This document shows positions 1 through 64,000 of a stretch of DNA of 64,000 bases, piece by piece. Each line of letters opens with the position of its first letter. Positions within the stretch are counted from its first letter, which is position 1. The notes under the pieces were generated by a model. It did no database searches, had not been told where the DNA came from, and was given only the letters and a program-made list of their open reading frames with translations. The DNA comes from Paramoeba atlantica (lineage: Eukaryota; Protista; Discosea): contig CDRNVI010000065.1 of NCBI GenBank assembly GCA_977017575.1, forward strand, positions 248,001 to 312,000, written 5' to 3'. A program made the translations under genes and the position numbers.

Positions 1-167
1 AAAATCGATGTTATAACAGCGGACTTGTTGGTCATTTTGCGGCCGCGTGCAGAATCAAAACGTTTTGTTTCACTTGCGGAGGTCAGGTAGGGTACAAAAG
101 CGGTAGTCCTGTATGCCGGAATAAGAAAAAGAATTCCCTGTCTAGTACTAAGAACGATGCTAAACAT
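1..167 (-). CDS. Possible 5' part of a CDS running off the window start (MFSIVLSTRQGILFLIPAY...)
   Basis: ATG at 167-165 followed by 55 open codons to the window edge, same strand as all host genes. No recognisable motif. Confidence 0.25.
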   Translation of the reverse strand, partial: MFSIVLSTRQGILFLIPAYRTTAFVPYLTSASETKRFDSARGRKMTNKSAVITSI

Positions 168-382
168 ATCACGTATTAATGATCAAAGACGGAAATTCCA
201 AGGTAACGTGTTGTTCTACGATTATTTTTGTCTTAAACGTCCAGATATTGAATAATGAATATTGTATGCAAGTAGTTTAATTCTCACAGGATATGTACCA
301 TTTATATCCTAGTACAAGCTAAACATCATACCAATATCATATCGGTGGTATGTAGGGGGGACATGTCGCGAAACACCACTTA

Positions 383-2998
383 CTAGAGAAAAACATCAAA
401 AACTGATATATCTTGATGCCCGCCTTCGCTTAATATCCTTTTCATGTTTGTTGTCTGCCATTCAACAGGATGTAAAGCATCGGTTTTATTACAACAGCAG
501 GCAAGGATGGCAAGGAGCTGAGATTTGGTGTACAAATGATGCCATTGTTCCACCCATTCTAGAATGCCTCTGGCATCTAATCGTACAGCTGACAAGTAAT
601 TCTTCGCAAAAAACATAATTCCGCTTGGAATCGTGTAGTTGAATTCCGTGTATATGAGGTTTTCTTCGTCATCAAGAAGGCTTTCTACGACCCTGGTCTC
701 AACTTGGGTACCCCTCTGCTTGACTACCCCATCTAAAACGCATGTGAAAAAATGAAGAATAGTGCAACGAAGAAAGAGTTGATGTGATTCTTTATTAGGG
801 AATTTGCGTTCCGTCTCCGTGCAACGTTTCCAAATGTCGTGCAGCTTTACTCTCGCACGCCTAAAGTATAAACATTCAGCGCCTTCTTCCCGAAATAGTT
901 TTTTGGGCAGCATTAAAATGCATATACGCTTTAGCACTAGGTTTAGAACTTCCTGTTTCGCATTCCTCATTTCCTTAAGAAGGTTGCGTGCATCTATAGA
1001 TTCTGGAAAATCAAGGACAATCAAATTCTGTTGAACATGAAAACACGTTTCAAATGAGTTGTCAAGGGAGCAAAAAGCATTCAATCGATAAGCAACACCA
1101 TACTGCGTTTCTTCAGAACGTAATGCAGAGTCAGTCTGCCTACAGACACGCATCGGAAAGCTGTGGCTTGAGGGTAGCGAAATATTTGCTGCTTTTTTTG
1201 CATGAACTATGATCTTACGAGCTCTACTTGAAAGTTCTGCATCTTCCTCCACAGACCGTTGCTTTATTGGCGAAAAAAGAAATGAACTCGATTTCTTACG
1301 CACGTAGCACGTGTGCAGTATAAAATAAAACGTGCTACACAGTAATTCCATACCCCCCAAAAGAACTCCTTTCGCAATAAAGGGACAATTTCCAACACAA
1401 TCGCACATATAGTGCGCCAAAGTTGTACCGATTGCGAATGCACTACTTAAGCAACTTAAACCTACAACAAAATTTTCTTGAGTTTCACTTGAGCTTGCAG
1501 GAATATATTTCGTCCAAATCAGTTTCTTCGTTTCTCGCCTCTTTCGCTCCTTTTCGATACCCAATATCTTTAAAAGGGAAAAAATGGTAGATCGTGGATT
1601 GGATTTAATACGCCTATGAAGTTCGTTTTTGAATTGCTGCAGTTTCCAATGTCCCAGTGCTTCGGGCAGTATGACCAATACACTGCTTGGTAGAATATTT
1701 TGAAAACTTTCGTTAGCTAAAGCCCTCCATAAACTTACCTGGTGAAGGACGTGAATTCTCTCATAGAATGTCGAATGTAACATGGTTTCAGCTTCAAGTA
1801 CAAAGGAACGTGCAACCCCTGAAATCTCTTTGGCGTATTCAACACATGACAACACGGCCGAGCCTAGGAAAAGTAAATTGATGGGATCAATAGATGTTTG
1901 TTCACAGCTCTTGTAAGCTTGTAAAAGAGCAGTGACCACTTCTTGAACATAAAGTTTTTTACTTACCTGGATGCACTTGCGTAGCGAGCATATGCACATT
2001 TCGTATTCTTTCTTCTTCTCCGATAAAAACTTTGGTGTTCTAGGATCATAATGCTCGTACCACTGAACTAGTTCTGAAACGTATTTCAAAATTAGGAAAT
2101 ATTTTTCAATTGCAGAACTGCATACCGTAAAGGTGTGCTCAGTAGAAAATTTTAAATTATGATCTTTGAAAGATCTGTCGGACGAAACATTTTCTATATC
2201 TCTGAGAACAGCTTTCAGGGAAGCGTGCAATTTTTTTCCGTAGTCATCGGCGATCGTTTTGCTATGAAAACCTGTTCGTCTGCTCAATAGCCAGAACCAT
2301 GATTGAATACTTTCCTCTTGAAAATCGGAATCGAACAGCAGATCTTCTGGTATTATCGAGGTTTCAACTTGCGAAGCAAGAAACGAATCGGATGTTATAT
2401 GATGCCATTTTAGGGCAATTTCAGTAAGAAATGTCAAGCGCATAATATTAGGCGAAACTTCAAAGTTTTCAAAGAGTGAAATTGCATCTGCGAACTTCCT
2501 TTCACGAATGTTGCGTTCTACTTTTTCTGTAGCATCAACTAAGCGAGTTATGTTTCGCATTACTTCAATAACTCGTCGTGTATTATTTAGCCTACCAGCT
2601 TGCTTTGCTATCTGCTTCTGAAGCGAGGTAAGGAGTTTAACGTGTTCCAGTTGATTTCCAAATTTCACGATAATCTTTCGAATAGATTTTATTTTTTCAA
2701 GCATGTTTTGAACCCCGGACACTACGCTAAGGATTTCAGCCTGTTTTTCAACCATAACCTTTTTTTGATGCTGCTCCACTCGCTTAAGCTGCATTTTCCG
2801 TTTTATGATTATTTGTTCAGGTGTCTCTTCTGAACTGTCGGATATTCCCACGTCCAATATTTCAATGTTTGCAGTAGAAACGCTAGCCAAATCCTCTTGT
2901 AGATCCGCGTTCAGGGTCATTGAATGAATAGGTTCGCAATTCACATTTTCAATATATTGTAAATCATTTAGTGAATTCAATTCTTTTTGGGTCTGCAC
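383..2998 (-). CDS. VPS50: VPS50/syndetin-like EARP/GARP tethering subunit
   Basis: 871-aa helical ORF (GTG start in track; first ATG at 2920). N-terminal coiled coil. C-terminal 'KNYLSAVRLDARGILEWVEQWHHLYTKSQLLAIL' resembles the syndetin C-terminal motif (YIKAYY..LE.W..H.EYS..QL). Confidence 0.6.
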   Translation of the reverse strand: MQTQKELNSLNDLQYIENVNCEPIHSMTLNADLQEDLASVSTANIEILDVGISDSSEETPEQIIIKRKMQLKRVEQHQKKVMVEKQAEILSVVSGVQNMLEKIKSIRKIIVKFGNQLEHVKLLTSLQKQIAKQAGRLNNTRRVIEVMRNITRLVDATEKVERNIRERKFADAISLFENFEVSPNIMRLTFLTEIALKWHHITSDSFLASQVETSIIPEDLLFDSDFQEESIQSWFWLLSRRTGFHSKTIADDYGKKLHASLKAVLRDIENVSSDRSFKDHNLKFSTEHTFTVCSSAIEKYFLILKYVSELVQWYEHYDPRTPKFLSEKKKEYEMCICSLRKCIQVSKKLYVQEVVTALLQAYKSCEQTSIDPINLLFLGSAVLSCVEYAKEISGVARSFVLEAETMLHSTFYERIHVLHQVSLWRALANESFQNILPSSVLVILPEALGHWKLQQFKNELHRRIKSNPRSTIFSLLKILGIEKERKRRETKKLIWTKYIPASSSETQENFVVGLSCLSSAFAIGTTLAHYMCDCVGNCPFIAKGVLLGGMELLCSTFYFILHTCYVRKKSSSFLFSPIKQRSVEEDAELSSRARKIIVHAKKAANISLPSSHSFPMRVCRQTDSALRSEETQYGVAYRLNAFCSLDNSFETCFHVQQNLIVLDFPESIDARNLLKEMRNAKQEVLNLVLKRICILMLPKKLFREEGAECLYFRRARVKLHDIWKRCTETERKFPNKESHQLFLRCTILHFFTCVLDGVVKQRGTQVETRVVESLLDDEENLIYTEFNYTIPSGIMFFAKNYLSAVRLDARGILEWVEQWHHLYTKSQLLAILACCCNKTDALHPVEWQTTNMKRILSEGGHQDISVFDVFL

Positions 2999-3541
2999 AT
3001 ATCACTTTACCATAAAATAAGAATAAGATAGGCTTATTACGAGTCGAAGAAATTACGAAGTTGAAGAATAATATGTAAGCTCATTACCACTTGAGTAAAA
3101 TTTTCAACAATTTTAATTTGCTTGAATTCGCAGAAAAAATCATTTCTCTCTAGCAAAACGTACTTTAGTTAGTAAATTAAACTAGTAGGGCTGTGAACTC
3201 CCCTTTAACCCCCTTGACTAGAGAACCACTGTAATCTGTGACCCCCATTAATAAAGACTCTCTGACACCCCCTTTGCCATCTGTGCCTCCCCCTGCCTTC
3301 TACATTGACGACAGGGAAAGAGCGCGAACAATTACTACGTTTTTAAGAGCCGCGTTGAAATCATAGTTCACTGGTACACCAAGATGGGGGGCACGTGGAT
3401 GCAGTAAGACGGAGGCATCTCGAGGTAAAGTATTGAAAAATTAGTTACGACTTATATCCAACTTCATAGGAAAACCTCAACTGATTTATACCATGCGCCA
3501 TCAAACTTAGATGGCAGTTCGGGCCAACGAGCTCAACTGCG

Positions 3542-3760
3542 TCAGAAGCCATTTTTCCATACCGATGCATCCTTGCCTCTTGTCGAAGTAAACTCTCGCT
3601 GAACGTGCTTCCATGATTTATCATGCTGGTCTCGATGTACCCATATAGTAACGACACTAAGAGTCAGAAAGCTGAGCGTCACCAGCTGACCACGGTAAGG
3701 ATGACTTGCTGTAAGTTGAATACTTTTGAATGCACGCTGGAAGAAGCTGGAAAATGTCAT
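3542..3760 (-). CDS. Small putative single-pass membrane protein (weak PET117-like pattern)
   Basis: 72-aa ATG ORF with a basic/hydroxylated N-terminus, one hydrophobic segment (LVTLSFLTLSVVTIWV) and then 'VHRDQ'. The resemblance is weak. Confidence 0.3.
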   Translation of the reverse strand: MTFSSFFQRAFKSIQLTASHPYRGQLVTLSFLTLSVVTIWVHRDQHDKSWKHVQREFTSTRGKDASVWKNGF

Positions 3761-3853
3761 TATTCCTTTAGATAATACTGATTATTTAGCAAAAGTAATA
3801 CAATTAAAGTAAGAAGCACAAGTAATACAATTAAAGTGGGTATGCCGCATATA

Positions 3854-4621
3854 CACTAACAATCAGCTATAAGCCCCCCCCCCTCGAATTTTGAAAAACA
3901 GGTCTGTTTTTTATCATCCTTTTTTTGAACGTGTAGAGAATTTTACGTAAGTGCGTTTCCCGACGTTTAAACTGGTTTTTCTCGACTCATTAGGGTCGAA
4001 GTATTTTTTGAAAAAAATGAGCCGAACAAATGATTTTTTTTACAAAAATGCTCCCTTTTTTTGATATATTTACCAGGTAAAACCCCATAAATGCAATCAC
4101 TGCAGGAAGAGAAGATTACGCAAAGACAAGCTTAATATCCAATATTCCAACCCCCGCTCTCCAACACCTTGTTCATACAAGAAGGTGTATGTTTTAAGTA
4201 CTCTGAACACATTTTTTTCTCATTGTACATTTTTACCCATTTTCGTACCATTTTTTTTATCAACTTTATATTTTTTAGAGATGGAAGTGGTGGAAGCACC
4301 GCATTTTCGTTCAATAACAAACGAAATGCCCATTGCGAGCATCGTACGCTCCGAGTTGAGGTAACTCGACCTGTGGTTCCTCACCATGGGTATAAAACGG
4401 GTAGTGTCAATGAGAAAAAAAGGGAAAATTTGACTGTACATTGGAAAATGCCATTTTTGACCAATATTTTGAGTGCCAAAAGCGTATATTAAGTTCTTAC
4501 AAAAAACGAAGACCGGCAAAGATAGGCTAGAGATCGAGATCTCTCGTTTGCCGCTGGAATTAAGTCAAACGGACGCGCGACCCAAAAATAAAGGGGGGGG
4601 ACTTATAGCTGAACGATAGTG
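3854..4621. mobile_element. MITE-A, 768 bp, TA-flanked, ~28-bp imperfect TIRs
   Basis: Left TA|CACTAACAATCAGCTATAAG-C10; right end reverse-complements to TA|CACTATCGTTCAGCTATAAGT-C8. TA at 3852-53 and 4622-23. No coding capacity. Confidence 0.85.
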
Positions 4622-5039
4622 TACATGTCCGTTTATGAGCACTGTTTCTTGAAAAAAAGACTAATTTTTTCGCAGAGAATTTTAATACTTCATGTTAAAA
4701 ATGTTAAAAAAACGCAACAACTGCACAAGGCACTAATTGTGAACTTGGAAAATCTCCTTTATGGTTTTTCCGAAGCGAGGTATCCCTCGATGAGGCCCAA
4801 ACAAAACATAAGCTCACTGCGGGGGAATTTGAGCATTTAGGTCGACACCAATGTAGCGATTTCTCCTACCCGACCACAAGCACGAACAGCGTGTTCCGCT
4901 TCTTGATTGTTCCGCTACGGTTTTCGTACAACACCACAACGCCAGGTTGTTGCCCCAACCCTGACCTACGGCCGCAACTTCACCCCTCTCCCCCACCCTC
5001 ATCCCAACCCTTCATCCCCGCTCACAACATTGCGACACC

Positions 5040-6143
5040 TTACCCTCTCTCTCTCCCCTGCCCCCTCCCATACACCCCCCTCAACCACGCCTCCACCCTC
5101 CCCTCCTCCCCCCTCCCCGCCACCACAAACGGGTGCGACAGCAGTGTCTCCGCCGAGGGCCTCTCCCGGGGGTCCGGCGTCAGGCACAGCCCCACGAACG
5201 ACCGCAGCGCCTCCGAGGGCCCCGTCTCCCCCCACCCCACCACCACCCGGGCCTCCGCGATCGCCGCGCTGAGCTCAAAGGCCATCGCCTTGAGGGGGGC
5301 GCCGAAGGGGTAGGCCCCGAGGGCGCACTCCGCGATGGTCACCCCCGCGCTCCACACGTCGCTGGGGTACGAGTACGGGTCCCCGCGGGCCCGCTCGGGG
5401 GACATGTACGGGGTCGACCCCACGGGGGCCAGGGTAAGGTCGAGGCGGCTGGGCTGCACGTAGGCACTGACCCCGAAGTCGGAGATCTTGGTGACCCCGG
5501 TGGGGGAGACGAGCAGGTTGGTGGGTTTGATGTCCCGGTGGACGACTTTTTGGTGGCGCAGGAAGACGAGACCGGAGAGGAGGTGGGCGGCGATGACGGA
5601 GAGCGGGGGTTCGGGGATGGTGGTGGTGTGGTGGTAGATGTCACAGAGGGTGCCGTAGGGCATGTGCTCGAGGAGGATCATGAGGACCCCGTTGCGGAAG
5701 AAGGCCTCGAAGGATTTCACGAGGTGGGGGTGGGGGGGCATGAGGACGACACTGCGGAGTTCGGTTTGGAGGACTTTGCGCATGGCGTCGCGGTCATCGC
5801 TGAAGGTTAGTTGTTTGAGGGCGTATATGGTGCCACTTGCGGGGTGAAGTACTTTGCGGACTTTCGCTTGTGATCCTTCTCCGATAACTTGGCCAATTTT
5901 CAAATCCTCGAATCGTATCTTTTGTGTGGCGCTTTCGGTATCTCTTTTTACGCCATCCCGCTTTACGCGCACTTGGGTATGAGGTGTGGGACTATCCTCC
6001 CCATTTCCTTCTCTAGCTAGCGGGAGATCGATCTGAAGTGTAAGGGTGTCCGTAATCCGTAGTCCGAGGTGAGATTCTGCCTCAGTAGGGCACATACCCT
6101 CCGCTAGTGTCAGTCCCGTAGGTTTTCTTCTTTCTTTTCGCAT
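5040..6143 (-). CDS. MAP kinase kinase (STE7/MKK family)
   Basis: Kinase motifs IGEGSQAKV, YALKQL, VVHRDIKPTNLL, KISDFGVS, VGSTPYMSPER, SDVWSAG, CLTPDPRERPSA. MSPER is typical of MAPKKs. Confidence 0.9.
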   Translation of the reverse strand: MRKERRKPTGLTLAEGMCPTEAESHLGLRITDTLTLQIDLPLAREGNGEDSPTPHTQVRVKRDGVKRDTESATQKIRFEDLKIGQVIGEGSQAKVRKVLHPASGTIYALKQLTFSDDRDAMRKVLQTELRSVVLMPPHPHLVKSFEAFFRNGVLMILLEHMPYGTLCDIYHHTTTIPEPPLSVIAAHLLSGLVFLRHQKVVHRDIKPTNLLVSPTGVTKISDFGVSAYVQPSRLDLTLAPVGSTPYMSPERARGDPYSYPSDVWSAGVTIAECALGAYPFGAPLKAMAFELSAAIAEARVVVGWGETGPSEALRSFVGLCLTPDPRERPSAETLLSHPFVVAGRGEEGRVEAWLRGVYGRGQGRERG

Positions 6144-6425
6144 ACTGAACTATTGTTGCTCTCCGTGCGGCAAAACACGGGATAGTAAAATGGGTGTAAA
6201 ATGTTTGTGTAAATATAGCCAGGTCTTAAAATAGATTAAATATTTGGTACAACCTTTGTTTCTTCCCATAAAAGATTTATTCCCATTACATAGAATATGG
6301 AAAATAGCAAACTAAATTTAAAATTTACCTTCTGCCACTACCAGACCACCTCATTGTTTTGCGTAGAGAAACAATCCAACACGGATAAGCTCACCCAACA
6401 CGTATGGCGCTGCACTCAGAGGCTT

Positions 6426-7589
6426 TTACTTTAGGAGCCTCCGTAGAGTTTCTTTCTGTTCCGCAGAAAAGGATGTTTGGGGCCATTGTACGTTGAATCG
6501 AACTTGCAAATCACCCATTTCACTGGGTACATTTTGAAGGGGCAAACCCTCCCCTTTCATGGTAATGGTTTCATTGTGTGCCGTTATTTTTGATGCGTCC
6601 CTGAATATGTGTATTTCGTGACCGTCTAAATGTGGTAGAATTCGCTGAAAACCAGTTAAGCTCTCGAATAAAGAAAGAGTTTGCATCGCGACCAGATCTT
6701 CTGGCTTAGATTTGTGTCGCGTAAATACTGGATGCTCTGCGTTGATGATTCGCAATATAATATCGCCCGGAAGCGTGTCAGGACTCTCATCTGCTTCGAG
6801 GTCAAAAACGATTTTATATCCGTCCGGAATGCCTTTCTCAATTTCAAATTCGAGCGTGAAATTCGTTTTGTACGTTTTCTTGCCTTTGCAACGAGGACAT
6901 TTTCGCACAATACTTTTACCCATTCCGTGGCAAGATGGACACTGGCTCTGAACTTGTTGTACCATACCAGGTCCAAGACTTACTCTTTGGAGCACAATAC
7001 CCTGTCCCTGACACGTAACGCAGGCCTTAAGGTCATCCGGAGTTTCAGCACCCGTACCTTTACATTCCTTACACACTTTTTGCTTTCTGATCACCACCTC
7101 GTGATTGGCGCCATTGTAAATATCTGTGAGATTAACCATTGCGGCAAGTTGCAAATGAGGCCCATGTGTTGCATCAACGTTCCCCCCAAAAAGTTTTGTC
7201 AATAGATCATGTCCAGGAGTACCCCCGGCCTTTTCTTGTGTTTCAAACATTTTAATACCAGCTTCGCCCTTCATATCGTACACTTTTCTTTTTTTTCGGT
7301 TGGAAAGAATCTCATGAGCTCTTTGAATTTTTGTGTACCTATCACGCGCCTCATCGGTAGTATTATGGTCGGGGTGGTATTTCTTGCTTAACAATCGAAA
7401 CTGCCTTTTAATGTCTTTGACTGAGCTATCTTCTCCTGCATTCAGTTCTAGAACTCCGTAATAATCCGGATCCGTAATTTCTTCCTGATTCTGCGGAGCA
7501 AAGGGCCAGCTGTGCACCCCCAAAATGTTCGAAGCAATAAACGCTATTATGCAGAAAACATGTATTCTAGAGCGTCCATTTGAAATCAT
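6426..7589 (-). CDS. Type I DnaJ/Hsp40 with signal peptide (ER Scj1/ERdj3-like)
   Basis: Hydrophobic N-terminus, J domain (DYYGVL, HPD), four CxxCxGxG-type Zn motifs, C-terminal PGDIIL and GEGLP...GDL. Confidence 0.92.
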   Translation of the reverse strand: MISNGRSRIHVFCIIAFIASNILGVHSWPFAPQNQEEITDPDYYGVLELNAGEDSSVKDIKRQFRLLSKKYHPDHNTTDEARDRYTKIQRAHEILSNRKKRKVYDMKGEAGIKMFETQEKAGGTPGHDLLTKLFGGNVDATHGPHLQLAAMVNLTDIYNGANHEVVIRKQKVCKECKGTGAETPDDLKACVTCQGQGIVLQRVSLGPGMVQQVQSQCPSCHGMGKSIVRKCPRCKGKKTYKTNFTLEFEIEKGIPDGYKIVFDLEADESPDTLPGDIILRIINAEHPVFTRHKSKPEDLVAMQTLSLFESLTGFQRILPHLDGHEIHIFRDASKITAHNETITMKGEGLPLQNVPSEMGDLQVRFNVQWPQTSFSAEQKETLRRLLK

Positions 7590-7754
7590 GATATCTTAAA
7601 TACCGTGGAGTAAAAACGTGAAAAGTTCTGCGGACGAGAAGAATGTTACGATTAGAAATACAAGTGTAATTGTTAAACCTTAAACTTCAATACACATGCC
7701 CGACACTTTAGTATCAAAATCTATAGTGATGTAAGTGTAATGTACCGCGAATTT

Positions 7755-8678
7755 TTACCCAAGCTTTCCTTCGACATTAAAATGTAAATTGTATTGTCCG
7801 AGGAGATTGTAGTCTAAGCAATATCCCAGATAAGCCTCTTGATGAAGCACGAAAATAAAAAATAATACCGACTGTGGAGCATTTCGTTTCATATTAATGA
7901 CACTCTCTTCCCCTTTTTTACTGCTATGCCGGTCTTCGTAAATGAAGCGGTTAGAAATTTCCCAACAGTGGTTCAGGAGAGCACATTTAAGATTACTACA
8001 TTCAGCAGAAAGCCTAGTATGTGATCGAACCTTAATATCTACAGTAACGTAAAGCGGTGGTAAATCCGAAGAAGCATGAGGAGGCAGTGTTTTTTCTAGC
8101 CAATGGATCATGGCGAGCGCCTCACTTATGACACTATAGCTCGTATGTAGAATTTCGCTCACTTTGGAGCGACAAATGTGGGTCACAGGATAAATATGGT
8201 ATACATTGCGAGGATGTAATTTCCTTTTGCGAATCCAGGTCCAGACTGCGAAAGGCGCTGATAATCCAAAAGGAAAGCCATTGGTGCTGGATGTATCACT
8301 TGTGATGCCTTGAGTGTCATCATTCGAAGTTTTTATCATTCCCATCGTTTCCAATTTTTCATCATTCATATCGTCTCTGCCTGGAGGACGGGTTTCTATT
8401 CGTGCAAAAAGATAGCCCCGCACACTCGGAGCTACAATGCGTCTCGCCTTTCTCACGTGTTTTTCACTTTTGCGCCTTTGGATATCTTGTAATTCTATAA
8501 GTTCATTGAGAAAAGATTCCAAAAGCGATGCTGAACTGCTGGGCACTATTTGATCAGAACTAGAGGCATGTGAAACAGAATTAAGGCATTCTTCCACGAT
8601 CTGTTCACATTCTTTTCTCGCCAAGCCTTCATTTCTTGGATGAATGGAACAGAGAATTCCGCCAGAACCCTTTCTCAT
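7755..8678 (-). CDS. THUMP-domain protein (Tan1/THUMPD1-like)
   Basis: N-terminal 'GGILCSIHPRNEGLARKEC' and C-terminal 'GYCLDYNLLGQYNL' match the Tan1 pattern. Confidence 0.6.
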   Translation of the reverse strand: MRKGSGGILCSIHPRNEGLARKECEQIVEECLNSVSHASSSDQIVPSSSASLLESFLNELIELQDIQRRKSEKHVRKARRIVAPSVRGYLFARIETRPPGRDDMNDEKLETMGMIKTSNDDTQGITSDTSSTNGFPFGLSAPFAVWTWIRKRKLHPRNVYHIYPVTHICRSKVSEILHTSYSVISEALAMIHWLEKTLPPHASSDLPPLYVTVDIKVRSHTRLSAECSNLKCALLNHCWEISNRFIYEDRHSSKKGEESVINMKRNAPQSVLFFIFVLHQEAYLGYCLDYNLLGQYNLHFNVEGKLG

Positions 8679-9120
8679 TTAAGATGTGCTAAAAAACCCT
8701 AATTACATTGAAAATCAACAACGTAAACACCCTGTGATAGTTATGCTAAAGTCTGGAAATCGAGAACGTAACTTGTAAATTATTTGAGATGTAAACACTT
8801 TTTGAATGCTAATTTTCAGAGCACGTCTATATTATTTTTTGCTTGAAACCGGAAAAAACAAGAGTATTCAGTATACTCATAGACATATTCATACGTATAC
8901 TGTTTACATACTGTACGTGCACTGTACGATACAGTGTATCCAGTACATGTATGACGACTCACCCGAAGGAAAAAATCACAGTAACGCAGGGGAAAAAGGG
9001 GCAACGTTTCCTTGGTTGCTTACTCTCACAATACATAAACATGTATTGTTGTGTCAATAATATGTCTTGTATAAATAATACAGAAGGGTTGGATAATGTG
9101 CTCAAAGCCTTTCCCCAACA

Positions 9121-10515
9121 TCAAGTTAACAACTCTGTGCCATAGTTCACTGCGGGATCAGCAATAAAATCGACCAACATTATTTCAACAGTGCTATGTG
9201 TTATACCGTACGAGATAAAAATTTGCTTCGCATCTTGTACGGCTCGAGAATATCTCCCTCGACCCTCTCCCGCCTGGCTGTCAATAATTAACCGGACCGT
9301 TGCACATTTATGCTCATTGCTGAGTGACCATAAGTGCATGTCGTCGACTTGTCTCACATGAGGAAGATTGAGTAAATCATCATAGACATCAGCATAAGAC
9401 ACTGATGGGGGACACGACTCGAGTAATATACCCCAGAGGTCTCGAAATAAATTTTTTGTAGAGTACAATGTGGCGGCAGCAAACACTAATGAAGATAATG
9501 GATCAGCAATGTTGTATTTTGAGCACGGACCAATTCCCCCTATCCATATCGACATCCCGGCGAGAATAACCCCAATGGACTGCAGACAGTCACCCAAGGC
9601 GTGCAAAAAGGCGCCTCGGATATTTAAATTTACGTGTGCAGGTTGCGAATTTAACAGTGGCTCCTGTGCGAAAATCTCCTTTGTGGCGCTTGATTTTGAA
9701 TTACTCTCATCATTGAGTTGAGCTTCCCCCTGTTGGGGAGTAGAGCTTCCAACGGAAGCTTCGACTTGCGGCTCTGAAAGAGTATTAAAGTCCGCCGAAT
9801 ACGGCATGAGACTTGATGTGCATGATGTTTTCCTTTCACGAGAAGCAAAGTGAAGAATCAAAGCGACGGAAATATTTACAAGGAGACCCACTATGCCTAA
9901 TATGGTCATCATACGAGCGTCGACTTCCGTACAATAATCTTTCGAGTAAGAAACCGCTTGATGGGATTCGGGAGTAGATTCTTGAAAGGGATTCCAAAAG
10001 TATGTATCGTTAAGATCGGTAGCAAAAGACACTTTTCTTCCTATGCTGCGCCGGCACTTGCCGAATCGATACATTCTTTGTGCACTCTCTATTAGAATAA
10101 GCGCAACTAGAGCCCATATTGTGAGAACTGATATTAAGGCTCCCACAACTTCTGCCCTGTGCCACCCGTAAGTGTATTTCGATGTGCTCTTTCGAGAAGC
10201 CAGACGAACGGACAGGAGTGCAACCGACAATGCTCCCACATCCGTGAGCAGATGAGCAGCGTCTGTAAGCAAGGCAAGACTATGACCATAAATTCCTCCG
10301 AAGAACTCAAGAATCATAAATCCAAAGCAGAGGCAGAGTGCAATCATGAGAGCCCTCGTTGCGCGATGTCGGGGAGAAGGCGGAGGTCGAGGTCGTTCGG
10401 GATGTGCTCTACGAATCTCAAGCACTGTGGCCTTTTTAACTGCCCTAAGCGGGTGGTAACAGGTGTGCTTGTCCTCTATGGGCTGACAACCATTCGGAAG
10501 ATGAACCGCGGACAT
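9121..10515 (-). CDS. Cation diffusion facilitator Zn transporter (SLC30/ZnT2-like)
   Basis: SLALLTDAAHLLTD, TYGWHRAEVVGAL, NLNIRGAFLHALGD, ADPLSS, DMHLWSL, HSTVEI. Confidence 0.93.
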   Translation of the reverse strand: MSAVHLPNGCQPIEDKHTCYHPLRAVKKATVLEIRRAHPERPRPPPSPRHRATRALMIALCLCFGFMILEFFGGIYGHSLALLTDAAHLLTDVGALSVALLSVRLASRKSTSKYTYGWHRAEVVGALISVLTIWALVALILIESAQRMYRFGKCRRSIGRKVSFATDLNDTYFWNPFQESTPESHQAVSYSKDYCTEVDARMMTILGIVGLLVNISVALILHFASRERKTSCTSSLMPYSADFNTLSEPQVEASVGSSTPQQGEAQLNDESNSKSSATKEIFAQEPLLNSQPAHVNLNIRGAFLHALGDCLQSIGVILAGMSIWIGGIGPCSKYNIADPLSSLVFAAATLYSTKNLFRDLWGILLESCPPSVSYADVYDDLLNLPHVRQVDDMHLWSLSNEHKCATVRLIIDSQAGEGRGRYSRAVQDAKQIFISYGITHSTVEIMLVDFIADPAVNYGTELLT

Positions 10516-10700
10516 GTCTTACTATTTAATTTATTGAAGCAAGGGCAAACAAAAATGCCCACGTAAAAACTAAGGAATGTAGATGAATGTAAACAAATCA
10601 CCGATTTTCATTATGCTCGTGTTTTCTGTTGAAAATTATGGTAAAATATTTACAGTGAATCTTTAAATCACCAACGCATTTTCTTATCTCTGTTCACCGG

Positions 10701-11219
10701 CTATTTAAAGATGCGATATTCATCTACTCTGCCCTGAGGAACTACAATGGTTTCTATCGGGAGACAGACTCTCCCCTTCAGAAAAATAACCTCAGCTTCA
10801 GCTCGAGACATCATTATCCTTCTCGTGGGATCTGTTCGATCGGGATGTAGAACAATCTCAAAGAGTGGCACACCCGTGGTGACTTTAAATACGTAATGAT
10901 GAATAGCTGTCTTCCCTTTCCCCATTCTTGCCTCGGTTGGCTTGTACCCTATCGGTATTTCTTCCCGGTCAGAGTGCATGTGGAGCTGAAAGAACCCGGA
11001 CGAGGGCAAACGCTGGAGAATTGCCAATCGTGCCTCTTCCATTTGAGACATTGTAATACACCCAAAATCTGTTGTTATGAGACCCCATATGCCGCGAATC
11101 ATGGCAGCTTCATTATTGATATACCTAGGGTCGCCGTGTTGTCTGGGTTGCTTAACGGGCTTTCCTGATTTAGGGTGTATGTAATGCCAAGCACGTGTAA
11201 GTCGAGATATATGAATCAT
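10701..11219 (-). CDS. MRPL16: Mitochondrial ribosomal protein uL16m
   Basis: GIWGLITTDFGCIT..QMEEARLAI and KPTEARMGKGK are L16 signatures. Confidence 0.85.
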   Translation of the reverse strand: MIHISRLTRAWHYIHPKSGKPVKQPRQHGDPRYINNEAAMIRGIWGLITTDFGCITMSQMEEARLAILQRLPSSGFFQLHMHSDREEIPIGYKPTEARMGKGKTAIHHYVFKVTTGVPLFEIVLHPDRTDPTRRIMMSRAEAEVIFLKGRVCLPIETIVVPQGRVDEYRIFK

Positions 11220-11413
11220 TAGAACATTTGCAAGGATAATCGGGATACTCTACATGAACTCAATAATAAAGATTTATAGTAAAAGAGTTAGTGTACTGCA
11301 ATGCCCTTATAGTGTTACGTTTACATCATGAAAACAGCACGAAAATAAATTTGAAGTCGGATTCTTCTGGACAAAAAGAATTGCAACTTGCACACAAGTC
11401 TGAACTGTTGTCT

Positions 11414-13039
11414 CTAATCTATGATTATACATTCGCTATTACTTTTGGTTGCTTTCGAATTTGTGTGACTCGTACAATCCGTGTCCACTACATTGGTGCC
11501 ACGTACTAAGTGAGGTGTGTCTAGTTTTTCAAGTTTTCTCTTTCTTAATGAAGCTAAGGAATTTCCATGTTCACCAATACGTTCAGAGTCTGTGGACACC
11601 ACCTCATCGCTACCAGCAAAGGAACTGCAGATCTTTTTACCACTATACGGAAAATATCGGGTAATTGATTTACGCTGCATTTCTTTCACGCGATCTGAGT
11701 ATTTGTAATGTTCAAATCCATGAGCGTTTATCGATACAAAGCTAAAACAGTATGGGTTTTCAGTACTACTCTTCGGAACATGTGAAACAAGGTCCGACAA
11801 GAGGGCATCTACTAATGCCGTAGAATCATCCGTATCCTTTACGTTTGCGCCCGCAGGATATGAACTAGTCCTTGTCAAGTTGCCGCATTCCGGGACACAG
11901 CGTAGCACTAATGTGATGCGCTTCGGGTAAAAGGTACTACGGCATGCACCAAAGTGTATGTCGTGATCAACCCGGTATCTACGGTCATCTTGTAGATCAA
12001 CAAGATCTTCCACCCTATGTACCACCTCTGCGCACAACATTTGCAACCAGGGTAACAAGTTTGTCGTTGGCGGGATCTCTTTCGCTGCAACTATGCTTTT
12101 CGGAAGCGTTCTTTGAATAACTGAGGCATCTGAGTAACCTCGAGCCGAGCGCAATATACAGTCTGTGGTAGAGAGATCAAAATACAAGTGAACCGCATCA
12201 AAATCATGTTCCCACAGTTCAGATGCCGTCCGCACACCAAGTAAAGATGTGACTTTTTTACCGAAATCGCCGCCATAGCCCCTTAGCTTACGTACTTCAA
12301 TGTCTTTCATAAAATCAGAAACTCCGGAGTCCAGCAGAACAGCTTGTTGGTTGGGCTTGTACTTTGAAGAGGCATATTTTGCGAGAGGCTTCGTGGATGC
12401 AATTCCAGCACTAAGACGATATTTCAATTCCTGAAAGACAGCTTGTCGGATTTCGTGCGCGACTTCTGCCGCAAGGTAAAAATGTTTGATATTGTGTGTG
12501 TCGTCCGCAGCTGAATTGCGTAAAACAGTACCGAATCCAGTAAGCCATTGGGAGATGTCCGGTACATAATTGTTCCCATCCTCTCGCAATCGCAAGTAAA
12601 CTTCTCGAGTGACGTCTATATAAGCTTCATCAATACCAGCCCTTTCGTAAATACACAGAGATCCCGCCACACGCTGAATCAGACTATGTATCCGCCGCGA
12701 GGCTTGGCGATAAGGTTCCAAGCTTACTTTGTGGGTAGATTTTGACGGGTTCGAGTGGTATTCATAATTCACACTTCCGAGAGCGTAGGTCGCCGTGTGA
12801 ACGGCCCGTACATCGGGACATACTCTCAAAGCTTCCGAGAGATGCATAAATCGTGTCACGCCACGAGCCCTTGCAGCGTAGTTCACAGCTATGAGACTGC
12901 CCCATTGTTGAACTACGCAAGGGACATCATGGGGTATCTGAAGCCGTAGCTGCTCCACTTGACAGTAGAAGCAATCAAGATCGACATGGATAATAAAGCG
13001 ATCTTCATTATAAGGAAACTCCAAGAGGTGCTCCAACAT
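11414..13039 (-). CDS. POLH: Y-family DNA polymerase, Pol eta-like
   Basis: IIHVDLDCFYCQVE, IAVNYAARARGV, ERAGIDEAYID, LRGYGG; PIP-like 'QRKSITRYF' near the C-terminus. Confidence 0.88.
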   Translation of the reverse strand: MLEHLLEFPYNEDRFIIHVDLDCFYCQVEQLRLQIPHDVPCVVQQWGSLIAVNYAARARGVTRFMHLSEALRVCPDVRAVHTATYALGSVNYEYHSNPSKSTHKVSLEPYRQASRRIHSLIQRVAGSLCIYERAGIDEAYIDVTREVYLRLREDGNNYVPDISQWLTGFGTVLRNSAADDTHNIKHFYLAAEVAHEIRQAVFQELKYRLSAGIASTKPLAKYASSKYKPNQQAVLLDSGVSDFMKDIEVRKLRGYGGDFGKKVTSLLGVRTASELWEHDFDAVHLYFDLSTTDCILRSARGYSDASVIQRTLPKSIVAAKEIPPTTNLLPWLQMLCAEVVHRVEDLVDLQDDRRYRVDHDIHFGACRSTFYPKRITLVLRCVPECGNLTRTSSYPAGANVKDTDDSTALVDALLSDLVSHVPKSSTENPYCFSFVSINAHGFEHYKYSDRVKEMQRKSITRYFPYSGKKICSSFAGSDEVVSTDSERIGEHGNSLASLRKRKLEKLDTPHLVRGTNVVDTDCTSHTNSKATKSNSECIIID

Positions 13040-13244
13040 TCAATTCATAATTACAAAAATGTTATAGCGCAGTGGTCAAAAGTAGTATGGTAATCTGTCC
13101 CAAGGTAGATAAAAAACAGAAAGTAGTTAGCTAAATAATAACTGCAAAATATTTACTAATTATACTGCAAAAAAATTTGAATAATTTAGAGGATGCATAA
13201 CAGATAAAAACATAAAAAGATTGAGGTGGTCTGGAAAGAGAGGT

Positions 13245-13306
13245 ATCCTCATCGGGCGACTGCTGGCTAACAGTTTCGAGCATAAAAATGCAACCCGATG
13301 ATTCAC
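13245..13306 (-). promoter_or_regulatory. Candidate SECIS element in the SelK 3' UTR
   Basis: mRNA sense: GUGAA-UCAUCGGG...CCCGAUGA-GGAU, i.e. a UGAA/GGAU non-Watson-Crick quartet closing an 8-bp helix. The apical AA is not at the canonical position. Confidence 0.5.
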
Positions 13307-13341
13307 AGTAAACAGATTTCGCCAAAGATGGCAAGAACGAA

Positions 13342-13395
13342 GCGCAAGGTGAGCACTGCGGAAATAATGAAATAGTACGATGTCTCACCTTGCGC
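13342..13395 (-). promoter_or_regulatory. Perfect 12-bp stem-loop starting 6 nt after the SelK UGA (SRE-like)
   Basis: Arms GCGCAAGGTGAG (13342-53) and CTCACCTTGCGC (13384-95), 30-nt loop. Confidence 0.6.
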
Positions 13396-13653
13396 CTATC
13401 CTCAGCCTCCGGCACCACCAAACTGTGCGGGTTTCGGTAGGCAGGAAATACGCGGTCCTCTTGGGGCCCTGTTATCTGAGTTGTCGCCGGGACCTCGATG
13501 ACGAAAATTGTCCACGTGCTCTCGTACCGGAGCAGTGGTGAAGAGTGTTTGAAGGAAAAGAGCTACCAGAGAAAATAGTAGCGCTATTCCATCATGGATT
13601 TCCACCGACCAAGGTCGTGAATCCGAGAGGCGGCCTTGGGAAATATATGTCAT
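13396..13653 (-). CDS. SELENOK: Selenoprotein K (in-frame UGA read as Sec at 13404-13402; true stop TAG at 13398-13396)
   Basis: MTYISQGRLSDSRPW N-terminus, one TM segment (IALLFSLVALFLQTLF), Gly/Pro/Arg-rich tail ending AGG-UGA-GGA-TAG (GGUG*), the SelK layout. Confidence 0.88.
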
Positions 13654-14213
13654 GATTTATTGTCCGTATATTAATTTTAGTAAGGAGATGGAAATCAAAA
13701 GAATGGATCAACAGGTTATTTTTTTTATTAATACAAAAATACAAAACAATATGTCTCCGCAAAACGCTACTTTTTTGAATACACATGTAGGATTTAAAAA
13801 CCTACTCTATAGAAGCACAAGGTTAAATGCTATTCTGAACTATTTTACTGTTGAGTGCGCATTGAAGTGAGTTGCAAAGTAGTTAAAAAAGGAGGAGTGC
13901 GTGTACACAACGTTCTGTAAAACCGAATTTTTAATGCCATACAAACTATTTTTTTGAAGACAAAATTTAATACACACTCTATTCTTCACAAAGCCTTCAA
14001 AAGAGATATTGGCTAAAAAAACTACTTTAGGAAGCTACAGCTGTGTTCAAAGAGTACTTTGAACACATTTTTGTATACAAAGACCTAAGTATTGTGATAT
14101 ACTCAGTGATCCTCACGCTTCCTACAACTTTATACTTAAAATTATTTTTGATAGACACAATTCCGCATGTCGGAAATTCTCAAATCCAAAGGTATTCTAC
14201 CATAGATTGATGA

Positions 14214-16076
14214 CTAATTTTCCTCGTCTGGACTATAAATTTCCGGAAGATATTTCTCAGGGGAGGAATCTGTTGGAGTACTCGTCTCTACCTGAGGTTT
14301 TGAGACATTGACTTCATCTGCACTATCAGACGGTTCGTTAGGAGTCGTTTCTTCTGTCACAGCATGGGTGAACTCCACGGGAGTGCTTACTTCTTGTGGG
14401 ATTGCTTTCTCCTCGTTGACCTCGGGTACACTGACCTTCACCGCGGCTATATCCACAACCGCTGCATTCTCAGGGGCATCCTTTCCTTCCTTGAGAGGAT
14501 CTGCCATCCCTCCAGAGCGGCTCTGTACTTCTTCTTCCTGCATATCCTGTCCAGCTTCAGATGGAACGCCTAATACCTCAGACGTGTTTTCCACAACGCT
14601 TTCGGTTGGCTCCGAAGTGGCTAGCGGTTGAGAACACGCAGCTGGTGATTTCGCAGGACTTACCGAACTGAGTGCCTCCGTGCTTTGAGCCCTGCGGCTT
14701 GTGGTTTCCGGGGTGACAGCTGCAGTGATCTGAACCACTGGACTCGAGAGGTGTGAAGGAGTAGTTGTCACAGGTGTGGCCGTTTCACGTGCGGGAGTTG
14801 CCAGTGCGGAGAGCGCTTGCTCGGGGGTAAGTGGTGCCTCTCGAATCGGAGTTGACTGTTCGGATGGCGCTTTTGTTTGAGACTTTATGGGAGTGGAGTG
14901 CGTACTGGGTGGGTGCGCTACGATAATGTTGTCAACAGTAGATGATGCAATTTCTTCTGAAGTGGACTCCGGTGTCTTCTCGGGTGGAGCACTGGCTTCC
15001 GCCACAGTTCGCTCTACGGCCGGAGTTTCACTCAAAGGACTTGCTTCTTCTATTTCTTGCATTGCCACGGCGGTTGTTGCAGAATCGCTTGCGCCATGCT
15101 CTATTTTTTCCAGTTCTGCGAATGCAAGTTCAATAAATGAACGAATTTCATTGGCTTTCTCTTTGAGCGAGCCCTGTGCAAGGTTGTAGTGCGCCTCTAT
15201 ACGAGAACGGACAGCCGTTAGGGAAAGAGATTCGGCGTCCTCAACCGAGGTAGTACGCATCATAGTGCTTATAAAGTTCTGAATTTCATTATTAGGCGGT
15301 ATAACTTCTTCAACTACCACACTCTTTTTTTCTTTAACTTGGCGTTGCCGTTTGGCAGGTGGCTGTGGTGTCTCTTCCTTTTTGCTATCACTTCTACCTC
15401 GTTTGGTGGGACGTTCTTTCTTTTTTTGAGATGTATCCGTTTTCTTTGACTTCGCTGTGGCCGATTTGCCAGACTTGGCGGGCGTTTTCGTAGATCGTCC
15501 CTTGGCACTTTTAATTCGGGAAACAGTTTTTAGCTTTTTATTGGTTTTCCGAGTTTTCCTTTTCTTCTTTGTCACGGTTCTCTTTTCCTTTTTTTGCGCA
15601 TCAAGAGATAGTACAGGACTCATCAAAAACTCACTCAAATGTTGATTTTGCTCCGCTACAGTTTTCCCTAAAATTCTGAAAGTCTTTAGAATAGGTTTAA
15701 GTTCCTTACGAGTTTGTGATTCAATCGCTTTAGTTAAGTGGGAAGCCGTAATCCCTCTAGTTGAACTAGATCCCAGAAAGCCACGGAAGTTCATTAATTC
15801 TCTTTTTCGCGATTGCTTTAGTCCGGGACGTCCAACAAGTATCCGGTATAGAGGAGTGCAATCTGTAGGCAATATTTTCTTCCATTCAGGGAAAACTTTA
15901 AGAGGTACGCCACTGCCGTCTACGGGGACTTCATACGTCACTTTGCGCACTGGTGTCGCGGCCGTCGGACTAAAGTAAACTGCATCCCTCCGTATGCGTG
16001 TGCTTCGTCGATCCCCATCAGCTTCTTCGGTGCCGTGATTTTTCTCAGGCGTTTGAGTTTCTACGTCGTCAGACAT
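14214..16076 (-). CDS. DEK-like chromatin protein (DEK-C domain, long acidic Thr/Ser/Pro tail)
   Basis: RRSTRIRR N-terminal motif, Lys-rich linker, 'IQNFISTMMRTTSVEDAESLSLTAVRSRIEAHYNL..SLKEKANEIRSFI' (DEK-C pattern). Confidence 0.65.
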   Translation of the reverse strand: MSDDVETQTPEKNHGTEEADGDRRSTRIRRDAVYFSPTAATPVRKVTYEVPVDGSGVPLKVFPEWKKILPTDCTPLYRILVGRPGLKQSRKRELMNFRGFLGSSSTRGITASHLTKAIESQTRKELKPILKTFRILGKTVAEQNQHLSEFLMSPVLSLDAQKKEKRTVTKKKRKTRKTNKKLKTVSRIKSAKGRSTKTPAKSGKSATAKSKKTDTSQKKKERPTKRGRSDSKKEETPQPPAKRQRQVKEKKSVVVEEVIPPNNEIQNFISTMMRTTSVEDAESLSLTAVRSRIEAHYNLAQGSLKEKANEIRSFIELAFAELEKIEHGASDSATTAVAMQEIEEASPLSETPAVERTVAEASAPPEKTPESTSEEIASSTVDNIIVAHPPSTHSTPIKSQTKAPSEQSTPIREAPLTPEQALSALATPARETATPVTTTPSHLSSPVVQITAAVTPETTSRRAQSTEALSSVSPAKSPAACSQPLATSEPTESVVENTSEVLGVPSEAGQDMQEEEVQSRSGGMADPLKEGKDAPENAAVVDIAAVKVSVPEVNEEKAIPQEVSTPVEFTHAVTEETTPNEPSDSADEVNVSKPQVETSTPTDSSPEKYLPEIYSPDEEN

Positions 16077-16242
16077 GAAATAAATCCTTAATGTTACTTT
16101 TAATAAGAGTGCGAAATATCAATTCGTTGTGGAATAAATACGGGCGGAAGGAAGATACGATATAAACACAAGGACACACGAGCAAGATTCGCCGTATAAA
16201 GGATTACACGCCGTATAAAGGAAACACACAACTGGTTGAAAT

Positions 16243-16848
16243 TTATACATCAAGAACAAATGTTGCGTGATACGAGGATTCTAAAGGTGTGATCAACTCA
16301 GTACGATTTAGTATGGACGTATTCGGGCCTTTCCATATAGCAAGTCGGTGTTTTGTTATCGCTTTGACTTCGCCCCCAGCCGGAGTATTTCCATTGTTTG
16401 ATATGCACCATAACCGTGCGCCACACTGAATTTGCGATTTGTGTCGAGAGATACTTACGTCAGTGGGAGATTGAACTAAATCAGTAAAGGACTTGTTTGT
16501 ATTTTTAGGTAAATCAATAATATTATCCAAAAGGAATACTCTTACAGTGGAGCAGGTTACTCTTTTTGTTGCGGATATGTGCAAATATTGCTCAAGAAGA
16601 TCGTACAAGATAGATGTTTCATCAGGTGCGGAAGAAAATATGTCTTTAATCAGTGAGGTACTTTTAAACTCTAAACCTTGAGGTTTATCGTTACTATGAG
16701 TGTCCGAAATAGTCACGTTACGTACGCTGGATTCACCCAGAAGCACAGAGGAAAGGGATAGTATTGATTCTTCCAAAAGTGAGACAAGATTATATGACCA
16801 GCAGTGCAACATTAGGTCTGCTGTGTGGTCTACGTGTTCGTATGGCAT
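16243..16848 (-). CDS. Archease (RtcB tRNA ligase cofactor)
   Basis: N-terminal YEHVDHTAD and C-terminal EVKAITKH...TFVLDV. Confidence 0.92.
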   Translation of the reverse strand: MPYEHVDHTADLMLHCWSYNLVSLLEESILSLSSVLLGESSVRNVTISDTHSNDKPQGLEFKSTSLIKDIFSSAPDETSILYDLLEQYLHISATKRVTCSTVRVFLLDNIIDLPKNTNKSFTDLVQSPTDVSISRHKSQIQCGARLWCISNNGNTPAGGEVKAITKHRLAIWKGPNTSILNRTELITPLESSYHATFVLDV

Positions 16849-17265
16849 GATATCTTATACAGTGGTACCCATGTAATTACAACAAACGTACGAATGTTAT
16901 ATTTGAATTGTTTGTATATTTTGTTCGTATATTTGAAATATACAAAAAAATGCAAGGTCTACCTGTCCTACATGTTTCTCTGCCTACATGATCTACGTGT
17001 ATCTACCTTAATAAGATAGGATTAGAAGACTTACATAATCTATAGGTTAGACGAAACGAAGTGTATGCAATCTGGAAAAAGACATTTAAAAAGACTCTTT
17101 CTTGACATAATACACTGCTTGGTATGTTTCGTAAGACTGGAGACTGCCTTGTGCCAGAATCCTATAATCTTATTACTCCTTAATGAGATGTGAGTTATAG
17201 TTGCTACCACACTGTTTGGTGAAATGGAGTCCAAAAAGACATCCTGGGTCAGAGCGCAATAAGTG

Positions 17266-17811
17266 TTATGATTTCAATTTTTCCAAGTATTCCGCTCGCT
17301 GTTTTGCAAACATCGTTTTTTCTCTATGCATCATGCGTGCCTCATTATTTATTTCATTATACATGATGTAAAGCGGGTATGAAATCATTCCGATCGCAAA
17401 TCCCGCACACCAAACCGGAATGAGACGCTGGGGTACACGGTTTTTTGGCCAAAAACACATCCCTACGACAGCGAAACCTCCTAGAACCAGTCCAGCGTCA
17501 ATTCCACGCTGAAAAGGTTCACTACCAAGGTAAAATTTCCACTGTTCAGAAAGTTCTCGCCGTCGCCTCTGACCAATATCAAGCCCTTCCATGTTCTGAA
17601 TTACTTTGTTAATCGCAGCTTGATCTTCCCGAGCAACGATCTGAGGACCAACACTTAAGGTTGCTAGACTCTTATTCCGGTCCGGCGTTACATCAGGCCG
17701 AGGAATTGAAATATCATTACGTACATCTAGAGGAGATGAGTGTGTTCTTGTGGTAACGACTATATCCTTGTTTTGCTCATCCGCAGTAGCCGAGCTCGAT
17801 GAGTTTCCCAT
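17266..17811 (-). CDS. Hypothetical membrane protein, possibly N-myristoylated, two TM segments
   Basis: MGNSSSS start, two hydrophobic helices, C-terminal coiled coil; 181 aa. Confidence 0.7.
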   Translation of the reverse strand: MGNSSSSATADEQNKDIVVTTRTHSSPLDVRNDISIPRPDVTPDRNKSLATLSVGPQIVAREDQAAINKVIQNMEGLDIGQRRRRELSEQWKFYLGSEPFQRGIDAGLVLGGFAVVGMCFWPKNRVPQRLIPVWCAGFAIGMISYPLYIMYNEINNEARMMHREKTMFAKQRAEYLEKLKS

Positions 17812-18179
17812 TTACGAAAAAATTAAGTCTCTGAAATATCCGAATGCTTAAAAAGCAGAAATAATCCAAAAATCCTGCGTTTGATACTATTCCTATCTCT
17901 TTTTCTCATTCGTGTGCATAAATTTACGGGGTAACAATGAAATAACATAGCGCAATGATATTAAATTTATGTGGAATGCGCTTATACCTATGAATGGTGT
18001 TGTACGTACATAAACAATGTAAAAATCAAAGCATACGATATGGAACATCAAACTATACATCAAACGAATAGGTGGCGTAGATTCTACCTCAACCCTTTAT
18101 AGAGGACAAAATGACACCTATTGCTCATCATACTCTGGCACACAATATGTCTGATGGGGTAATAGCGCATTGTACAAAG

Positions 18180-18371
18180 CTATTTACTCTTTTTGATTCC
18201 TCCTTGTGAAAGGGGACCTCCCTTCGACTTTACCTTCTGAGCCAGCTCTGCAATTTTCTTTGCCTCCTCTTGTTTTTTCTTCTGAAATGCCACATCATCA
18301 TCGTCTACTTCATTCGTTTGTTTTTTGGGTTGTTTCAAGGGCTTCTGCTTTCCTCCTTGTTTGGAAGGCAT
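18180..18371 (-). CDS. TMA7: Translation machinery-associated protein 7
   Basis: MPSKQGGKQKPLKQPKK...DDVAFQKKKQEEAKK...KGGPLSQGGIKKSK. Confidence 0.93.
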   Translation of the reverse strand: MPSKQGGKQKPLKQPKKQTNEVDDDDVAFQKKKQEEAKKIAELAQKVKSKGGPLSQGGIKKSK

Positions 18372-18581
18372 TGAACAAGGGAAATAGATACTGATAATTA
18401 AAACTGAGGAAGTAAAAAACGAAAACGTACTAGTATATCCGGCATGTAATTAATCATTACAATGCACGTCTCGATAGATAGAATGTAGGACTACGTATAC
18501 TTTTTAGAAATGTATGAAAGGTTCGAAATAACCTCTCTAATTTTCGTTCTATTTCTTCTAAAACGGAAGGTCATTTTCGTA

Positions 18582-18896
18582 TTATAATAATAATATTATA
18601 ATATCGCTTTTTGAAATCATTTTTTCCCATATTTCGTTGGCCAAGTCCTTCTCCCAATCACGCATGATCCTGTGATTGTTGCCAAGTGCATTGAGAATTT
18701 CTTCAGTATTTGCTCCCTTGGGGCGTAATTGTTCATAGTTACGAAGTAAAGCGTATGCTGCTTTGCATGACAAGTTCGTCTTTGCCACAAAACAGGGAAC
18801 GCAGCGACGGACAAAAACATTTACACTCATTGAATTGTCGTTCGGGGTCAGTGAAAAAAGTTCCGGTTCGGGTGCGATTCTCTGTCCCTCGCGCAC
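18582..18896 (-). CDS. Hypothetical protein
   Basis: Open frame on the coding strand (first ATG at 18830) with protein-like composition; no motif. Confidence 0.35.
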   Translation of the reverse strand: MREGQRIAPEPELFSLTPNDNSMSVNVFVRRCVPCFVAKTNLSCKAAYALLRNYEQLRPKGANTEEILNALGNNHRIMRDWEKDLANEIWEKMISKSDIIILLL

Positions 18897-18933
18897 TAAA
18901 CAAGTGTGATTGATATGGTGATAGTAATGGTTG

Positions 18934-19509
18934 TTATGGAGCGAATGACTCCACGACGGTCAGTCGCGACATTTTATGTGAGTCCGCTGGCCTATTCACG
19001 TGATGGGACCGAGGATATTTCTCGGCGTATTCACGACACTCTTTGTTTTTCTTCTCCAAATCTTTCGTTCTACCAGTCGGGGTATCCATTCCCAAGCAGC
19101 GCTCACGAAAGAATTTTGTCAAAATACGGGGAAACCGCATTGGGTCCTGTACAAGCTGTTTTCGAACTACTTGCCTTACAGAGCTTGCCTGTTGTGATGG
19201 AGAGGACGACATTTCCTCTTCGAGCCTCGCGGTACACTCTCGTCGTACTGAGACAGGAACATAACTCCCTGACGGAACGTTATCGGAAATTTCAAATCTG
19301 CTGTGGGTGGGACCATCTGCTGCTTCCGTGGAAGCATCTCGCTGCATGGCAGTTCTATTCTTCTTCGCCAAATTGGTTCTCTTGGCACGAACCGAAGTAA
19401 CTGAAGGAGTAGTAGATGAAAAAGATTCGGAAGAATTTGCTTCAGCTAAAGTTGGCACGATTGCATCTGATGAAAGAGCTGGGGGAGAAGGTACGCGGAT
19501 AGGAATCAT
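18934..19509 (-). CDS. Hypothetical protein (Ser-rich N-terminal half)
   Basis: 191-aa ATG ORF on the coding strand; no motif. Confidence 0.55.
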   Translation of the reverse strand: MIPIRVPSPPALSSDAIVPTLAEANSSESFSSTTPSVTSVRAKRTNLAKKNRTAMQRDASTEAADGPTHSRFEISDNVPSGSYVPVSVRRECTARLEEEMSSSPSQQASSVRQVVRKQLVQDPMRFPRILTKFFRERCLGMDTPTGRTKDLEKKNKECREYAEKYPRSHHVNRPADSHKMSRLTVVESFAP

Positions 19510-19843
19510 GCGCCCCCTTCCTCGAACAGAGGTGTGTATTGTGAAAAAACAAGTAACTTAACACTAAAAAGTAGAAGACTGATTGCAAATACATTTTTTA
19601 AACATTTTATAAACATATATTCTGCTAAAAAAAAATTCTTTCAGAAACCACCCAAGCACTCAAAATGTTTCGACCTTTCGACCGTCGAACGACGTCGAAT
19701 TCGACGTCGAACGACAGCTATGATTATTTCTTTAATTTAATGTATCAAGCTGAATTCCCAACTCACATCTTTGAATTGCGAACATGACTGCATCTAGAAT
19801 CTGCAGCAACTTCTAGATCCAGTATTGCAGTGTAAAGCACCAT

Positions 19844-21304
19844 CTATTCCTGCGTCGTTTTCGTTACGAATTTCATTTCTTCATTCACAGTGGGCAGGAA
19901 CGGACGAAGCACTTCTGGTATCATCACCCCAGTCTCTGTTTGATAATTCTCCACAAGACAACAAATCGTACGTGGTATTGCACAAAGCGTCGAGTTGAGC
20001 ATGTGTGGATGTTCCTTCAGCGCGGAGGCCAGTGTCCCACGGGTGGTGGGACCATACCGGCACCCAATACTACGGGACTGGTAGTCCGTGCAGTTTGAAC
20101 AACTCACAAGCTCACGAAACTTGCCACTTCCAGGAAACCACGCCTCAAGATCCCACTTCCGGGCAGCGGCGTTGTTCAGCGCGCCGGAGGCTATATCCAC
20201 CACCCGGTAGGGAATCCCAAGACTCGTGTAAAACTCCTCCGCACATTTCATCATCTCCTCATGGACGGCCCACGAGATTTCATCCCGGGGACTACACACC
20301 ACAAACTGCTCGATTTTATCAAACTGGTGCACACGAAAGATACCAAGGGTGTCGCGGCCGTGACTGCCGGCCTCTTTACGGTAACACGAGGAGTAACCCG
20401 CATACCGTTTCGGGACCCGCAGGTCCTCCTCATTGTACCACCGGTTGCGGTGGTACGCACATAGCGGTTGCTCGGAGGTGGCAATCAGATATTTATCCTC
20501 CCCCTCCCCGGTGACTTTGTAGAGCTGCTCGTCAAAATCCGACAACTGGGCGACCTCCCCCATACACTCCTTGGTCATAAAAACCGGCGGGTAGAACGGC
20601 ATATAGCCCCGTTTTGCCAGAAAACTCATCCCGTAATGCAGCAACGCGACATGGAGGAGCACCAGATCCCCGTGGAGCACGTAGGCCCGGCCCCCGGACA
20701 TCCGGGTGACGCGCTCGCTGCAGTCCATCACCCCGAGCGCCTCCATGAGGTCCACATGGTGCTGGGGTTTACGTGTGGTACAGTCCCCGCGGGTGCGCAG
20801 CACAGCGTTGTGCTCCTCACTCTCGTGGACCGGGGCAAACTCGTGGACAATATTCCCGATGGCTGCGAGTACGCGGTCTCGTGCCGCCTCAAGCGTCTTC
20901 GCACGCTCCATCTCCTGTGGGACGAGATGGGACGAGATGTGCTTGGAGAGGGCTTTGAGTTTTGGTACCGTCAAGGAGTCAAGGCTGTCCATCATGAGCT
21001 TCCCGGTGCGACAGGACTCGAGGAGCTCGTGGGGGAGCTCGATCGGTTCGGTTGTGAGCGTCAGGGACTCAAGAGAGGGCGCTGTGTTCTTGGATTTTTT
21101 CATTTCGGTTGCGATTTTCTTGCTGCACAGTCCAACGGATTTGTTCATGCCTTCGAGGGAGTGCTGGGCGTGTCTCCATTGGGTATCAAGCTCAATGACC
21201 TCATCCACCAGTTTAACATTGCTCCATCGGCGACGTTGGCTTTCACGTACGAGATTTGGATTGCCGCCTTTCTCAATGCGAAAGAGATTTATATCAAGTG
21301 GCAT
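19844..21304 (-). CDS. SARS: Seryl-tRNA synthetase, cytosolic type
   Basis: MPLDINLFR start (ATG 21304), YLIATSEQP, CYRKEAGSHGRDTLGIFRVHQFDKIEQF, RELVSCSNCTDYQSR, HMLNSTLCAIPRTICCLVENYQT. Confidence 0.97.
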   Translation of the reverse strand: MPLDINLFRIEKGGNPNLVRESQRRRWSNVKLVDEVIELDTQWRHAQHSLEGMNKSVGLCSKKIATEMKKSKNTAPSLESLTLTTEPIELPHELLESCRTGKLMMDSLDSLTVPKLKALSKHISSHLVPQEMERAKTLEAARDRVLAAIGNIVHEFAPVHESEEHNAVLRTRGDCTTRKPQHHVDLMEALGVMDCSERVTRMSGGRAYVLHGDLVLLHVALLHYGMSFLAKRGYMPFYPPVFMTKECMGEVAQLSDFDEQLYKVTGEGEDKYLIATSEQPLCAYHRNRWYNEEDLRVPKRYAGYSSCYRKEAGSHGRDTLGIFRVHQFDKIEQFVVCSPRDEISWAVHEEMMKCAEEFYTSLGIPYRVVDIASGALNNAAARKWDLEAWFPGSGKFRELVSCSNCTDYQSRSIGCRYGPTTRGTLASALKEHPHMLNSTLCAIPRTICCLVENYQTETGVMIPEVLRPFLPTVNEEMKFVTKTTQE

Positions 21305-21467
21305 TTTGTGAAGACTCGAGAGGCGAGAAGAATAAAATACATTAAACACTTCAATAAGACAATGATTTGATAATTGGTGCTTTCATACAATTAGAGCAAA
21401 AAAAGTGTTAAGCAAACACACTAAACGAACTACAGAGGACACAAACCCCCATTTTTTGTAAATTGTA

Positions 21468-21965
21468 CTAGTGCGATACAGACCGCCGTCGAGCGTCCCC
21501 AGGCATAGGAACGGGTGAAGCACGATCAAAACTGTCCATCCACGATTCAGGCGGAGGCGAAAACTCCTCAGGTCGTGGAGCACTGTTTTCAAAGGTGGAA
21601 CCTGCGAAAGGGTGCGCAGACGGTTTTTCATTATCGGCTCTCAACTTGAGATATCGTCGTACTGGATTGGGTCCTTTCAGCAAGCCGCGGCGAGACTGAT
21701 CAGAGAGAAATGTTATCTCACTTGGGGTGAGTAGACCAGAAGTCATACTTCTCTCAACTTCCGTTTTGAAAGGGGAATTGCGTTCGGAACGTTGGTCAAA
21801 GTCAGAACCTCGTGAAAAATCGGAACCTTGATGGTCTCCCGCCAAAGCATTGGAATTCGAAATGTTCTGCGAGCCTGAAGCACTTCCTTCTGACGCCGCG
21901 CCGGAGAGCCTAATCCCACGGAAATAGTTTAAGGGCATGATCCCAAGTAAAGCAAAGTAAAACAA
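21468..21965 (-). CDS. Hypothetical protein
   Basis: 165-aa ORF on the coding strand (likely start MPLNYF at 21938); no motif. Confidence 0.55.
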   Translation of the reverse strand: MFYFALLGIMPLNYFRGIRLSGAASEGSASGSQNISNSNALAGDHQGSDFSRGSDFDQRSERNSPFKTEVERSMTSGLLTPSEITFLSDQSRRGLLKGPNPVRRYLKLRADNEKPSAHPFAGSTFENSAPRPEEFSPPPESWMDSFDRASPVPMPGDARRRSVSH

Positions 21966-22254
21966 AGTAAAGTGAAGAGGTGTAAAGCCTTTGAGATGGT
22001 GTAAACGAATAAGTACTGTTGACTGAAAGTTTCAGAAGCTTTTTTACTAGAACTAACACTACAAATGAAACCTCATCTGGGAGCCAAAACTCCGTAATGA
22101 ATAATCCGGCTCAGCGACTAAATACAAAAATATATGCTGTAAGGAGCTAGTTAGTGTTTTGGTATTTTAACATGGAACGTGACAACAAAACAGTGCTCCC
22201 AATCTATAAATGCCGCGCTATAACATCGTCTCGAATCCTAACACACACATACAC

Positions 22255-23928
22255 TTAGTCCCCCCGTATGCCTACTGCACACATACCTCCGCCCATAAAC
22301 TTCACATTGTTATACACCCATTCCTGAGCCACCTCCTGGAAGGGCTCCGTTGTGTGGCTCTCACTGACGGGGAGGCAATGCAGAATCGCACCCTCCTCCA
22401 GCGACAGGTGGTAGACCTGCTTGGCGGGGTCCGTGATCGTGAGCGCGCACGGCTCCTCCCCGTACCGCTGGAGAAACCGACCTCGCTCACGCACGCTGAA
22501 CACCTCCCCGGTCTGGTGCCGGAGGATCCCCAGCCCCTCAGCCTTCCCGGTGTCTACCAGCACGAAGCACTCCTCGTTGTAGACCGCATAGCTCAGTGGG
22601 AGTGCACCTTTGCATGGGGTAGGGTGCGGCCGACTGGGACACCATAACACGTCCACAGCCCCCGGGTGGTCGACTTGAATCGGCAGCAGGGTGGGCTCAA
22701 ACGGGAGGTACGCCGCCGGGGTGTCGTCCTCATACGCCGGACGCGGCACATCCCCTGCGGTGAAGGAAGAGAACAGCGCGTTAAAGGCATAGACGTAGTC
22801 CAGCGCGGGACGTGGTACCCGGGAGGCAGGATAGCGAAAGTCCCGGATCGCGTCTCCGGCCATCACGGTCTCGTACATGTGGAGGAAGTTGTTCACAGTG
22901 GTGGCATCCGCTGTGGTATCCATCCCATCCAGCTGGGGAAACAGCCCATTGGTGAACTTCGCCACATCCGTAATCTGCGACCCGTCCACGTCACTAATCA
23001 AAATCACACTATCCTGATGAAACCACTGCAGCTGCAGCACATCACACGCCAAACACTCCGAGTGAACCGTAAAAAACGCATGCCGGATATACTTCCGTAC
23101 CGCCCCCGCGACCAGCGCCGTCACCCAATCCCCCAGCACCGCCTCCGCACGCGTCTTCCAGCTCCGTGCGAACCAGTGCAACTCCCGTCGCAGCCTCCCC
23201 GTGTTCACCTCCACCCCCTGCTCCTCAAACGGGTCGGCCCAGGTCACGTGTCCATTCTCGGAGCGTCTCTGTAAACGGATCTTCAGCAGCACCGGTCGCG
23301 GCACACACACCTTCCGTCGCCCCGCGACCAGGTCCCACCAGCTGCTGCGGTCGAACACGTCAATGCGCATGGGGACCCCGGAGGGGGCCTCCCAGGGGCT
23401 GTAGGGCTCTTGGATGCGGCTAAGGTTGAGATCGAGTAGCTCTACTAAATGGTGAATGATATCCTCCTCGGTGGTGTGGGGGGAAGAGGAAGAGGAAGAC
23501 GATGAAGAAGAAGAAGAGCGGGAGCTACGCATCGAGGACGAAGAGGGGGAGGGGTGCCGACCACGGACGGGGGTGATCGGGGTGAGCCGACTTGGGGCCG
23601 CGGAGGGGTGGGTGGAGAGACGGGAACGTTCCTGGAATAAGGGCGCGTCGGGGGGTTTGTGCAGGAGGGGACGGGGAGGGGGGTGGGAGGAAGAAGAAGA
23701 AGAAGAGGAAGAGGAAGGGGGTGGACCGGGGAGCGTACCGACACGACGTGTCGTGGTGGTGGTTTTCGTGGTGGTAGGGGGGAGGGTAGGGGGGAGGGGT
23801 TTGTGTCGACGGGTGGTGGGAGCGGTCGTGTGGGTGTGGGGGTTGTCCGTGAGGGAAATGGGGAGGGGGGAGGGAGGGGGAAGGAGGAGGGAGGAGAGGA
23901 GGAGGAGAGGGAGGAGGAGGGAGGACAT
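22255..23928 (-). CDS. Hypothetical protein with Leu-rich N-terminus, Pro/Ser/Thr low-complexity region and globular C-terminal domain
   Basis: Long open frame; likely ATG at 23928 (MSSLLLPLLL). Very GC-rich. Confidence 0.7.
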   Translation of the reverse strand: MSSLLLPLLLLSSLLLPPPSPLPISLTDNPHTHTTAPTTRRHKPLPPTLPPTTTKTTTTTRRVGTLPGPPPSSSSSSSSSSHPPPRPLLHKPPDAPLFQERSRLSTHPSAAPSRLTPITPVRGRHPSPSSSSMRSSRSSSSSSSSSSSSPHTTEEDIIHHLVELLDLNLSRIQEPYSPWEAPSGVPMRIDVFDRSSWWDLVAGRRKVCVPRPVLLKIRLQRRSENGHVTWADPFEEQGVEVNTGRLRRELHWFARSWKTRAEAVLGDWVTALVAGAVRKYIRHAFFTVHSECLACDVLQLQWFHQDSVILISDVDGSQITDVAKFTNGLFPQLDGMDTTADATTVNNFLHMYETVMAGDAIRDFRYPASRVPRPALDYVYAFNALFSSFTAGDVPRPAYEDDTPAAYLPFEPTLLPIQVDHPGAVDVLWCPSRPHPTPCKGALPLSYAVYNEECFVLVDTGKAEGLGILRHQTGEVFSVRERGRFLQRYGEEPCALTITDPAKQVYHLSLEEGAILHCLPVSESHTTEPFQEVAQEWVYNNVKFMGGGMCAVGIRGD

Positions 23929-24149
23929 GGGGTGGGGGGAGAAGAGCAAAATAAAGAGAGGGAGAAAGGAGGGAGAAATAGAGCTCTGGAAAGGAGAAAA
24001 GAGTAAGGGTGGTGTGCAAATGAAGGAACACAGTACGTGCGCGCGTCGATTGACTTCGCCCAACAACTCAACGTAACAAATCAAATTCCAATTGAGGGTT
24101 GAAACGATGCACCGCAATACTCTTGTACGATGCGTAAATCTCTCGAAAG

Positions 24150-25217
24150 CTAACTTTTAAGTGATGATGAAGAGGAATGTGAAGAGATACAGAGGGGATC
24201 AGTTAATGCTAATCCCTCGTAATCTCGTTTTGAGATCGTCCAACCACCCTTTTTTTTGTCAAAAACATTATTTGCTCGAGCTACCGAGATGGGGAGAAGA
24301 CCACAAGGACGAGCGAACTGAACGATCCATCCGGGACGGAACCAGAGAACATCGTTCCAAAAGCGCATATTATGATTTTTTTGTAGACGAGTCTTGTGAT
24401 AAAGAAGTGCTTCCCGCATTCGCGAGGGCGCTTCGTCACTTTCGCTATGTTCGAACAAGAGCTGCAGCGTAGTTCCGACATGAGTTGCCATCGGTTTCCC
24501 CAACATGTCTGAAAATTTGTTCAATGCTGAATGCAAAACGCTGCATTGTTCAAGAAATGTAAAGCAGCTTGCTTTAATTTCCAAAGCTCCGTACCGGTCC
24601 AGCAAACGCTTACACTTAATAATGGACTTTGACGCCCGTGCCTTTTCACTTTCGCTGTACACAAATGCCGATACTGTGTCCATATTCTTCGCCAAAAATT
24701 GCATACATGTAAACTTATCCTGACACCAGCGCGTCACACCTCCGAGCCTCGGAGTTTCGTCACCCTCAGTTTCACGCGCTACTTGCAAAGCACTAATCAA
24801 TTTCGGTCCCTGAGCAAGAAGCTGGCGATGCTTCTCGTACCATGACGTGACATTGCATGACAGTGTGGCAATTAGAGAATTGGACATGTCCGGAGATACC
24901 TCCTTCAGCTTTTCGAGGCATCCGATTAGAGTAGATTGTAGTTGTTGACGGCAGAAAACTGGGGCATCCTCCCCAAGGCCATGGTACGATTGACGGAAGG
25001 TTTCTTCCGCCTTCAGAACTCCCTGATCGAAGCGAGCCAGAGCGAGATCCAGAGCAACTCCCTTGTATTTCCCTTTTGCTGCACTCGCTCGTCCTCCTGA
25101 ATAAAAGGACTGACTGAACGCTTTTTTGAAAAGAAAGCACGGTGACTCTTCGTAGGGCTTCAAGGTCGTTTGGCAAATGTTATTCAGCAAAATGCATAAT
25201 GAATGAGCTTCCCCCAC
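24150..25217 (-). CDS. Hypothetical protein, possibly hAT-transposase-derived
   Basis: 355-aa open frame with a GTG track start. 'GEAHSLCILLNNI' (CxxH-like) and 'PRLGGVTRW' recall hAT catalytic-domain motifs. No TIRs seen. Confidence 0.45.
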   Translation of the reverse strand: MGEAHSLCILLNNICQTTLKPYEESPCFLFKKAFSQSFYSGGRASAAKGKYKGVALDLALARFDQGVLKAEETFRQSYHGLGEDAPVFCRQQLQSTLIGCLEKLKEVSPDMSNSLIATLSCNVTSWYEKHRQLLAQGPKLISALQVARETEGDETPRLGGVTRWCQDKFTCMQFLAKNMDTVSAFVYSESEKARASKSIIKCKRLLDRYGALEIKASCFTFLEQCSVLHSALNKFSDMLGKPMATHVGTTLQLLFEHSESDEAPSRMREALLYHKTRLQKNHNMRFWNDVLWFRPGWIVQFARPCGLLPISVARANNVFDKKKGGWTISKRDYEGLALTDPLCISSHSSSSSLKS

Positions 25218-25500
25218 TCTCTGACTCTCGCATTGCGAGGTTAATAGCCGAGAGTCAGGTTGGCGACACCATCGCCGTCCTATGGTCGTCAGAAAAAGTG
25301 TCCTATAGAGAATTGTGGAAAAGGGTTATCATGATGATTGGATAAGACAAAACCACTATGTTGGTCGCTTAAGAGGAAATTTGGCGACCTCATGTTCCCT
25401 CCGACGAATGTTCAATTACTCGCTACTGACCTCTACTGCGAACATCACATCAAAAAGCACTCTTTTTCATCTTCAATTTACAAGAAGACGACGTATGCTC

Positions 25501-26913
25501 CTAATCAGTACCAGTCCGTGGTTGCAGCAACATCTTTCTTGTAACTTGTCTCGTGCTTTCAATTGGCGTGGAAGACTCCACCCGTGAGCAAGAAAATGAT
25601 TTCTTATAAAAATAGAATATTGTCCCAAAAAGTAAAAGCGCCGTCGAAATAATGGTTATGACAAGCCAGGCAAGGAGTTCTCGAGGCGGACAGAAGTGTC
25701 GAAATCGAGAGCGTTCTAGTATTTGCATAACCCACAGAAGTATGTGAGGCGAATGCTCAGGTAAATCACAAACTAAATTTGGTCTTTCCAAATCTCTTTC
25801 TCGGAAACATGCACTAGTTGTGTGCTGTCCAACATGTAGTTCACTAAAGGGAATTGTATGACTCCACCGGATGAATCCCTTTACATCTTTAATTTCGAGT
25901 AGAATTTCTCCTTCTTCCCACTTAATGGTAATCTTCCCGTAATTCAAACCGAAGTAACTCGCAATTCGTGTAGGCAAAGAAGGTACAAGAGCACTTAACC
26001 ACGACGGGACGTGGTGAGTAATCCCACTCGATGTAAATTCATACACAGGATATCCTAAAGGTGAGCAGTTTAGGCGATGCACCTCTGAAAAGTGAATGTC
26101 ACCGGATAGGAAAAGGATGCCACCCCTACCGCTGGACGCTACAATAGAGACAAGCCTCTTCCTGGCACGAGGAAAGCGACCCCAGTGCTCTGTGGGCCTG
26201 TTATCGCTTATGATTTGTACGCCGGAACCGATAAGAACAATATCCCCGGGCTGGTCATTTAGAACACGGGATAGCCACGCCCACTGGGTTTCTCCCAAGA
26301 AATCCCCATCCGACGTACCATACGGATCCTTGAAGTAGCGCACGTCCAAAAGAATAATCAGCACGCGCCCCTGAGCAAGTGAGTAGAAACGATACACTCC
26401 ATTTTGTCTTCTAATAGGATGATCCATAGGAGTGTCGAGAAAGTCTAAGAACAGACTCTGAGAAGCGTCTTTGTTGAAAAATGTTCTGTCACCATCATTG
26501 ATTCCATAGTCATGGTCATCCCAGACCCCAAATATCGAAATATTGCTCCTCAAAAGTTCTTGATACTCCTTGCTCATTTTTTGCTTTTCATATACACGCG
26601 CCATGTGATCCAGTGAACTGGGCTGGAAACGAAATAACCATTTTCTCGTGTCAGCATAGACTGCATCCCCAAGCCACATCCATGCTGTTGGGGAATCTTG
26701 TAACACAGCGTGCCATATTAATTGAGCTTTGTCTGGACGATTACAACTTCCGAACGTGATAGTGGTGACATTCTCTAACTCTTTCTTTAGGTGGTCTTGA
26801 TCCGATAATCGATTTCGAGTATTTTCTTCTACGCTAGTTAAGAGCCCAGTGAGAAGCAGTGACCTTTGTGGACATTTCCATACAAGCCAAACTAGTAAAA
26901 ACCAGAGATGCAT
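25501..26913 (-). CDS. PhoD-like alkaline phosphatase D family protein with C-terminal TM helix
   Basis: FGSCN, WLGDAVYAD, VWDDHDYG, LLDVRYF, FLGETQWAWL, LSGDIHF, EFTSSG. Confidence 0.92.
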   Translation of the reverse strand: MHLWFLLVWLVWKCPQRSLLLTGLLTSVEENTRNRLSDQDHLKKELENVTTITFGSCNRPDKAQLIWHAVLQDSPTAWMWLGDAVYADTRKWLFRFQPSSLDHMARVYEKQKMSKEYQELLRSNISIFGVWDDHDYGINDGDRTFFNKDASQSLFLDFLDTPMDHPIRRQNGVYRFYSLAQGRVLIILLDVRYFKDPYGTSDGDFLGETQWAWLSRVLNDQPGDIVLIGSGVQIISDNRPTEHWGRFPRARKRLVSIVASSGRGGILFLSGDIHFSEVHRLNCSPLGYPVYEFTSSGITHHVPSWLSALVPSLPTRIASYFGLNYGKITIKWEEGEILLEIKDVKGFIRWSHTIPFSELHVGQHTTSACFRERDLERPNLVCDLPEHSPHILLWVMQILERSRFRHFCPPRELLAWLVITIISTALLLFGTIFYFYKKSFSCSRVESSTPIESTRQVTRKMLLQPRTGTD

Positions 26914-26987
26914 GACTACTGAAATTGAAAAACAGTCATCTTTTTATCTTGTCGTACCTCACATACACTGTACATGTGTTTTTTTCA

Positions 26988-27031
26988 CTTTTTCAAAATT
27001 CGAGGGGGAGGCGTATAGCCGATTGCTAGTG
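26988..27031. mobile_element. Solo terminal fragment of the MITE-A family
   Basis: Reverse complement TA|CACTAGCAATCGGCTATACGCCTCCCCCTCGAATTTTGAAAAA matches the left end of MITE-A (3854 onward). Confidence 0.75.
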
Positions 27032-27520
27032 TATATCAAAATCTATAATTCTTTACATGTTCATATTAGAAAAAAGTATCCATAAGAAATACACAACGAG
27101 TTTTTTTCGAGTGTATATTACACCACGAGTTTTTTTCGTAACGGTAGACAATTGACTTGATTCTTTTTCGAGCTCGAGATAAGAAAAAATGGTTCTTCTT
27201 CTGCTAAATTTGTTTTGAAAAATGCCTAGGGAAGACATAATGAATTTTAGGACTCTTCTTTTTGATTGCGTGCAATACCAAACGTAAAAAGATCAGTGCA
27301 ATAAATTGTTTTCATTTTTGAGTCGAATATATGCTTGTTTGAAGTGACATCACGTAGAATGCAAATACTGCTATTGCGGCAGTAGTATGAAAAAAAACTT
27401 GGCGTATCCGTCCGCGGATTCCGGCGAAATGGTATATTTTTGCATCGTCTGGATGATGTTAGTATAAAGGGGGGTTTCACCCCTTTGAAGTGTAAACAGG
27501 GAGGGACAGCATACAATATA

Positions 27521-27936
27521 CTGTCCCCCCCCCCACTTAAACGCAACCAGGTTTTGGCCTAAAATTGCGCATAAGTAGCCGGGTCAAAAAAGAGTGAAAA
27601 AATAAATTCGCGCCGCTTCGCGACGCGTGTTTCTATCATGAGTTATATACGCGGGGTACCCTTCGGGGTTGCTTTTTATATACTATCCCCCCTAGCAATC
27701 CGCTTTCTGCTTTGTGCCTTTCTCCCCCTTCTTCCTCTACGGTCCTCAAAAGTCGATATCAAAAGCGATGTCCCATTCTTCTGACACGGGTCGTTGCATG
27801 TATAAGAATGATTTATGTGGCGCGATAGTGTCTGAGGTACATGAATGGGTTGGAACCGCGGCCATTCCAAAAGCCAAAGTTTCGGATGTATTCCGCGTGA
27901 AGTTAGAAGAAGTTTTTATCAAGGGTCGCCAAGGTA
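27521..27936. mobile_element. Truncated left part of MITE-C, cut by the duplication junction
   Basis: Same sequence as 44348-44763; ends at the junction. Confidence 0.85.
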
Positions 27937-28049
27937 GCTTCATTATTGATATACCTAGGGTCGCCGTGTTGTCTGGGTTGCTTAACGGGCTTTCCTGATT
28001 TAGGGTGTATGTAATGCCAAGCACGTGTAAGTCGAGATATATGAATCAT
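27903..28049 (-). pseudogene. Truncated chimeric uL16m 5' fragment at the duplication junction
   Basis: First 38 codons of L16 (MIHISRL...INNEA) fused to TLATLDKNFF*, read from MITE-C sequence. Confidence 0.9.
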
Positions 28050-28243
28050 TAGAACATTTGCAAGGATAATCGGGATACTCTACATGAACTCAATAATAAA
28101 GATTTATAGTAAAAGAGTTAGTGTACTGCAATGCCCTTATAGTGTTACGTTTACATCATGAAAACAGCACGAAAATAAATTTGAAGTCGGATTCTTCTGG
28201 ACAAAAAGAATTGCAACTTGCACACAAGTCTGAACTGTTGTCT

Positions 28244-29869
28244 CTAATCTATGATTATACATTCGCTATTACTTTTGGTTGCTTTCGAATTTGTGTGACT
28301 CGTACAATCCGTGTCCACTACATTGGTGCCACGTACTAAGTGAGGTGTGTCTAGTTTTTCAAGTTTTCTCTTTCTTAATGAAGCTAAGGAATTTCCATGT
28401 TCACCAATACGTTCAGAGTCTGTGGACACCACCTCATCGCTACCAGCAAAGGAACTGCAGATCTTCTTACCACTATACGGAAAATATCGGGTAATTGATT
28501 TACGCTGCATTTCTTTCACGCGATCTGAGTATTTGTAATGTTCAAATCCATGAGCGTTTATCGATACAAAGCTAAAACAGTATGGGTTTTCAGTACTACT
28601 CTTCGGAACATGTGAAACAAGGTCCGACAAGAGGGCATCTACTAATGCCGTAGAATCATCCGTATCCTTTACGTTTGCGCCCGCAGGATATGAACTAGTC
28701 CTTGTCAAGTTGCCGCATTCCGGGACACAGCGTAGCACTAATGTGATGCGCTTCGGGTAAAAGGTACTACGGCATGCACCAAAGTGTATGTCGTGATCAA
28801 CCCGGTATCTACGGTCATCTTGTAGATCAACAAGATCTTCCACCCTATGTACCACCTCTGCGCACAACATTTGCAACCAGGGTAACAAGTTTGTCGTTGG
28901 CGGGATCTCTTTCGCTGCAACTATGCTTTTCGGAAGCGTTCTTTGAATAACTGAGGCATCTGAGTAACCTCGAGCCGAGCGCAATATACAGTCTGTGGTA
29001 GAGAGATCAAAATACAAGTGAACCGCATCAAAATCATGTTCCCACAGTTCAGATGCCGTCCGCACACCAAGTAAAGATGTGACTTTTTTACCGAAATCGC
29101 CGCCATAGCCCCTTAGCTTACGTACTTCAATGTCTTTCATAAAATCAGAAACTCCGGAGTCCAGCAGAACAGCTTGTTGGTTGGGCTTGTACTTTGAAGA
29201 GGCATATTTTGCGAGAGGCTTCGTGGATGCAATTCCAGCACTAAGACGATATTTCAATTCCTGAAAGACAGCTTGTCGGATTTCGTGCGCGACTTCTGCC
29301 GCAAGGTAAAAATGTTTGATATTGTGTGTGTCGTCCGCAGCTGAATTGCGTAAAACAGTACCGAATCCAGTAAGCCATTGGGAGATGTCCGGTACATAAT
29401 TGTTCCCATCCTCTCGCAATCGCAAGTAAACTTCTCGAGTGACGTCTATATAAGCTTCATCAATACCAGCCCTTTCGTAAATACACAGAGATCCCGCCAC
29501 ACGCTGAATCAGACTATGTATCCGCCGCGAGGCTTGGCGATAAGGTTCCAAGCTTACTTTGTGGGTAGATTTTGACGGGTTCGAGTGGTATTCATAATTC
29601 ACACTTCCGAGAGCGTAGGTCGCCGTGTGAACGGCCCGTACATCGGGACATACTCTCAAAGCTTCCGAGAGATGCATAAATCGTGTCACGCCACGAGCCC
29701 TTGCAGCGTAGTTCACAGCTATGAGACTGCCCCATTGTTGAACTACGCAAGGGACATCATGGGGTATCTGAAGCCGTAGCTGCTCCACTTGACAGTAGAA
29801 GCAATCAAGATCGACATGGATAATAAAGCGATCTTCATTATAAGGAAACTCCAAGAGGTGCTCCAACAT
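28244..29869 (-). CDS. POLH: Pol eta-like, copy 2
   Basis: Protein identical to 11414-13039. Confidence 0.88.
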   Translation of the reverse strand: MLEHLLEFPYNEDRFIIHVDLDCFYCQVEQLRLQIPHDVPCVVQQWGSLIAVNYAARARGVTRFMHLSEALRVCPDVRAVHTATYALGSVNYEYHSNPSKSTHKVSLEPYRQASRRIHSLIQRVAGSLCIYERAGIDEAYIDVTREVYLRLREDGNNYVPDISQWLTGFGTVLRNSAADDTHNIKHFYLAAEVAHEIRQAVFQELKYRLSAGIASTKPLAKYASSKYKPNQQAVLLDSGVSDFMKDIEVRKLRGYGGDFGKKVTSLLGVRTASELWEHDFDAVHLYFDLSTTDCILRSARGYSDASVIQRTLPKSIVAAKEIPPTTNLLPWLQMLCAEVVHRVEDLVDLQDDRRYRVDHDIHFGACRSTFYPKRITLVLRCVPECGNLTRTSSYPAGANVKDTDDSTALVDALLSDLVSHVPKSSTENPYCFSFVSINAHGFEHYKYSDRVKEMQRKSITRYFPYSGKKICSSFAGSDEVVSTDSERIGEHGNSLASLRKRKLEKLDTPHLVRGTNVVDTDCTSHTNSKATKSNSECIIID

Positions 29870-30074
29870 TCAATTCATAATTACAAAAATGTTATAGCGC
29901 AGTGGTCAAAAGTAGTATGGTAATCTGTCCCAAGGTAGATAAAAAACAGAAAGTAGTTAGCTAAATAATAACTGCAAAATATTTACTAATTATACTGCAA
30001 AAAAATTTGAATAATTTAGAGGATGCATAACAGATAAAAACATAAAAAGATTGAGGTGGTCTGGAAAGAGAGGT

Positions 30075-30136
30075 ATCCTCATCGGGCGACTGCTGGCTAA
30101 CAGTTTCGAGCATAAAAATGCAACCCGATGATTCAC
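30075..30136 (-). promoter_or_regulatory. Candidate SECIS, copy 2
   Basis: Identical to 13245-13306. Confidence 0.5.
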
Positions 30137-30171
30137 AGTAAACAGATTTCGCCAAAGATGGCAAGAACGAA

Positions 30172-30225
30172 GCGCAAGGTGAGCACTGCGGAAATAATGA
30201 AATAGTACGATGTCTCACCTTGCGC
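30172..30225 (-). promoter_or_regulatory. SRE-like stem-loop, copy 2
   Basis: Identical to 13342-13395. Confidence 0.6.
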
Positions 30226-30483
30226 CTATCCTCAGCCTCCGGCACCACCAAACTGTGCGGGTTTCGGTAGGCAGGAAATACGCGGTCCTCTTGGGGCCCT
30301 GTTATCTGAGTTGTCGCCGGGACCTCGATGACGAAAATTGTCCACGTGCTCTCGTACCGGAGCAGTGGTGAAGAGTGTTTGAAGGAAAAGAGCTACCAGA
30401 GAAAATAGTAGCGCTATTCCATCATGGATTTCCACCGACCAAGGTCGTGAATCCGAGAGGCGGCCTTGGGAAATATATGTCAT
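30226..30483 (-). CDS. SELENOK: Selenoprotein K, copy 2
   Basis: Identical to 13396-13653. Confidence 0.88.
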
Positions 30484-31043
30484 GATTTATTGTCCGTATA
30501 TTAATTTTAGTAAGGAGATGGAAATCAAAAGAATGGATCAACAGGTTATTTTTTTTATTAATACAAAAATACAAAACAATATGTCTCCGCAAAACGCTAC
30601 TTTTTTGAATACACATGTAGGATTTAAAAACCTACTCTATAGAAGCACAAGGTTAAATGCTATTCTGAACTATTTTACTGTTGAGTGCGCATTGAAGTGA
30701 GTTGCAAAGTAGTTAAAAAAGGAGGAGTGCGTGTACACAACGTTCTGTAAAACCGAATTTTTAATGCCATACAAACTATTTTTTTGAAGACAAAATTTAA
30801 TACACACTCTATTCTTCACAAAGCCTTCAAAAGAGATATTGGCTAAAAAAACTACTTTAGGAAGCTACAGCTGTGTTCAAAGAGTACTTTGAACACATTT
30901 TTGTATACAAAGACCTAAGTATTGTGATATACTCAGTGATCCTCACGCTTCCTACAACTTTATACTTAAAATTATTTTTGATAGACACAATTCCGCATGT
31001 CGGAAATTCTCAAATCCAAAGGTATTCTACCATAGATTGATGA

Positions 31044-32906
31044 CTAATTTTCCTCGTCTGGACTATAAATTTCCGGAAGATATTTCTCAGGGGAGGAATC
31101 TGTTGGAGTACTCGTCTCTACCTGAGGTTTTGAGACATTGACTTCATCTGCACTATCAGACGGTTCGTTAGGAGTCGTTTCTTCTGTCACAGCATGGGTG
31201 AACTCCACGGGAGTGCTTACTTCTTGTGGGATTGCTTTCTCCTCGTTGACCTCGGGTACACTGACCTTCACCGCGGCTATATCCACAACCGCTGCATTCT
31301 CAGGGGCATCCTTTCCTTCCTTGAGAGGATCTGCCATCCCTCCAGAGCGGCTCTGTACTTCTTCTTCCTGCATATCCTGTCCAGCTTCAGATGGAACGCC
31401 TAATACCTCAGACGTGTTTTCCACAACGCTTTCGGTTGGCTCCGAAGTGGCTAGCGGTTGAGAACACGCAGCTGGTGATTTCGCAGGACTTACCGAACTG
31501 AGTGCCTCCGTGCTTTGAGCCCTGCGGCTTGTGGTTTCCGGGGTGACAGCTGCAGTGATCTGAACCACTGGACTCGAGAGGTGTGAAGGAGTAGTTGTCA
31601 CAGGTGTGGCCGTTTCACGTGCGGGAGTTGCCAGTGCGGAGAGCGCTTGCTCGGGGGTAAGTGGTGCCTCTCGAATCGGAGTTGACTGTTCGGATGGCGC
31701 TTTTGTTTGAGACTTTATGGGAGTGGAGTGCGTACTGGGTGGGTGCGCTACGATAATGTTGTCAACAGTAGATGATGCAATTTCTTCTGAAGTGGACTCC
31801 GGTGTCTTCTCGGGTGGAGCACTGGCTTCCGCCACAGTTCGCTCTACGGCCGGAGTTTCACTCAAAGGACTTGCTTCTTCTATTTCTTGCATTGCCACGG
31901 CGGTTGTTGCAGAATCGCTTGCGCCATGCTCTATTTTTTCCAGTTCTGCGAATGCAAGTTCAATAAATGAACGAATTTCATTGGCTTTCTCTTTGAGCGA
32001 GCCCTGTGCAAGGTTGTAGTGCGCCTCTATACGAGAACGGACAGCCGTTAGGGAAAGAGATTCGGCGTCCTCAACCGAGGTAGTACGCATCATAGTGCTT
32101 ATAAAGTTCTGAATTTCATTATTAGGCGGTATAACTTCTTCAACTACCACACTCTTTTTTTCTTTAACTTGGCGTTGCCGTTTGGCAGGTGGCTGTGGTG
32201 TCTCTTCCTTTTTGCTATCACTTCTACCTCGTTTGGTGGGACGTTCTTTCTTTTTTTGAGATGTATCCGTTTTCTTTGACTTCGCTGTGGCCGATTTGCC
32301 AGACTTGGCGGGCGTTTTCGTAGATCGTCCCTTGGCACTTTTAATTCGGGAAACAGTTTTTAGCTTTTTATTGGTTTTCCGAGTTTTCCTTTTCTTCTTT
32401 GTCACGGTTCTCTTTTCCTTTTTTTGCGCATCAAGAGATAGTACAGGACTCATCAAAAACTCACTCAAATGTTGATTTTGCTCCGCTACAGTTTTCCCTA
32501 AAATTCTGAAAGTCTTTAGAATAGGTTTAAGTTCCTTACGAGTTTGTGATTCAATCGCTTTAGTTAAGTGGGAAGCCGTAATCCCTCTAGTTGAACTAGA
32601 TCCCAGAAAGCCACGGAAGTTCATTAATTCTCTTTTTCGCGATTGCTTTAGTCCGGGACGTCCAACAAGTATCCGGTATAGAGGAGTGCAATCTGTAGGC
32701 AATATTTTCTTCCATTCAGGGAAAACTTTAAGAGGTACGCCACTGCCGTCTACGGGGACTTCATACGTCACTTTGCGCACTGGTGTCGCGGCCGTCGGAC
32801 TAAAGTAAACTGCATCCCTCCGTATGCGTGTGCTTCGTCGATCCCCATCAGCTTCTTCGGTGCCGTGATTTTTCTCAGGCGTTTGAGTTTCTACGTCGTC
32901 AGACAT
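31044..32906 (-). CDS. DEK-like protein, copy 2
   Basis: Identical to 14214-16076. Confidence 0.65.
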   Translation of the reverse strand: MSDDVETQTPEKNHGTEEADGDRRSTRIRRDAVYFSPTAATPVRKVTYEVPVDGSGVPLKVFPEWKKILPTDCTPLYRILVGRPGLKQSRKRELMNFRGFLGSSSTRGITASHLTKAIESQTRKELKPILKTFRILGKTVAEQNQHLSEFLMSPVLSLDAQKKEKRTVTKKKRKTRKTNKKLKTVSRIKSAKGRSTKTPAKSGKSATAKSKKTDTSQKKKERPTKRGRSDSKKEETPQPPAKRQRQVKEKKSVVVEEVIPPNNEIQNFISTMMRTTSVEDAESLSLTAVRSRIEAHYNLAQGSLKEKANEIRSFIELAFAELEKIEHGASDSATTAVAMQEIEEASPLSETPAVERTVAEASAPPEKTPESTSEEIASSTVDNIIVAHPPSTHSTPIKSQTKAPSEQSTPIREAPLTPEQALSALATPARETATPVTTTPSHLSSPVVQITAAVTPETTSRRAQSTEALSSVSPAKSPAACSQPLATSEPTESVVENTSEVLGVPSEAGQDMQEEEVQSRSGGMADPLKEGKDAPENAAVVDIAAVKVSVPEVNEEKAIPQEVSTPVEFTHAVTEETTPNEPSDSADEVNVSKPQVETSTPTDSSPEKYLPEIYSPDEEN

Positions 32907-33072
32907 GAAATAAATCCTTAATGTTACTTTTAATAAGAGTGCGAAATATCAATTCGTTGTGGAATAAATACGGGCGGAAGGAAGATACGATATAAACACA
33001 AGGACACACGAGCAAGATTCGCCGTATAAAGGATTACACGCCGTATAAAGGAAACACACAACTGGTTGAAAT

Positions 33073-33678
33073 TTATACATCAAGAACAAATGTTGCGTGA
33101 TACGAGGATTCTAAAGGTGTGATCAACTCAGTACGATTTAGTATGGACGTATTCGGGCCTTTCCATATAGCAAGTCGGTGTTTTGTTATCGCTTTGACTT
33201 CGCCCCCAGCCGGAGTATTTCCATTGTTTGATATGCACCATAACCGTGCGCCACACTGAATTTGCGATTTGTGTCGAGAGATACTTACGTCAGTGGGAGA
33301 TTGAACTAAATCAGTAAAGGACTTGTTTGTATTTTTAGGTAAATCAATAATATTATCCAAAAGGAATACTCTTACAGTGGAGCAGGTTACTCTTTTTGTT
33401 GCGGATATGTGCAAATATTGCTCAAGAAGATCGTACAAGATAGATGTTTCATCAGGTGCGGAAGAAAATATGTCTTTAATCAGTGAGGTACTTTTAAACT
33501 CTAAACCTTGAGGTTTATCGTTACTATGAGTGTCCGAAATAGTCACGTTACGTACGCTGGATTCACCCAGAAGCACAGAGGAAAGGGATAGTATTGATTC
33601 TTCCAAAAGTGAGACAAGATTATATGACCAGCAGTGCAACATTAGGTCTGCTGTGTGGTCTACGTGTTCGTATGGCAT
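33073..33678 (-). CDS. Archease, copy 2
   Basis: Identical to 16243-16848. Confidence 0.92.
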   Translation of the reverse strand: MPYEHVDHTADLMLHCWSYNLVSLLEESILSLSSVLLGESSVRNVTISDTHSNDKPQGLEFKSTSLIKDIFSSAPDETSILYDLLEQYLHISATKRVTCSTVRVFLLDNIIDLPKNTNKSFTDLVQSPTDVSISRHKSQIQCGARLWCISNNGNTPAGGEVKAITKHRLAIWKGPNTSILNRTELITPLESSYHATFVLDV

Positions 33679-34095
33679 GATATCTTATACAGTGGTACCC
33701 ATGTAATTACAACAAACGTACGAATGTTATATTTGAATTGTTTGTATATTTTGTTCGTATATTTGAAATATACAAAAAAATGCAAGGTCTACCTGTCCTA
33801 CATGTTTCTCTGCCTACATGATCTACGTGTATCTACCTTAATAAGATAGGATTAGAAGACTTACATAATCTATAGGTTAGACGAAACGAAGTGTATGCAA
33901 TCTGGAAAAAGACATTTAAAAAGACTCTTTCTTGACATAATACACTGCTTGGTATGTTTCGTAAGACTGGAGACTGCCTTGTGCCAGAATCCTATAATCT
34001 TATTACTCCTTAATGAGATGTGAGTTATAGTTGCTACCACACTGTTTGGTGAAATGGAGTCCAAAAAGACATCCTGGGTCAGAGCGCAATAAGTG

Positions 34096-34641
34096 TTATG
34101 ATTTCAATTTTTCCAAGTATTCCGCTCGCTGTTTTGCAAACATCGTTTTTTCTCTATGCATCATGCGTGCCTCATTATTTATTTCATTATACATGATGTA
34201 AAGCGGGTATGAAATCATTCCGATCGCAAATCCCGCACACCAAACCGGAATGAGACGCTGGGGTACACGGTTTTTTGGCCAAAAACACATCCCTACGACA
34301 GCGAAACCTCCTAGAACCAGTCCAGCGTCAATTCCACGCTGAAAAGGTTCACTACCAAGGTAAAATTTCCACTGTTCAGAAAGTTCTCGCCGTCGCCTCT
34401 GACCAATATCAAGCCCTTCCATGTTCTGAATTACTTTGTTAATCGCAGCTTGATCTTCCCGAGCAACGATCTGAGGACCAACACTTAAGGTTGCTAGACT
34501 CTTATTCCGGTCCGGCGTTACATCAGGCCGAGGAATTGAAATATCATTACGTACATCTAGAGGAGATGAGTGTGTTCTTGTGGTAACGACTATATCCTTG
34601 TTTTGCTCATCCGCAGTAGCCGAGCTCGATGAGTTTCCCAT
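34096..34641 (-). CDS. Hypothetical two-TM protein, copy 2
   Basis: Identical to 17266-17811. Confidence 0.7.
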   Translation of the reverse strand: MGNSSSSATADEQNKDIVVTTRTHSSPLDVRNDISIPRPDVTPDRNKSLATLSVGPQIVAREDQAAINKVIQNMEGLDIGQRRRRELSEQWKFYLGSEPFQRGIDAGLVLGGFAVVGMCFWPKNRVPQRLIPVWCAGFAIGMISYPLYIMYNEINNEARMMHREKTMFAKQRAEYLEKLKS

Positions 34642-35009
34642 TTACGAAAAAATTAAGTCTCTGAAATATCCGAATGCTTAAAAAGCAGAAATAATCCAAA
34701 AATCCTGCGTTTGATACTATTCCTATCTCTTTTTCTCATTCGTGTGCATAAATTTACGGGGTAACAATGAAATAACATAGCGCAATGATATTAAATTTAT
34801 GTGGAATGCGCTTATACCTATGAATGGTGTTGTACGTACATAAACAATGTAAAAATCAAAGCATACGATATGGAACATCAAACTATACATCAAACGAATA
34901 GGTGGCGTAGATTCTACCTCAACCCTTTATAGAGGACAAAATGACACCTATTGCTCATCATACTCTGGCACACAATATGTCTGATGGGGTAATAGCGCAT
35001 TGTACAAAG

Positions 35010-35201
35010 CTATTTACTCTTTTTGATTCCTCCTTGTGAAAGGGGACCTCCCTTCGACTTTACCTTCTGAGCCAGCTCTGCAATTTTCTTTGCCTCCTCT
35101 TGTTTTTTCTTCTGAAATGCCACATCATCATCGTCTACTTCATTCGTTTGTTTTTTGGGTTGTTTCAAGGGCTTCTGCTTTCCTCCTTGTTTGGAAGGCA
35201 T
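35010..35201 (-). CDS. TMA7: TMA7, copy 2
   Basis: Identical to 18180-18371. Confidence 0.93.
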   Translation of the reverse strand: MPSKQGGKQKPLKQPKKQTNEVDDDDVAFQKKKQEEAKKIAELAQKVKSKGGPLSQGGIKKSK

Positions 35202-35411
35202 TGAACAAGGGAAATAGATACTGATAATTAAAACTGAGGAAGTAAAAAACGAAAACGTACTAGTATATCCGGCATGTAATTAATCATTACAATGCACGTC
35301 TCGATAGATAGAATGTAGGACTACGTATACTTTTTAGAAATGTATGAAAGGTTCGAAATAACCTCTCTAATTTTCGTTCTATTTCTTCTAAAACGGAAGG
35401 TCATTTTCGTA

Positions 35412-35726
35412 TTATAATAATAATATTATAATATCGCTTTTTGAAATCATTTTTTCCCATATTTCGTTGGCCAAGTCCTTCTCCCAATCACGCATGATCC
35501 TGTGATTGTTGCCAAGTGCATTGAGAATTTCTTCAGTATTTGCTCCCTTGGGGCGTAATTGTTCATAGTTACGAAGTAAAGCGTATGCTGCTTTGCATGA
35601 CAAGTTCGTCTTTGCCACAAAACAGGGAACGCAGCGACGGACAAAAACATTTACACTCATTGAATTGTCGTTCGGGGTCAGTGAAAAAAGTTCCGGTTCG
35701 GGTGCGATTCTCTGTCCCTCGCGCAC
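35412..35726 (-). CDS. Hypothetical protein, copy 2
   Basis: Identical to 18582-18896. Confidence 0.35.
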   Translation of the reverse strand: MREGQRIAPEPELFSLTPNDNSMSVNVFVRRCVPCFVAKTNLSCKAAYALLRNYEQLRPKGANTEEILNALGNNHRIMRDWEKDLANEIWEKMISKSDIIILLL

Positions 35727-35763
35727 TAAACAAGTGTGATTGATATGGTGATAGTAATGGTTG

Positions 35764-36339
35764 TTATGGAGCGAATGACTCCACGACGGTCAGTCGCGAC
35801 ATTTTATGTGAGTCCGCTGGCCTATTCACGTGATGGGACCGAGGATATTTCTCGGCGTATTCACGACACTCTTTGTTTTTCTTCTCCAAATCTTTCGTTC
35901 TACCAGTCGGGGTATCCATTCCCAAGCAGCGCTCACGAAAGAATTTTGTCAAAATACGGGGAAACCGCATTGGGTCCTGTACAAGCTGTTTTCGAACTAC
36001 TTGCCTTACAGAGCTTGCCTGTTGTGATGGAGAGGACGACATTTCCTCTTCGAGCCTCGCGGTACACTCTCGTCGTACTGAGACAGGAACATAACTCCCT
36101 GACGGAACGTTATCGGAAATTTCAAATCTGCTGTGGGTGGGACCATCTGCTGCTTCCGTGGAAGCATCTCGCTGCATGGCAGTTCTATTCTTCTTCGCCA
36201 AATTGGTTCTCTTGGCACGAACCGAAGTAACTGAAGGAGTAGTAGATGAAAAAGATTCGGAAGAATTTGCTTCAGCTAAAGTTGGCACGATTGCATCTGA
36301 TGAAAGAGCTGGGGGAGAAGGTACGCGGATAGGAATCAT
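35764..36339 (-). CDS. Hypothetical protein, copy 2
   Basis: Identical to 18934-19509. Confidence 0.55.
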   Translation of the reverse strand: MIPIRVPSPPALSSDAIVPTLAEANSSESFSSTTPSVTSVRAKRTNLAKKNRTAMQRDASTEAADGPTHSRFEISDNVPSGSYVPVSVRRECTARLEEEMSSSPSQQASSVRQVVRKQLVQDPMRFPRILTKFFRERCLGMDTPTGRTKDLEKKNKECREYAEKYPRSHHVNRPADSHKMSRLTVVESFAP

Positions 36340-36673
36340 GCGCCCCCTTCCTCGAACAGAGGTGTGTATTGTGAAAAAACAAGTAACTTAACACTAAAAA
36401 GTAGAAGACTGATTGCAAATACATTTTTTAAACATTTTATAAACATATATTCTGCTAAAAAAAAATTCTTTCAGAAACCACCCAAGCACTCAAAATGTTT
36501 CGACCTTTCGACCGTCGAACGACGTCGAATTCGACGTCGAACGACAGCTATGATTATTTCTTTAATTTAATGTATCAAGCTGAATTCCCAACTCACATCT
36601 TTGAATTGCGAACATGACTGCATCTAGAATCTGCAGCAACTTCTAGATCCAGTATTGCAGTGTAAAGCACCAT

Positions 36674-38134
36674 CTATTCCTGCGTCGTTTTCGTTACGAA
36701 TTTCATTTCTTCATTCACAGTGGGCAGGAACGGACGAAGCACTTCTGGTATCATCACCCCAGTCTCTGTTTGATAATTCTCCACAAGACAACAAATCGTA
36801 CGTGGTATTGCACAAAGCGTCGAGTTGAGCATGTGTGGATGTTCCTTCAGCGCGGAGGCCAGTGTCCCACGGGTGGTGGGACCATACCGGCACCCAATAC
36901 TACGGGACTGGTAGTCCGTGCAGTTTGAACAACTCACAAGCTCACGAAACTTGCCACTTCCAGGAAACCACGCCTCAAGATCCCACTTCCGGGCAGCGGC
37001 GTTGTTCAGCGCGCCGGAGGCTATATCCACCACCCGGTAGGGAATCCCAAGACTCGTGTAAAACTCCTCCGCACATTTCATCATCTCCTCATGGACGGCC
37101 CACGAGATTTCATCCCGGGGACTACACACCACAAACTGCTCGATTTTATCAAACTGGTGCACACGAAAGATACCAAGGGTGTCGCGGCCGTGACTGCCGG
37201 CCTCTTTACGGTAACACGAGGAGTAACCCGCATACCGTTTCGGGACCCGCAGGTCCTCCTCATTGTACCACCGGTTGCGGTGGTACGCACATAGCGGTTG
37301 CTCGGAGGTGGCAATCAGATATTTATCCTCCCCCTCCCCGGTGACTTTGTAGAGCTGCTCGTCAAAATCCGACAACTGGGCGACCTCCCCCATACACTCC
37401 TTGGTCATAAAAACCGGCGGGTAGAACGGCATATAGCCCCGTTTTGCCAGAAAACTCATCCCGTAATGCAGCAACGCGACATGGAGGAGCACCAGATCCC
37501 CGTGGAGCACGTAGGCCCGGCCCCCGGACATCCGGGTGACGCGCTCGCTGCAGTCCATCACCCCGAGCGCCTCCATGAGGTCCACATGGTGCTGGGGTTT
37601 ACGTGTGGTACAGTCCCCGCGGGTGCGCAGCACAGCGTTGTGCTCCTCACTCTCGTGGACCGGGGCAAACTCGTGGACAATATTCCCGATGGCTGCGAGT
37701 ACGCGGTCTCGTGCCGCCTCAAGCGTCTTCGCACGCTCCATCTCCTGTGGGACGAGATGGGACGAGATGTGCTTGGAGAGGGCTTTGAGTTTTGGTACCG
37801 TCAAGGAGTCAAGGCTGTCCATCATGAGCTTCCCGGTGCGACAGGACTCGAGGAGCTCGTGGGGGAGCTCGATCGGTTCGGTTGTGAGCGTCAGGGACTC
37901 AAGAGAGGGCGCTGTGTTCTTGGATTTTTTCATTTCGGTTGCGATTTTCTTGCTGCACAGTCCAACGGATTTGTTCATGCCTTCGAGGGAGTGCTGGGCG
38001 TGTCTCCATTGGGTATCAAGCTCAATGACCTCATCCACCAGTTTAACATTGCTCCATCGGCGACGTTGGCTTTCACGTACGAGATTTGGATTGCCGCCTT
38101 TCTCAATGCGAAAGAGATTTATATCAAGTGGCAT
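36674..38134 (-). CDS. SARS: Seryl-tRNA synthetase, copy 2
   Basis: Identical to 19844-21304. Confidence 0.97.
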   Translation of the reverse strand: MPLDINLFRIEKGGNPNLVRESQRRRWSNVKLVDEVIELDTQWRHAQHSLEGMNKSVGLCSKKIATEMKKSKNTAPSLESLTLTTEPIELPHELLESCRTGKLMMDSLDSLTVPKLKALSKHISSHLVPQEMERAKTLEAARDRVLAAIGNIVHEFAPVHESEEHNAVLRTRGDCTTRKPQHHVDLMEALGVMDCSERVTRMSGGRAYVLHGDLVLLHVALLHYGMSFLAKRGYMPFYPPVFMTKECMGEVAQLSDFDEQLYKVTGEGEDKYLIATSEQPLCAYHRNRWYNEEDLRVPKRYAGYSSCYRKEAGSHGRDTLGIFRVHQFDKIEQFVVCSPRDEISWAVHEEMMKCAEEFYTSLGIPYRVVDIASGALNNAAARKWDLEAWFPGSGKFRELVSCSNCTDYQSRSIGCRYGPTTRGTLASALKEHPHMLNSTLCAIPRTICCLVENYQTETGVMIPEVLRPFLPTVNEEMKFVTKTTQE

Positions 38135-38297
38135 TTTGTGAAGACTCGAGAGGCGAGAAGAATAAAATACATTAAACACTTCAATAAGACAATGATTTGA
38201 TAATTGGTGCTTTCATACAATTAGAGCAAAAAAAGTGTTAAGCAAACACACTAAACGAACTACAGAGGACACAAACCCCCATTTTTTGTAAATTGTA

Positions 38298-38795
38298 CTA
38301 GTGCGATACAGACCGCCGTCGAGCGTCCCCAGGCATAGGAACGGGTGAAGCACGATCAAAACTGTCCATCCACGATTCAGGCGGAGGCGAAAACTCCTCA
38401 GGTCGTGGAGCACTGTTTTCAAAGGTGGAACCTGCGAAAGGGTGCGCAGACGGTTTTTCATTATCGGCTCTCAACTTGAGATATCGTCGTACTGGATTGG
38501 GTCCTTTCAGCAAGCCGCGGCGAGACTGATCAGAGAGAAATGTTATCTCACTTGGGGTGAGTAGACCAGAAGTCATACTTCTCTCAACTTCCGTTTTGAA
38601 AGGGGAATTGCGTTCGGAACGTTGGTCAAAGTCAGAACCTCGTGAAAAATCGGAACCTTGATGGTCTCCCGCCAAAGCATTGGAATTCGAAATGTTCTGC
38701 GAGCCTGAAGCACTTCCTTCTGACGCCGCGCCGGAGAGCCTAATCCCACGGAAATAGTTTAAGGGCATGATCCCAAGTAAAGCAAAGTAAAACAA
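38298..38795 (-). CDS. Hypothetical protein, copy 2
   Basis: Identical to 21468-21965. Confidence 0.55.
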   Translation of the reverse strand: MFYFALLGIMPLNYFRGIRLSGAASEGSASGSQNISNSNALAGDHQGSDFSRGSDFDQRSERNSPFKTEVERSMTSGLLTPSEITFLSDQSRRGLLKGPNPVRRYLKLRADNEKPSAHPFAGSTFENSAPRPEEFSPPPESWMDSFDRASPVPMPGDARRRSVSH

Positions 38796-39084
38796 AGTAA
38801 AGTGAAGAGGTGTAAAGCCTTTGAGATGGTGTAAACGAATAAGTACTGTTGACTGAAAGTTTCAGAAGCTTTTTTACTAGAACTAACACTACAAATGAAA
38901 CCTCATCTGGGAGCCAAAACTCCGTAATGAATAATCCGGCTCAGCGACTAAATACAAAAATATATGCTGTAAGGAGCTAGTTAGTGTTTTGGTATTTTAA
39001 CATGGAACGTGACAACAAAACAGTGCTCCCAATCTATAAATGCCGCGCTATAACATCGTCTCGAATCCTAACACACACATACAC

Positions 39085-40755
39085 TTAGTCCCCCCGTATG
39101 CCTACTGCACACATACCTCCGCCCATAAACTTCACATTGTTATACACCCATTCCTGAGCCACCTCCTGGAAGGGCTCCGTTGTGTGGCTCTCACTGACGG
39201 GGAGGCAATGCAGAATCGCACCCTCCTCCAGCGACAGGTGGTAGACCTGCTTGGCGGGGTCCGTGATCGTGAGCGCGCACGGCTCCTCCCCGTACCGCTG
39301 GAGAAACCGACCTCGCTCACGCACGCTGAACACCTCCCCGGTCTGGTGCCGGAGGATCCCCAGCCCCTCAGCCTTCCCGGTGTCTACCAGCACGAAGCAC
39401 TCCTCGTTGTAGACCGCATAGCTCAGTGGGAGTGCACCTTTGCATGGGGTAGGGTGCGGCCGACTGGGACACCATAACACGTCCACAGCCCCCGGGTGGT
39501 CGACTTGAATCGGCAGCAGGGTGGGCTCAAACGGGAGGTACGCCGCCGGGGTGTCGTCCTCATACGCCGGACGCGGCACATCCCCTGCGGTGAAGGAAGA
39601 GAACAGCGCGTTAAAGGCATAGACGTAGTCCAGCGCGGGACGTGGTACCCGGGAGGCAGGATAGCGAAAGTCCCGGATCGCGTCTCCGGCCATCACGGTC
39701 TCGTACATGTGGAGGAAGTTGTTCACAGTGGTGGCATCCGCTGTGGTATCCATCCCATCCAGCTGGGGAAACAGCCCATTGGTGAACTTCGCCACATCCG
39801 TAATCTGCGACCCGTCCACGTCACTAATCAAAATCACACTATCCTGATGAAACCACTGCAGCTGCAGCACATCACACGCCAAACACTCCGAGTGAACCGT
39901 AAAAAACGCATGCCGGATATACTTCCGTACCGCCCCCGCGACCAGCGCCGTCACCCAATCCCCCAGCACCGCCTCCGCACGCGTCTTCCAGCTCCGTGCG
40001 AACCAGTGCAACTCCCGTCGCAGCCTCCCCGTGTTCACCTCCACCCCCTGCTCCTCAAACGGGTCGGCCCAGGTCACGTGTCCATTCTCGGAGCGTCTCT
40101 GTAAACGGATCTTCAGCAGCACCGGTCGCGGCACACACACCTTCCGTCGCCCCGCGACCAGGTCCCACCAGCTGCTGCGGTCGAACACGTCAATGCGCAT
40201 GGGGACCCCGGAGGGGGCCTCCCAGGGGCTGTAGGGCTCTTGGATGCGGCTAAGGTTGAGATCGAGTAGCTCTACTAAATGGTGAATGATATCCTCCTCG
40301 GTGGTGTGGGGGGAAGAGGAAGAGGAAGACGATGAAGAAGAAGAAGAGCGGGAGCTACGCATCGAGGACGAAGAGGGGGAGGGGTGCCGACCACGGACGG
40401 GGGTGATCGGGGTGAGCCGACTTGGGGCCGCGGAGGGGTGGGTGGAGAGACGGGAACGTTCCTGGAATAAGGGCGCGTCGGGGGGTTTGTGCAGGAGGGG
40501 ACGGGGAGGGGGGTGGGAGGAAGAAGAAGAAGAGGAAGAGGAAGGGGGTGGACCGGGGAGCGTACCGACACGACGTGTCGTGGTGGTGGTTTTCGTGGTG
40601 GTAGGGGGGAGGGTAGGGGGGAGGGGTTTGTGTCGACGGGTGGTGGGAGCGGTCGTGTGGGTGTGGGGGTTGTCCGTGAGGGAAATGGGGAGGGGGGAGG
40701 GAGGGGGAAGGAGGAGGGAGGAGAGGAGGAGGAGAGGGAGGAGGAGGGAGGACAT
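39085..40755 (-). CDS. Hypothetical GC-rich protein, copy 2 (one Ser shorter)
   Basis: As 22255-23928, with a 3-bp contraction of the Ser run. Confidence 0.7.
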   Translation of the reverse strand: MSSLLLPLLLLSSLLLPPPSPLPISLTDNPHTHTTAPTTRRHKPLPPTLPPTTTKTTTTTRRVGTLPGPPPSSSSSSSSSHPPPRPLLHKPPDAPLFQERSRLSTHPSAAPSRLTPITPVRGRHPSPSSSSMRSSRSSSSSSSSSSSSPHTTEEDIIHHLVELLDLNLSRIQEPYSPWEAPSGVPMRIDVFDRSSWWDLVAGRRKVCVPRPVLLKIRLQRRSENGHVTWADPFEEQGVEVNTGRLRRELHWFARSWKTRAEAVLGDWVTALVAGAVRKYIRHAFFTVHSECLACDVLQLQWFHQDSVILISDVDGSQITDVAKFTNGLFPQLDGMDTTADATTVNNFLHMYETVMAGDAIRDFRYPASRVPRPALDYVYAFNALFSSFTAGDVPRPAYEDDTPAAYLPFEPTLLPIQVDHPGAVDVLWCPSRPHPTPCKGALPLSYAVYNEECFVLVDTGKAEGLGILRHQTGEVFSVRERGRFLQRYGEEPCALTITDPAKQVYHLSLEEGAILHCLPVSESHTTEPFQEVAQEWVYNNVKFMGGGMCAVGIRGD

Positions 40756-40976
40756 GGGGTGGGGGGAGAAGAGCAAAATAAAGAGAGGGAGAAAGGAGGG
40801 AGAAATAGAGCTCTGGAAAGGAGAAAAGAGTAAGGGTGGTGTGCAAATGAAGGAACACAGTACGTGCGCGCGTCGATTGACTTCGCCCAACAACTCAACG
40901 TAACAAATCAAATTCCAATTGAGGGTTGAAACGATGCACCGCAATACTCTTGTACGATGCGTAAATCTCTCGAAAG

Positions 40977-42044
40977 CTAACTTTTAAGTGATGATGAAGA
41001 GGAATGTGAAGAGATACAGAGGGGATCAGTTAATGCTAATCCCTCGTAATCTCGTTTTGAGATCGTCCAACCACCCTTTTTTTTGTCAAAAACATTATTT
41101 GCTCGAGCTACCGAGATGGGGAGAAGACCACAAGGACGAGCGAACTGAACGATCCATCCGGGACGGAACCAGAGAACATCGTTCCAAAAGCGCATATTAT
41201 GATTTTTTTGTAGACGAGTCTTGTGATAAAGAAGTGCTTCCCGCATTCGCGAGGGCGCTTCGTCACTTTCGCTATGTTCGAACAAGAGCTGCAGCGTAGT
41301 TCCGACATGAGTTGCCATCGGTTTCCCCAACATGTCTGAAAATTTGTTCAATGCTGAATGCAAAACGCTGCATTGTTCAAGAAATGTAAAGCAGCTTGCT
41401 TTAATTTCCAAAGCTCCGTACCGGTCCAGCAAACGCTTACACTTAATAATGGACTTTGACGCCCGTGCCTTTTCACTTTCGCTGTACACAAATGCCGATA
41501 CTGTGTCCATATTCTTCGCCAAAAATTGCATACATGTAAACTTATCCTGACACCAGCGCGTCACACCTCCGAGCCTCGGAGTTTCGTCACCCTCAGTTTC
41601 ACGCGCTACTTGCAAAGCACTAATCAATTTCGGTCCCTGAGCAAGAAGCTGGCGATGCTTCTCGTACCATGACGTGACATTGCATGACAGTGTGGCAATT
41701 AGAGAATTGGACATGTCCGGAGATACCTCCTTCAGCTTTTCGAGGCATCCGATTAGAGTAGATTGTAGTTGTTGACGGCAGAAAACTGGGGCATCCTCCC
41801 CAAGGCCATGGTACGATTGACGGAAGGTTTCTTCCGCCTTCAGAACTCCCTGATCGAAGCGAGCCAGAGCGAGATCCAGAGCAACTCCCTTGTATTTCCC
41901 TTTTGCTGCACTCGCTCGTCCTCCTGAATAAAAGGACTGACTGAACGCTTTTTTGAAAAGAAAGCACGGTGACTCTTCGTAGGGCTTCAAGGTCGTTTGG
42001 CAAATGTTATTCAGCAAAATGCATAATGAATGAGCTTCCCCCAC
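40977..42044 (-). CDS. Possible hAT-derived ORF, copy 2
   Basis: Identical to 24150-25217. Confidence 0.45.
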   Translation of the reverse strand: MGEAHSLCILLNNICQTTLKPYEESPCFLFKKAFSQSFYSGGRASAAKGKYKGVALDLALARFDQGVLKAEETFRQSYHGLGEDAPVFCRQQLQSTLIGCLEKLKEVSPDMSNSLIATLSCNVTSWYEKHRQLLAQGPKLISALQVARETEGDETPRLGGVTRWCQDKFTCMQFLAKNMDTVSAFVYSESEKARASKSIIKCKRLLDRYGALEIKASCFTFLEQCSVLHSALNKFSDMLGKPMATHVGTTLQLLFEHSESDEAPSRMREALLYHKTRLQKNHNMRFWNDVLWFRPGWIVQFARPCGLLPISVARANNVFDKKKGGWTISKRDYEGLALTDPLCISSHSSSSSLKS

Positions 42045-42327
42045 TCTCTGACTCTCGCATTGCGAGGTTAATAGCCGAGAGTCAGGTTGGCGACACCATC
42101 GCCGTCCTATGGTCGTCAGAAAAAGTGTCCTATAGAGAATTGTGGAAAAGGGTTATCATGATGATTGGATAAGACAAAACCACTATGTTGGTCGCTTAAG
42201 AGGAAATTTGGCGACCTCATGTTCCCTCCGACGAATGTTCAATTACTCGCTACTGACCTCTACTGCGAACATCACATCAAAAAGCACTCTTTTTCATCTT
42301 CAATTTACAAGAAGACGACGTATGCTC

Positions 42328-43740
42328 CTAATCAGTACCAGTCCGTGGTTGCAGCAACATCTTTCTTGTAACTTGTCTCGTGCTTTCAATTGGCGTGGAA
42401 GACTCCACCCGTGAGCAAGAAAATGATTTCTTATAAAAATAGAATATTGTCCCAAAAAGTAAAAGCGCCGTCGAAATAATGGTTATGACAAGCCAGGCAA
42501 GGAGTTCTCGAGGCGGACAGAAGTGTCGAAATCGAGAGCGTTCTAGTATTTGCATAACCCACAGAAGTATGTGAGGCGAATGCTCAGGTAAATCACAAAC
42601 TAAATTTGGTCTTTCCAAATCTCTTTCTCGGAAACATGCACTAGTTGTGTGCTGTCCAACATGTAGTTCACTAAAGGGAATTGTATGACTCCACCGGATG
42701 AATCCCTTTACATCTTTAATTTCGAGTAGAATTTCTCCTTCTTCCCACTTAATGGTAATCTTCCCGTAATTCAAACCGAAGTAACTCGCAATTCGTGTAG
42801 GCAAAGAAGGTACAAGAGCACTTAACCACGACGGGACGTGGTGAGTAATCCCACTCGATGTAAATTCATACACAGGATATCCTAAAGGTGAGCAGTTTAG
42901 GCGATGCACCTCTGAAAAGTGAATGTCACCGGATAGGAAAAGGATGCCACCCCTACCGCTGGACGCTACAATAGAGACAAGCCTCTTCCTGGCACGAGGA
43001 AAGCGACCCCAGTGCTCTGTGGGCCTGTTATCGCTTATGATTTGTACGCCGGAACCGATAAGAACAATATCCCCGGGCTGGTCATTTAGAACACGGGATA
43101 GCCACGCCCACTGGGTTTCTCCCAAGAAATCCCCATCCGACGTACCATACGGATCCTTGAAGTAGCGCACGTCCAAAAGAATAATCAGCACGCGCCCCTG
43201 AGCAAGTGAGTAGAAACGATACACTCCATTTTGTCTTCTAATAGGATGATCCATAGGAGTGTCGAGAAAGTCTAAGAACAGACTCTGAGAAGCGTCTTTG
43301 TTGAAAAATGTTCTGTCACCATCATTGATTCCATAGTCATGGTCATCCCAGACCCCAAATATCGAAATATTGCTCCTCAAAAGTTCTTGATACTCCTTGC
43401 TCATTTTTTGCTTTTCATATACACGCGCCATGTGATCCAGTGAACTGGGCTGGAAACGAAATAACCATTTTCTCGTGTCAGCATAGACTGCATCCCCAAG
43501 CCACATCCATGCTGTTGGGGAATCTTGTAACACAGCGTGCCATATTAATTGAGCTTTGTCTGGACGATTACAACTTCCGAACGTGATAGTGGTGACATTC
43601 TCTAACTCTTTCTTTAGGTGGTCTTGATCCGATAATCGATTTCGAGTATTTTCTTCTACGCTAGTTAAGAGCCCAGTGAGAAGCAGTGACCTTTGTGGAC
43701 ATTTCCATACAAGCCAAACTAGTAAAAACCAGAGATGCAT
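42328..43740 (-). CDS. PhoD-like phosphatase, copy 2
   Basis: Identical to 25501-26913. Confidence 0.92.
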   Translation of the reverse strand: MHLWFLLVWLVWKCPQRSLLLTGLLTSVEENTRNRLSDQDHLKKELENVTTITFGSCNRPDKAQLIWHAVLQDSPTAWMWLGDAVYADTRKWLFRFQPSSLDHMARVYEKQKMSKEYQELLRSNISIFGVWDDHDYGINDGDRTFFNKDASQSLFLDFLDTPMDHPIRRQNGVYRFYSLAQGRVLIILLDVRYFKDPYGTSDGDFLGETQWAWLSRVLNDQPGDIVLIGSGVQIISDNRPTEHWGRFPRARKRLVSIVASSGRGGILFLSGDIHFSEVHRLNCSPLGYPVYEFTSSGITHHVPSWLSALVPSLPTRIASYFGLNYGKITIKWEEGEILLEIKDVKGFIRWSHTIPFSELHVGQHTTSACFRERDLERPNLVCDLPEHSPHILLWVMQILERSRFRHFCPPRELLAWLVITIISTALLLFGTIFYFYKKSFSCSRVESSTPIESTRQVTRKMLLQPRTGTD

Positions 43741-43814
43741 GACTACTGAAATTGAAAAACAGTCATCTTTTTATCTTGTCGTACCTCACATACACTGTAC
43801 ATGTGTTTTTTTCA

Positions 43815-43858
43815 CTTTTTCAAAATTCGAGGGGGAGGCGTATAGCCGATTGCTAGTG
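43815..43858. mobile_element. Solo MITE-A end, copy 2
   Basis: Identical to 26988-27031. Confidence 0.75.
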
Positions 43859-44347
43859 TATATCAAAATCTATAATTCTTTACATGTTCATATTAGAAAA
43901 AAGTATCCATAAGAAATACACAACGAGTTTTTTTCGAGTGTATATTACACCACGAGTTTTTTTCGTAACGGTAGACAATTGACTTGATTCTTTTTCGAGC
44001 TCGAGATAAGAAAAAATGGTTCTTCTTCTGCTAAATTTGTTTTGAAAAATGCCTAGGGAAGACATAATGAATTTTAGGACTCTTCTTTTTGATTGCGTGC
44101 AATACCAAACGTAAAAAGATCAGTGCAATAAATTGTTTTCATTTTTGAGTCGAATATATGCTTGTTTGAAGTGACATCACGTAGAATGCAAATACTGCTA
44201 TTGCGGCAGTAGTATGAAAAAAAACTTGGCGTATCCGTCCGCGGATTCCGGCGAAATGGTATATTTTTGCATCGTCTGGATGATGTTAGTATAAAGGGGG
44301 GTTTCACCCCTTTGAAGTGTAAACAGGGAGGGACAGCATACAATATA

Positions 44348-45835
44348 CTGTCCCCCCCCCCACTTAAACGCAACCAGGTTTTGGCCTAAAATTGCGCATA
44401 AGTAGCCGGGTCAAAAAAGAGTGAAAAAATAAATTCGCGCCGCTTCGCGACGCGTGTTTCTATCATGAGTTATATACGCGGGGTACCCTTCGGGGTTGCT
44501 TTTTATATACTATCCCCCCTAGCAATCCGCTTTCTGCTTTGTGCCTTTCTCCCCCTTCTTCCTCTACGGTCCTCAAAAGTCGATATCAAAAGCGATGTCC
44601 CATTCTTCTGACACGGGTCGTTGCATGTATAAGAATGATTTATGTGGCGCGATAGTGTCTGAGGTACATGAATGGGTTGGAACCGCGGCCATTCCAAAAG
44701 CCAAAGTTTCGGATGTATTCCGCGTGAAGTTAGAAGAAGTTTTTATCAAGGGTCGCCAAGGTACCTGCGATAAAGACAGCAAGGAAGCCCTATAAAACGG
44801 ACTTAGACTGATGTACAGTGGTGTTCAGCGTCTTTTACCCCCCCCTACAGGTCTTGTATTTTGTCCGATTTTGGAAATATTTGGTATACCACCGTTTTTC
44901 GACCCAATCGTTCCGAATCCGAGGCCCTTTTCACTCGAGCGACCCCCTACCCCCCTAGCCAGGTAGGGGTCAAAAAAACTAATTACAACTTTTTTGGGTT
45001 CATTTTTTTGAATGTTTCGGATGAGGAACAGTAGTAAAGTAGGTCAGAAGACGTGGAAAAGGAGTGCAAAGTAATCTCTAGTATTTAGTCATATGCACTT
45101 TAGCCTCCTTGACCAAAAGAAAACGTTTACTATAGTCCCGGAAGGCATTCTTAAACGTTTCCGGTTAATCTTCAGAAAAAAGGCGAAAAGTTTCAATGAT
45201 GGACCCGGGGCTAAGTTTATGAAATTTTTCGAGTGTCTTATAGGACTTAAGTCGCTCTCAATCGATCGCGAGTGCCGTGCGCTTCTCGGGGCACACGAGG
45301 CAGGAAAGTAAGCACAGGGGGCGGTGCTTCTTCGTCATGAATCACCAACAAGTGTACCAAATTTAAAAAAAATGTACTCTGTGAAAAAACAAATCGACTT
45401 TTTTGCGGTTTTTTTCCCGGTTTAGGTATGATACAGGTGTCCACGAGTGAAAAGGACCTCGGATTCGGAACGATTGGGTAGAAAAACAGTCCCATAAAAA
45501 ATATTTCCAAAATCGAACAAAATGCAAGACCTGTAGGGGGGGTAAAAGAGGCTGAACACCACTGTAGACTGATGTACAGTACAGTATGCAGACTCACCGT
45601 ACAGATCGGTGGTCAGTGTGGATCAGAGATCTCTAGAGATCGATGAAGATAATTCTCGAACGCCCCAAAGGGACTACTTGCACTCTCCATTTCAATAGCG
45701 GCGAAAATCTGTACAAAAATTCGTACCCCCCAAAAAAAAATCGCGCCGCTTTGCGGCGCTGTTATTCTGAACGATGCGTCAAAATTGCGCTTAAGTGGCC
45801 GGGTCAAACGGTTGCGCATAAGTAGGGGGGGACAG
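44348..45835. mobile_element. MITE-C (TA-flanked, CTGT-Cn termini) containing nested MITE-B
   Basis: Left TA|CTGT-C10-ACTTAAACGCAACC; right end reverse-complements to TA|CTGT-C7-TACTTATGCGCAACC. TA at 44346-47 and 45836-37. About 730 bp without the nested insert. Confidence 0.82.
44816..45564. mobile_element. MITE-B, 749 bp, ~120-bp TIRs starting CAGTGGTGTTCAGC
   Basis: 44816-44937 is the imperfect inverted repeat of about 45444-45564. Flanked by TA and by a 12-bp direct repeat TAGACTGATGTA. Confidence 0.9.
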
Positions 45836-45846
45836 TAAAATATAAA

Positions 45847-45886
45847 AAGGGTCTGAAAATATAAAAAAATATATTTTCAGACCCTT
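45847..45886. repeat. Perfect 17-bp inverted repeat with A6 loop
   Basis: AAGGGTCTGAAAATATA-AAAAAA-TATATTTTCAGACCCTT. Confidence 0.95.
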
Positions 45887-46161
45887 GTAAAAATATTTAA
45901 ACCGAACCACCCCTACATTCCATTTGGAACACTCAAAATCTGTGTCATCTTGAGGAGGTCGCGATGACACAAACGTATTGACTGATGATGATTCGTGCTC
46001 AAAGTACACGTACGTGGGCGTTCGAATTCATTCCTTTTCAGTTACGACGTGAAGATTGTAGAAGGTGAAATATTTTACCGATCTACTGTGTTCCGTTGCA
46101 ACAAAAGATGCTTCGCAGTACGAATTCACGCGCACCGCGGCATCCGTTTCCTGCGAATTCA

Positions 46162-47394
46162 CTATTTTCTATGCCTTTTCCTTCCACACCCCACTGACTC
46201 TGCCGTTTTTATAGGGGAAAGCTCCGAATGTTCTAGTTCATCCACATGTTTTTTCGCTATTGATTCCACCTCATGATCCTTTGTGGAAACGTCAAGATAC
46301 GTGTGGTCCAACAAGTTGGCATTTGTTTTTATTGCATGTTGACTATACGCTTGTATAACATTTGCTTGACTCAGACTCATTTCTTCTTGAATGCAAGCAA
46401 TTTCAGAGGGTTCCTTTTCTAGGCATTTCTCGTCGTTTTCTTCTATGTCCTGGAGACCGGGATTATGACAACTGATAATGTGACTGGAAGCAGTCGCCGT
46501 AGCCAAGTTAGCCTGTGCATTCCCATTTTCTTTGTTTTCGCACTCAACTTTATCAATATTGTAAGTTGCAGTGAGCCCAGATATACTGAAATATCCATTT
46601 TTATTGACCAATACAAAATCGCCGTCCTCGTGCAGATCTTCAATAAGAAAATCAAGAATAGGCTCGTGATGCACATCGGTCAATAAAATCACTTTGTTGC
46701 ACACGGGACATGCGCAATGAGTATTCTGATGTTCCGTTTGCAAAGCCTGACTACGTTCGTAGTACGCAAGAAAAGTGTCTAAGTCAAACGGTTGCATGTG
46801 AGCACAAGAGAGGCTTCTCACTGCGACATCAATACGCTTGCGAGTAAGTGGGTCACGTAAACTGAAACTGATTTGAGATATTTGGCACTCTTCTGCAGAC
46901 CGATCCTCTAAATATTTTGTCACCCATTCTGCAATATAAGATGCACTCGAATTTTTCTCAGGTCTAATGGAAATTGGATAAGATAAAATGGTATTTTTCA
47001 CTTCTGCACGATTCCAAGATGCTGCGGTGCAGAACTCCTTGATTCGCCGAACACGATGATGTTCAACATCTCTAGCGAATAGTTCGAATTCCATACGAGC
47101 AAGGTGAGTTAGATTCCCTTCGAGCATGCAATTTAATCTTTGCCGTATCTCTGGTACTGGTAATCGTAGATGACGCGGAAACCCACTTTGTCGCCACTTC
47201 CTAAAGAAAAACGCCAGAAAATAGTTCTTCTGAACCGTACCTAAAAGCACATTATCACATTTTGACGAATCGGAAACATGCTCACCCATTCTGAATATGG
47301 TTTCACAAAATGATGGAAAGTCCTCTCGGCTAAAAGCACGAATTCTGTTACGCCAATCGTACGAAACACACTGTTCATCCAACCAAATACTCAT
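46162..47394 (-). CDS. SP-RING (MIZ) zinc-finger protein, PIAS/Siz-like SUMO E3 ligase
   Basis: FSLRDPLTRKRIDVAVRSLSCAHMQPFDL...CACPVCNK. Confidence 0.85.
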   Translation of the reverse strand: MSIWLDEQCVSYDWRNRIRAFSREDFPSFCETIFRMGEHVSDSSKCDNVLLGTVQKNYFLAFFFRKWRQSGFPRHLRLPVPEIRQRLNCMLEGNLTHLARMEFELFARDVEHHRVRRIKEFCTAASWNRAEVKNTILSYPISIRPEKNSSASYIAEWVTKYLEDRSAEECQISQISFSLRDPLTRKRIDVAVRSLSCAHMQPFDLDTFLAYYERSQALQTEHQNTHCACPVCNKVILLTDVHHEPILDFLIEDLHEDGDFVLVNKNGYFSISGLTATYNIDKVECENKENGNAQANLATATASSHIISCHNPGLQDIEENDEKCLEKEPSEIACIQEEMSLSQANVIQAYSQHAIKTNANLLDHTYLDVSTKDHEVESIAKKHVDELEHSELSPIKTAESVGCGRKRHRK

Positions 47395-47437
47395 TAAAGC
47401 AACATCATAAACATTAAAACAGGTATTGAAAAGTTAG

Positions 47438-48685
47438 GGGAAATTGAACGAGAATTCGCTTTTCAAAAATTTGGTCACAAATATTGAGAAAAACGAGGAA
47501 AAACGGAAAATATCCGTGCACTTTTTAGGAAAAAAAATTTACGTTTTTCTGAATTCCTCACATGGTTGTGTCGGGAGTGTCGGGGATACGCGTGCCGTCG
47601 GAAGCTGAGTATTAGTAAGGTGGCAAAGTGGTCAGAGACTCAATGTAGACACCGGTTAAATGCCATGATCTTGTTGTAAGGAACGTGACACGCAACAAGC
47701 GAAGTCACTCCTCGCCATTGGAAATGCGATTGAGCGACGGGAAGTGGCGGTGTACTAAAAGGTGTACAAGGGTGTACGACATTCTTGAGTCTCTGGTTCC
47801 AGGGAATGCGAAACGCACTGCACAACAAATTCTGAAATTTATTATTTTGTGTTCCCGTGGCGAGCCACATGCAGTATCAGCGGAGGAGACGGGCTTAAGT
47901 GTGACGATCATGGTCAGGCTGCGCGAAGCGTTGGATTTTATGATGATCATTGATCGGGACAATACACGTACCCCCAAGAATTCGTCGCCACGGAACATTG
48001 AACTCCATACAGTGCGATGAAACAGTCTTCTCAATGAGGAAGCGGGGAGACAGCAATTGCACTCGACGTGTCAGACGTGATGGGTCGCAAGTCGCTTAAA
48101 CTATAGTTGAAATGACCAGACAAAATAAAATCTCTGAAATACTTATGGACGTTGTCCCTGATCGAAGCACAGCCTCACTTATTCCAAACATCGAAGCTCT
48201 GACAGCGGGGTTCAGAACTAGGATCTGGACTGACTCAGCACGTCATAATCTGCAACTGCAAGGATACAAGTGGAAAAAGGTGGTGCACCGACGCGGGTTG
48301 GTAACCCAAGAAGGCGTTCATACAAACACAGTTGAATCGGCCAATTCACTTGTGAAGAAGACGCTCAAACGTGAAAGGGGCGTACTCGGTCGGGTGGATG
48401 AAAAGCGAGGCAGTCGAGTACGAACTTTAGCTGAGAAAAGAAATGGAAAGTTGAGGAAAAATGGTACCGACGTTTTACCTCGTATGCTGGAAAATCTTCG
48501 GTATTTCGGTGAAACTATTGATGTTTAATATATTGGCTACACAAAGAGGTGTGAGAAAGTCGGAAAAGCACGAGTAAGCACGTGAGAGGTGCGGCGAAAC
48601 AAGTGTATGAAGCAACTTTCTTTCTTGCATAAATAGAAGAAATTTTTAAAAAATATAAAGAAAACGAATTCTTGTTCAATTTACC
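47438..48685 (+). mobile_element. Merlin (IS1016/IS1595-related) DNA transposon, decayed
   Basis: TIRs GGGAAATTGAACGAGAATTCG (47438) and GGTAAATTGAACAAGAATTCG (reverse complement, ending 48685), enclosing a broken DDE ORF. An 8-9 bp TSD is not cleanly preserved. Confidence 0.88.
47685..48528 (+). pseudogene. Merlin transposase, one frameshift plus one premature stop
   Basis: WRCTKRC Zn-ribbon/HTH part (47685-48020). A frameshift leads to 'SIQCDETVFSMRKRG' (first D at 48016), TAA at 48097-99, then VPDRSTASLIPNI, IWTDSA and GVHTNTVESANS. Confidence 0.9.
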
Positions 48686-48894
48686 AAATGGTTACAATGC
48701 GAAAACGAAATAGTTAACAGTACTACACTAAGCATGTGGTTGATACACTGACTGTGTATCAACTGTGACAGTTGTATCACATTTTATGTGTAGGTGGTGC
48801 TCATCACTTTTAAAAAGTGATACCAGTTTCATTGGTTCGTGAACCAAGGTATGCTTTTTCGAAGGCAATTAACCAAAAAAGGTAAAAACAAGTT

Positions 48895-49881
48895 TTAAGA
48901 AAAATAAACGTGCTGTTCATGAAATTTTGCAAGAAGCATGGCGAAATCGTCTTGTGTCATGCGCCGGGCTCGAAGATTACATAGCGAAGGTCCCGAGAGT
49001 AAAACGGAGATTCTTCTATTGAACACATCTTCGTCAATAGGGGCGCTTTCCTTCATCGTGCTATGACTTCGATGTATGCGGTACAAATTACTTCGAATAT
49101 TTTTAGACGACAAGAGAGAGCAAACTTTCCTGTTCTTGCGGTTAAAAAGCAATTTCATTAGGCCGTCCCATTCATCAAAGTCTACTTTAGGAGCTGGACG
49201 CCGCGGCTCTAACCTCACGACCGAGCTCTCCACTTGGGGAGGTGGGTCAAAGCTGTTTTTACTGATTTTCATCAAGTGAGAACACTTCGCAAGTAGCTGC
49301 GTATTGACGCTTAATCGGCTGTATTGTTCATCTCCTGGTTTCGCTACCAGCCTCTGTGCGAATTCCTTTTGAAACATTAGCACGGCGGCTCTGAAAGCGC
49401 CACTCGTGCTACCTCGAAGTAGCTTAAAAACCAGCGCGCTACTTATTGCATAAGGCGTATTGGCTACGCACTTGTCGAAATAGGGAAAATTCTGTCGTAG
49501 GCAATCCCCTTCAATGACCTCTAATTTTCTTCCTATTGTTGCACTCTGAAAGCGCTTCCTCAGTTCGGCAACCATTCTGCTATCTATTTCAAAAGCGATA
49601 ACTTTTTTCGCAACTCCTAAAAGCTTCTCGGTAAGGTTTCCTGTGCCTGGCCCAATTTCAAGTACAACGTCAGTAGGTTTGATACCCGCCTTATCCACAA
49701 TCGCTTGTAAAACTAAAGGATTCTTCAAAATATGTTGACCGTGGCCCTTATTGTAGACCAAACCGCTGTTAACGCTGTTCTCGTTTTCAATGAGTTTTGT
49801 ATCCCCAAATTCATTTTTGCTCCGCTTCCTCGACTTCGCTCGAATCGAAGAAGTTCCGTGAGATAAACGAGCTCGCTTCAT
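48895..49881 (-). CDS. DIM1: 18S rRNA adenine dimethyltransferase
   Basis: GQHILKNPLV, VLEIGPGTGNLT, CVANTPYAISS, MFQKEFAQRLVAKPGD..YSRLSVNTQL, FDPPPQVESSVVR. Confidence 0.97.
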   Translation of the reverse strand: MKRARLSHGTSSIRAKSRKRSKNEFGDTKLIENENSVNSGLVYNKGHGQHILKNPLVLQAIVDKAGIKPTDVVLEIGPGTGNLTEKLLGVAKKVIAFEIDSRMVAELRKRFQSATIGRKLEVIEGDCLRQNFPYFDKCVANTPYAISSALVFKLLRGSTSGAFRAAVLMFQKEFAQRLVAKPGDEQYSRLSVNTQLLAKCSHLMKISKNSFDPPPQVESSVVRLEPRRPAPKVDFDEWDGLMKLLFNRKNRKVCSLLSSKNIRSNLYRIHRSHSTMKESAPIDEDVFNRRISVLLSGPSLCNLRARRMTQDDFAMLLAKFHEQHVYFS

Positions 49882-50062
49882 TATACAGGCAGAAAAAAAT
49901 AACGCGCGTAATTATTCTTGCTCCCTTCTTTTTTACTATTATCTCTTCTTTTTATCGTTGTTTACTAGCAAATAAAAGCTAAGGTATACAACCAAGACAG
50001 ACACTTGGCTTTAATGAAGTTACAATACACATTACTAAATGATCTCGCCTACACTGTAGGTA

Positions 50063-51866
50063 CTCCCCCCTCCATAAGTAATTATAAGTATAAATTATAA
50101 CTTCTTTGAATTTATAATTATAATTATAGCAGGGGTCCGAATAACTTTATATAGTTTATATATAGGTAGAAAAAATAAATATAGTTACTATAAAATACCT
50201 ATAGTACCTTTAAAGCTTTATGTACCTATATTTTTAGAGGTCGACTTTTTGTGAAATTCGGGTGGGAAATCTGTGCAATCTGGGTGCTCGGATCGGGGAG
50301 AGTATGCCTTGTTGGAGGGAATGGTTTTTCTGCTTACCTAAAATATATATAGAAAAAATCTTGCAGAGCTATAGTTTTCAGGCAGAACATGACGATCAAG
50401 TTTCATCAGCATCAGATGTGGAAAACACTTCAGGCGTTCCAGGCCTGCTCTAATCATCGTTGACAAGCCATGCGCATCAAAAGTATAGAGAAGGTGTAAG
50501 AAGAGATTAGTCAATGTTATCAAAAGGAAGAGTAAGAAATTTATTATTATTGACTGGTCATCTAAAACAACAGCATTTTACCATAAGCAAAGATACATAT
50601 TTATTTGCTCACGATAAGGTTAAAAACAGGTATATACGTATACCTCTTGTTGTATGGATGAGTGACGAAATTTATTGAAACGCAACATCTCAGGTTACAA
50701 TATTTTAATCAAAGAAGGCTCTGCGCACAGCTCGCTCATTTTACTGTTCGCTTTCTAGGCGAAAGTCAGAATGCAAAAATGTCAGAAGCTAAAAATAAAA
50801 CGAAAAAAAATGCGCACAGACTCAAAATCTCAGGTTACATAGTTTTTTACCAAAGAAGGCTCTGCCACGGCTCGTTCTTTTTACTGCGCACTTTCTAGAC
50901 GAAAGTCCGAGTGAATTGCTGCCACATCCAGCACAATTTCACGCGCCATCTCAGCAGTCGAGCTTTTGCACTTTATTTGTTTAATACCGTTAATTTCACA
51001 CGTCCCCATCTTGGGATGATAGTATCTCGTATTTCGGTGCACAACTCGGTATCGGTTTGTTTTATTTTGAATTCTTCCGCAGAGGTCCGCGAGACTCCAG
51101 CTTGTGGCATTTCCCGAACTCAGAACGCATACTGAACACGTTGTTCGACCATGGGAAGTACCAGTGTCTGCAGCAATTGTTACAAAATTACGAAGGAGAG
51201 CGCTCATTTCAGCGCGGCAGTTGTCTTTTACTTGGAGCGTGAAACTGTTCATTGTTTTCTCACAAGGTACAAAGGACGAACCCACGTTCATCAACCATTT
51301 GAAAAGTGGATCCTGAATGGCCGCTTTCGACACTCCATGATCACACTTCCATTTGATTATCTTTTCGAACACCTTCGAAAGCTTTATTGGACTTGACATC
51401 AATCTGTCAACAGTATTTTCCGTCTCGCGCTTTCTGGCTCGCTTCTCCTGCAGCCATGCTTCGAATGTTTTTTTATGAATCTTTTCTATATGGCTCAGGG
51501 CAGAAGAGTATGACGTGCGAATACCTTTTTCGCAAAAAAATTTCCGCTTGTCCGGTGCATTGCAGAGTTGACATTCATACACCCGCTTGTATACCCGCTT
51601 TCCAGCCTCCACCTCCTTATAGTGAGACTCAACAAATTCAGCGCGACTTTCTGGGTTGCTGTCTGAGCGTCTAGGTATTGAAAAATTTCACAAAAATAGT
51701 ACGATTACAGCGTAAATCATTGACAAAACAATAAAGGTAGATAAAGGTAGGGAAAAATAAATATAGTTACTTTAAAGTACCTATAATAAAGTTCTATAGT
51801 TATTCGGACCCTTGAATTATAATTATAATTACTTATGGATGTGAAACCGGTGAACCTGGAGGGGAG
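50063..51866 (-). mobile_element. TA-flanked element with ~180-bp degenerate TIRs (CTCCCC.. termini) carrying a BED/hAT-like transposase relic; alternative distal right end at 52462
   Basis: 50061-50240 is inverted-homologous to about 51683-51868 (TACTCCCC, TCCATAAGTAATTATAA, GGGTCCGAATAACT, TATAGGTA, TTTTTGTGAAATT). 52438-52464 matches 50061-50087 at 26 of 27 positions. Confidence 0.75.
50881..51687 (-). pseudogene. BED-zinc-finger hAT-like transposase fragment
   Basis: Open frame with no N-terminal ATG: FVESHY...YECQLC...SALSHIEKIH (BED finger), IIKWKCDHGVSKAAIQDPLFKWL (hAT dimerisation-like), VTIAADTGTS (first catalytic D), then loss of similarity. Confidence 0.7.
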
Positions 51867-52861
51867 TAAAAGTTGTTATCTTAGATACTTGCCATCACAA
51901 TTTCACAAATAAGCGCTTCAAATAGATAATCGTTCTAATCCTACGTCAGTAAGGTTATCAAGCTCATGAGGCATGTGTGTTCTAGTTATTCTTCGGAACG
52001 TATATTGTCGATCACTTTGCCAAAGTGAGTTTCTAGAGTGCCTATAATTGTTTGACGTAGAACGCATTCGTGCTCAAAAACGAGTTCACTGAACTTAAGA
52101 GTTTCATCCAGAGCGTGCTCTCGGTCACTTTCACTCATTTCGAAAATGGAGCGAAACCAGAGAACTTTTTTCTCAACCCACCTTTTTGATGGTCTAACAA
52201 CAACCGAAGTAAAGTCCACTAGAAAAATAGCCGTTGTGGCTTGCACAAGTTGTCACTGGCTTGCAGTGGCAGTACGCATGAGGTCCATTAAGTAGTGACA
52301 GGAAAGTAGTGACAGGATTTTTTCCCTAAAACAAAAAAAATACCGATCGAATCGGTCGAAGTTGCATTTATAATTACTTATGAAAGACATAGGAATTATA
52401 AGTCATAAGGGAGTAAAAGTGCGAGTTCAAGGCGTATTTATAATTACTTATGGAGGGGTGAGTATGTTCCGTTACAAAAATCATTTTTGAACACAGCGAG
52501 AAAAATGCATAAAAACACGTCAAAATAATGTAGAAATCAGGCAAGTTCAAACTTTCCTTGTTGTATTCTAAAAGCAGTGTGTTTTACATTCTTTGTCTTA
52601 TCGTGTGCTATAACCTTCAAGAAGGAAGAGCTCCTAATGCTCAGCGCCGGCAAGTCTAGCAATAAAATTTCGGAAAACGACTCTTACAGTTAAATATTAT
52701 CGTTCCCTTATTTAGGCAAAAATATATGAGGCTCGTTCTTTGAAGGCAATAAATATCTCTTTCATGAAACAAATAAAACATCTTGTTGAATGTGACCAAG
52801 GTAACAATGAGAAAAATGATAGGGCTAAGCGATTATAATGGTGATGAAATCAATGAAACTA

Positions 52862-53731
52862 TTATGACGCGAATAATTGATTCGTGGGTCTTGAAGGCGG
52901 GGGACCATTATGCATTGGAGACGATGGCACATGCTGCAGATTGTTTGGTAGGAGACTTGGTAAGGTTCGCACGGCGGAAATCGAAGGTGATGGACGAGAA
53001 TGGGAAAGGTTATCCTGCAAGGGTGTTCGCCATGCCATCCCCCCTGCACGCGTTAAGTTAGATGGTGCAGGATTAGGTGAAGGATTTCTGCTCGTATCGT
53101 AGAGAGATGAGTTGGGAGGTCCTAAGTTACTCATCTCATGACGCACTCCGGGAAAAAGTGGGGCGTTCGGGTTTATAGTAGAATTGGCTACATAAGCCAT
53201 GGTGGCTTTACGGGGTGTTGAAATGTTCGCTGAATTGCGTGCTATAATTCCTTTGGGAGGAAAATACTTTGTGTTCTGGGCAGAAGTGTGAGCCTCAATA
53301 CGCTCCTGGAGAAGGTGCACCTTTTTCTTTTGCTCTTCGAGCATGTAAGAAATATTATTTTTCTCGGCTTCACAGGAGGCAAGTTCCTTTTTTGTCACAT
53401 CATGGTGCGCTACCGTCTTCTGTAAAGCGGTGTTTAGGTAGCTCAAGAGCTCTTTTACCCGACCACAACACTCCCTGTCCTGTCGTTGCTGAAATTCTAG
53501 AACGCGTACTGCTTGTTGTAAGAGCTTCATGGGATCTCCCATGATGTAATTTTTAACATCAGATGGAAAATTCGGAGCGCCGAGACGAACTACTTGACAG
53601 GTTTTTTTACATCTAGGACATTGGTGTTGGGGGACTTTCATGGCGCAACGAACGCAGATGAAGTGCTGGCAACTGGTGTACAGAGCATTAGAATCACATT
53701 CGCTCCAACACACTATACATATTGGTCGCAT
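52862..53731 (-). CDS. RNF212: RNF212/Zip3-like RING-coiled-coil protein (meiotic crossover factor family)
   Basis: CIVC..YTSCQHFICVRC..CPRCKKTC RING, then 'FPSDVKNYIMGDP..VLEFQQRQ' coiled coil and a Ser/Pro-rich tail; ATG at 53731. Confidence 0.7.
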   Translation of the reverse strand: MRPICIVCWSECDSNALYTSCQHFICVRCAMKVPQHQCPRCKKTCQVVRLGAPNFPSDVKNYIMGDPMKLLQQAVRVLEFQQRQDRECCGRVKELLSYLNTALQKTVAHHDVTKKELASCEAEKNNISYMLEEQKKKVHLLQERIEAHTSAQNTKYFPPKGIIARNSANISTPRKATMAYVANSTINPNAPLFPGVRHEMSNLGPPNSSLYDTSRNPSPNPAPSNLTRAGGMAWRTPLQDNLSHSRPSPSISAVRTLPSLLPNNLQHVPSSPMHNGPPPSRPTNQLFAS

Positions 53732-54439
53732 AGGCACAAATAACCCAATTATACAAGTATAGTGAATCTAAATGTATATCTAAATAAAGATTTATAGTTG
53801 GGCCTTCATCATACTTTCATACACTGTATACTGTACCCCACGTACTCAAGAGTCCTTTTTGACGGAGCCTCGGGCTACCTGCGGTGCGAAGCCCTGCCAG
53901 ATATTTTTTGTTTTAGATTTTTTTGTCGGTTCATTGCATTTAGTTGCGTTTTTAACATTTCCAAGCTACTTGGAACTACTTTATATTCGATGGTACTCCG
54001 AGGAAGCAGCAGACTACGGGCAGGCGTGATACACAACTACGCTCCTCAACCCCCTTCAACCCTCTCGCGAATTTATCAAAGTTCCTCTCCCCTCCGATCA
54101 CCCTCCTCACAAGAGTACGGCAAATCTGCCGACCAACTCCGTTGATCTATCTCCCCACTTAACCACGGGAACCTTCCGTCACCCCGTTCCCGAGAAAGAC
54201 CGGACTTCGAAACAACAAAAATAGAAAGAGAAAAAGGGAAGCAAACAAAATAGCAAGAGCAGATGAGCTCCAAGAATCTGTGGCCCGGTCGAGCCCGATG
54301 TAAAGTGTCGCAATTCTGCCAAAACAACACGTAAACAATTGGTTTTTTACGTGCATACATGTGTATTTTCGTGCCCTTGCCCATATTTTCGTGCCCCCCC
54401 TGTATGTCTCTTTGTATCTGAAAAGCTTATGAATTTTTT

Positions 54440-55345
54440 ATATAGGGGGGAATAGTATTGAGTCTAACTTTTTTATCTACATTTCCAACTTTCCAACACA
54501 TTAGGTTGCTGTACGAGGGTGGGAGACTTGAAGGTCGCAAAACGCAATGACGCCGTCACGCCGAGGGGGAGGAGCGCGGAGAGAGAAACGGGGCGACAGA
54601 CGCGAGGGCAAGAGGAGGCGACGCACGAGCCCATCTGCCAGGACCTCTGCCCCCACCCCGTGAGCAAGTATATAATACTTTGGGCTGCTGGCACGCGGGT
54701 GGGGGACGCAAGAGAGAAACACAGAGGGACAAGCGCACTGTGGAGGAAGGATGGGGTGGGGGGATGCGGTGCAGAGGAATGATGGGACGGGGGATGATGG
54801 GGGGATGTCGACCAGACAGAGAGTGTTTGAGGGGGGTGCCCTCCCATGGTGGAGAAGATCTTGTAGGGAAGAAAAGGGGAAATAATTGAACAAGGTACAG
54901 AAACTGTATCTTTATCGTCAAACTGTATCTTTATCGTTTTTGTTTTGCAAATAATTGGGGGGAAATAGTATTGAGTCTAACTTTTTATGTATTGAGTCCA
55001 ACTTTTCCACAATTTCCACACTAACAGCCCTTCACATTCCCTTACTCCCCATACTTTCCACACCTACTCCCCTTAGCCCTCTCGTGCTTCCCTTCCCTCA
55101 CTCCCTACCCCACTCACCGATCCGCACGCACCCAGGCCCGTATGGTCCAGCACCTCCTCTCCCACCCCGTTAGCAGCAATAAATACTTTTGGTTGCCGTA
55201 CGAGGGTGGGAGGCGTGGAGGTCAAACGCAAAGACGCCGTCACGCCGAGGGGGAAGAGCACGGAGAGAGGGCGACTGACGCGGGGGAAGGAGGAAACGAC
55301 GCACCAGTCCAACGATATGGACCTCTGCCCCCACCCCGTTTTTTT
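54440..55345 (-). repeat. Decayed GC-rich array of ~175-bp monomers plus a duplicated AATAGTATTGAGTCTAACTTTTT motif
   Basis: Monomers at about 54504-54680 and 55190-55340, partial ones at 54682-54710 and 55142-55190. The short motif occurs at about 54451 and 54964. Confidence 0.8.
54895..54937 (-). other. Spliced-leader (mini-exon)-like relic with partial tandem copy
   Basis: Minus strand reads ACGATAAAGATACAGTTT-G-ACGATAAAGATACAGTTTCTGTAC. GATACAGTTTCTGTAC matches the conserved kinetoplastid SL core as recalled. No ATTG|GT donor follows. Confidence 0.6.
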
Positions 55346-55786
55346 ATAATCCCCTGAACCCATTAGCGCACGCCCCTCGGGTACCAATTTTGTACCGACA
55401 TGCGCTATCTGGGAGTTCCCCTTCTGAATGGCTACCCCGATTGCCATGATAAAATGGCTGAGGCAACCATTTTTGTGTTGAAAATTCTTGTTGAAAACTT
55501 TCCTTAATTTTCGTAGCGTACTAGATATATTTTCGGATAGATATATTTTCGGATCTTGATACAAAACAAAAAAGAATGTGGGCGCATTCACGCACTGAGA
55601 TTACCCATACGATACACGCAGGTGCCATGAGTTGCGCATTCGCTCGCTCTACGAACATCTACATAAAATATTTCTGTCCATACAGCACCTCAACAAAAGG
55701 GAAAGATCTATGCTTGCACAGTACAAAAATCGCTTGGAAAGTGAGGTTGTTTGTTTACCATAAATTGTGAATGTGTACAGTACGTG

Positions 55787-56788
55787 TTAGTAGGATTGGG
55801 CGTTCGAGAACGAAATGTTTTCCAATATATTCGAAGAAAGCATTCCTCTACCACATTTTTCGTAAGCTTGTGCTCCTGCACATCGAACAATGTGGCATCC
55901 CACGTGTACGGCGTGGGCTACGCAACCCGATATGTCTTCGTGTATATCTTCCGAATTCTCATAAGACGAGTTTACTTGAAAGTTCTTTTTGTCAATAGAG
56001 ACATCCTCTTTCGGGGACAAAGCTTGTGACAAACTCTGTGGCATTCGAAAATCACGGATGTTGCACCAAGTCAAGAGTCCACCGATGACCCCACAGAGTA
56101 GATCGCCTTGCCCGCCAACCCGGCGCGGACATACCGGCCGAAACGTTCGAGCTGGACTTGCATTCGTTTCCTCCAGGCAACCTGACGTTCCCTTGCACGG
56201 CGGCTTCACGATGATGTCTTCGCGACCTTTTACAAGCACAACAGGGCCGCCCAAAAAAGAGGCAAGCTGCTCAGCATGTTTTTGCAGAGATTGCACATCT
56301 GCACCCTTACTTTGGATATGAAACTGGGCACAGAGTTTATGAAATTCTCGCTCATTCGGTGTCAGAACGGCTATGCGATAGCCCTGAAGGTGGTTCAAGA
56401 CTCGTGGAACAAGTTCCAGTGCCTCAGCGTCCAATATCAATGGTTGCTTAAGTTCAACACATTTGGCAATGATTTCCGTTAGTATTTTCTTTTCGTTTTC
56501 TGTTCGGTTTCCAAGTCCAGGACCAATAATAACGCAGTGATGACTGAATTTATTTGATAATATTTTTTCGTATGGAAACGATACTATAAGGTCAGGAGAG
56601 TAACATTTTATGGGAAGAGCGGAGGTAGCAGATTCCGTAAATATACGAGCAATATCGCATCCCAATTTTAGAGCGGCCATCGAAGCGAAATAGGGTGCAC
56701 CAGAATAATCTTCACTACCTCCTACTACTGCGATCCGTCCACAATCACCCTTCCTAAGCTCTCCAATAAGTTTCGGGGCGCATCGCAT
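55787..56788 (-). CDS. NAXD: ATP-dependent NAD(P)H-hydrate dehydratase (YjeF C-terminal/carbohydrate kinase)
   Basis: RKGDCGRIAVVGGSEDYSGAPYFASMAALKLG, IIGPGLG, LILDAEAL, LTPNEREF, RRVGGQGDLLCG. The track start at 56884 lies inside a MITE; the host ATG is likely 56788. Confidence 0.92.
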   Translation of the reverse strand: MRCAPKLIGELRKGDCGRIAVVGGSEDYSGAPYFASMAALKLGCDIARIFTESATSALPIKCYSPDLIVSFPYEKILSNKFSHHCVIIGPGLGNRTENEKKILTEIIAKCVELKQPLILDAEALELVPRVLNHLQGYRIAVLTPNEREFHKLCAQFHIQSKGADVQSLQKHAEQLASFLGGPVVLVKGREDIIVKPPCKGTSGCLEETNASPARTFRPVCPRRVGGQGDLLCGVIGGLLTWCNIRDFRMPQSLSQALSPKEDVSIDKKNFQVNSSYENSEDIHEDISGCVAHAVHVGCHIVRCAGAQAYEKCGRGMLSSNILENISFSNAQSY

Positions 56789-56829
56789 GTGTTTTGTTTT
56801 TGGTACAAATGAAACTGATTTATGTAATA

Positions 56830-57618
56830 CAGTGGTTTCAGTTGATCTTGCCCCCCCCTCGGAATTTTGATTTTTTTTATCCATTTTTGATCATCTTTGC
56901 AGCATTGGAGAGATCTCGTTCCCCTAGCGAAGAGCATTGCCGCCTTTTTTTCATAGAGACCCCCTGGTGCCCCCTGGGTGACCCGAAAGTTGACCAAAAT
57001 AAAAAATAATGGCATTTTTTTACCGTATCAAAAATGGAACAAAAAACGGATTTTATGTCCAAAAGTTAACTCTGAAGGAAAAAAACTAGTATCCGGAATG
57101 GCCTCCATTGTTTTGCAACATTTTTTGAAGTCTATTAGGGACTGAATCAATTGTGTTGCACACTTTACGTTTTTCTTGAGGACGTTTTAGAATCTGAAAA
57201 GCTATTGGGGGATTGTCTTCTCTTTTGTCATTCCATCCTTGTACGGACTCCCCCTGTTTGGGGTTAGAGGGTCTGGTCTGCATAATGTAGAGGTGTTGAC
57301 TATATTAAATTAGGCGATAGGGATGGTAATAGACATAGAGCTTTCAAATTATCAATTTAGAACACTATTATTCGTACTTACGTGTTCAAAATGTACAAAA
57401 AATCGAGAAAATGTGACAAAAAATGGTTGTGTACACAGAAAACGTCCAAAAAACAGTGTTTTTCGGACCCAGGGGGCACCAGGCGGTCTCTATGAAAAAA
57501 AGGCGGCAAAGCTCTTCGCTAGGGGAACGAGATCTCTCCAATGCTGCAAAGATGAGCAAAAATGGATAAAAAAAATCAAAATTCCGAGGGGGGGGGGCAA
57601 GATCAACTGAAACCACTG
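56830..57618. mobile_element. MITE-D, 789 bp, ~150-bp near-perfect TIRs starting CAGTGGTTTCAG, TA TSD
   Basis: 56830-56979 versus 57467-57618 inverted, with only a few mismatches. TA at 56828-29 and 57619-20. Confidence 0.93.
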
Positions 57619-57765
57619 TATATGCCCTCACGAATTACTAGTCTAACTGAACTAAAATCAGTAGCAAAAGCAAATAGATTCTTGAATCTGTATTTTACAT
57701 GAGTATGAACATTGCGACATTAGATGAGTATGCATATAGCGACGAATAGTAAAATCGGGTGTGTT

Positions 57766-59058
57766 CTAGAGTCCATATTCACACTGACCAGCTCGTGCGA
57801 TATACCGCACCATTTTTGTGGCGTCATATTTCATCTGCGGCTCGTGAACTTTCAAAAATCGAACTTGGAAACCACTCGGCGAAAGCAGTGGGATCTCAAA
57901 TTCAATCAATATCGGAAGATGGCTGGACTCCGTACCGTGGTGATCAGAGGTTTTCAGCAGCTGTGTGATCTCTGCCGCGAAACGCGCCTCCGACCCACCT
58001 CGTACTTTGGAGAGTTGCCACCGGATACCACATTTCGAGGGATCGTACTTTGCCTTACCGCTGCTGACATGTACGGTGACACTTGATGTGTTGGTAGGGC
58101 ACGGTACGTGGACCGTCACATGGGAGGCATACAGAGACCGGTCAAACGCCGCACGGAGGTTAAACTCCACCTCCTGTCGCGTCGTGCTCAGTTCCTTTCG
58201 CAGAGAGGACACGATGAGAAAGGGTAGGGTAAGGTTTTGGCAGACACGGTACTGCATTAAGGTTGTTTCCCCCTCGGGAGGGGTAAAACAAATGGTTCGA
58301 TCAGAGTGGTACTGGGCCAGTGAGACGCAAGAGTGGAAGAATACCGCAGACAGAAACACGTGAGAGCGCTTATTGGCTCGTGATGGGATATTTTGTGGTC
58401 CGATGTCATTAATGCCCAGAACACACTCGGGCATCCCGCTGAGAGAAGTCTTGAGCGAAACATTGCCCACAACATCACACTGAAGAATTTCTCCTGAGTT
58501 TGTCACGTGAAAATTAAATCTTTCTACCACGTCAATGTACACTTCATTCTTTTTATGCGTTACACCGGATCTTCTCCATGGAACTACACCGCTCACTCGG
58601 GTCGTGATCTCCTGTTCAGCGCTCCTCGTGAGTGTATGCTCCGTACCGACATGCGAGGCAATATCTTTGAGAGCGCTAGCCTCGGTAAATTGAATATGAC
58701 CCAAGGGAACTGCTTCACTAATTATTGACTGAATGAGAACCACATTCTCTCTAAGCAACTCTTCACAAAAGTTTCCGAGAATAGTTTCACATGTTGCTTT
58801 AAATTTATGTAGAAAATGTAGCACACCAACAGTGGATGTCGTGTAGGAAGTGAACGCAACAAGGTAAATGTTGTTGTATACAACACTTATTACGGCATGT
58901 TCCCCTACTCCGACAATCGCCAATTTGTCTTGTTTTTGGAGGGCGATTTCAGATTGAAAGGCTTCCAAGGCCTGCTGGAGACCACACCTCGCGTCAAATA
59001 CCCTCGAAAGCAATATCTCTCTTCTGGAAGAAAGAATAAAGAACGCCGTGATGCTCAT
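57766..59058 (-). CDS. Adaptor complex mu subunit (AP-2 mu-like)
   Basis: MSITAFFILSSRREILLSR start, VPWRRSGVTHKKNEVYIDVVE, LSGMPECVLGIND, FHSCVSL, FTPPEGE..LMQYR, SPSGFQVRFLKVHEP..KMVRYI. Confidence 0.92.
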   Translation of the reverse strand: MSITAFFILSSRREILLSRVFDARCGLQQALEAFQSEIALQKQDKLAIVGVGEHAVISVVYNNIYLVAFTSYTTSTVGVLHFLHKFKATCETILGNFCEELLRENVVLIQSIISEAVPLGHIQFTEASALKDIASHVGTEHTLTRSAEQEITTRVSGVVPWRRSGVTHKKNEVYIDVVERFNFHVTNSGEILQCDVVGNVSLKTSLSGMPECVLGINDIGPQNIPSRANKRSHVFLSAVFFHSCVSLAQYHSDRTICFTPPEGETTLMQYRVCQNLTLPFLIVSSLRKELSTTRQEVEFNLRAAFDRSLYASHVTVHVPCPTNTSSVTVHVSSGKAKYDPSKCGIRWQLSKVRGGSEARFAAEITQLLKTSDHHGTESSHLPILIEFEIPLLSPSGFQVRFLKVHEPQMKYDATKMVRYIARAGQCEYGL

Positions 59059-59419
59059 TGTTTGTAACAGACAGATAAAAGTCAGACTGATATTACTGAT
59101 GAAACTACCCGGTTGCAATAAAAAATAAGTGAAACGTTAATTATATTTTTCTACACAGAAAAAAAAAACAGGTGATTCGTAGAAGTCTTTAGTTAGTATT
59201 ACATAAAATATTTAGTTCTCTTTAAAGTCAACCAACGTTACAAAATCATTTGCTTACGTACAAAATTACGCCCATGCCGATCGTAGCAGGTTCTCCTTGC
59301 ACGAAGACCACGATAATTCACTCCGCAACACTTCATTCCACACTAAAATGGTGACATTTTGGAGTAGGGCTCAGTAAATTGTAAAAATAGTGATAATACG
59401 GTCAAGCAGTAACCGCTCT

Positions 59420-60967
59420 TTAAGTTTGTCTACGTTCATGATGAAGCGGTCTTGAAAGAAACCCATGCAACATTTTGGTATCTTGTTCACTTACATTGAG
59501 CGGAACCCCATCTCCAGTATATTTCCCAAGGAGGGCGTGTAAATCGTACTGAGGGTCACCGCACAAAATATGTATCGCGTTTTCCGTAATAGCAGCCGTG
59601 CATGAACTTCTCGCAATGACTACTTCTCTTTTGGCCTCTAACACAGGAAAAACGTCAAGTACGTCCTCTTTCGCAAGACTCTTCACTGCGAAATAAGATT
59701 TAGCAATTTCATTTTGAAAAATTTGTTCCGCTACAAATGGAAAACACAAGAAGCGATGTTGAATTTCTCCCAATGCGCGGCGAGCCTGACGAAGCCGTAT
59801 GGGACGACGTATTTCATTTTTGCGATAAATTGTAGTGCGATGAGTGTCGTGGGGGTGCAGAGCGCAAAGACCGTCAACGTACAGAGAAGGATCCACCATT
59901 TTATCCTCAAGAAATAGCGCAAAAGCAATGTCAATATTGTAGATTTGATCACAGCAAACATCAAAGGTTTCGACATCCTGAATCGGGTCAGAATCTAACA
60001 TTCGACGTTGAATAATACTTTTTTGGCCATCCATGACGTACCGTTTCATACGATGAGACAGCACACCTTGAACACATTGCACGGAGAAGGCACGTGCTAC
60101 ACTTTCGATGCAGCGCGTAATATCAGTGTTAGTCATTCCTGGATGTAGCAAGCGCGTTGCAGACGCACATGCAATGTCGGTAGCTAAGATGAGTTTGTGT
60201 TTCAAATGAGATTTTAAGTTGCCTTCTGAAGAAAACACTTCTTTCATTATGGTTTGCTTCATTATGGTAGAAGACAAGCTAGGTTCATATCCTGCCCTTC
60301 CGACAACTGTAGTTGTTGCAGCAATAGCAATGTAGCCATCGATGTGACAGCTTAAATGAATCTTTACTAAGTCACCAGGAAGCAGCTTTTGATCCTCGTT
60401 ACCTACACTGTAGTTACATGCAATGTTGTTGATGCTCAGAGTAGTGGGAAATGCAATTCCTTTGTACAACTGATCTTTAGCATTGCTCCTTCGCTTAGTG
60501 TAAACAGTATTGCACTTTTCAAGAAGCAATTGATCAACTGTGCTGCAAATTTTCTGCGTTGAAGGATCCTCCCCTTGACAGAGTTGCACTGCATGTAGCA
60601 AACATTCATTTACAAACTTGCCAGACAGCTTATATTTAGTGAGTACCTCAGCGTTTCCGACAGTTTCGCTCTCATCTTCAGAGAGGTTAGAAACTTCAAA
60701 ATTTTCTTGTAGTTCTTCATCACCGCTCATACAAATTTTCATATCATTCATATCAGTGTTTTCATGTAATAGAGGAGAAGTCAAAGTTTTCCGGAGTTTG
60801 TGTAAGTGGTGACTTGTACTTCTTTCGCCTTGCATGGCCACAACACTCTTCGAACGTCTGCGGCTAAGTCCACGCGCCATGAAGCTAATGTAGAAACGGA
60901 AAACAAAAGATGATTGGATAGTGTTAAGGACAATAGCATAATCCCTTAAAGCAAAAAAGACATACAC
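59420..60967 (-). CDS. PA2G4/EBP1-like (non-catalytic M24 aminopeptidase fold)
   Basis: KGIAFPTTLSINN, GDLVKIHLSCHIDGYIA, VQGVLSHRMKRYVMDGQKSII. True start uncertain (probably MARGLS). Confidence 0.85.
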   Translation of the reverse strand: MYVFFALRDYAIVLNTIQSSFVFRFYISFMARGLSRRRSKSVVAMQGERSTSHHLHKLRKTLTSPLLHENTDMNDMKICMSGDEELQENFEVSNLSEDESETVGNAEVLTKYKLSGKFVNECLLHAVQLCQGEDPSTQKICSTVDQLLLEKCNTVYTKRRSNAKDQLYKGIAFPTTLSINNIACNYSVGNEDQKLLPGDLVKIHLSCHIDGYIAIAATTTVVGRAGYEPSLSSTIMKQTIMKEVFSSEGNLKSHLKHKLILATDIACASATRLLHPGMTNTDITRCIESVARAFSVQCVQGVLSHRMKRYVMDGQKSIIQRRMLDSDPIQDVETFDVCCDQIYNIDIAFALFLEDKMVDPSLYVDGLCALHPHDTHRTTIYRKNEIRRPIRLRQARRALGEIQHRFLCFPFVAEQIFQNEIAKSYFAVKSLAKEDVLDVFPVLEAKREVVIARSSCTAAITENAIHILCGDPQYDLHALLGKYTGDGVPLNVSEQDTKMLHGFLSRPLHHERRQT

Positions 60968-61047
60968 TTACGACGGAACAGGACTGAAAGCAGTAAAATA
61001 TTCTGCCTCATTTTTACAACAGGTTAAACCTTGTTTTATCTGAGTTT

Positions 61048-61596
61048 TCAACTACGGTGACGCGTTGCAGACCCGCGTTTCGAGCGTATTTTTAGTTTGG
61101 CTTTACTTGGTTTCTCATGACGATTTCCTCTAGACGATTTCTTTTTAATGTTATTGGGATCTTGCTCTTTATGCTTAGCCATTCGAAAGGTACGTATTTT
61201 ACTTTTTTGTATCCCGCTGACTGATCCCTTCCGAGAGTCTACATCACGGCTTTTTACCTCTTTCAATTTTTGTTTCATATTTCTTGTTTTTTGATTCTTT
61301 ACTCTTCTACGATGTTTCCTCTGCTTTATTGGGTCATCAATTATCTTTTCGCCCCTAATTCTGCCCAGCGCGGCATTCGCCAGAGATATTGTTTTAGGCA
61401 TCGATAACTCTCTAGCACGTGGTTTAATGTTCGATATGGAAGAAAAATCGTTTCTCATAGTACCAATTTGTGATGAGCCAAGTAAGCGACTTTGAATCGA
61501 AAATTGGATGTCATTGCATTCAACCACCATGTTACTATGTAGGGAAGGATTAATAAGGATATACCTGACCAAATCTATTCGGATCTTCAATACCAA
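61048..61596 (-). CDS. Basic nucleolar protein, SURF6/Rrp14-like
   Basis: 'AALGRIRGEKIIDDP' resembles the SURF6 motif (AL.RA.G.KV.DDP), followed by a Lys/Arg-rich tail. Start uncertain. Confidence 0.55.
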   Translation of the reverse strand: MVLKIRIDLVRYILINPSLHSNMVVECNDIQFSIQSRLLGSSQIGTMRNDFSSISNIKPRARELSMPKTISLANAALGRIRGEKIIDDPIKQRKHRRRVKNQKTRNMKQKLKEVKSRDVDSRKGSVSGIQKSKIRTFRMAKHKEQDPNNIKKKSSRGNRHEKPSKAKLKIRSKRGSATRHRS

Positions 61597-61698
61597 AAAA
61601 TATTCTTACTAACACACTGTCCTACAGCACATCCAGCTCAATCTGGGACGCTTAAATTAAACGTCTATGTATTAAACGTCTATGTATGTTGAGAACAA

Positions 61699-64000
61699 TT
61701 ACAAATTTCCATGTTTCTCAAACATCATGCGTTTATACTGCGCTTCACGACGTGCGCTGAGTTGTGTATTTTTTAAAGATTGAAGGCGCCCAAATCCAAA
61801 TTCACACATTTTCCTAAGGTTTTCGTTCGGAATAACACGCAAACCTTCAAGCGCAGAGAGATAAGTTTGAGCTTCGCAAACATCGTCAATTACGCTCACA
61901 TAGTCTTCATCAGAGAAAACAGAATCTGCGTCGCTACTGTTTGTTTCTAGTGCAATATCACTATCATCACTATCGAAATCTGAGTCTTGTATCAAATCCT
62001 TTTCATAGCCGTCACTATCAGACTCACAGGTATCATGGGGAGGACATTCCGAATTAGATTTGTCGGTCTCTTTGCCATAAGATTCAAAATTCAGAGCGAG
62101 GAAAATTTCAATGATCGTACGACAACGGCCACGTATATCTGGATTTACGTGAGGTAACACTTTTGATAATCCCAATATGGACACTTTTCGATCATAGTTG
62201 CGCAAACGTTTGTGGTATTTCTCCAAAAAACTGCCGTACGCGTCAAAGAACTCGTTGAACATGTTGCTTGAACTTAAAGTATTCAAACAAAGATGCGAGT
62301 CAAACCAGAATGCGTTCAGAATAACATGCATGAGTTTCAAGTGGAGTCTCGTGCTTGAGTCTTTTTTATGTCTAAGATTCGCTAAAACAAGATTTAGAAG
62401 AAGAGGAAGCACATGATCTATATGTTCTTTCTGGTTTGCTCCGTGCTGTAACAATGTTTCTAAAAGGCTAGGTGCTACTAGAACGATTTCGTCCTCATAA
62501 TCTTGAGTACGATCCAAAGTGTGCTCACAGATCTCTACGATGAAGTTAACTAGACCCCGTTGGCAAAATTCCTGTGGTGAAGAGCAAAGATAATTATCCA
62601 AAGGGGCGAGCATCGAAGGTAGATAGTCAGTTCCCCCGTCGCAAAGAATTTGGCGGAGTCTAGGCAGAAGCTCCCACATGAAGGGGAGTAGAGATTTAGA
62701 GTGCATGGTGAGAACGGAAAGGAGATCCAAAGTTTCTTCGAGATAGTCAGGCATATTTTCCGCAAGTAATTTATCAAATAGAGGAAACATCTTGCCCTGC
62801 AGCGCATTGTACACCTCTTCATGAGCGGTCACGGATGCGCATAGAGTGTATAGCGCATTGAGAATGCGATCCAATGCCCCGCATAGCTCCGATGCTGTTT
62901 CCACATTTTCCTGGTGAGAAGATTGATTCTCTACATCTTGCACTGCCCTTCGTTCTTCCTCTAGCATTCGTAAACCGTGAGTAACGAGAACTTCTGTTAC
63001 GTACTCGGCAAATGCTGCGAGTTGGTCGCCAAATTGATCTACTACGGCTTCCAAAAGTATTAACGCATCTTCATTGTTCAATTCTCGAGACAGACGCAGT
63101 GAAGTTTCTACCAGAAGGGGAAGAAAAGGCGCTACCATGCCATGTAATTCCGTGCGGCGCAAAATTCTTCTCCATCCAACAGTTGCTAGGACTTGAACGG
63201 GAAGCGGCTCCGCTGAATCCAAAAGTTGCATACCCGTCTTAAGAAAATTTTTTGTACCCTCTTCATTTCCTCCCAAAGCCATAAGATGTCGACAAGCTAG
63301 AGGGAAACAAATACTTCGAATGTACGATACTTGGCTGAAACAACCAGGCAAAACGACCTCCTTCACTAGATTGGTAACTGCTTTACTACACGGGCCTTTA
63401 CTAAGCACTGGAGATAATTTATCCAGCGCGTGCACTGCCCCATAAGAAGTGTATGGAGGTTCATTTTGAGCATGGCTCCCAAGAAATCCTAGAAATTGTA
63501 TTACCGATGATTGATTCCCGTCCTTGATTTGTTTCATGATAATGTTTTTAATCAGTCGAGCCGAAGCTTCTCGAGAGTCATAAATCGTGTGTTCCAGATC
63601 ACCTATACGATTGATGTATTCCTCAGGCTCATAGACCCAGAGGTGTTCATCGTTTTCAGTGAAACACAAAGCCTTAAACAATGGCCCAAGGATAAGTTCT
63701 TTCCAGTAACTCGCAAGTGAAGACATCAATTTGGCGTCATTAACAACCAATGAAAGATACTCCGTTGAAAGAGCAAATGATTTTTTGAAGTCTGCCGCGT
63801 GATCAACATGACAAAGATTAAAGCAACACAAGGCAAATCTTTCTGCATATTTAGAGTACCACGCATTCAAAAAATCTTTCTCGGCACGTTGTCTTGCTGT
63901 CTTCGCAGGTTTCTTTCCAAGTTTTCTCCGACTACAAAAGCCAAACCACCTGTGTATAATACGTGTTTCCCACTTTAGTATTCCCCACGCGTCTTCTGGC
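61699..64000 (-). CDS. IPO7: Importin-7/8 family karyopherin, 5'-partial
   Basis: The frame is open to the window end (WGILKWETRIIHRWF upstream of the track start). HEAT repeats, DYLEETLDLL, MWELLP, DYLPSMLAPLDNYL, acidic C-terminal loop. Confidence 0.88.
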   Translation of the reverse strand, partial: PEDAWGILKWETRIIHRWFGFCSRRKLGKKPAKTARQRAEKDFLNAWYSKYAERFALCCFNLCHVDHAADFKKSFALSTEYLSLVVNDAKLMSSLASYWKELILGPLFKALCFTENDEHLWVYEPEEYINRIGDLEHTIYDSREASARLIKNIIMKQIKDGNQSSVIQFLGFLGSHAQNEPPYTSYGAVHALDKLSPVLSKGPCSKAVTNLVKEVVLPGCFSQVSYIRSICFPLACRHLMALGGNEEGTKNFLKTGMQLLDSAEPLPVQVLATVGWRRILRRTELHGMVAPFLPLLVETSLRLSRELNNEDALILLEAVVDQFGDQLAAFAEYVTEVLVTHGLRMLEEERRAVQDVENQSSHQENVETASELCGALDRILNALYTLCASVTAHEEVYNALQGKMFPLFDKLLAENMPDYLEETLDLLSVLTMHSKSLLPFMWELLPRLRQILCDGGTDYLPSMLAPLDNYLCSSPQEFCQRGLVNFIVEICEHTLDRTQDYEDEIVLVAPSLLETLLQHGANQKEHIDHVLPLLLNLVLANLRHKKDSSTRLHLKLMHVILNAFWFDSHLCLNTLSSSNMFNEFFDAYGSFLEKYHKRLRNYDRKVSILGLSKVLPHVNPDIRGRCRTIIEIFLALNFESYGKETDKSNSECPPHDTCESDSDGYEKDLIQDSDFDSDDSDIALETNSSDADSVFSDEDYVSVIDDVCEAQTYLSALEGLRVIPNENLRKMCEFGFGRLQSLKNTQLSARREAQYKRMMFEKHGNL

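Follow-up and report, generated by a model that had tools for sequence, protein, structure and literature searches.

A prokinetoplastid selenoprotein K gene with a UGA codon that is probably read as selenocysteine

INTRODUCTION

Selenoprotein K (SelK, also SELENOK) is an endoplasmic reticulum (ER)–membrane protein whose C-terminal selenocysteine (Sec) acts in redox and ER quality control. The metazoan protein has roles in ERAD and palmitoylation. The SelK family, its presence in kinetoplastids, and the misannotation of its genes there have been known since 2006 (PMC1557815), and kinetoplastid SelK was re-examined in 2025 (PMC12153298). In Trypanosoma, the SECIS element of SelK is found roughly 200 nt after the UGA codon (Lobanov et al. 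2006, PMC1557815). UGA has a different fate in another kinetoplastid, Blastocrithidia, where it is reassigned to a standard amino acid (PMC12153298). The Prokinetoplastina are the earliest-branching kinetoplastids and include the Perkinsela endosymbionts; in the literature searched, we found no description of selenoproteins in this group.

Here, we describe a SelK gene in a 64-kb stretch of DNA (“the window,” meaning the whole stretch that was analyzed). The gene had been noticed in an initial annotation as an ORF cut short at a UGA codon and was taken for SelK, which that annotation correctly named as a known kinetoplastid selenoprotein, documented in trypanosomes (PMC1557815). Below, we compare the locus with its homologs, consider its possible RNA signals, and weigh other readings of the UGA.

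RESULTS

The SelK reading frame continues past a UGA codon

The gene is present in two copies in the window, both on the minus strand:

13396..13653, minus strand: SelK CDS, copy 1; 83 codons + UGA + GGA + TAG, identified by Pfam PF10961 and homologs
30226..30483, minus strand: SelK CDS, copy 2; no difference from copy 1

In copy 1, the ORF (13405-13653) opens with ATG at 13653-13651, contains 83 sense codons, and ends with ...GGT GCC GGA GGC. It is followed by TGA (13404-13402), GGA (13401-13399), and TAG (13398-13396). The arrangement reported in the initial annotation (an 83-aa ORF, UGA, and GGA-TAG) can thus be read directly from the sequence; the feature is real, and its location on the minus strand had been left unstated. 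If UGA stands for Sec, then the predicted product has 85 residues and the C terminus ...GGAGG-U-G. Since an in-frame stop is located two codons 5′ of the ATG, translation cannot start before Met1.

An error of assembly does not explain the TGA, since an independent assembly and contigs from sequencing runs agree on it. In a contig of the same organism from the independent assembly (L010), the ORF, the TGA-GGA-TAG ending, and the downstream hairpin considered below are all identical to those in the window, and contigs from three runs (two of DNA and one probably of RNA) have the same TGA. Between the assemblies and runs compared, no change is seen in the ORF or the 12-bp hairpin, whereas the flanking UTR varies.

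The ORF is a member of the SelK family

The comparison with the SelK profile, proposed as a check in the initial annotation, gave a match above the curated cut-off: Pfam SelK_SelG (PF10961) scored 28.1 bits versus a threshold of 23.3 (E 3e-6), with ORF residues 2-83 aligned to profile positions 1-86 of 86, i.e., to the full profile. A HMMER search of 1.84 billion representative proteins returned only five matches, with E values down to 3e-7; the four that were examined are all short and SelK-like. A profile built on five homologs retrieved 21 proteins, among them “Selenoprotein SelK/SelG [Trypanosoma melophagium],” a mollusc “Selenoprotein K,” and truncated “hypothetical proteins” of Trypanosoma, Leishmania, Leptomonas, and Novymonas. 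Pairwise E values against homologs were 1e-11 and 8e-7. In a protein atlas, the best 18 feature matches were all SelK_SelG clusters (top score, 0.92). No match was obtained when the single ORF was used as a query in a word-index protein search or in a sequence search of the PDB, and two metagenome scans for closer SelK loci found no relatives.

Full-length homologs share their start and end points with the ORF, whose product is within the size range of the family (about 80 to 125 aa). The short N terminus (MTYISQG...) matches the family pattern M-x-Y-[IV]-x-x-G, and residues M1, Y3, G7, P14, F33, P42, and H46 are invariant in the SelK alignment (A2). Residues 23-41 make up the sole strongly hydrophobic segment (mean Kyte-Doolittle value of 2.05; one predicted helix), and 17 of the 38 residues of the tail are Gly, Pro, or Arg (seven, five, and five, respectively). 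The Pfam and atlas matches, the named trypanosome SelK in the profile search, the N-terminal motif, the single helix, and the Gly/Pro/Arg-rich tail bear out the proposed identity and, at the level of sequence comparison, support the assignment of the ORF to selenoprotein K (SELENOK, Pfam SelK_SelG) of a prokinetoplastid.

The lineage was read from the SerRS gene of the window, whose product is at most 65% identical to any database sequence. In a maximum-likelihood tree, this SerRS is placed inside Prokinetoplastina (support 100/98), as sister to the Perkinsela clade (99/97) and outside bodonids plus trypanosomatids. When synteny around SerRS was compared with Perkinsela and a related large contig, the gene order differed and no SelK was located nearby. 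“Streamlined genome,” a term used in the initial annotation, finds no support in the sequence analyzed.

In trypanosomatid and bodonid-like loci, SelK lies immediately 3′ of a gene for tRNA thiolation of the CTU1/Ncs6 type (PF01171 + zn-ribbon_14; L002:393-1385, L006:565-1536, L007:594-1601, and L009:274-1275). The SelK of the window has no such neighbor and is preceded by a gene for a 620-aa protein of no recognized kind.

The UGA and the codons after it are retained among homologs

The ends of SelK genes were compared at seven homologous loci: the window, L001, L002, L006, L007 (T. melophagium), L008, and L009. The pattern expected of SelK is an in-frame UGA that closes the Gly-rich tail and precedes the true stop by one to three codons. 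At all seven, TGA is followed by one or two codons and then by a stop (U-G-stop, U-G-R-stop, U-R-stop, or U-R-R-stop):

Window: TGA GGA TAG
L001 and L008: TGA GGT TAG
L002: TGA GGC TAG
L009: TGA GGG CGC TAA
L007 (T. melophagium): TGA CGA TAG
L006: TGA CGA AGG TAA

The Gly after UGA is encoded by all four of its codons (GGA, GGT, GGC, and GGG) in four lineages. Synonymous change of this sort is the pattern of a translated codon and not of untranslated sequence past a stop. There is no Cys in place of the Sec. The recoding of UGA that was suggested initially is thus supported, indirectly, by the U-G-stop and U-R-stop endings with their synonymous Gly codons and by a suitably positioned SECIS-like element.

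Stop codon usage was also tallied for the 20 long minus-strand ORFs of the window: 11 end with TAA, 8 with TAG, and 1, the cation-efflux ORF at 9121-10515, with TGA. TGA stops are rarer in this set than expected at 44.5% G+C.

A SECIS candidate in the 3′ UTR

A pattern and energy scan of the sequence 3′ of SelK revealed a candidate SECIS element with the following parts:

13245..13306, minus strand: SECIS candidate, form-2–like, starting 98 nt 3′ of the UGA
30075..30136, minus strand: SECIS candidate, copy 2
13306-13302, minus strand: 5′ core of the candidate, GUGAA
13301-13293 with 13257-13249, minus strand: helix II, 9 bp
13291-13280, minus strand: extra small hairpin, 12 nt
13279-13275, minus strand: unpaired UCGAA
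13274-13259, minus strand: 6-bp mini-stem with AGCC loop
13248-13245, minus strand: 3′ core of the candidate, GGAU

The scanner used constrained folding and required N-UGA-N and N-GA-N together with a helix that closes directly on their quartet. In the 356-nt intergenic stretch of the window, it returned one credible element, that at 13306-13245. When [AG]UGA, at least 8 bp, and an energy of −12 kcal/mol or lower were required, the candidate was one of two matches in the unique sequence (94,346 nt, both strands); with the limits set to 9 bp and −18 kcal/mol, it was the sole match. The number of matches expected by chance per 200-nt target is ~0.004, or 0.03 at the loosest setting.

As a control, the scanner was applied to the T. 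melophagium locus (L007), where it recovered AUGAU...UGAA at +131, including an unpaired AAA at the customary spacing; this position fits the ~200 nt given in PMC1557815. Rfam detected no SECIS in the whole window at the gathering threshold and none in 12900-13700 at E values up to 10. It also detected none at the T. melophagium (L007), L002, and L006 loci. The blank Rfam result for the window therefore counts for little, since the SECIS of the control trypanosome locus was missed as well.

Homolog searches yielded no alignable orthologous 3′ UTR for the SelK of the window. Judged by sequence, the strongest comparative support for the candidate is the core found in L008, the closest SelK homolog, whose 3′ UTR contains GUGAA...GGAU at +87, the same unusual core as in the window. 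In the L008 element, GUGAA is followed by a helix of nine positions, then by GACAAA and a mini-stem (4 bp, 4-nt loop), and the element ends with GGAU. The position of the two candidates is similar and their core is the same, while the helix sequence is entirely different.

The candidate of the window departs from the usual form in having G for A before UGA, in the 12-nt hairpin inserted between helix II and the unpaired AA, which makes a three-way junction, and in its weak helix I (4 bp). Because of these atypical features, we rate it as a good SECIS candidate and not as a proven SECIS.

Two natural variants of the candidate are present in L010 (L010:17996-18066). One is a U to C substitution at 13259, in the closing pair of the mini-stem, which is also found in run X5; the other, seen only in L010, is one extra U in the T-run at 13284-13288, in the loop of the inserted hairpin. 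Both spare the quartet and helix II. Run X5 further differs from the window at 13150 and 13177.

Several other elements were encountered. The other strong scan match in the window, at ~53138-53226 on the plus strand (AUGAC ... UGAA with a 76-nt inner part, −26.8 kcal/mol), is antisense within the minus-strand ORF 52862-53737 and is probably due to chance. A second AUGA in the SelK 3′ UTR (13252-13249, inside the 3′ strand of helix II) was considered as a 5′ core and rejected, as no downstream GA partner with a helix was found for it. Two environmental kinetoplastid-like loci contain SECIS candidates with canonical AUGA...GA cores (approximately L002:1839-1945 and L009:1868-1960); the apical parts of these elements are branched and very long, with about 90 to 100 nt between the cores.

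A stable hairpin directly follows the reading frame

A second structure lies between the SelK stop codon and the SECIS candidate:

13342..13395, minus strand: hairpin with a perfect 12-bp stem (GCGCAAGGUGAG paired with CUCACCUUGCGC) and a loop of 30 nt; begins 6 nt past the UGA
30172..30225, minus strand: 12-bp hairpin, copy 2, inside 661 nt identical between the copies

The stem is formed by pairing of 13395-13384 with 13353-13342. The folding energy is −28.2 kcal/mol (z score of −4.45), and none of 200 shuffled sequences was as stable. Equal stability is reached by only 1.5% of 60-nt windows on the minus strand in the unique part of the window. A stem-loop beginning 6 to 13 nt after the UGA is present at all homologous SelK loci. 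Measured against the local 60-nt background, the homolog hairpins rank at 0% in L002, 4% in L009, and 10% (borderline) in L006; those of L001 and L008 are not above background, and that of L007 forms only over a span longer than 60 nt. The 12-bp hairpin was also considered as the SECIS itself and rejected, as its stem consists of Watson-Crick pairs throughout and lacks a UGA/GA quartet.

By analogy with the Sec redefinition element (SRE) of SEPN1, the 12-bp hairpin is a candidate Sec-redefinition–like element whose function is conjectural. Like the SRE, such a hairpin might slow the ribosome or hinder termination. Since the UGA is almost the last codon of SelK, an SRE-like hairpin at this distance is placed in the 3′ UTR.

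The gene is missing from gene calls

The exact SelK ORF is absent from a collection of 15 billion proteins in which the SerRS from the same contig is present. Gene calls on the L010 contig include none on the SelK strand at the SelK position. The initial annotation had expected to find SelK annotated as a truncated hypothetical protein; in the one gene-call set examined, it is uncalled altogether. A contig from run X4, which is short, of low depth, and from a run whose RNA nature is guessed, covers 13378-13536; it spans the UGA and has no differences from the window. The neighboring polymerase gene has no coverage in the probable RNA run. The SelK gene is very likely functional.

Another probable RNA contig (13882-14120) spans the stretch that separates the 620-aa gene from SelK. 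It suggests that the 3′ UTR of the gene upstream of SelK is no shorter than 330 nt.

SelK is part of a tandem duplication

SelK occurs twice in this assembly because it is inside a 16.8-kb tandem duplication:

11100..44763: tandem repeat of a 16.83-kb unit, with copies at 11100-27936 and 27930-44763 that share 99.96% identity

Each unit contains eight genes, which encode a Y-family polymerase, SelK, a 620-aa protein, an archease, SerRS, another 620-aa protein, a 355-aa protein, and a PhoD-like phosphatase. The initial annotation considered the joint duplication of SelK and SerRS as probably coincidental; we agree, since eight genes share the repeated unit and SerRS is only one of them. The unit copies, whose junction is at 27930-27936, differ by one base (11636) and one 3-nt indel (23690-23692). 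SelK copy 2 is identical to copy 1 over 661 nt (29870-30530), both UTR sides included.

In L010, an ENA contig, the order is right flank, one unit, and left flank, i.e., there is a single copy. A Logan contig from DNA run X2 breaks off at 11106, the base at which exact identity of the two copies begins, which indicates two different left-hand contexts for the unit in the reads. The duplication is thus probably real in the sample of run X2 and collapsed or absent in L010. The presence of two SelK copies, as first reported, holds for this assembly but not for L010. The Y-family polymerase is encoded by one 541-aa ORF in the window (11414-13039) versus three gene calls in L010 (L010:18269-19758); L010 contains many small indels and is noisier, pointing to frameshift errors in that assembly.

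Alternative readings of the UGA

The UGA could be an ordinary stop, in which case the gene would encode an 83-residue SelK homolog without Sec (for instance, after loss of the Sec machinery), with GGA-TAG as a leftover. UGA can end genes here, as in the cation-efflux ORF at 9121-10515. Rfam gave no SECIS match, no gene for tRNA-Sec or the Sec machinery is located within the 64-kb window, and SelK without an in-frame UGA exists in some trypanosomatids (PMC12153298). We nevertheless consider an ordinary stop unlikely, in view of the U-G-stop ending retained in distant homologs with four different Gly codons, the SECIS-like element at the right place and on the right strand with the core of its closest homolog, L008, and the lack of a Cys in place of the Sec. 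The odds are much lower still that an altered genetic code makes this UGA a standard amino acid (Trp or Cys) and not Sec, as in Blastocrithidia. Such a reassignment is known in that other kinetoplastid lineage (PMC12153298), and TGA ends only 1 of the 20 long ORFs in the window. However, all 20 are intact under standard stops, none being broken by TGA, so that UGA is no general sense codon; SerRS aligns to its homologs over 96 to 97% of its length without an internal TGA; at least one gene terminates at TGA; and the UGA in question sits at the Sec position of the family.

It is just as improbable that the ORF is a chance open frame and no gene at all. It is short, was left uncalled by the gene finder, and drew a blank in the single-sequence word search, but it matches the full Pfam profile above the curated threshold, has full-length homologs with the same start and end, is covered by a probable RNA contig, and is identical in two assemblies though the flanking UTR varies. 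Our preferred reading, which we hold with high confidence on sequence evidence, is that of a prokinetoplastid SelK gene whose UGA is read as Sec under the direction of a downstream SECIS-like element. In this scheme, the UGA at 13402-13404 would be decoded as selenocysteine by tRNA-Sec and the Sec elongation factor, and the SECIS-like kink-turn element in the 3′ UTR (13245-13306) would direct this decoding to yield the 85-residue product ending with ...GGAGG-Sec-Gly.

DISCUSSION

The SelK gene of the window adds one more member to a known family. Two of its RNA features are of mild interest, and the existing picture of how selenoproteins work is unchanged by this gene. Its identification fills a missing gene call. 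As judged from homology, it appears to extend Sec use, so far documented in trypanosomatids, to the Prokinetoplastina, which would imply that the Sec machinery has been kept in this lineage. Because Rfam missed every kinetoplastid SelK SECIS tested here, the GUGA-core SECIS candidate, with its inserted hairpin, and the hairpin that recurs beside the UGA may also be useful for training programs that look for SECIS elements and selenoproteins.

A broader proposal is that kinetoplastid SelK mRNAs contain a second recoding signal conserved in structure only, the hairpin 6 to 13 nt past the UGA, along with a lineage-specific GUGA-type SECIS with a three-way junction. We put it forward tentatively and think it rather doubtful. 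If true, it would place an SRE-like element outside animals and within a 3′ UTR.

The closest parallel to the hairpin is the SRE of vertebrate SEPN1 (reviewed in PMC3541580), which, like it, is a stable stem-loop ~6 nt 3′ of the Sec UGA. The SRE is part of the coding sequence, whereas the hairpin of the window is located past the real stop, in the 3′ UTR, and has no sequence similarity to the SRE; among the homolog hairpins, at 6 to 13 nt, only some are above background. The SECIS candidate resembles the eukaryotic form-2 SECIS (SECISearch consensus AUGA ... AA ... GA) in its UGAN/NGAN non–Watson-Crick quartet, in helix II closing on the quartet, in the unpaired AA that immediately precedes a mini-stem whose loop has 4 nt, and in its position in the 3′ UTR. 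It differs from that form in the G before UGA, the weak helix I, the lack of an Rfam model match, and the three-way junction created by the 12-nt hairpin between helix II and the AA.

At the protein level, the SelK of the window is 44% identical to metazoan SELENOK over the first 39 residues (Elysia crispata Selenoprotein K, P0142) and has the same architecture, with a Gly-rich stretch up to the Sec position, but its tail is shorter and cannot be aligned. It is only 31% identical to the SelK of T. melophagium (P0125). Previously known kinetoplastid SelK ends with C-x-x-x-U-R-stop, whereas the protein of the window ends with GG-U-G-stop, like the metazoan GGUGR, and has no Cys close to Sec. The SECIS candidate has a GUGAA/GGAU core and an extra hairpin, in contrast to the AUGAU/UGAA core, and the CTU1/Ncs6-like gene that precedes SelK in L002, L006, L007, and L009 does not do so in the window. 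With the kinetoplastid proteins (PMC1557815; T. melophagium P0125), it nonetheless shares the Pfam family, a length of ~85 aa, the M-x-Y-I-S-x-G motif, one transmembrane helix, and a Gly-rich tail; in both, Sec (predicted in the window) is followed by one or two residues, the SECIS or its candidate lies 100 to 200 nt after the UGA, and the gene has been missed or truncated by annotation.
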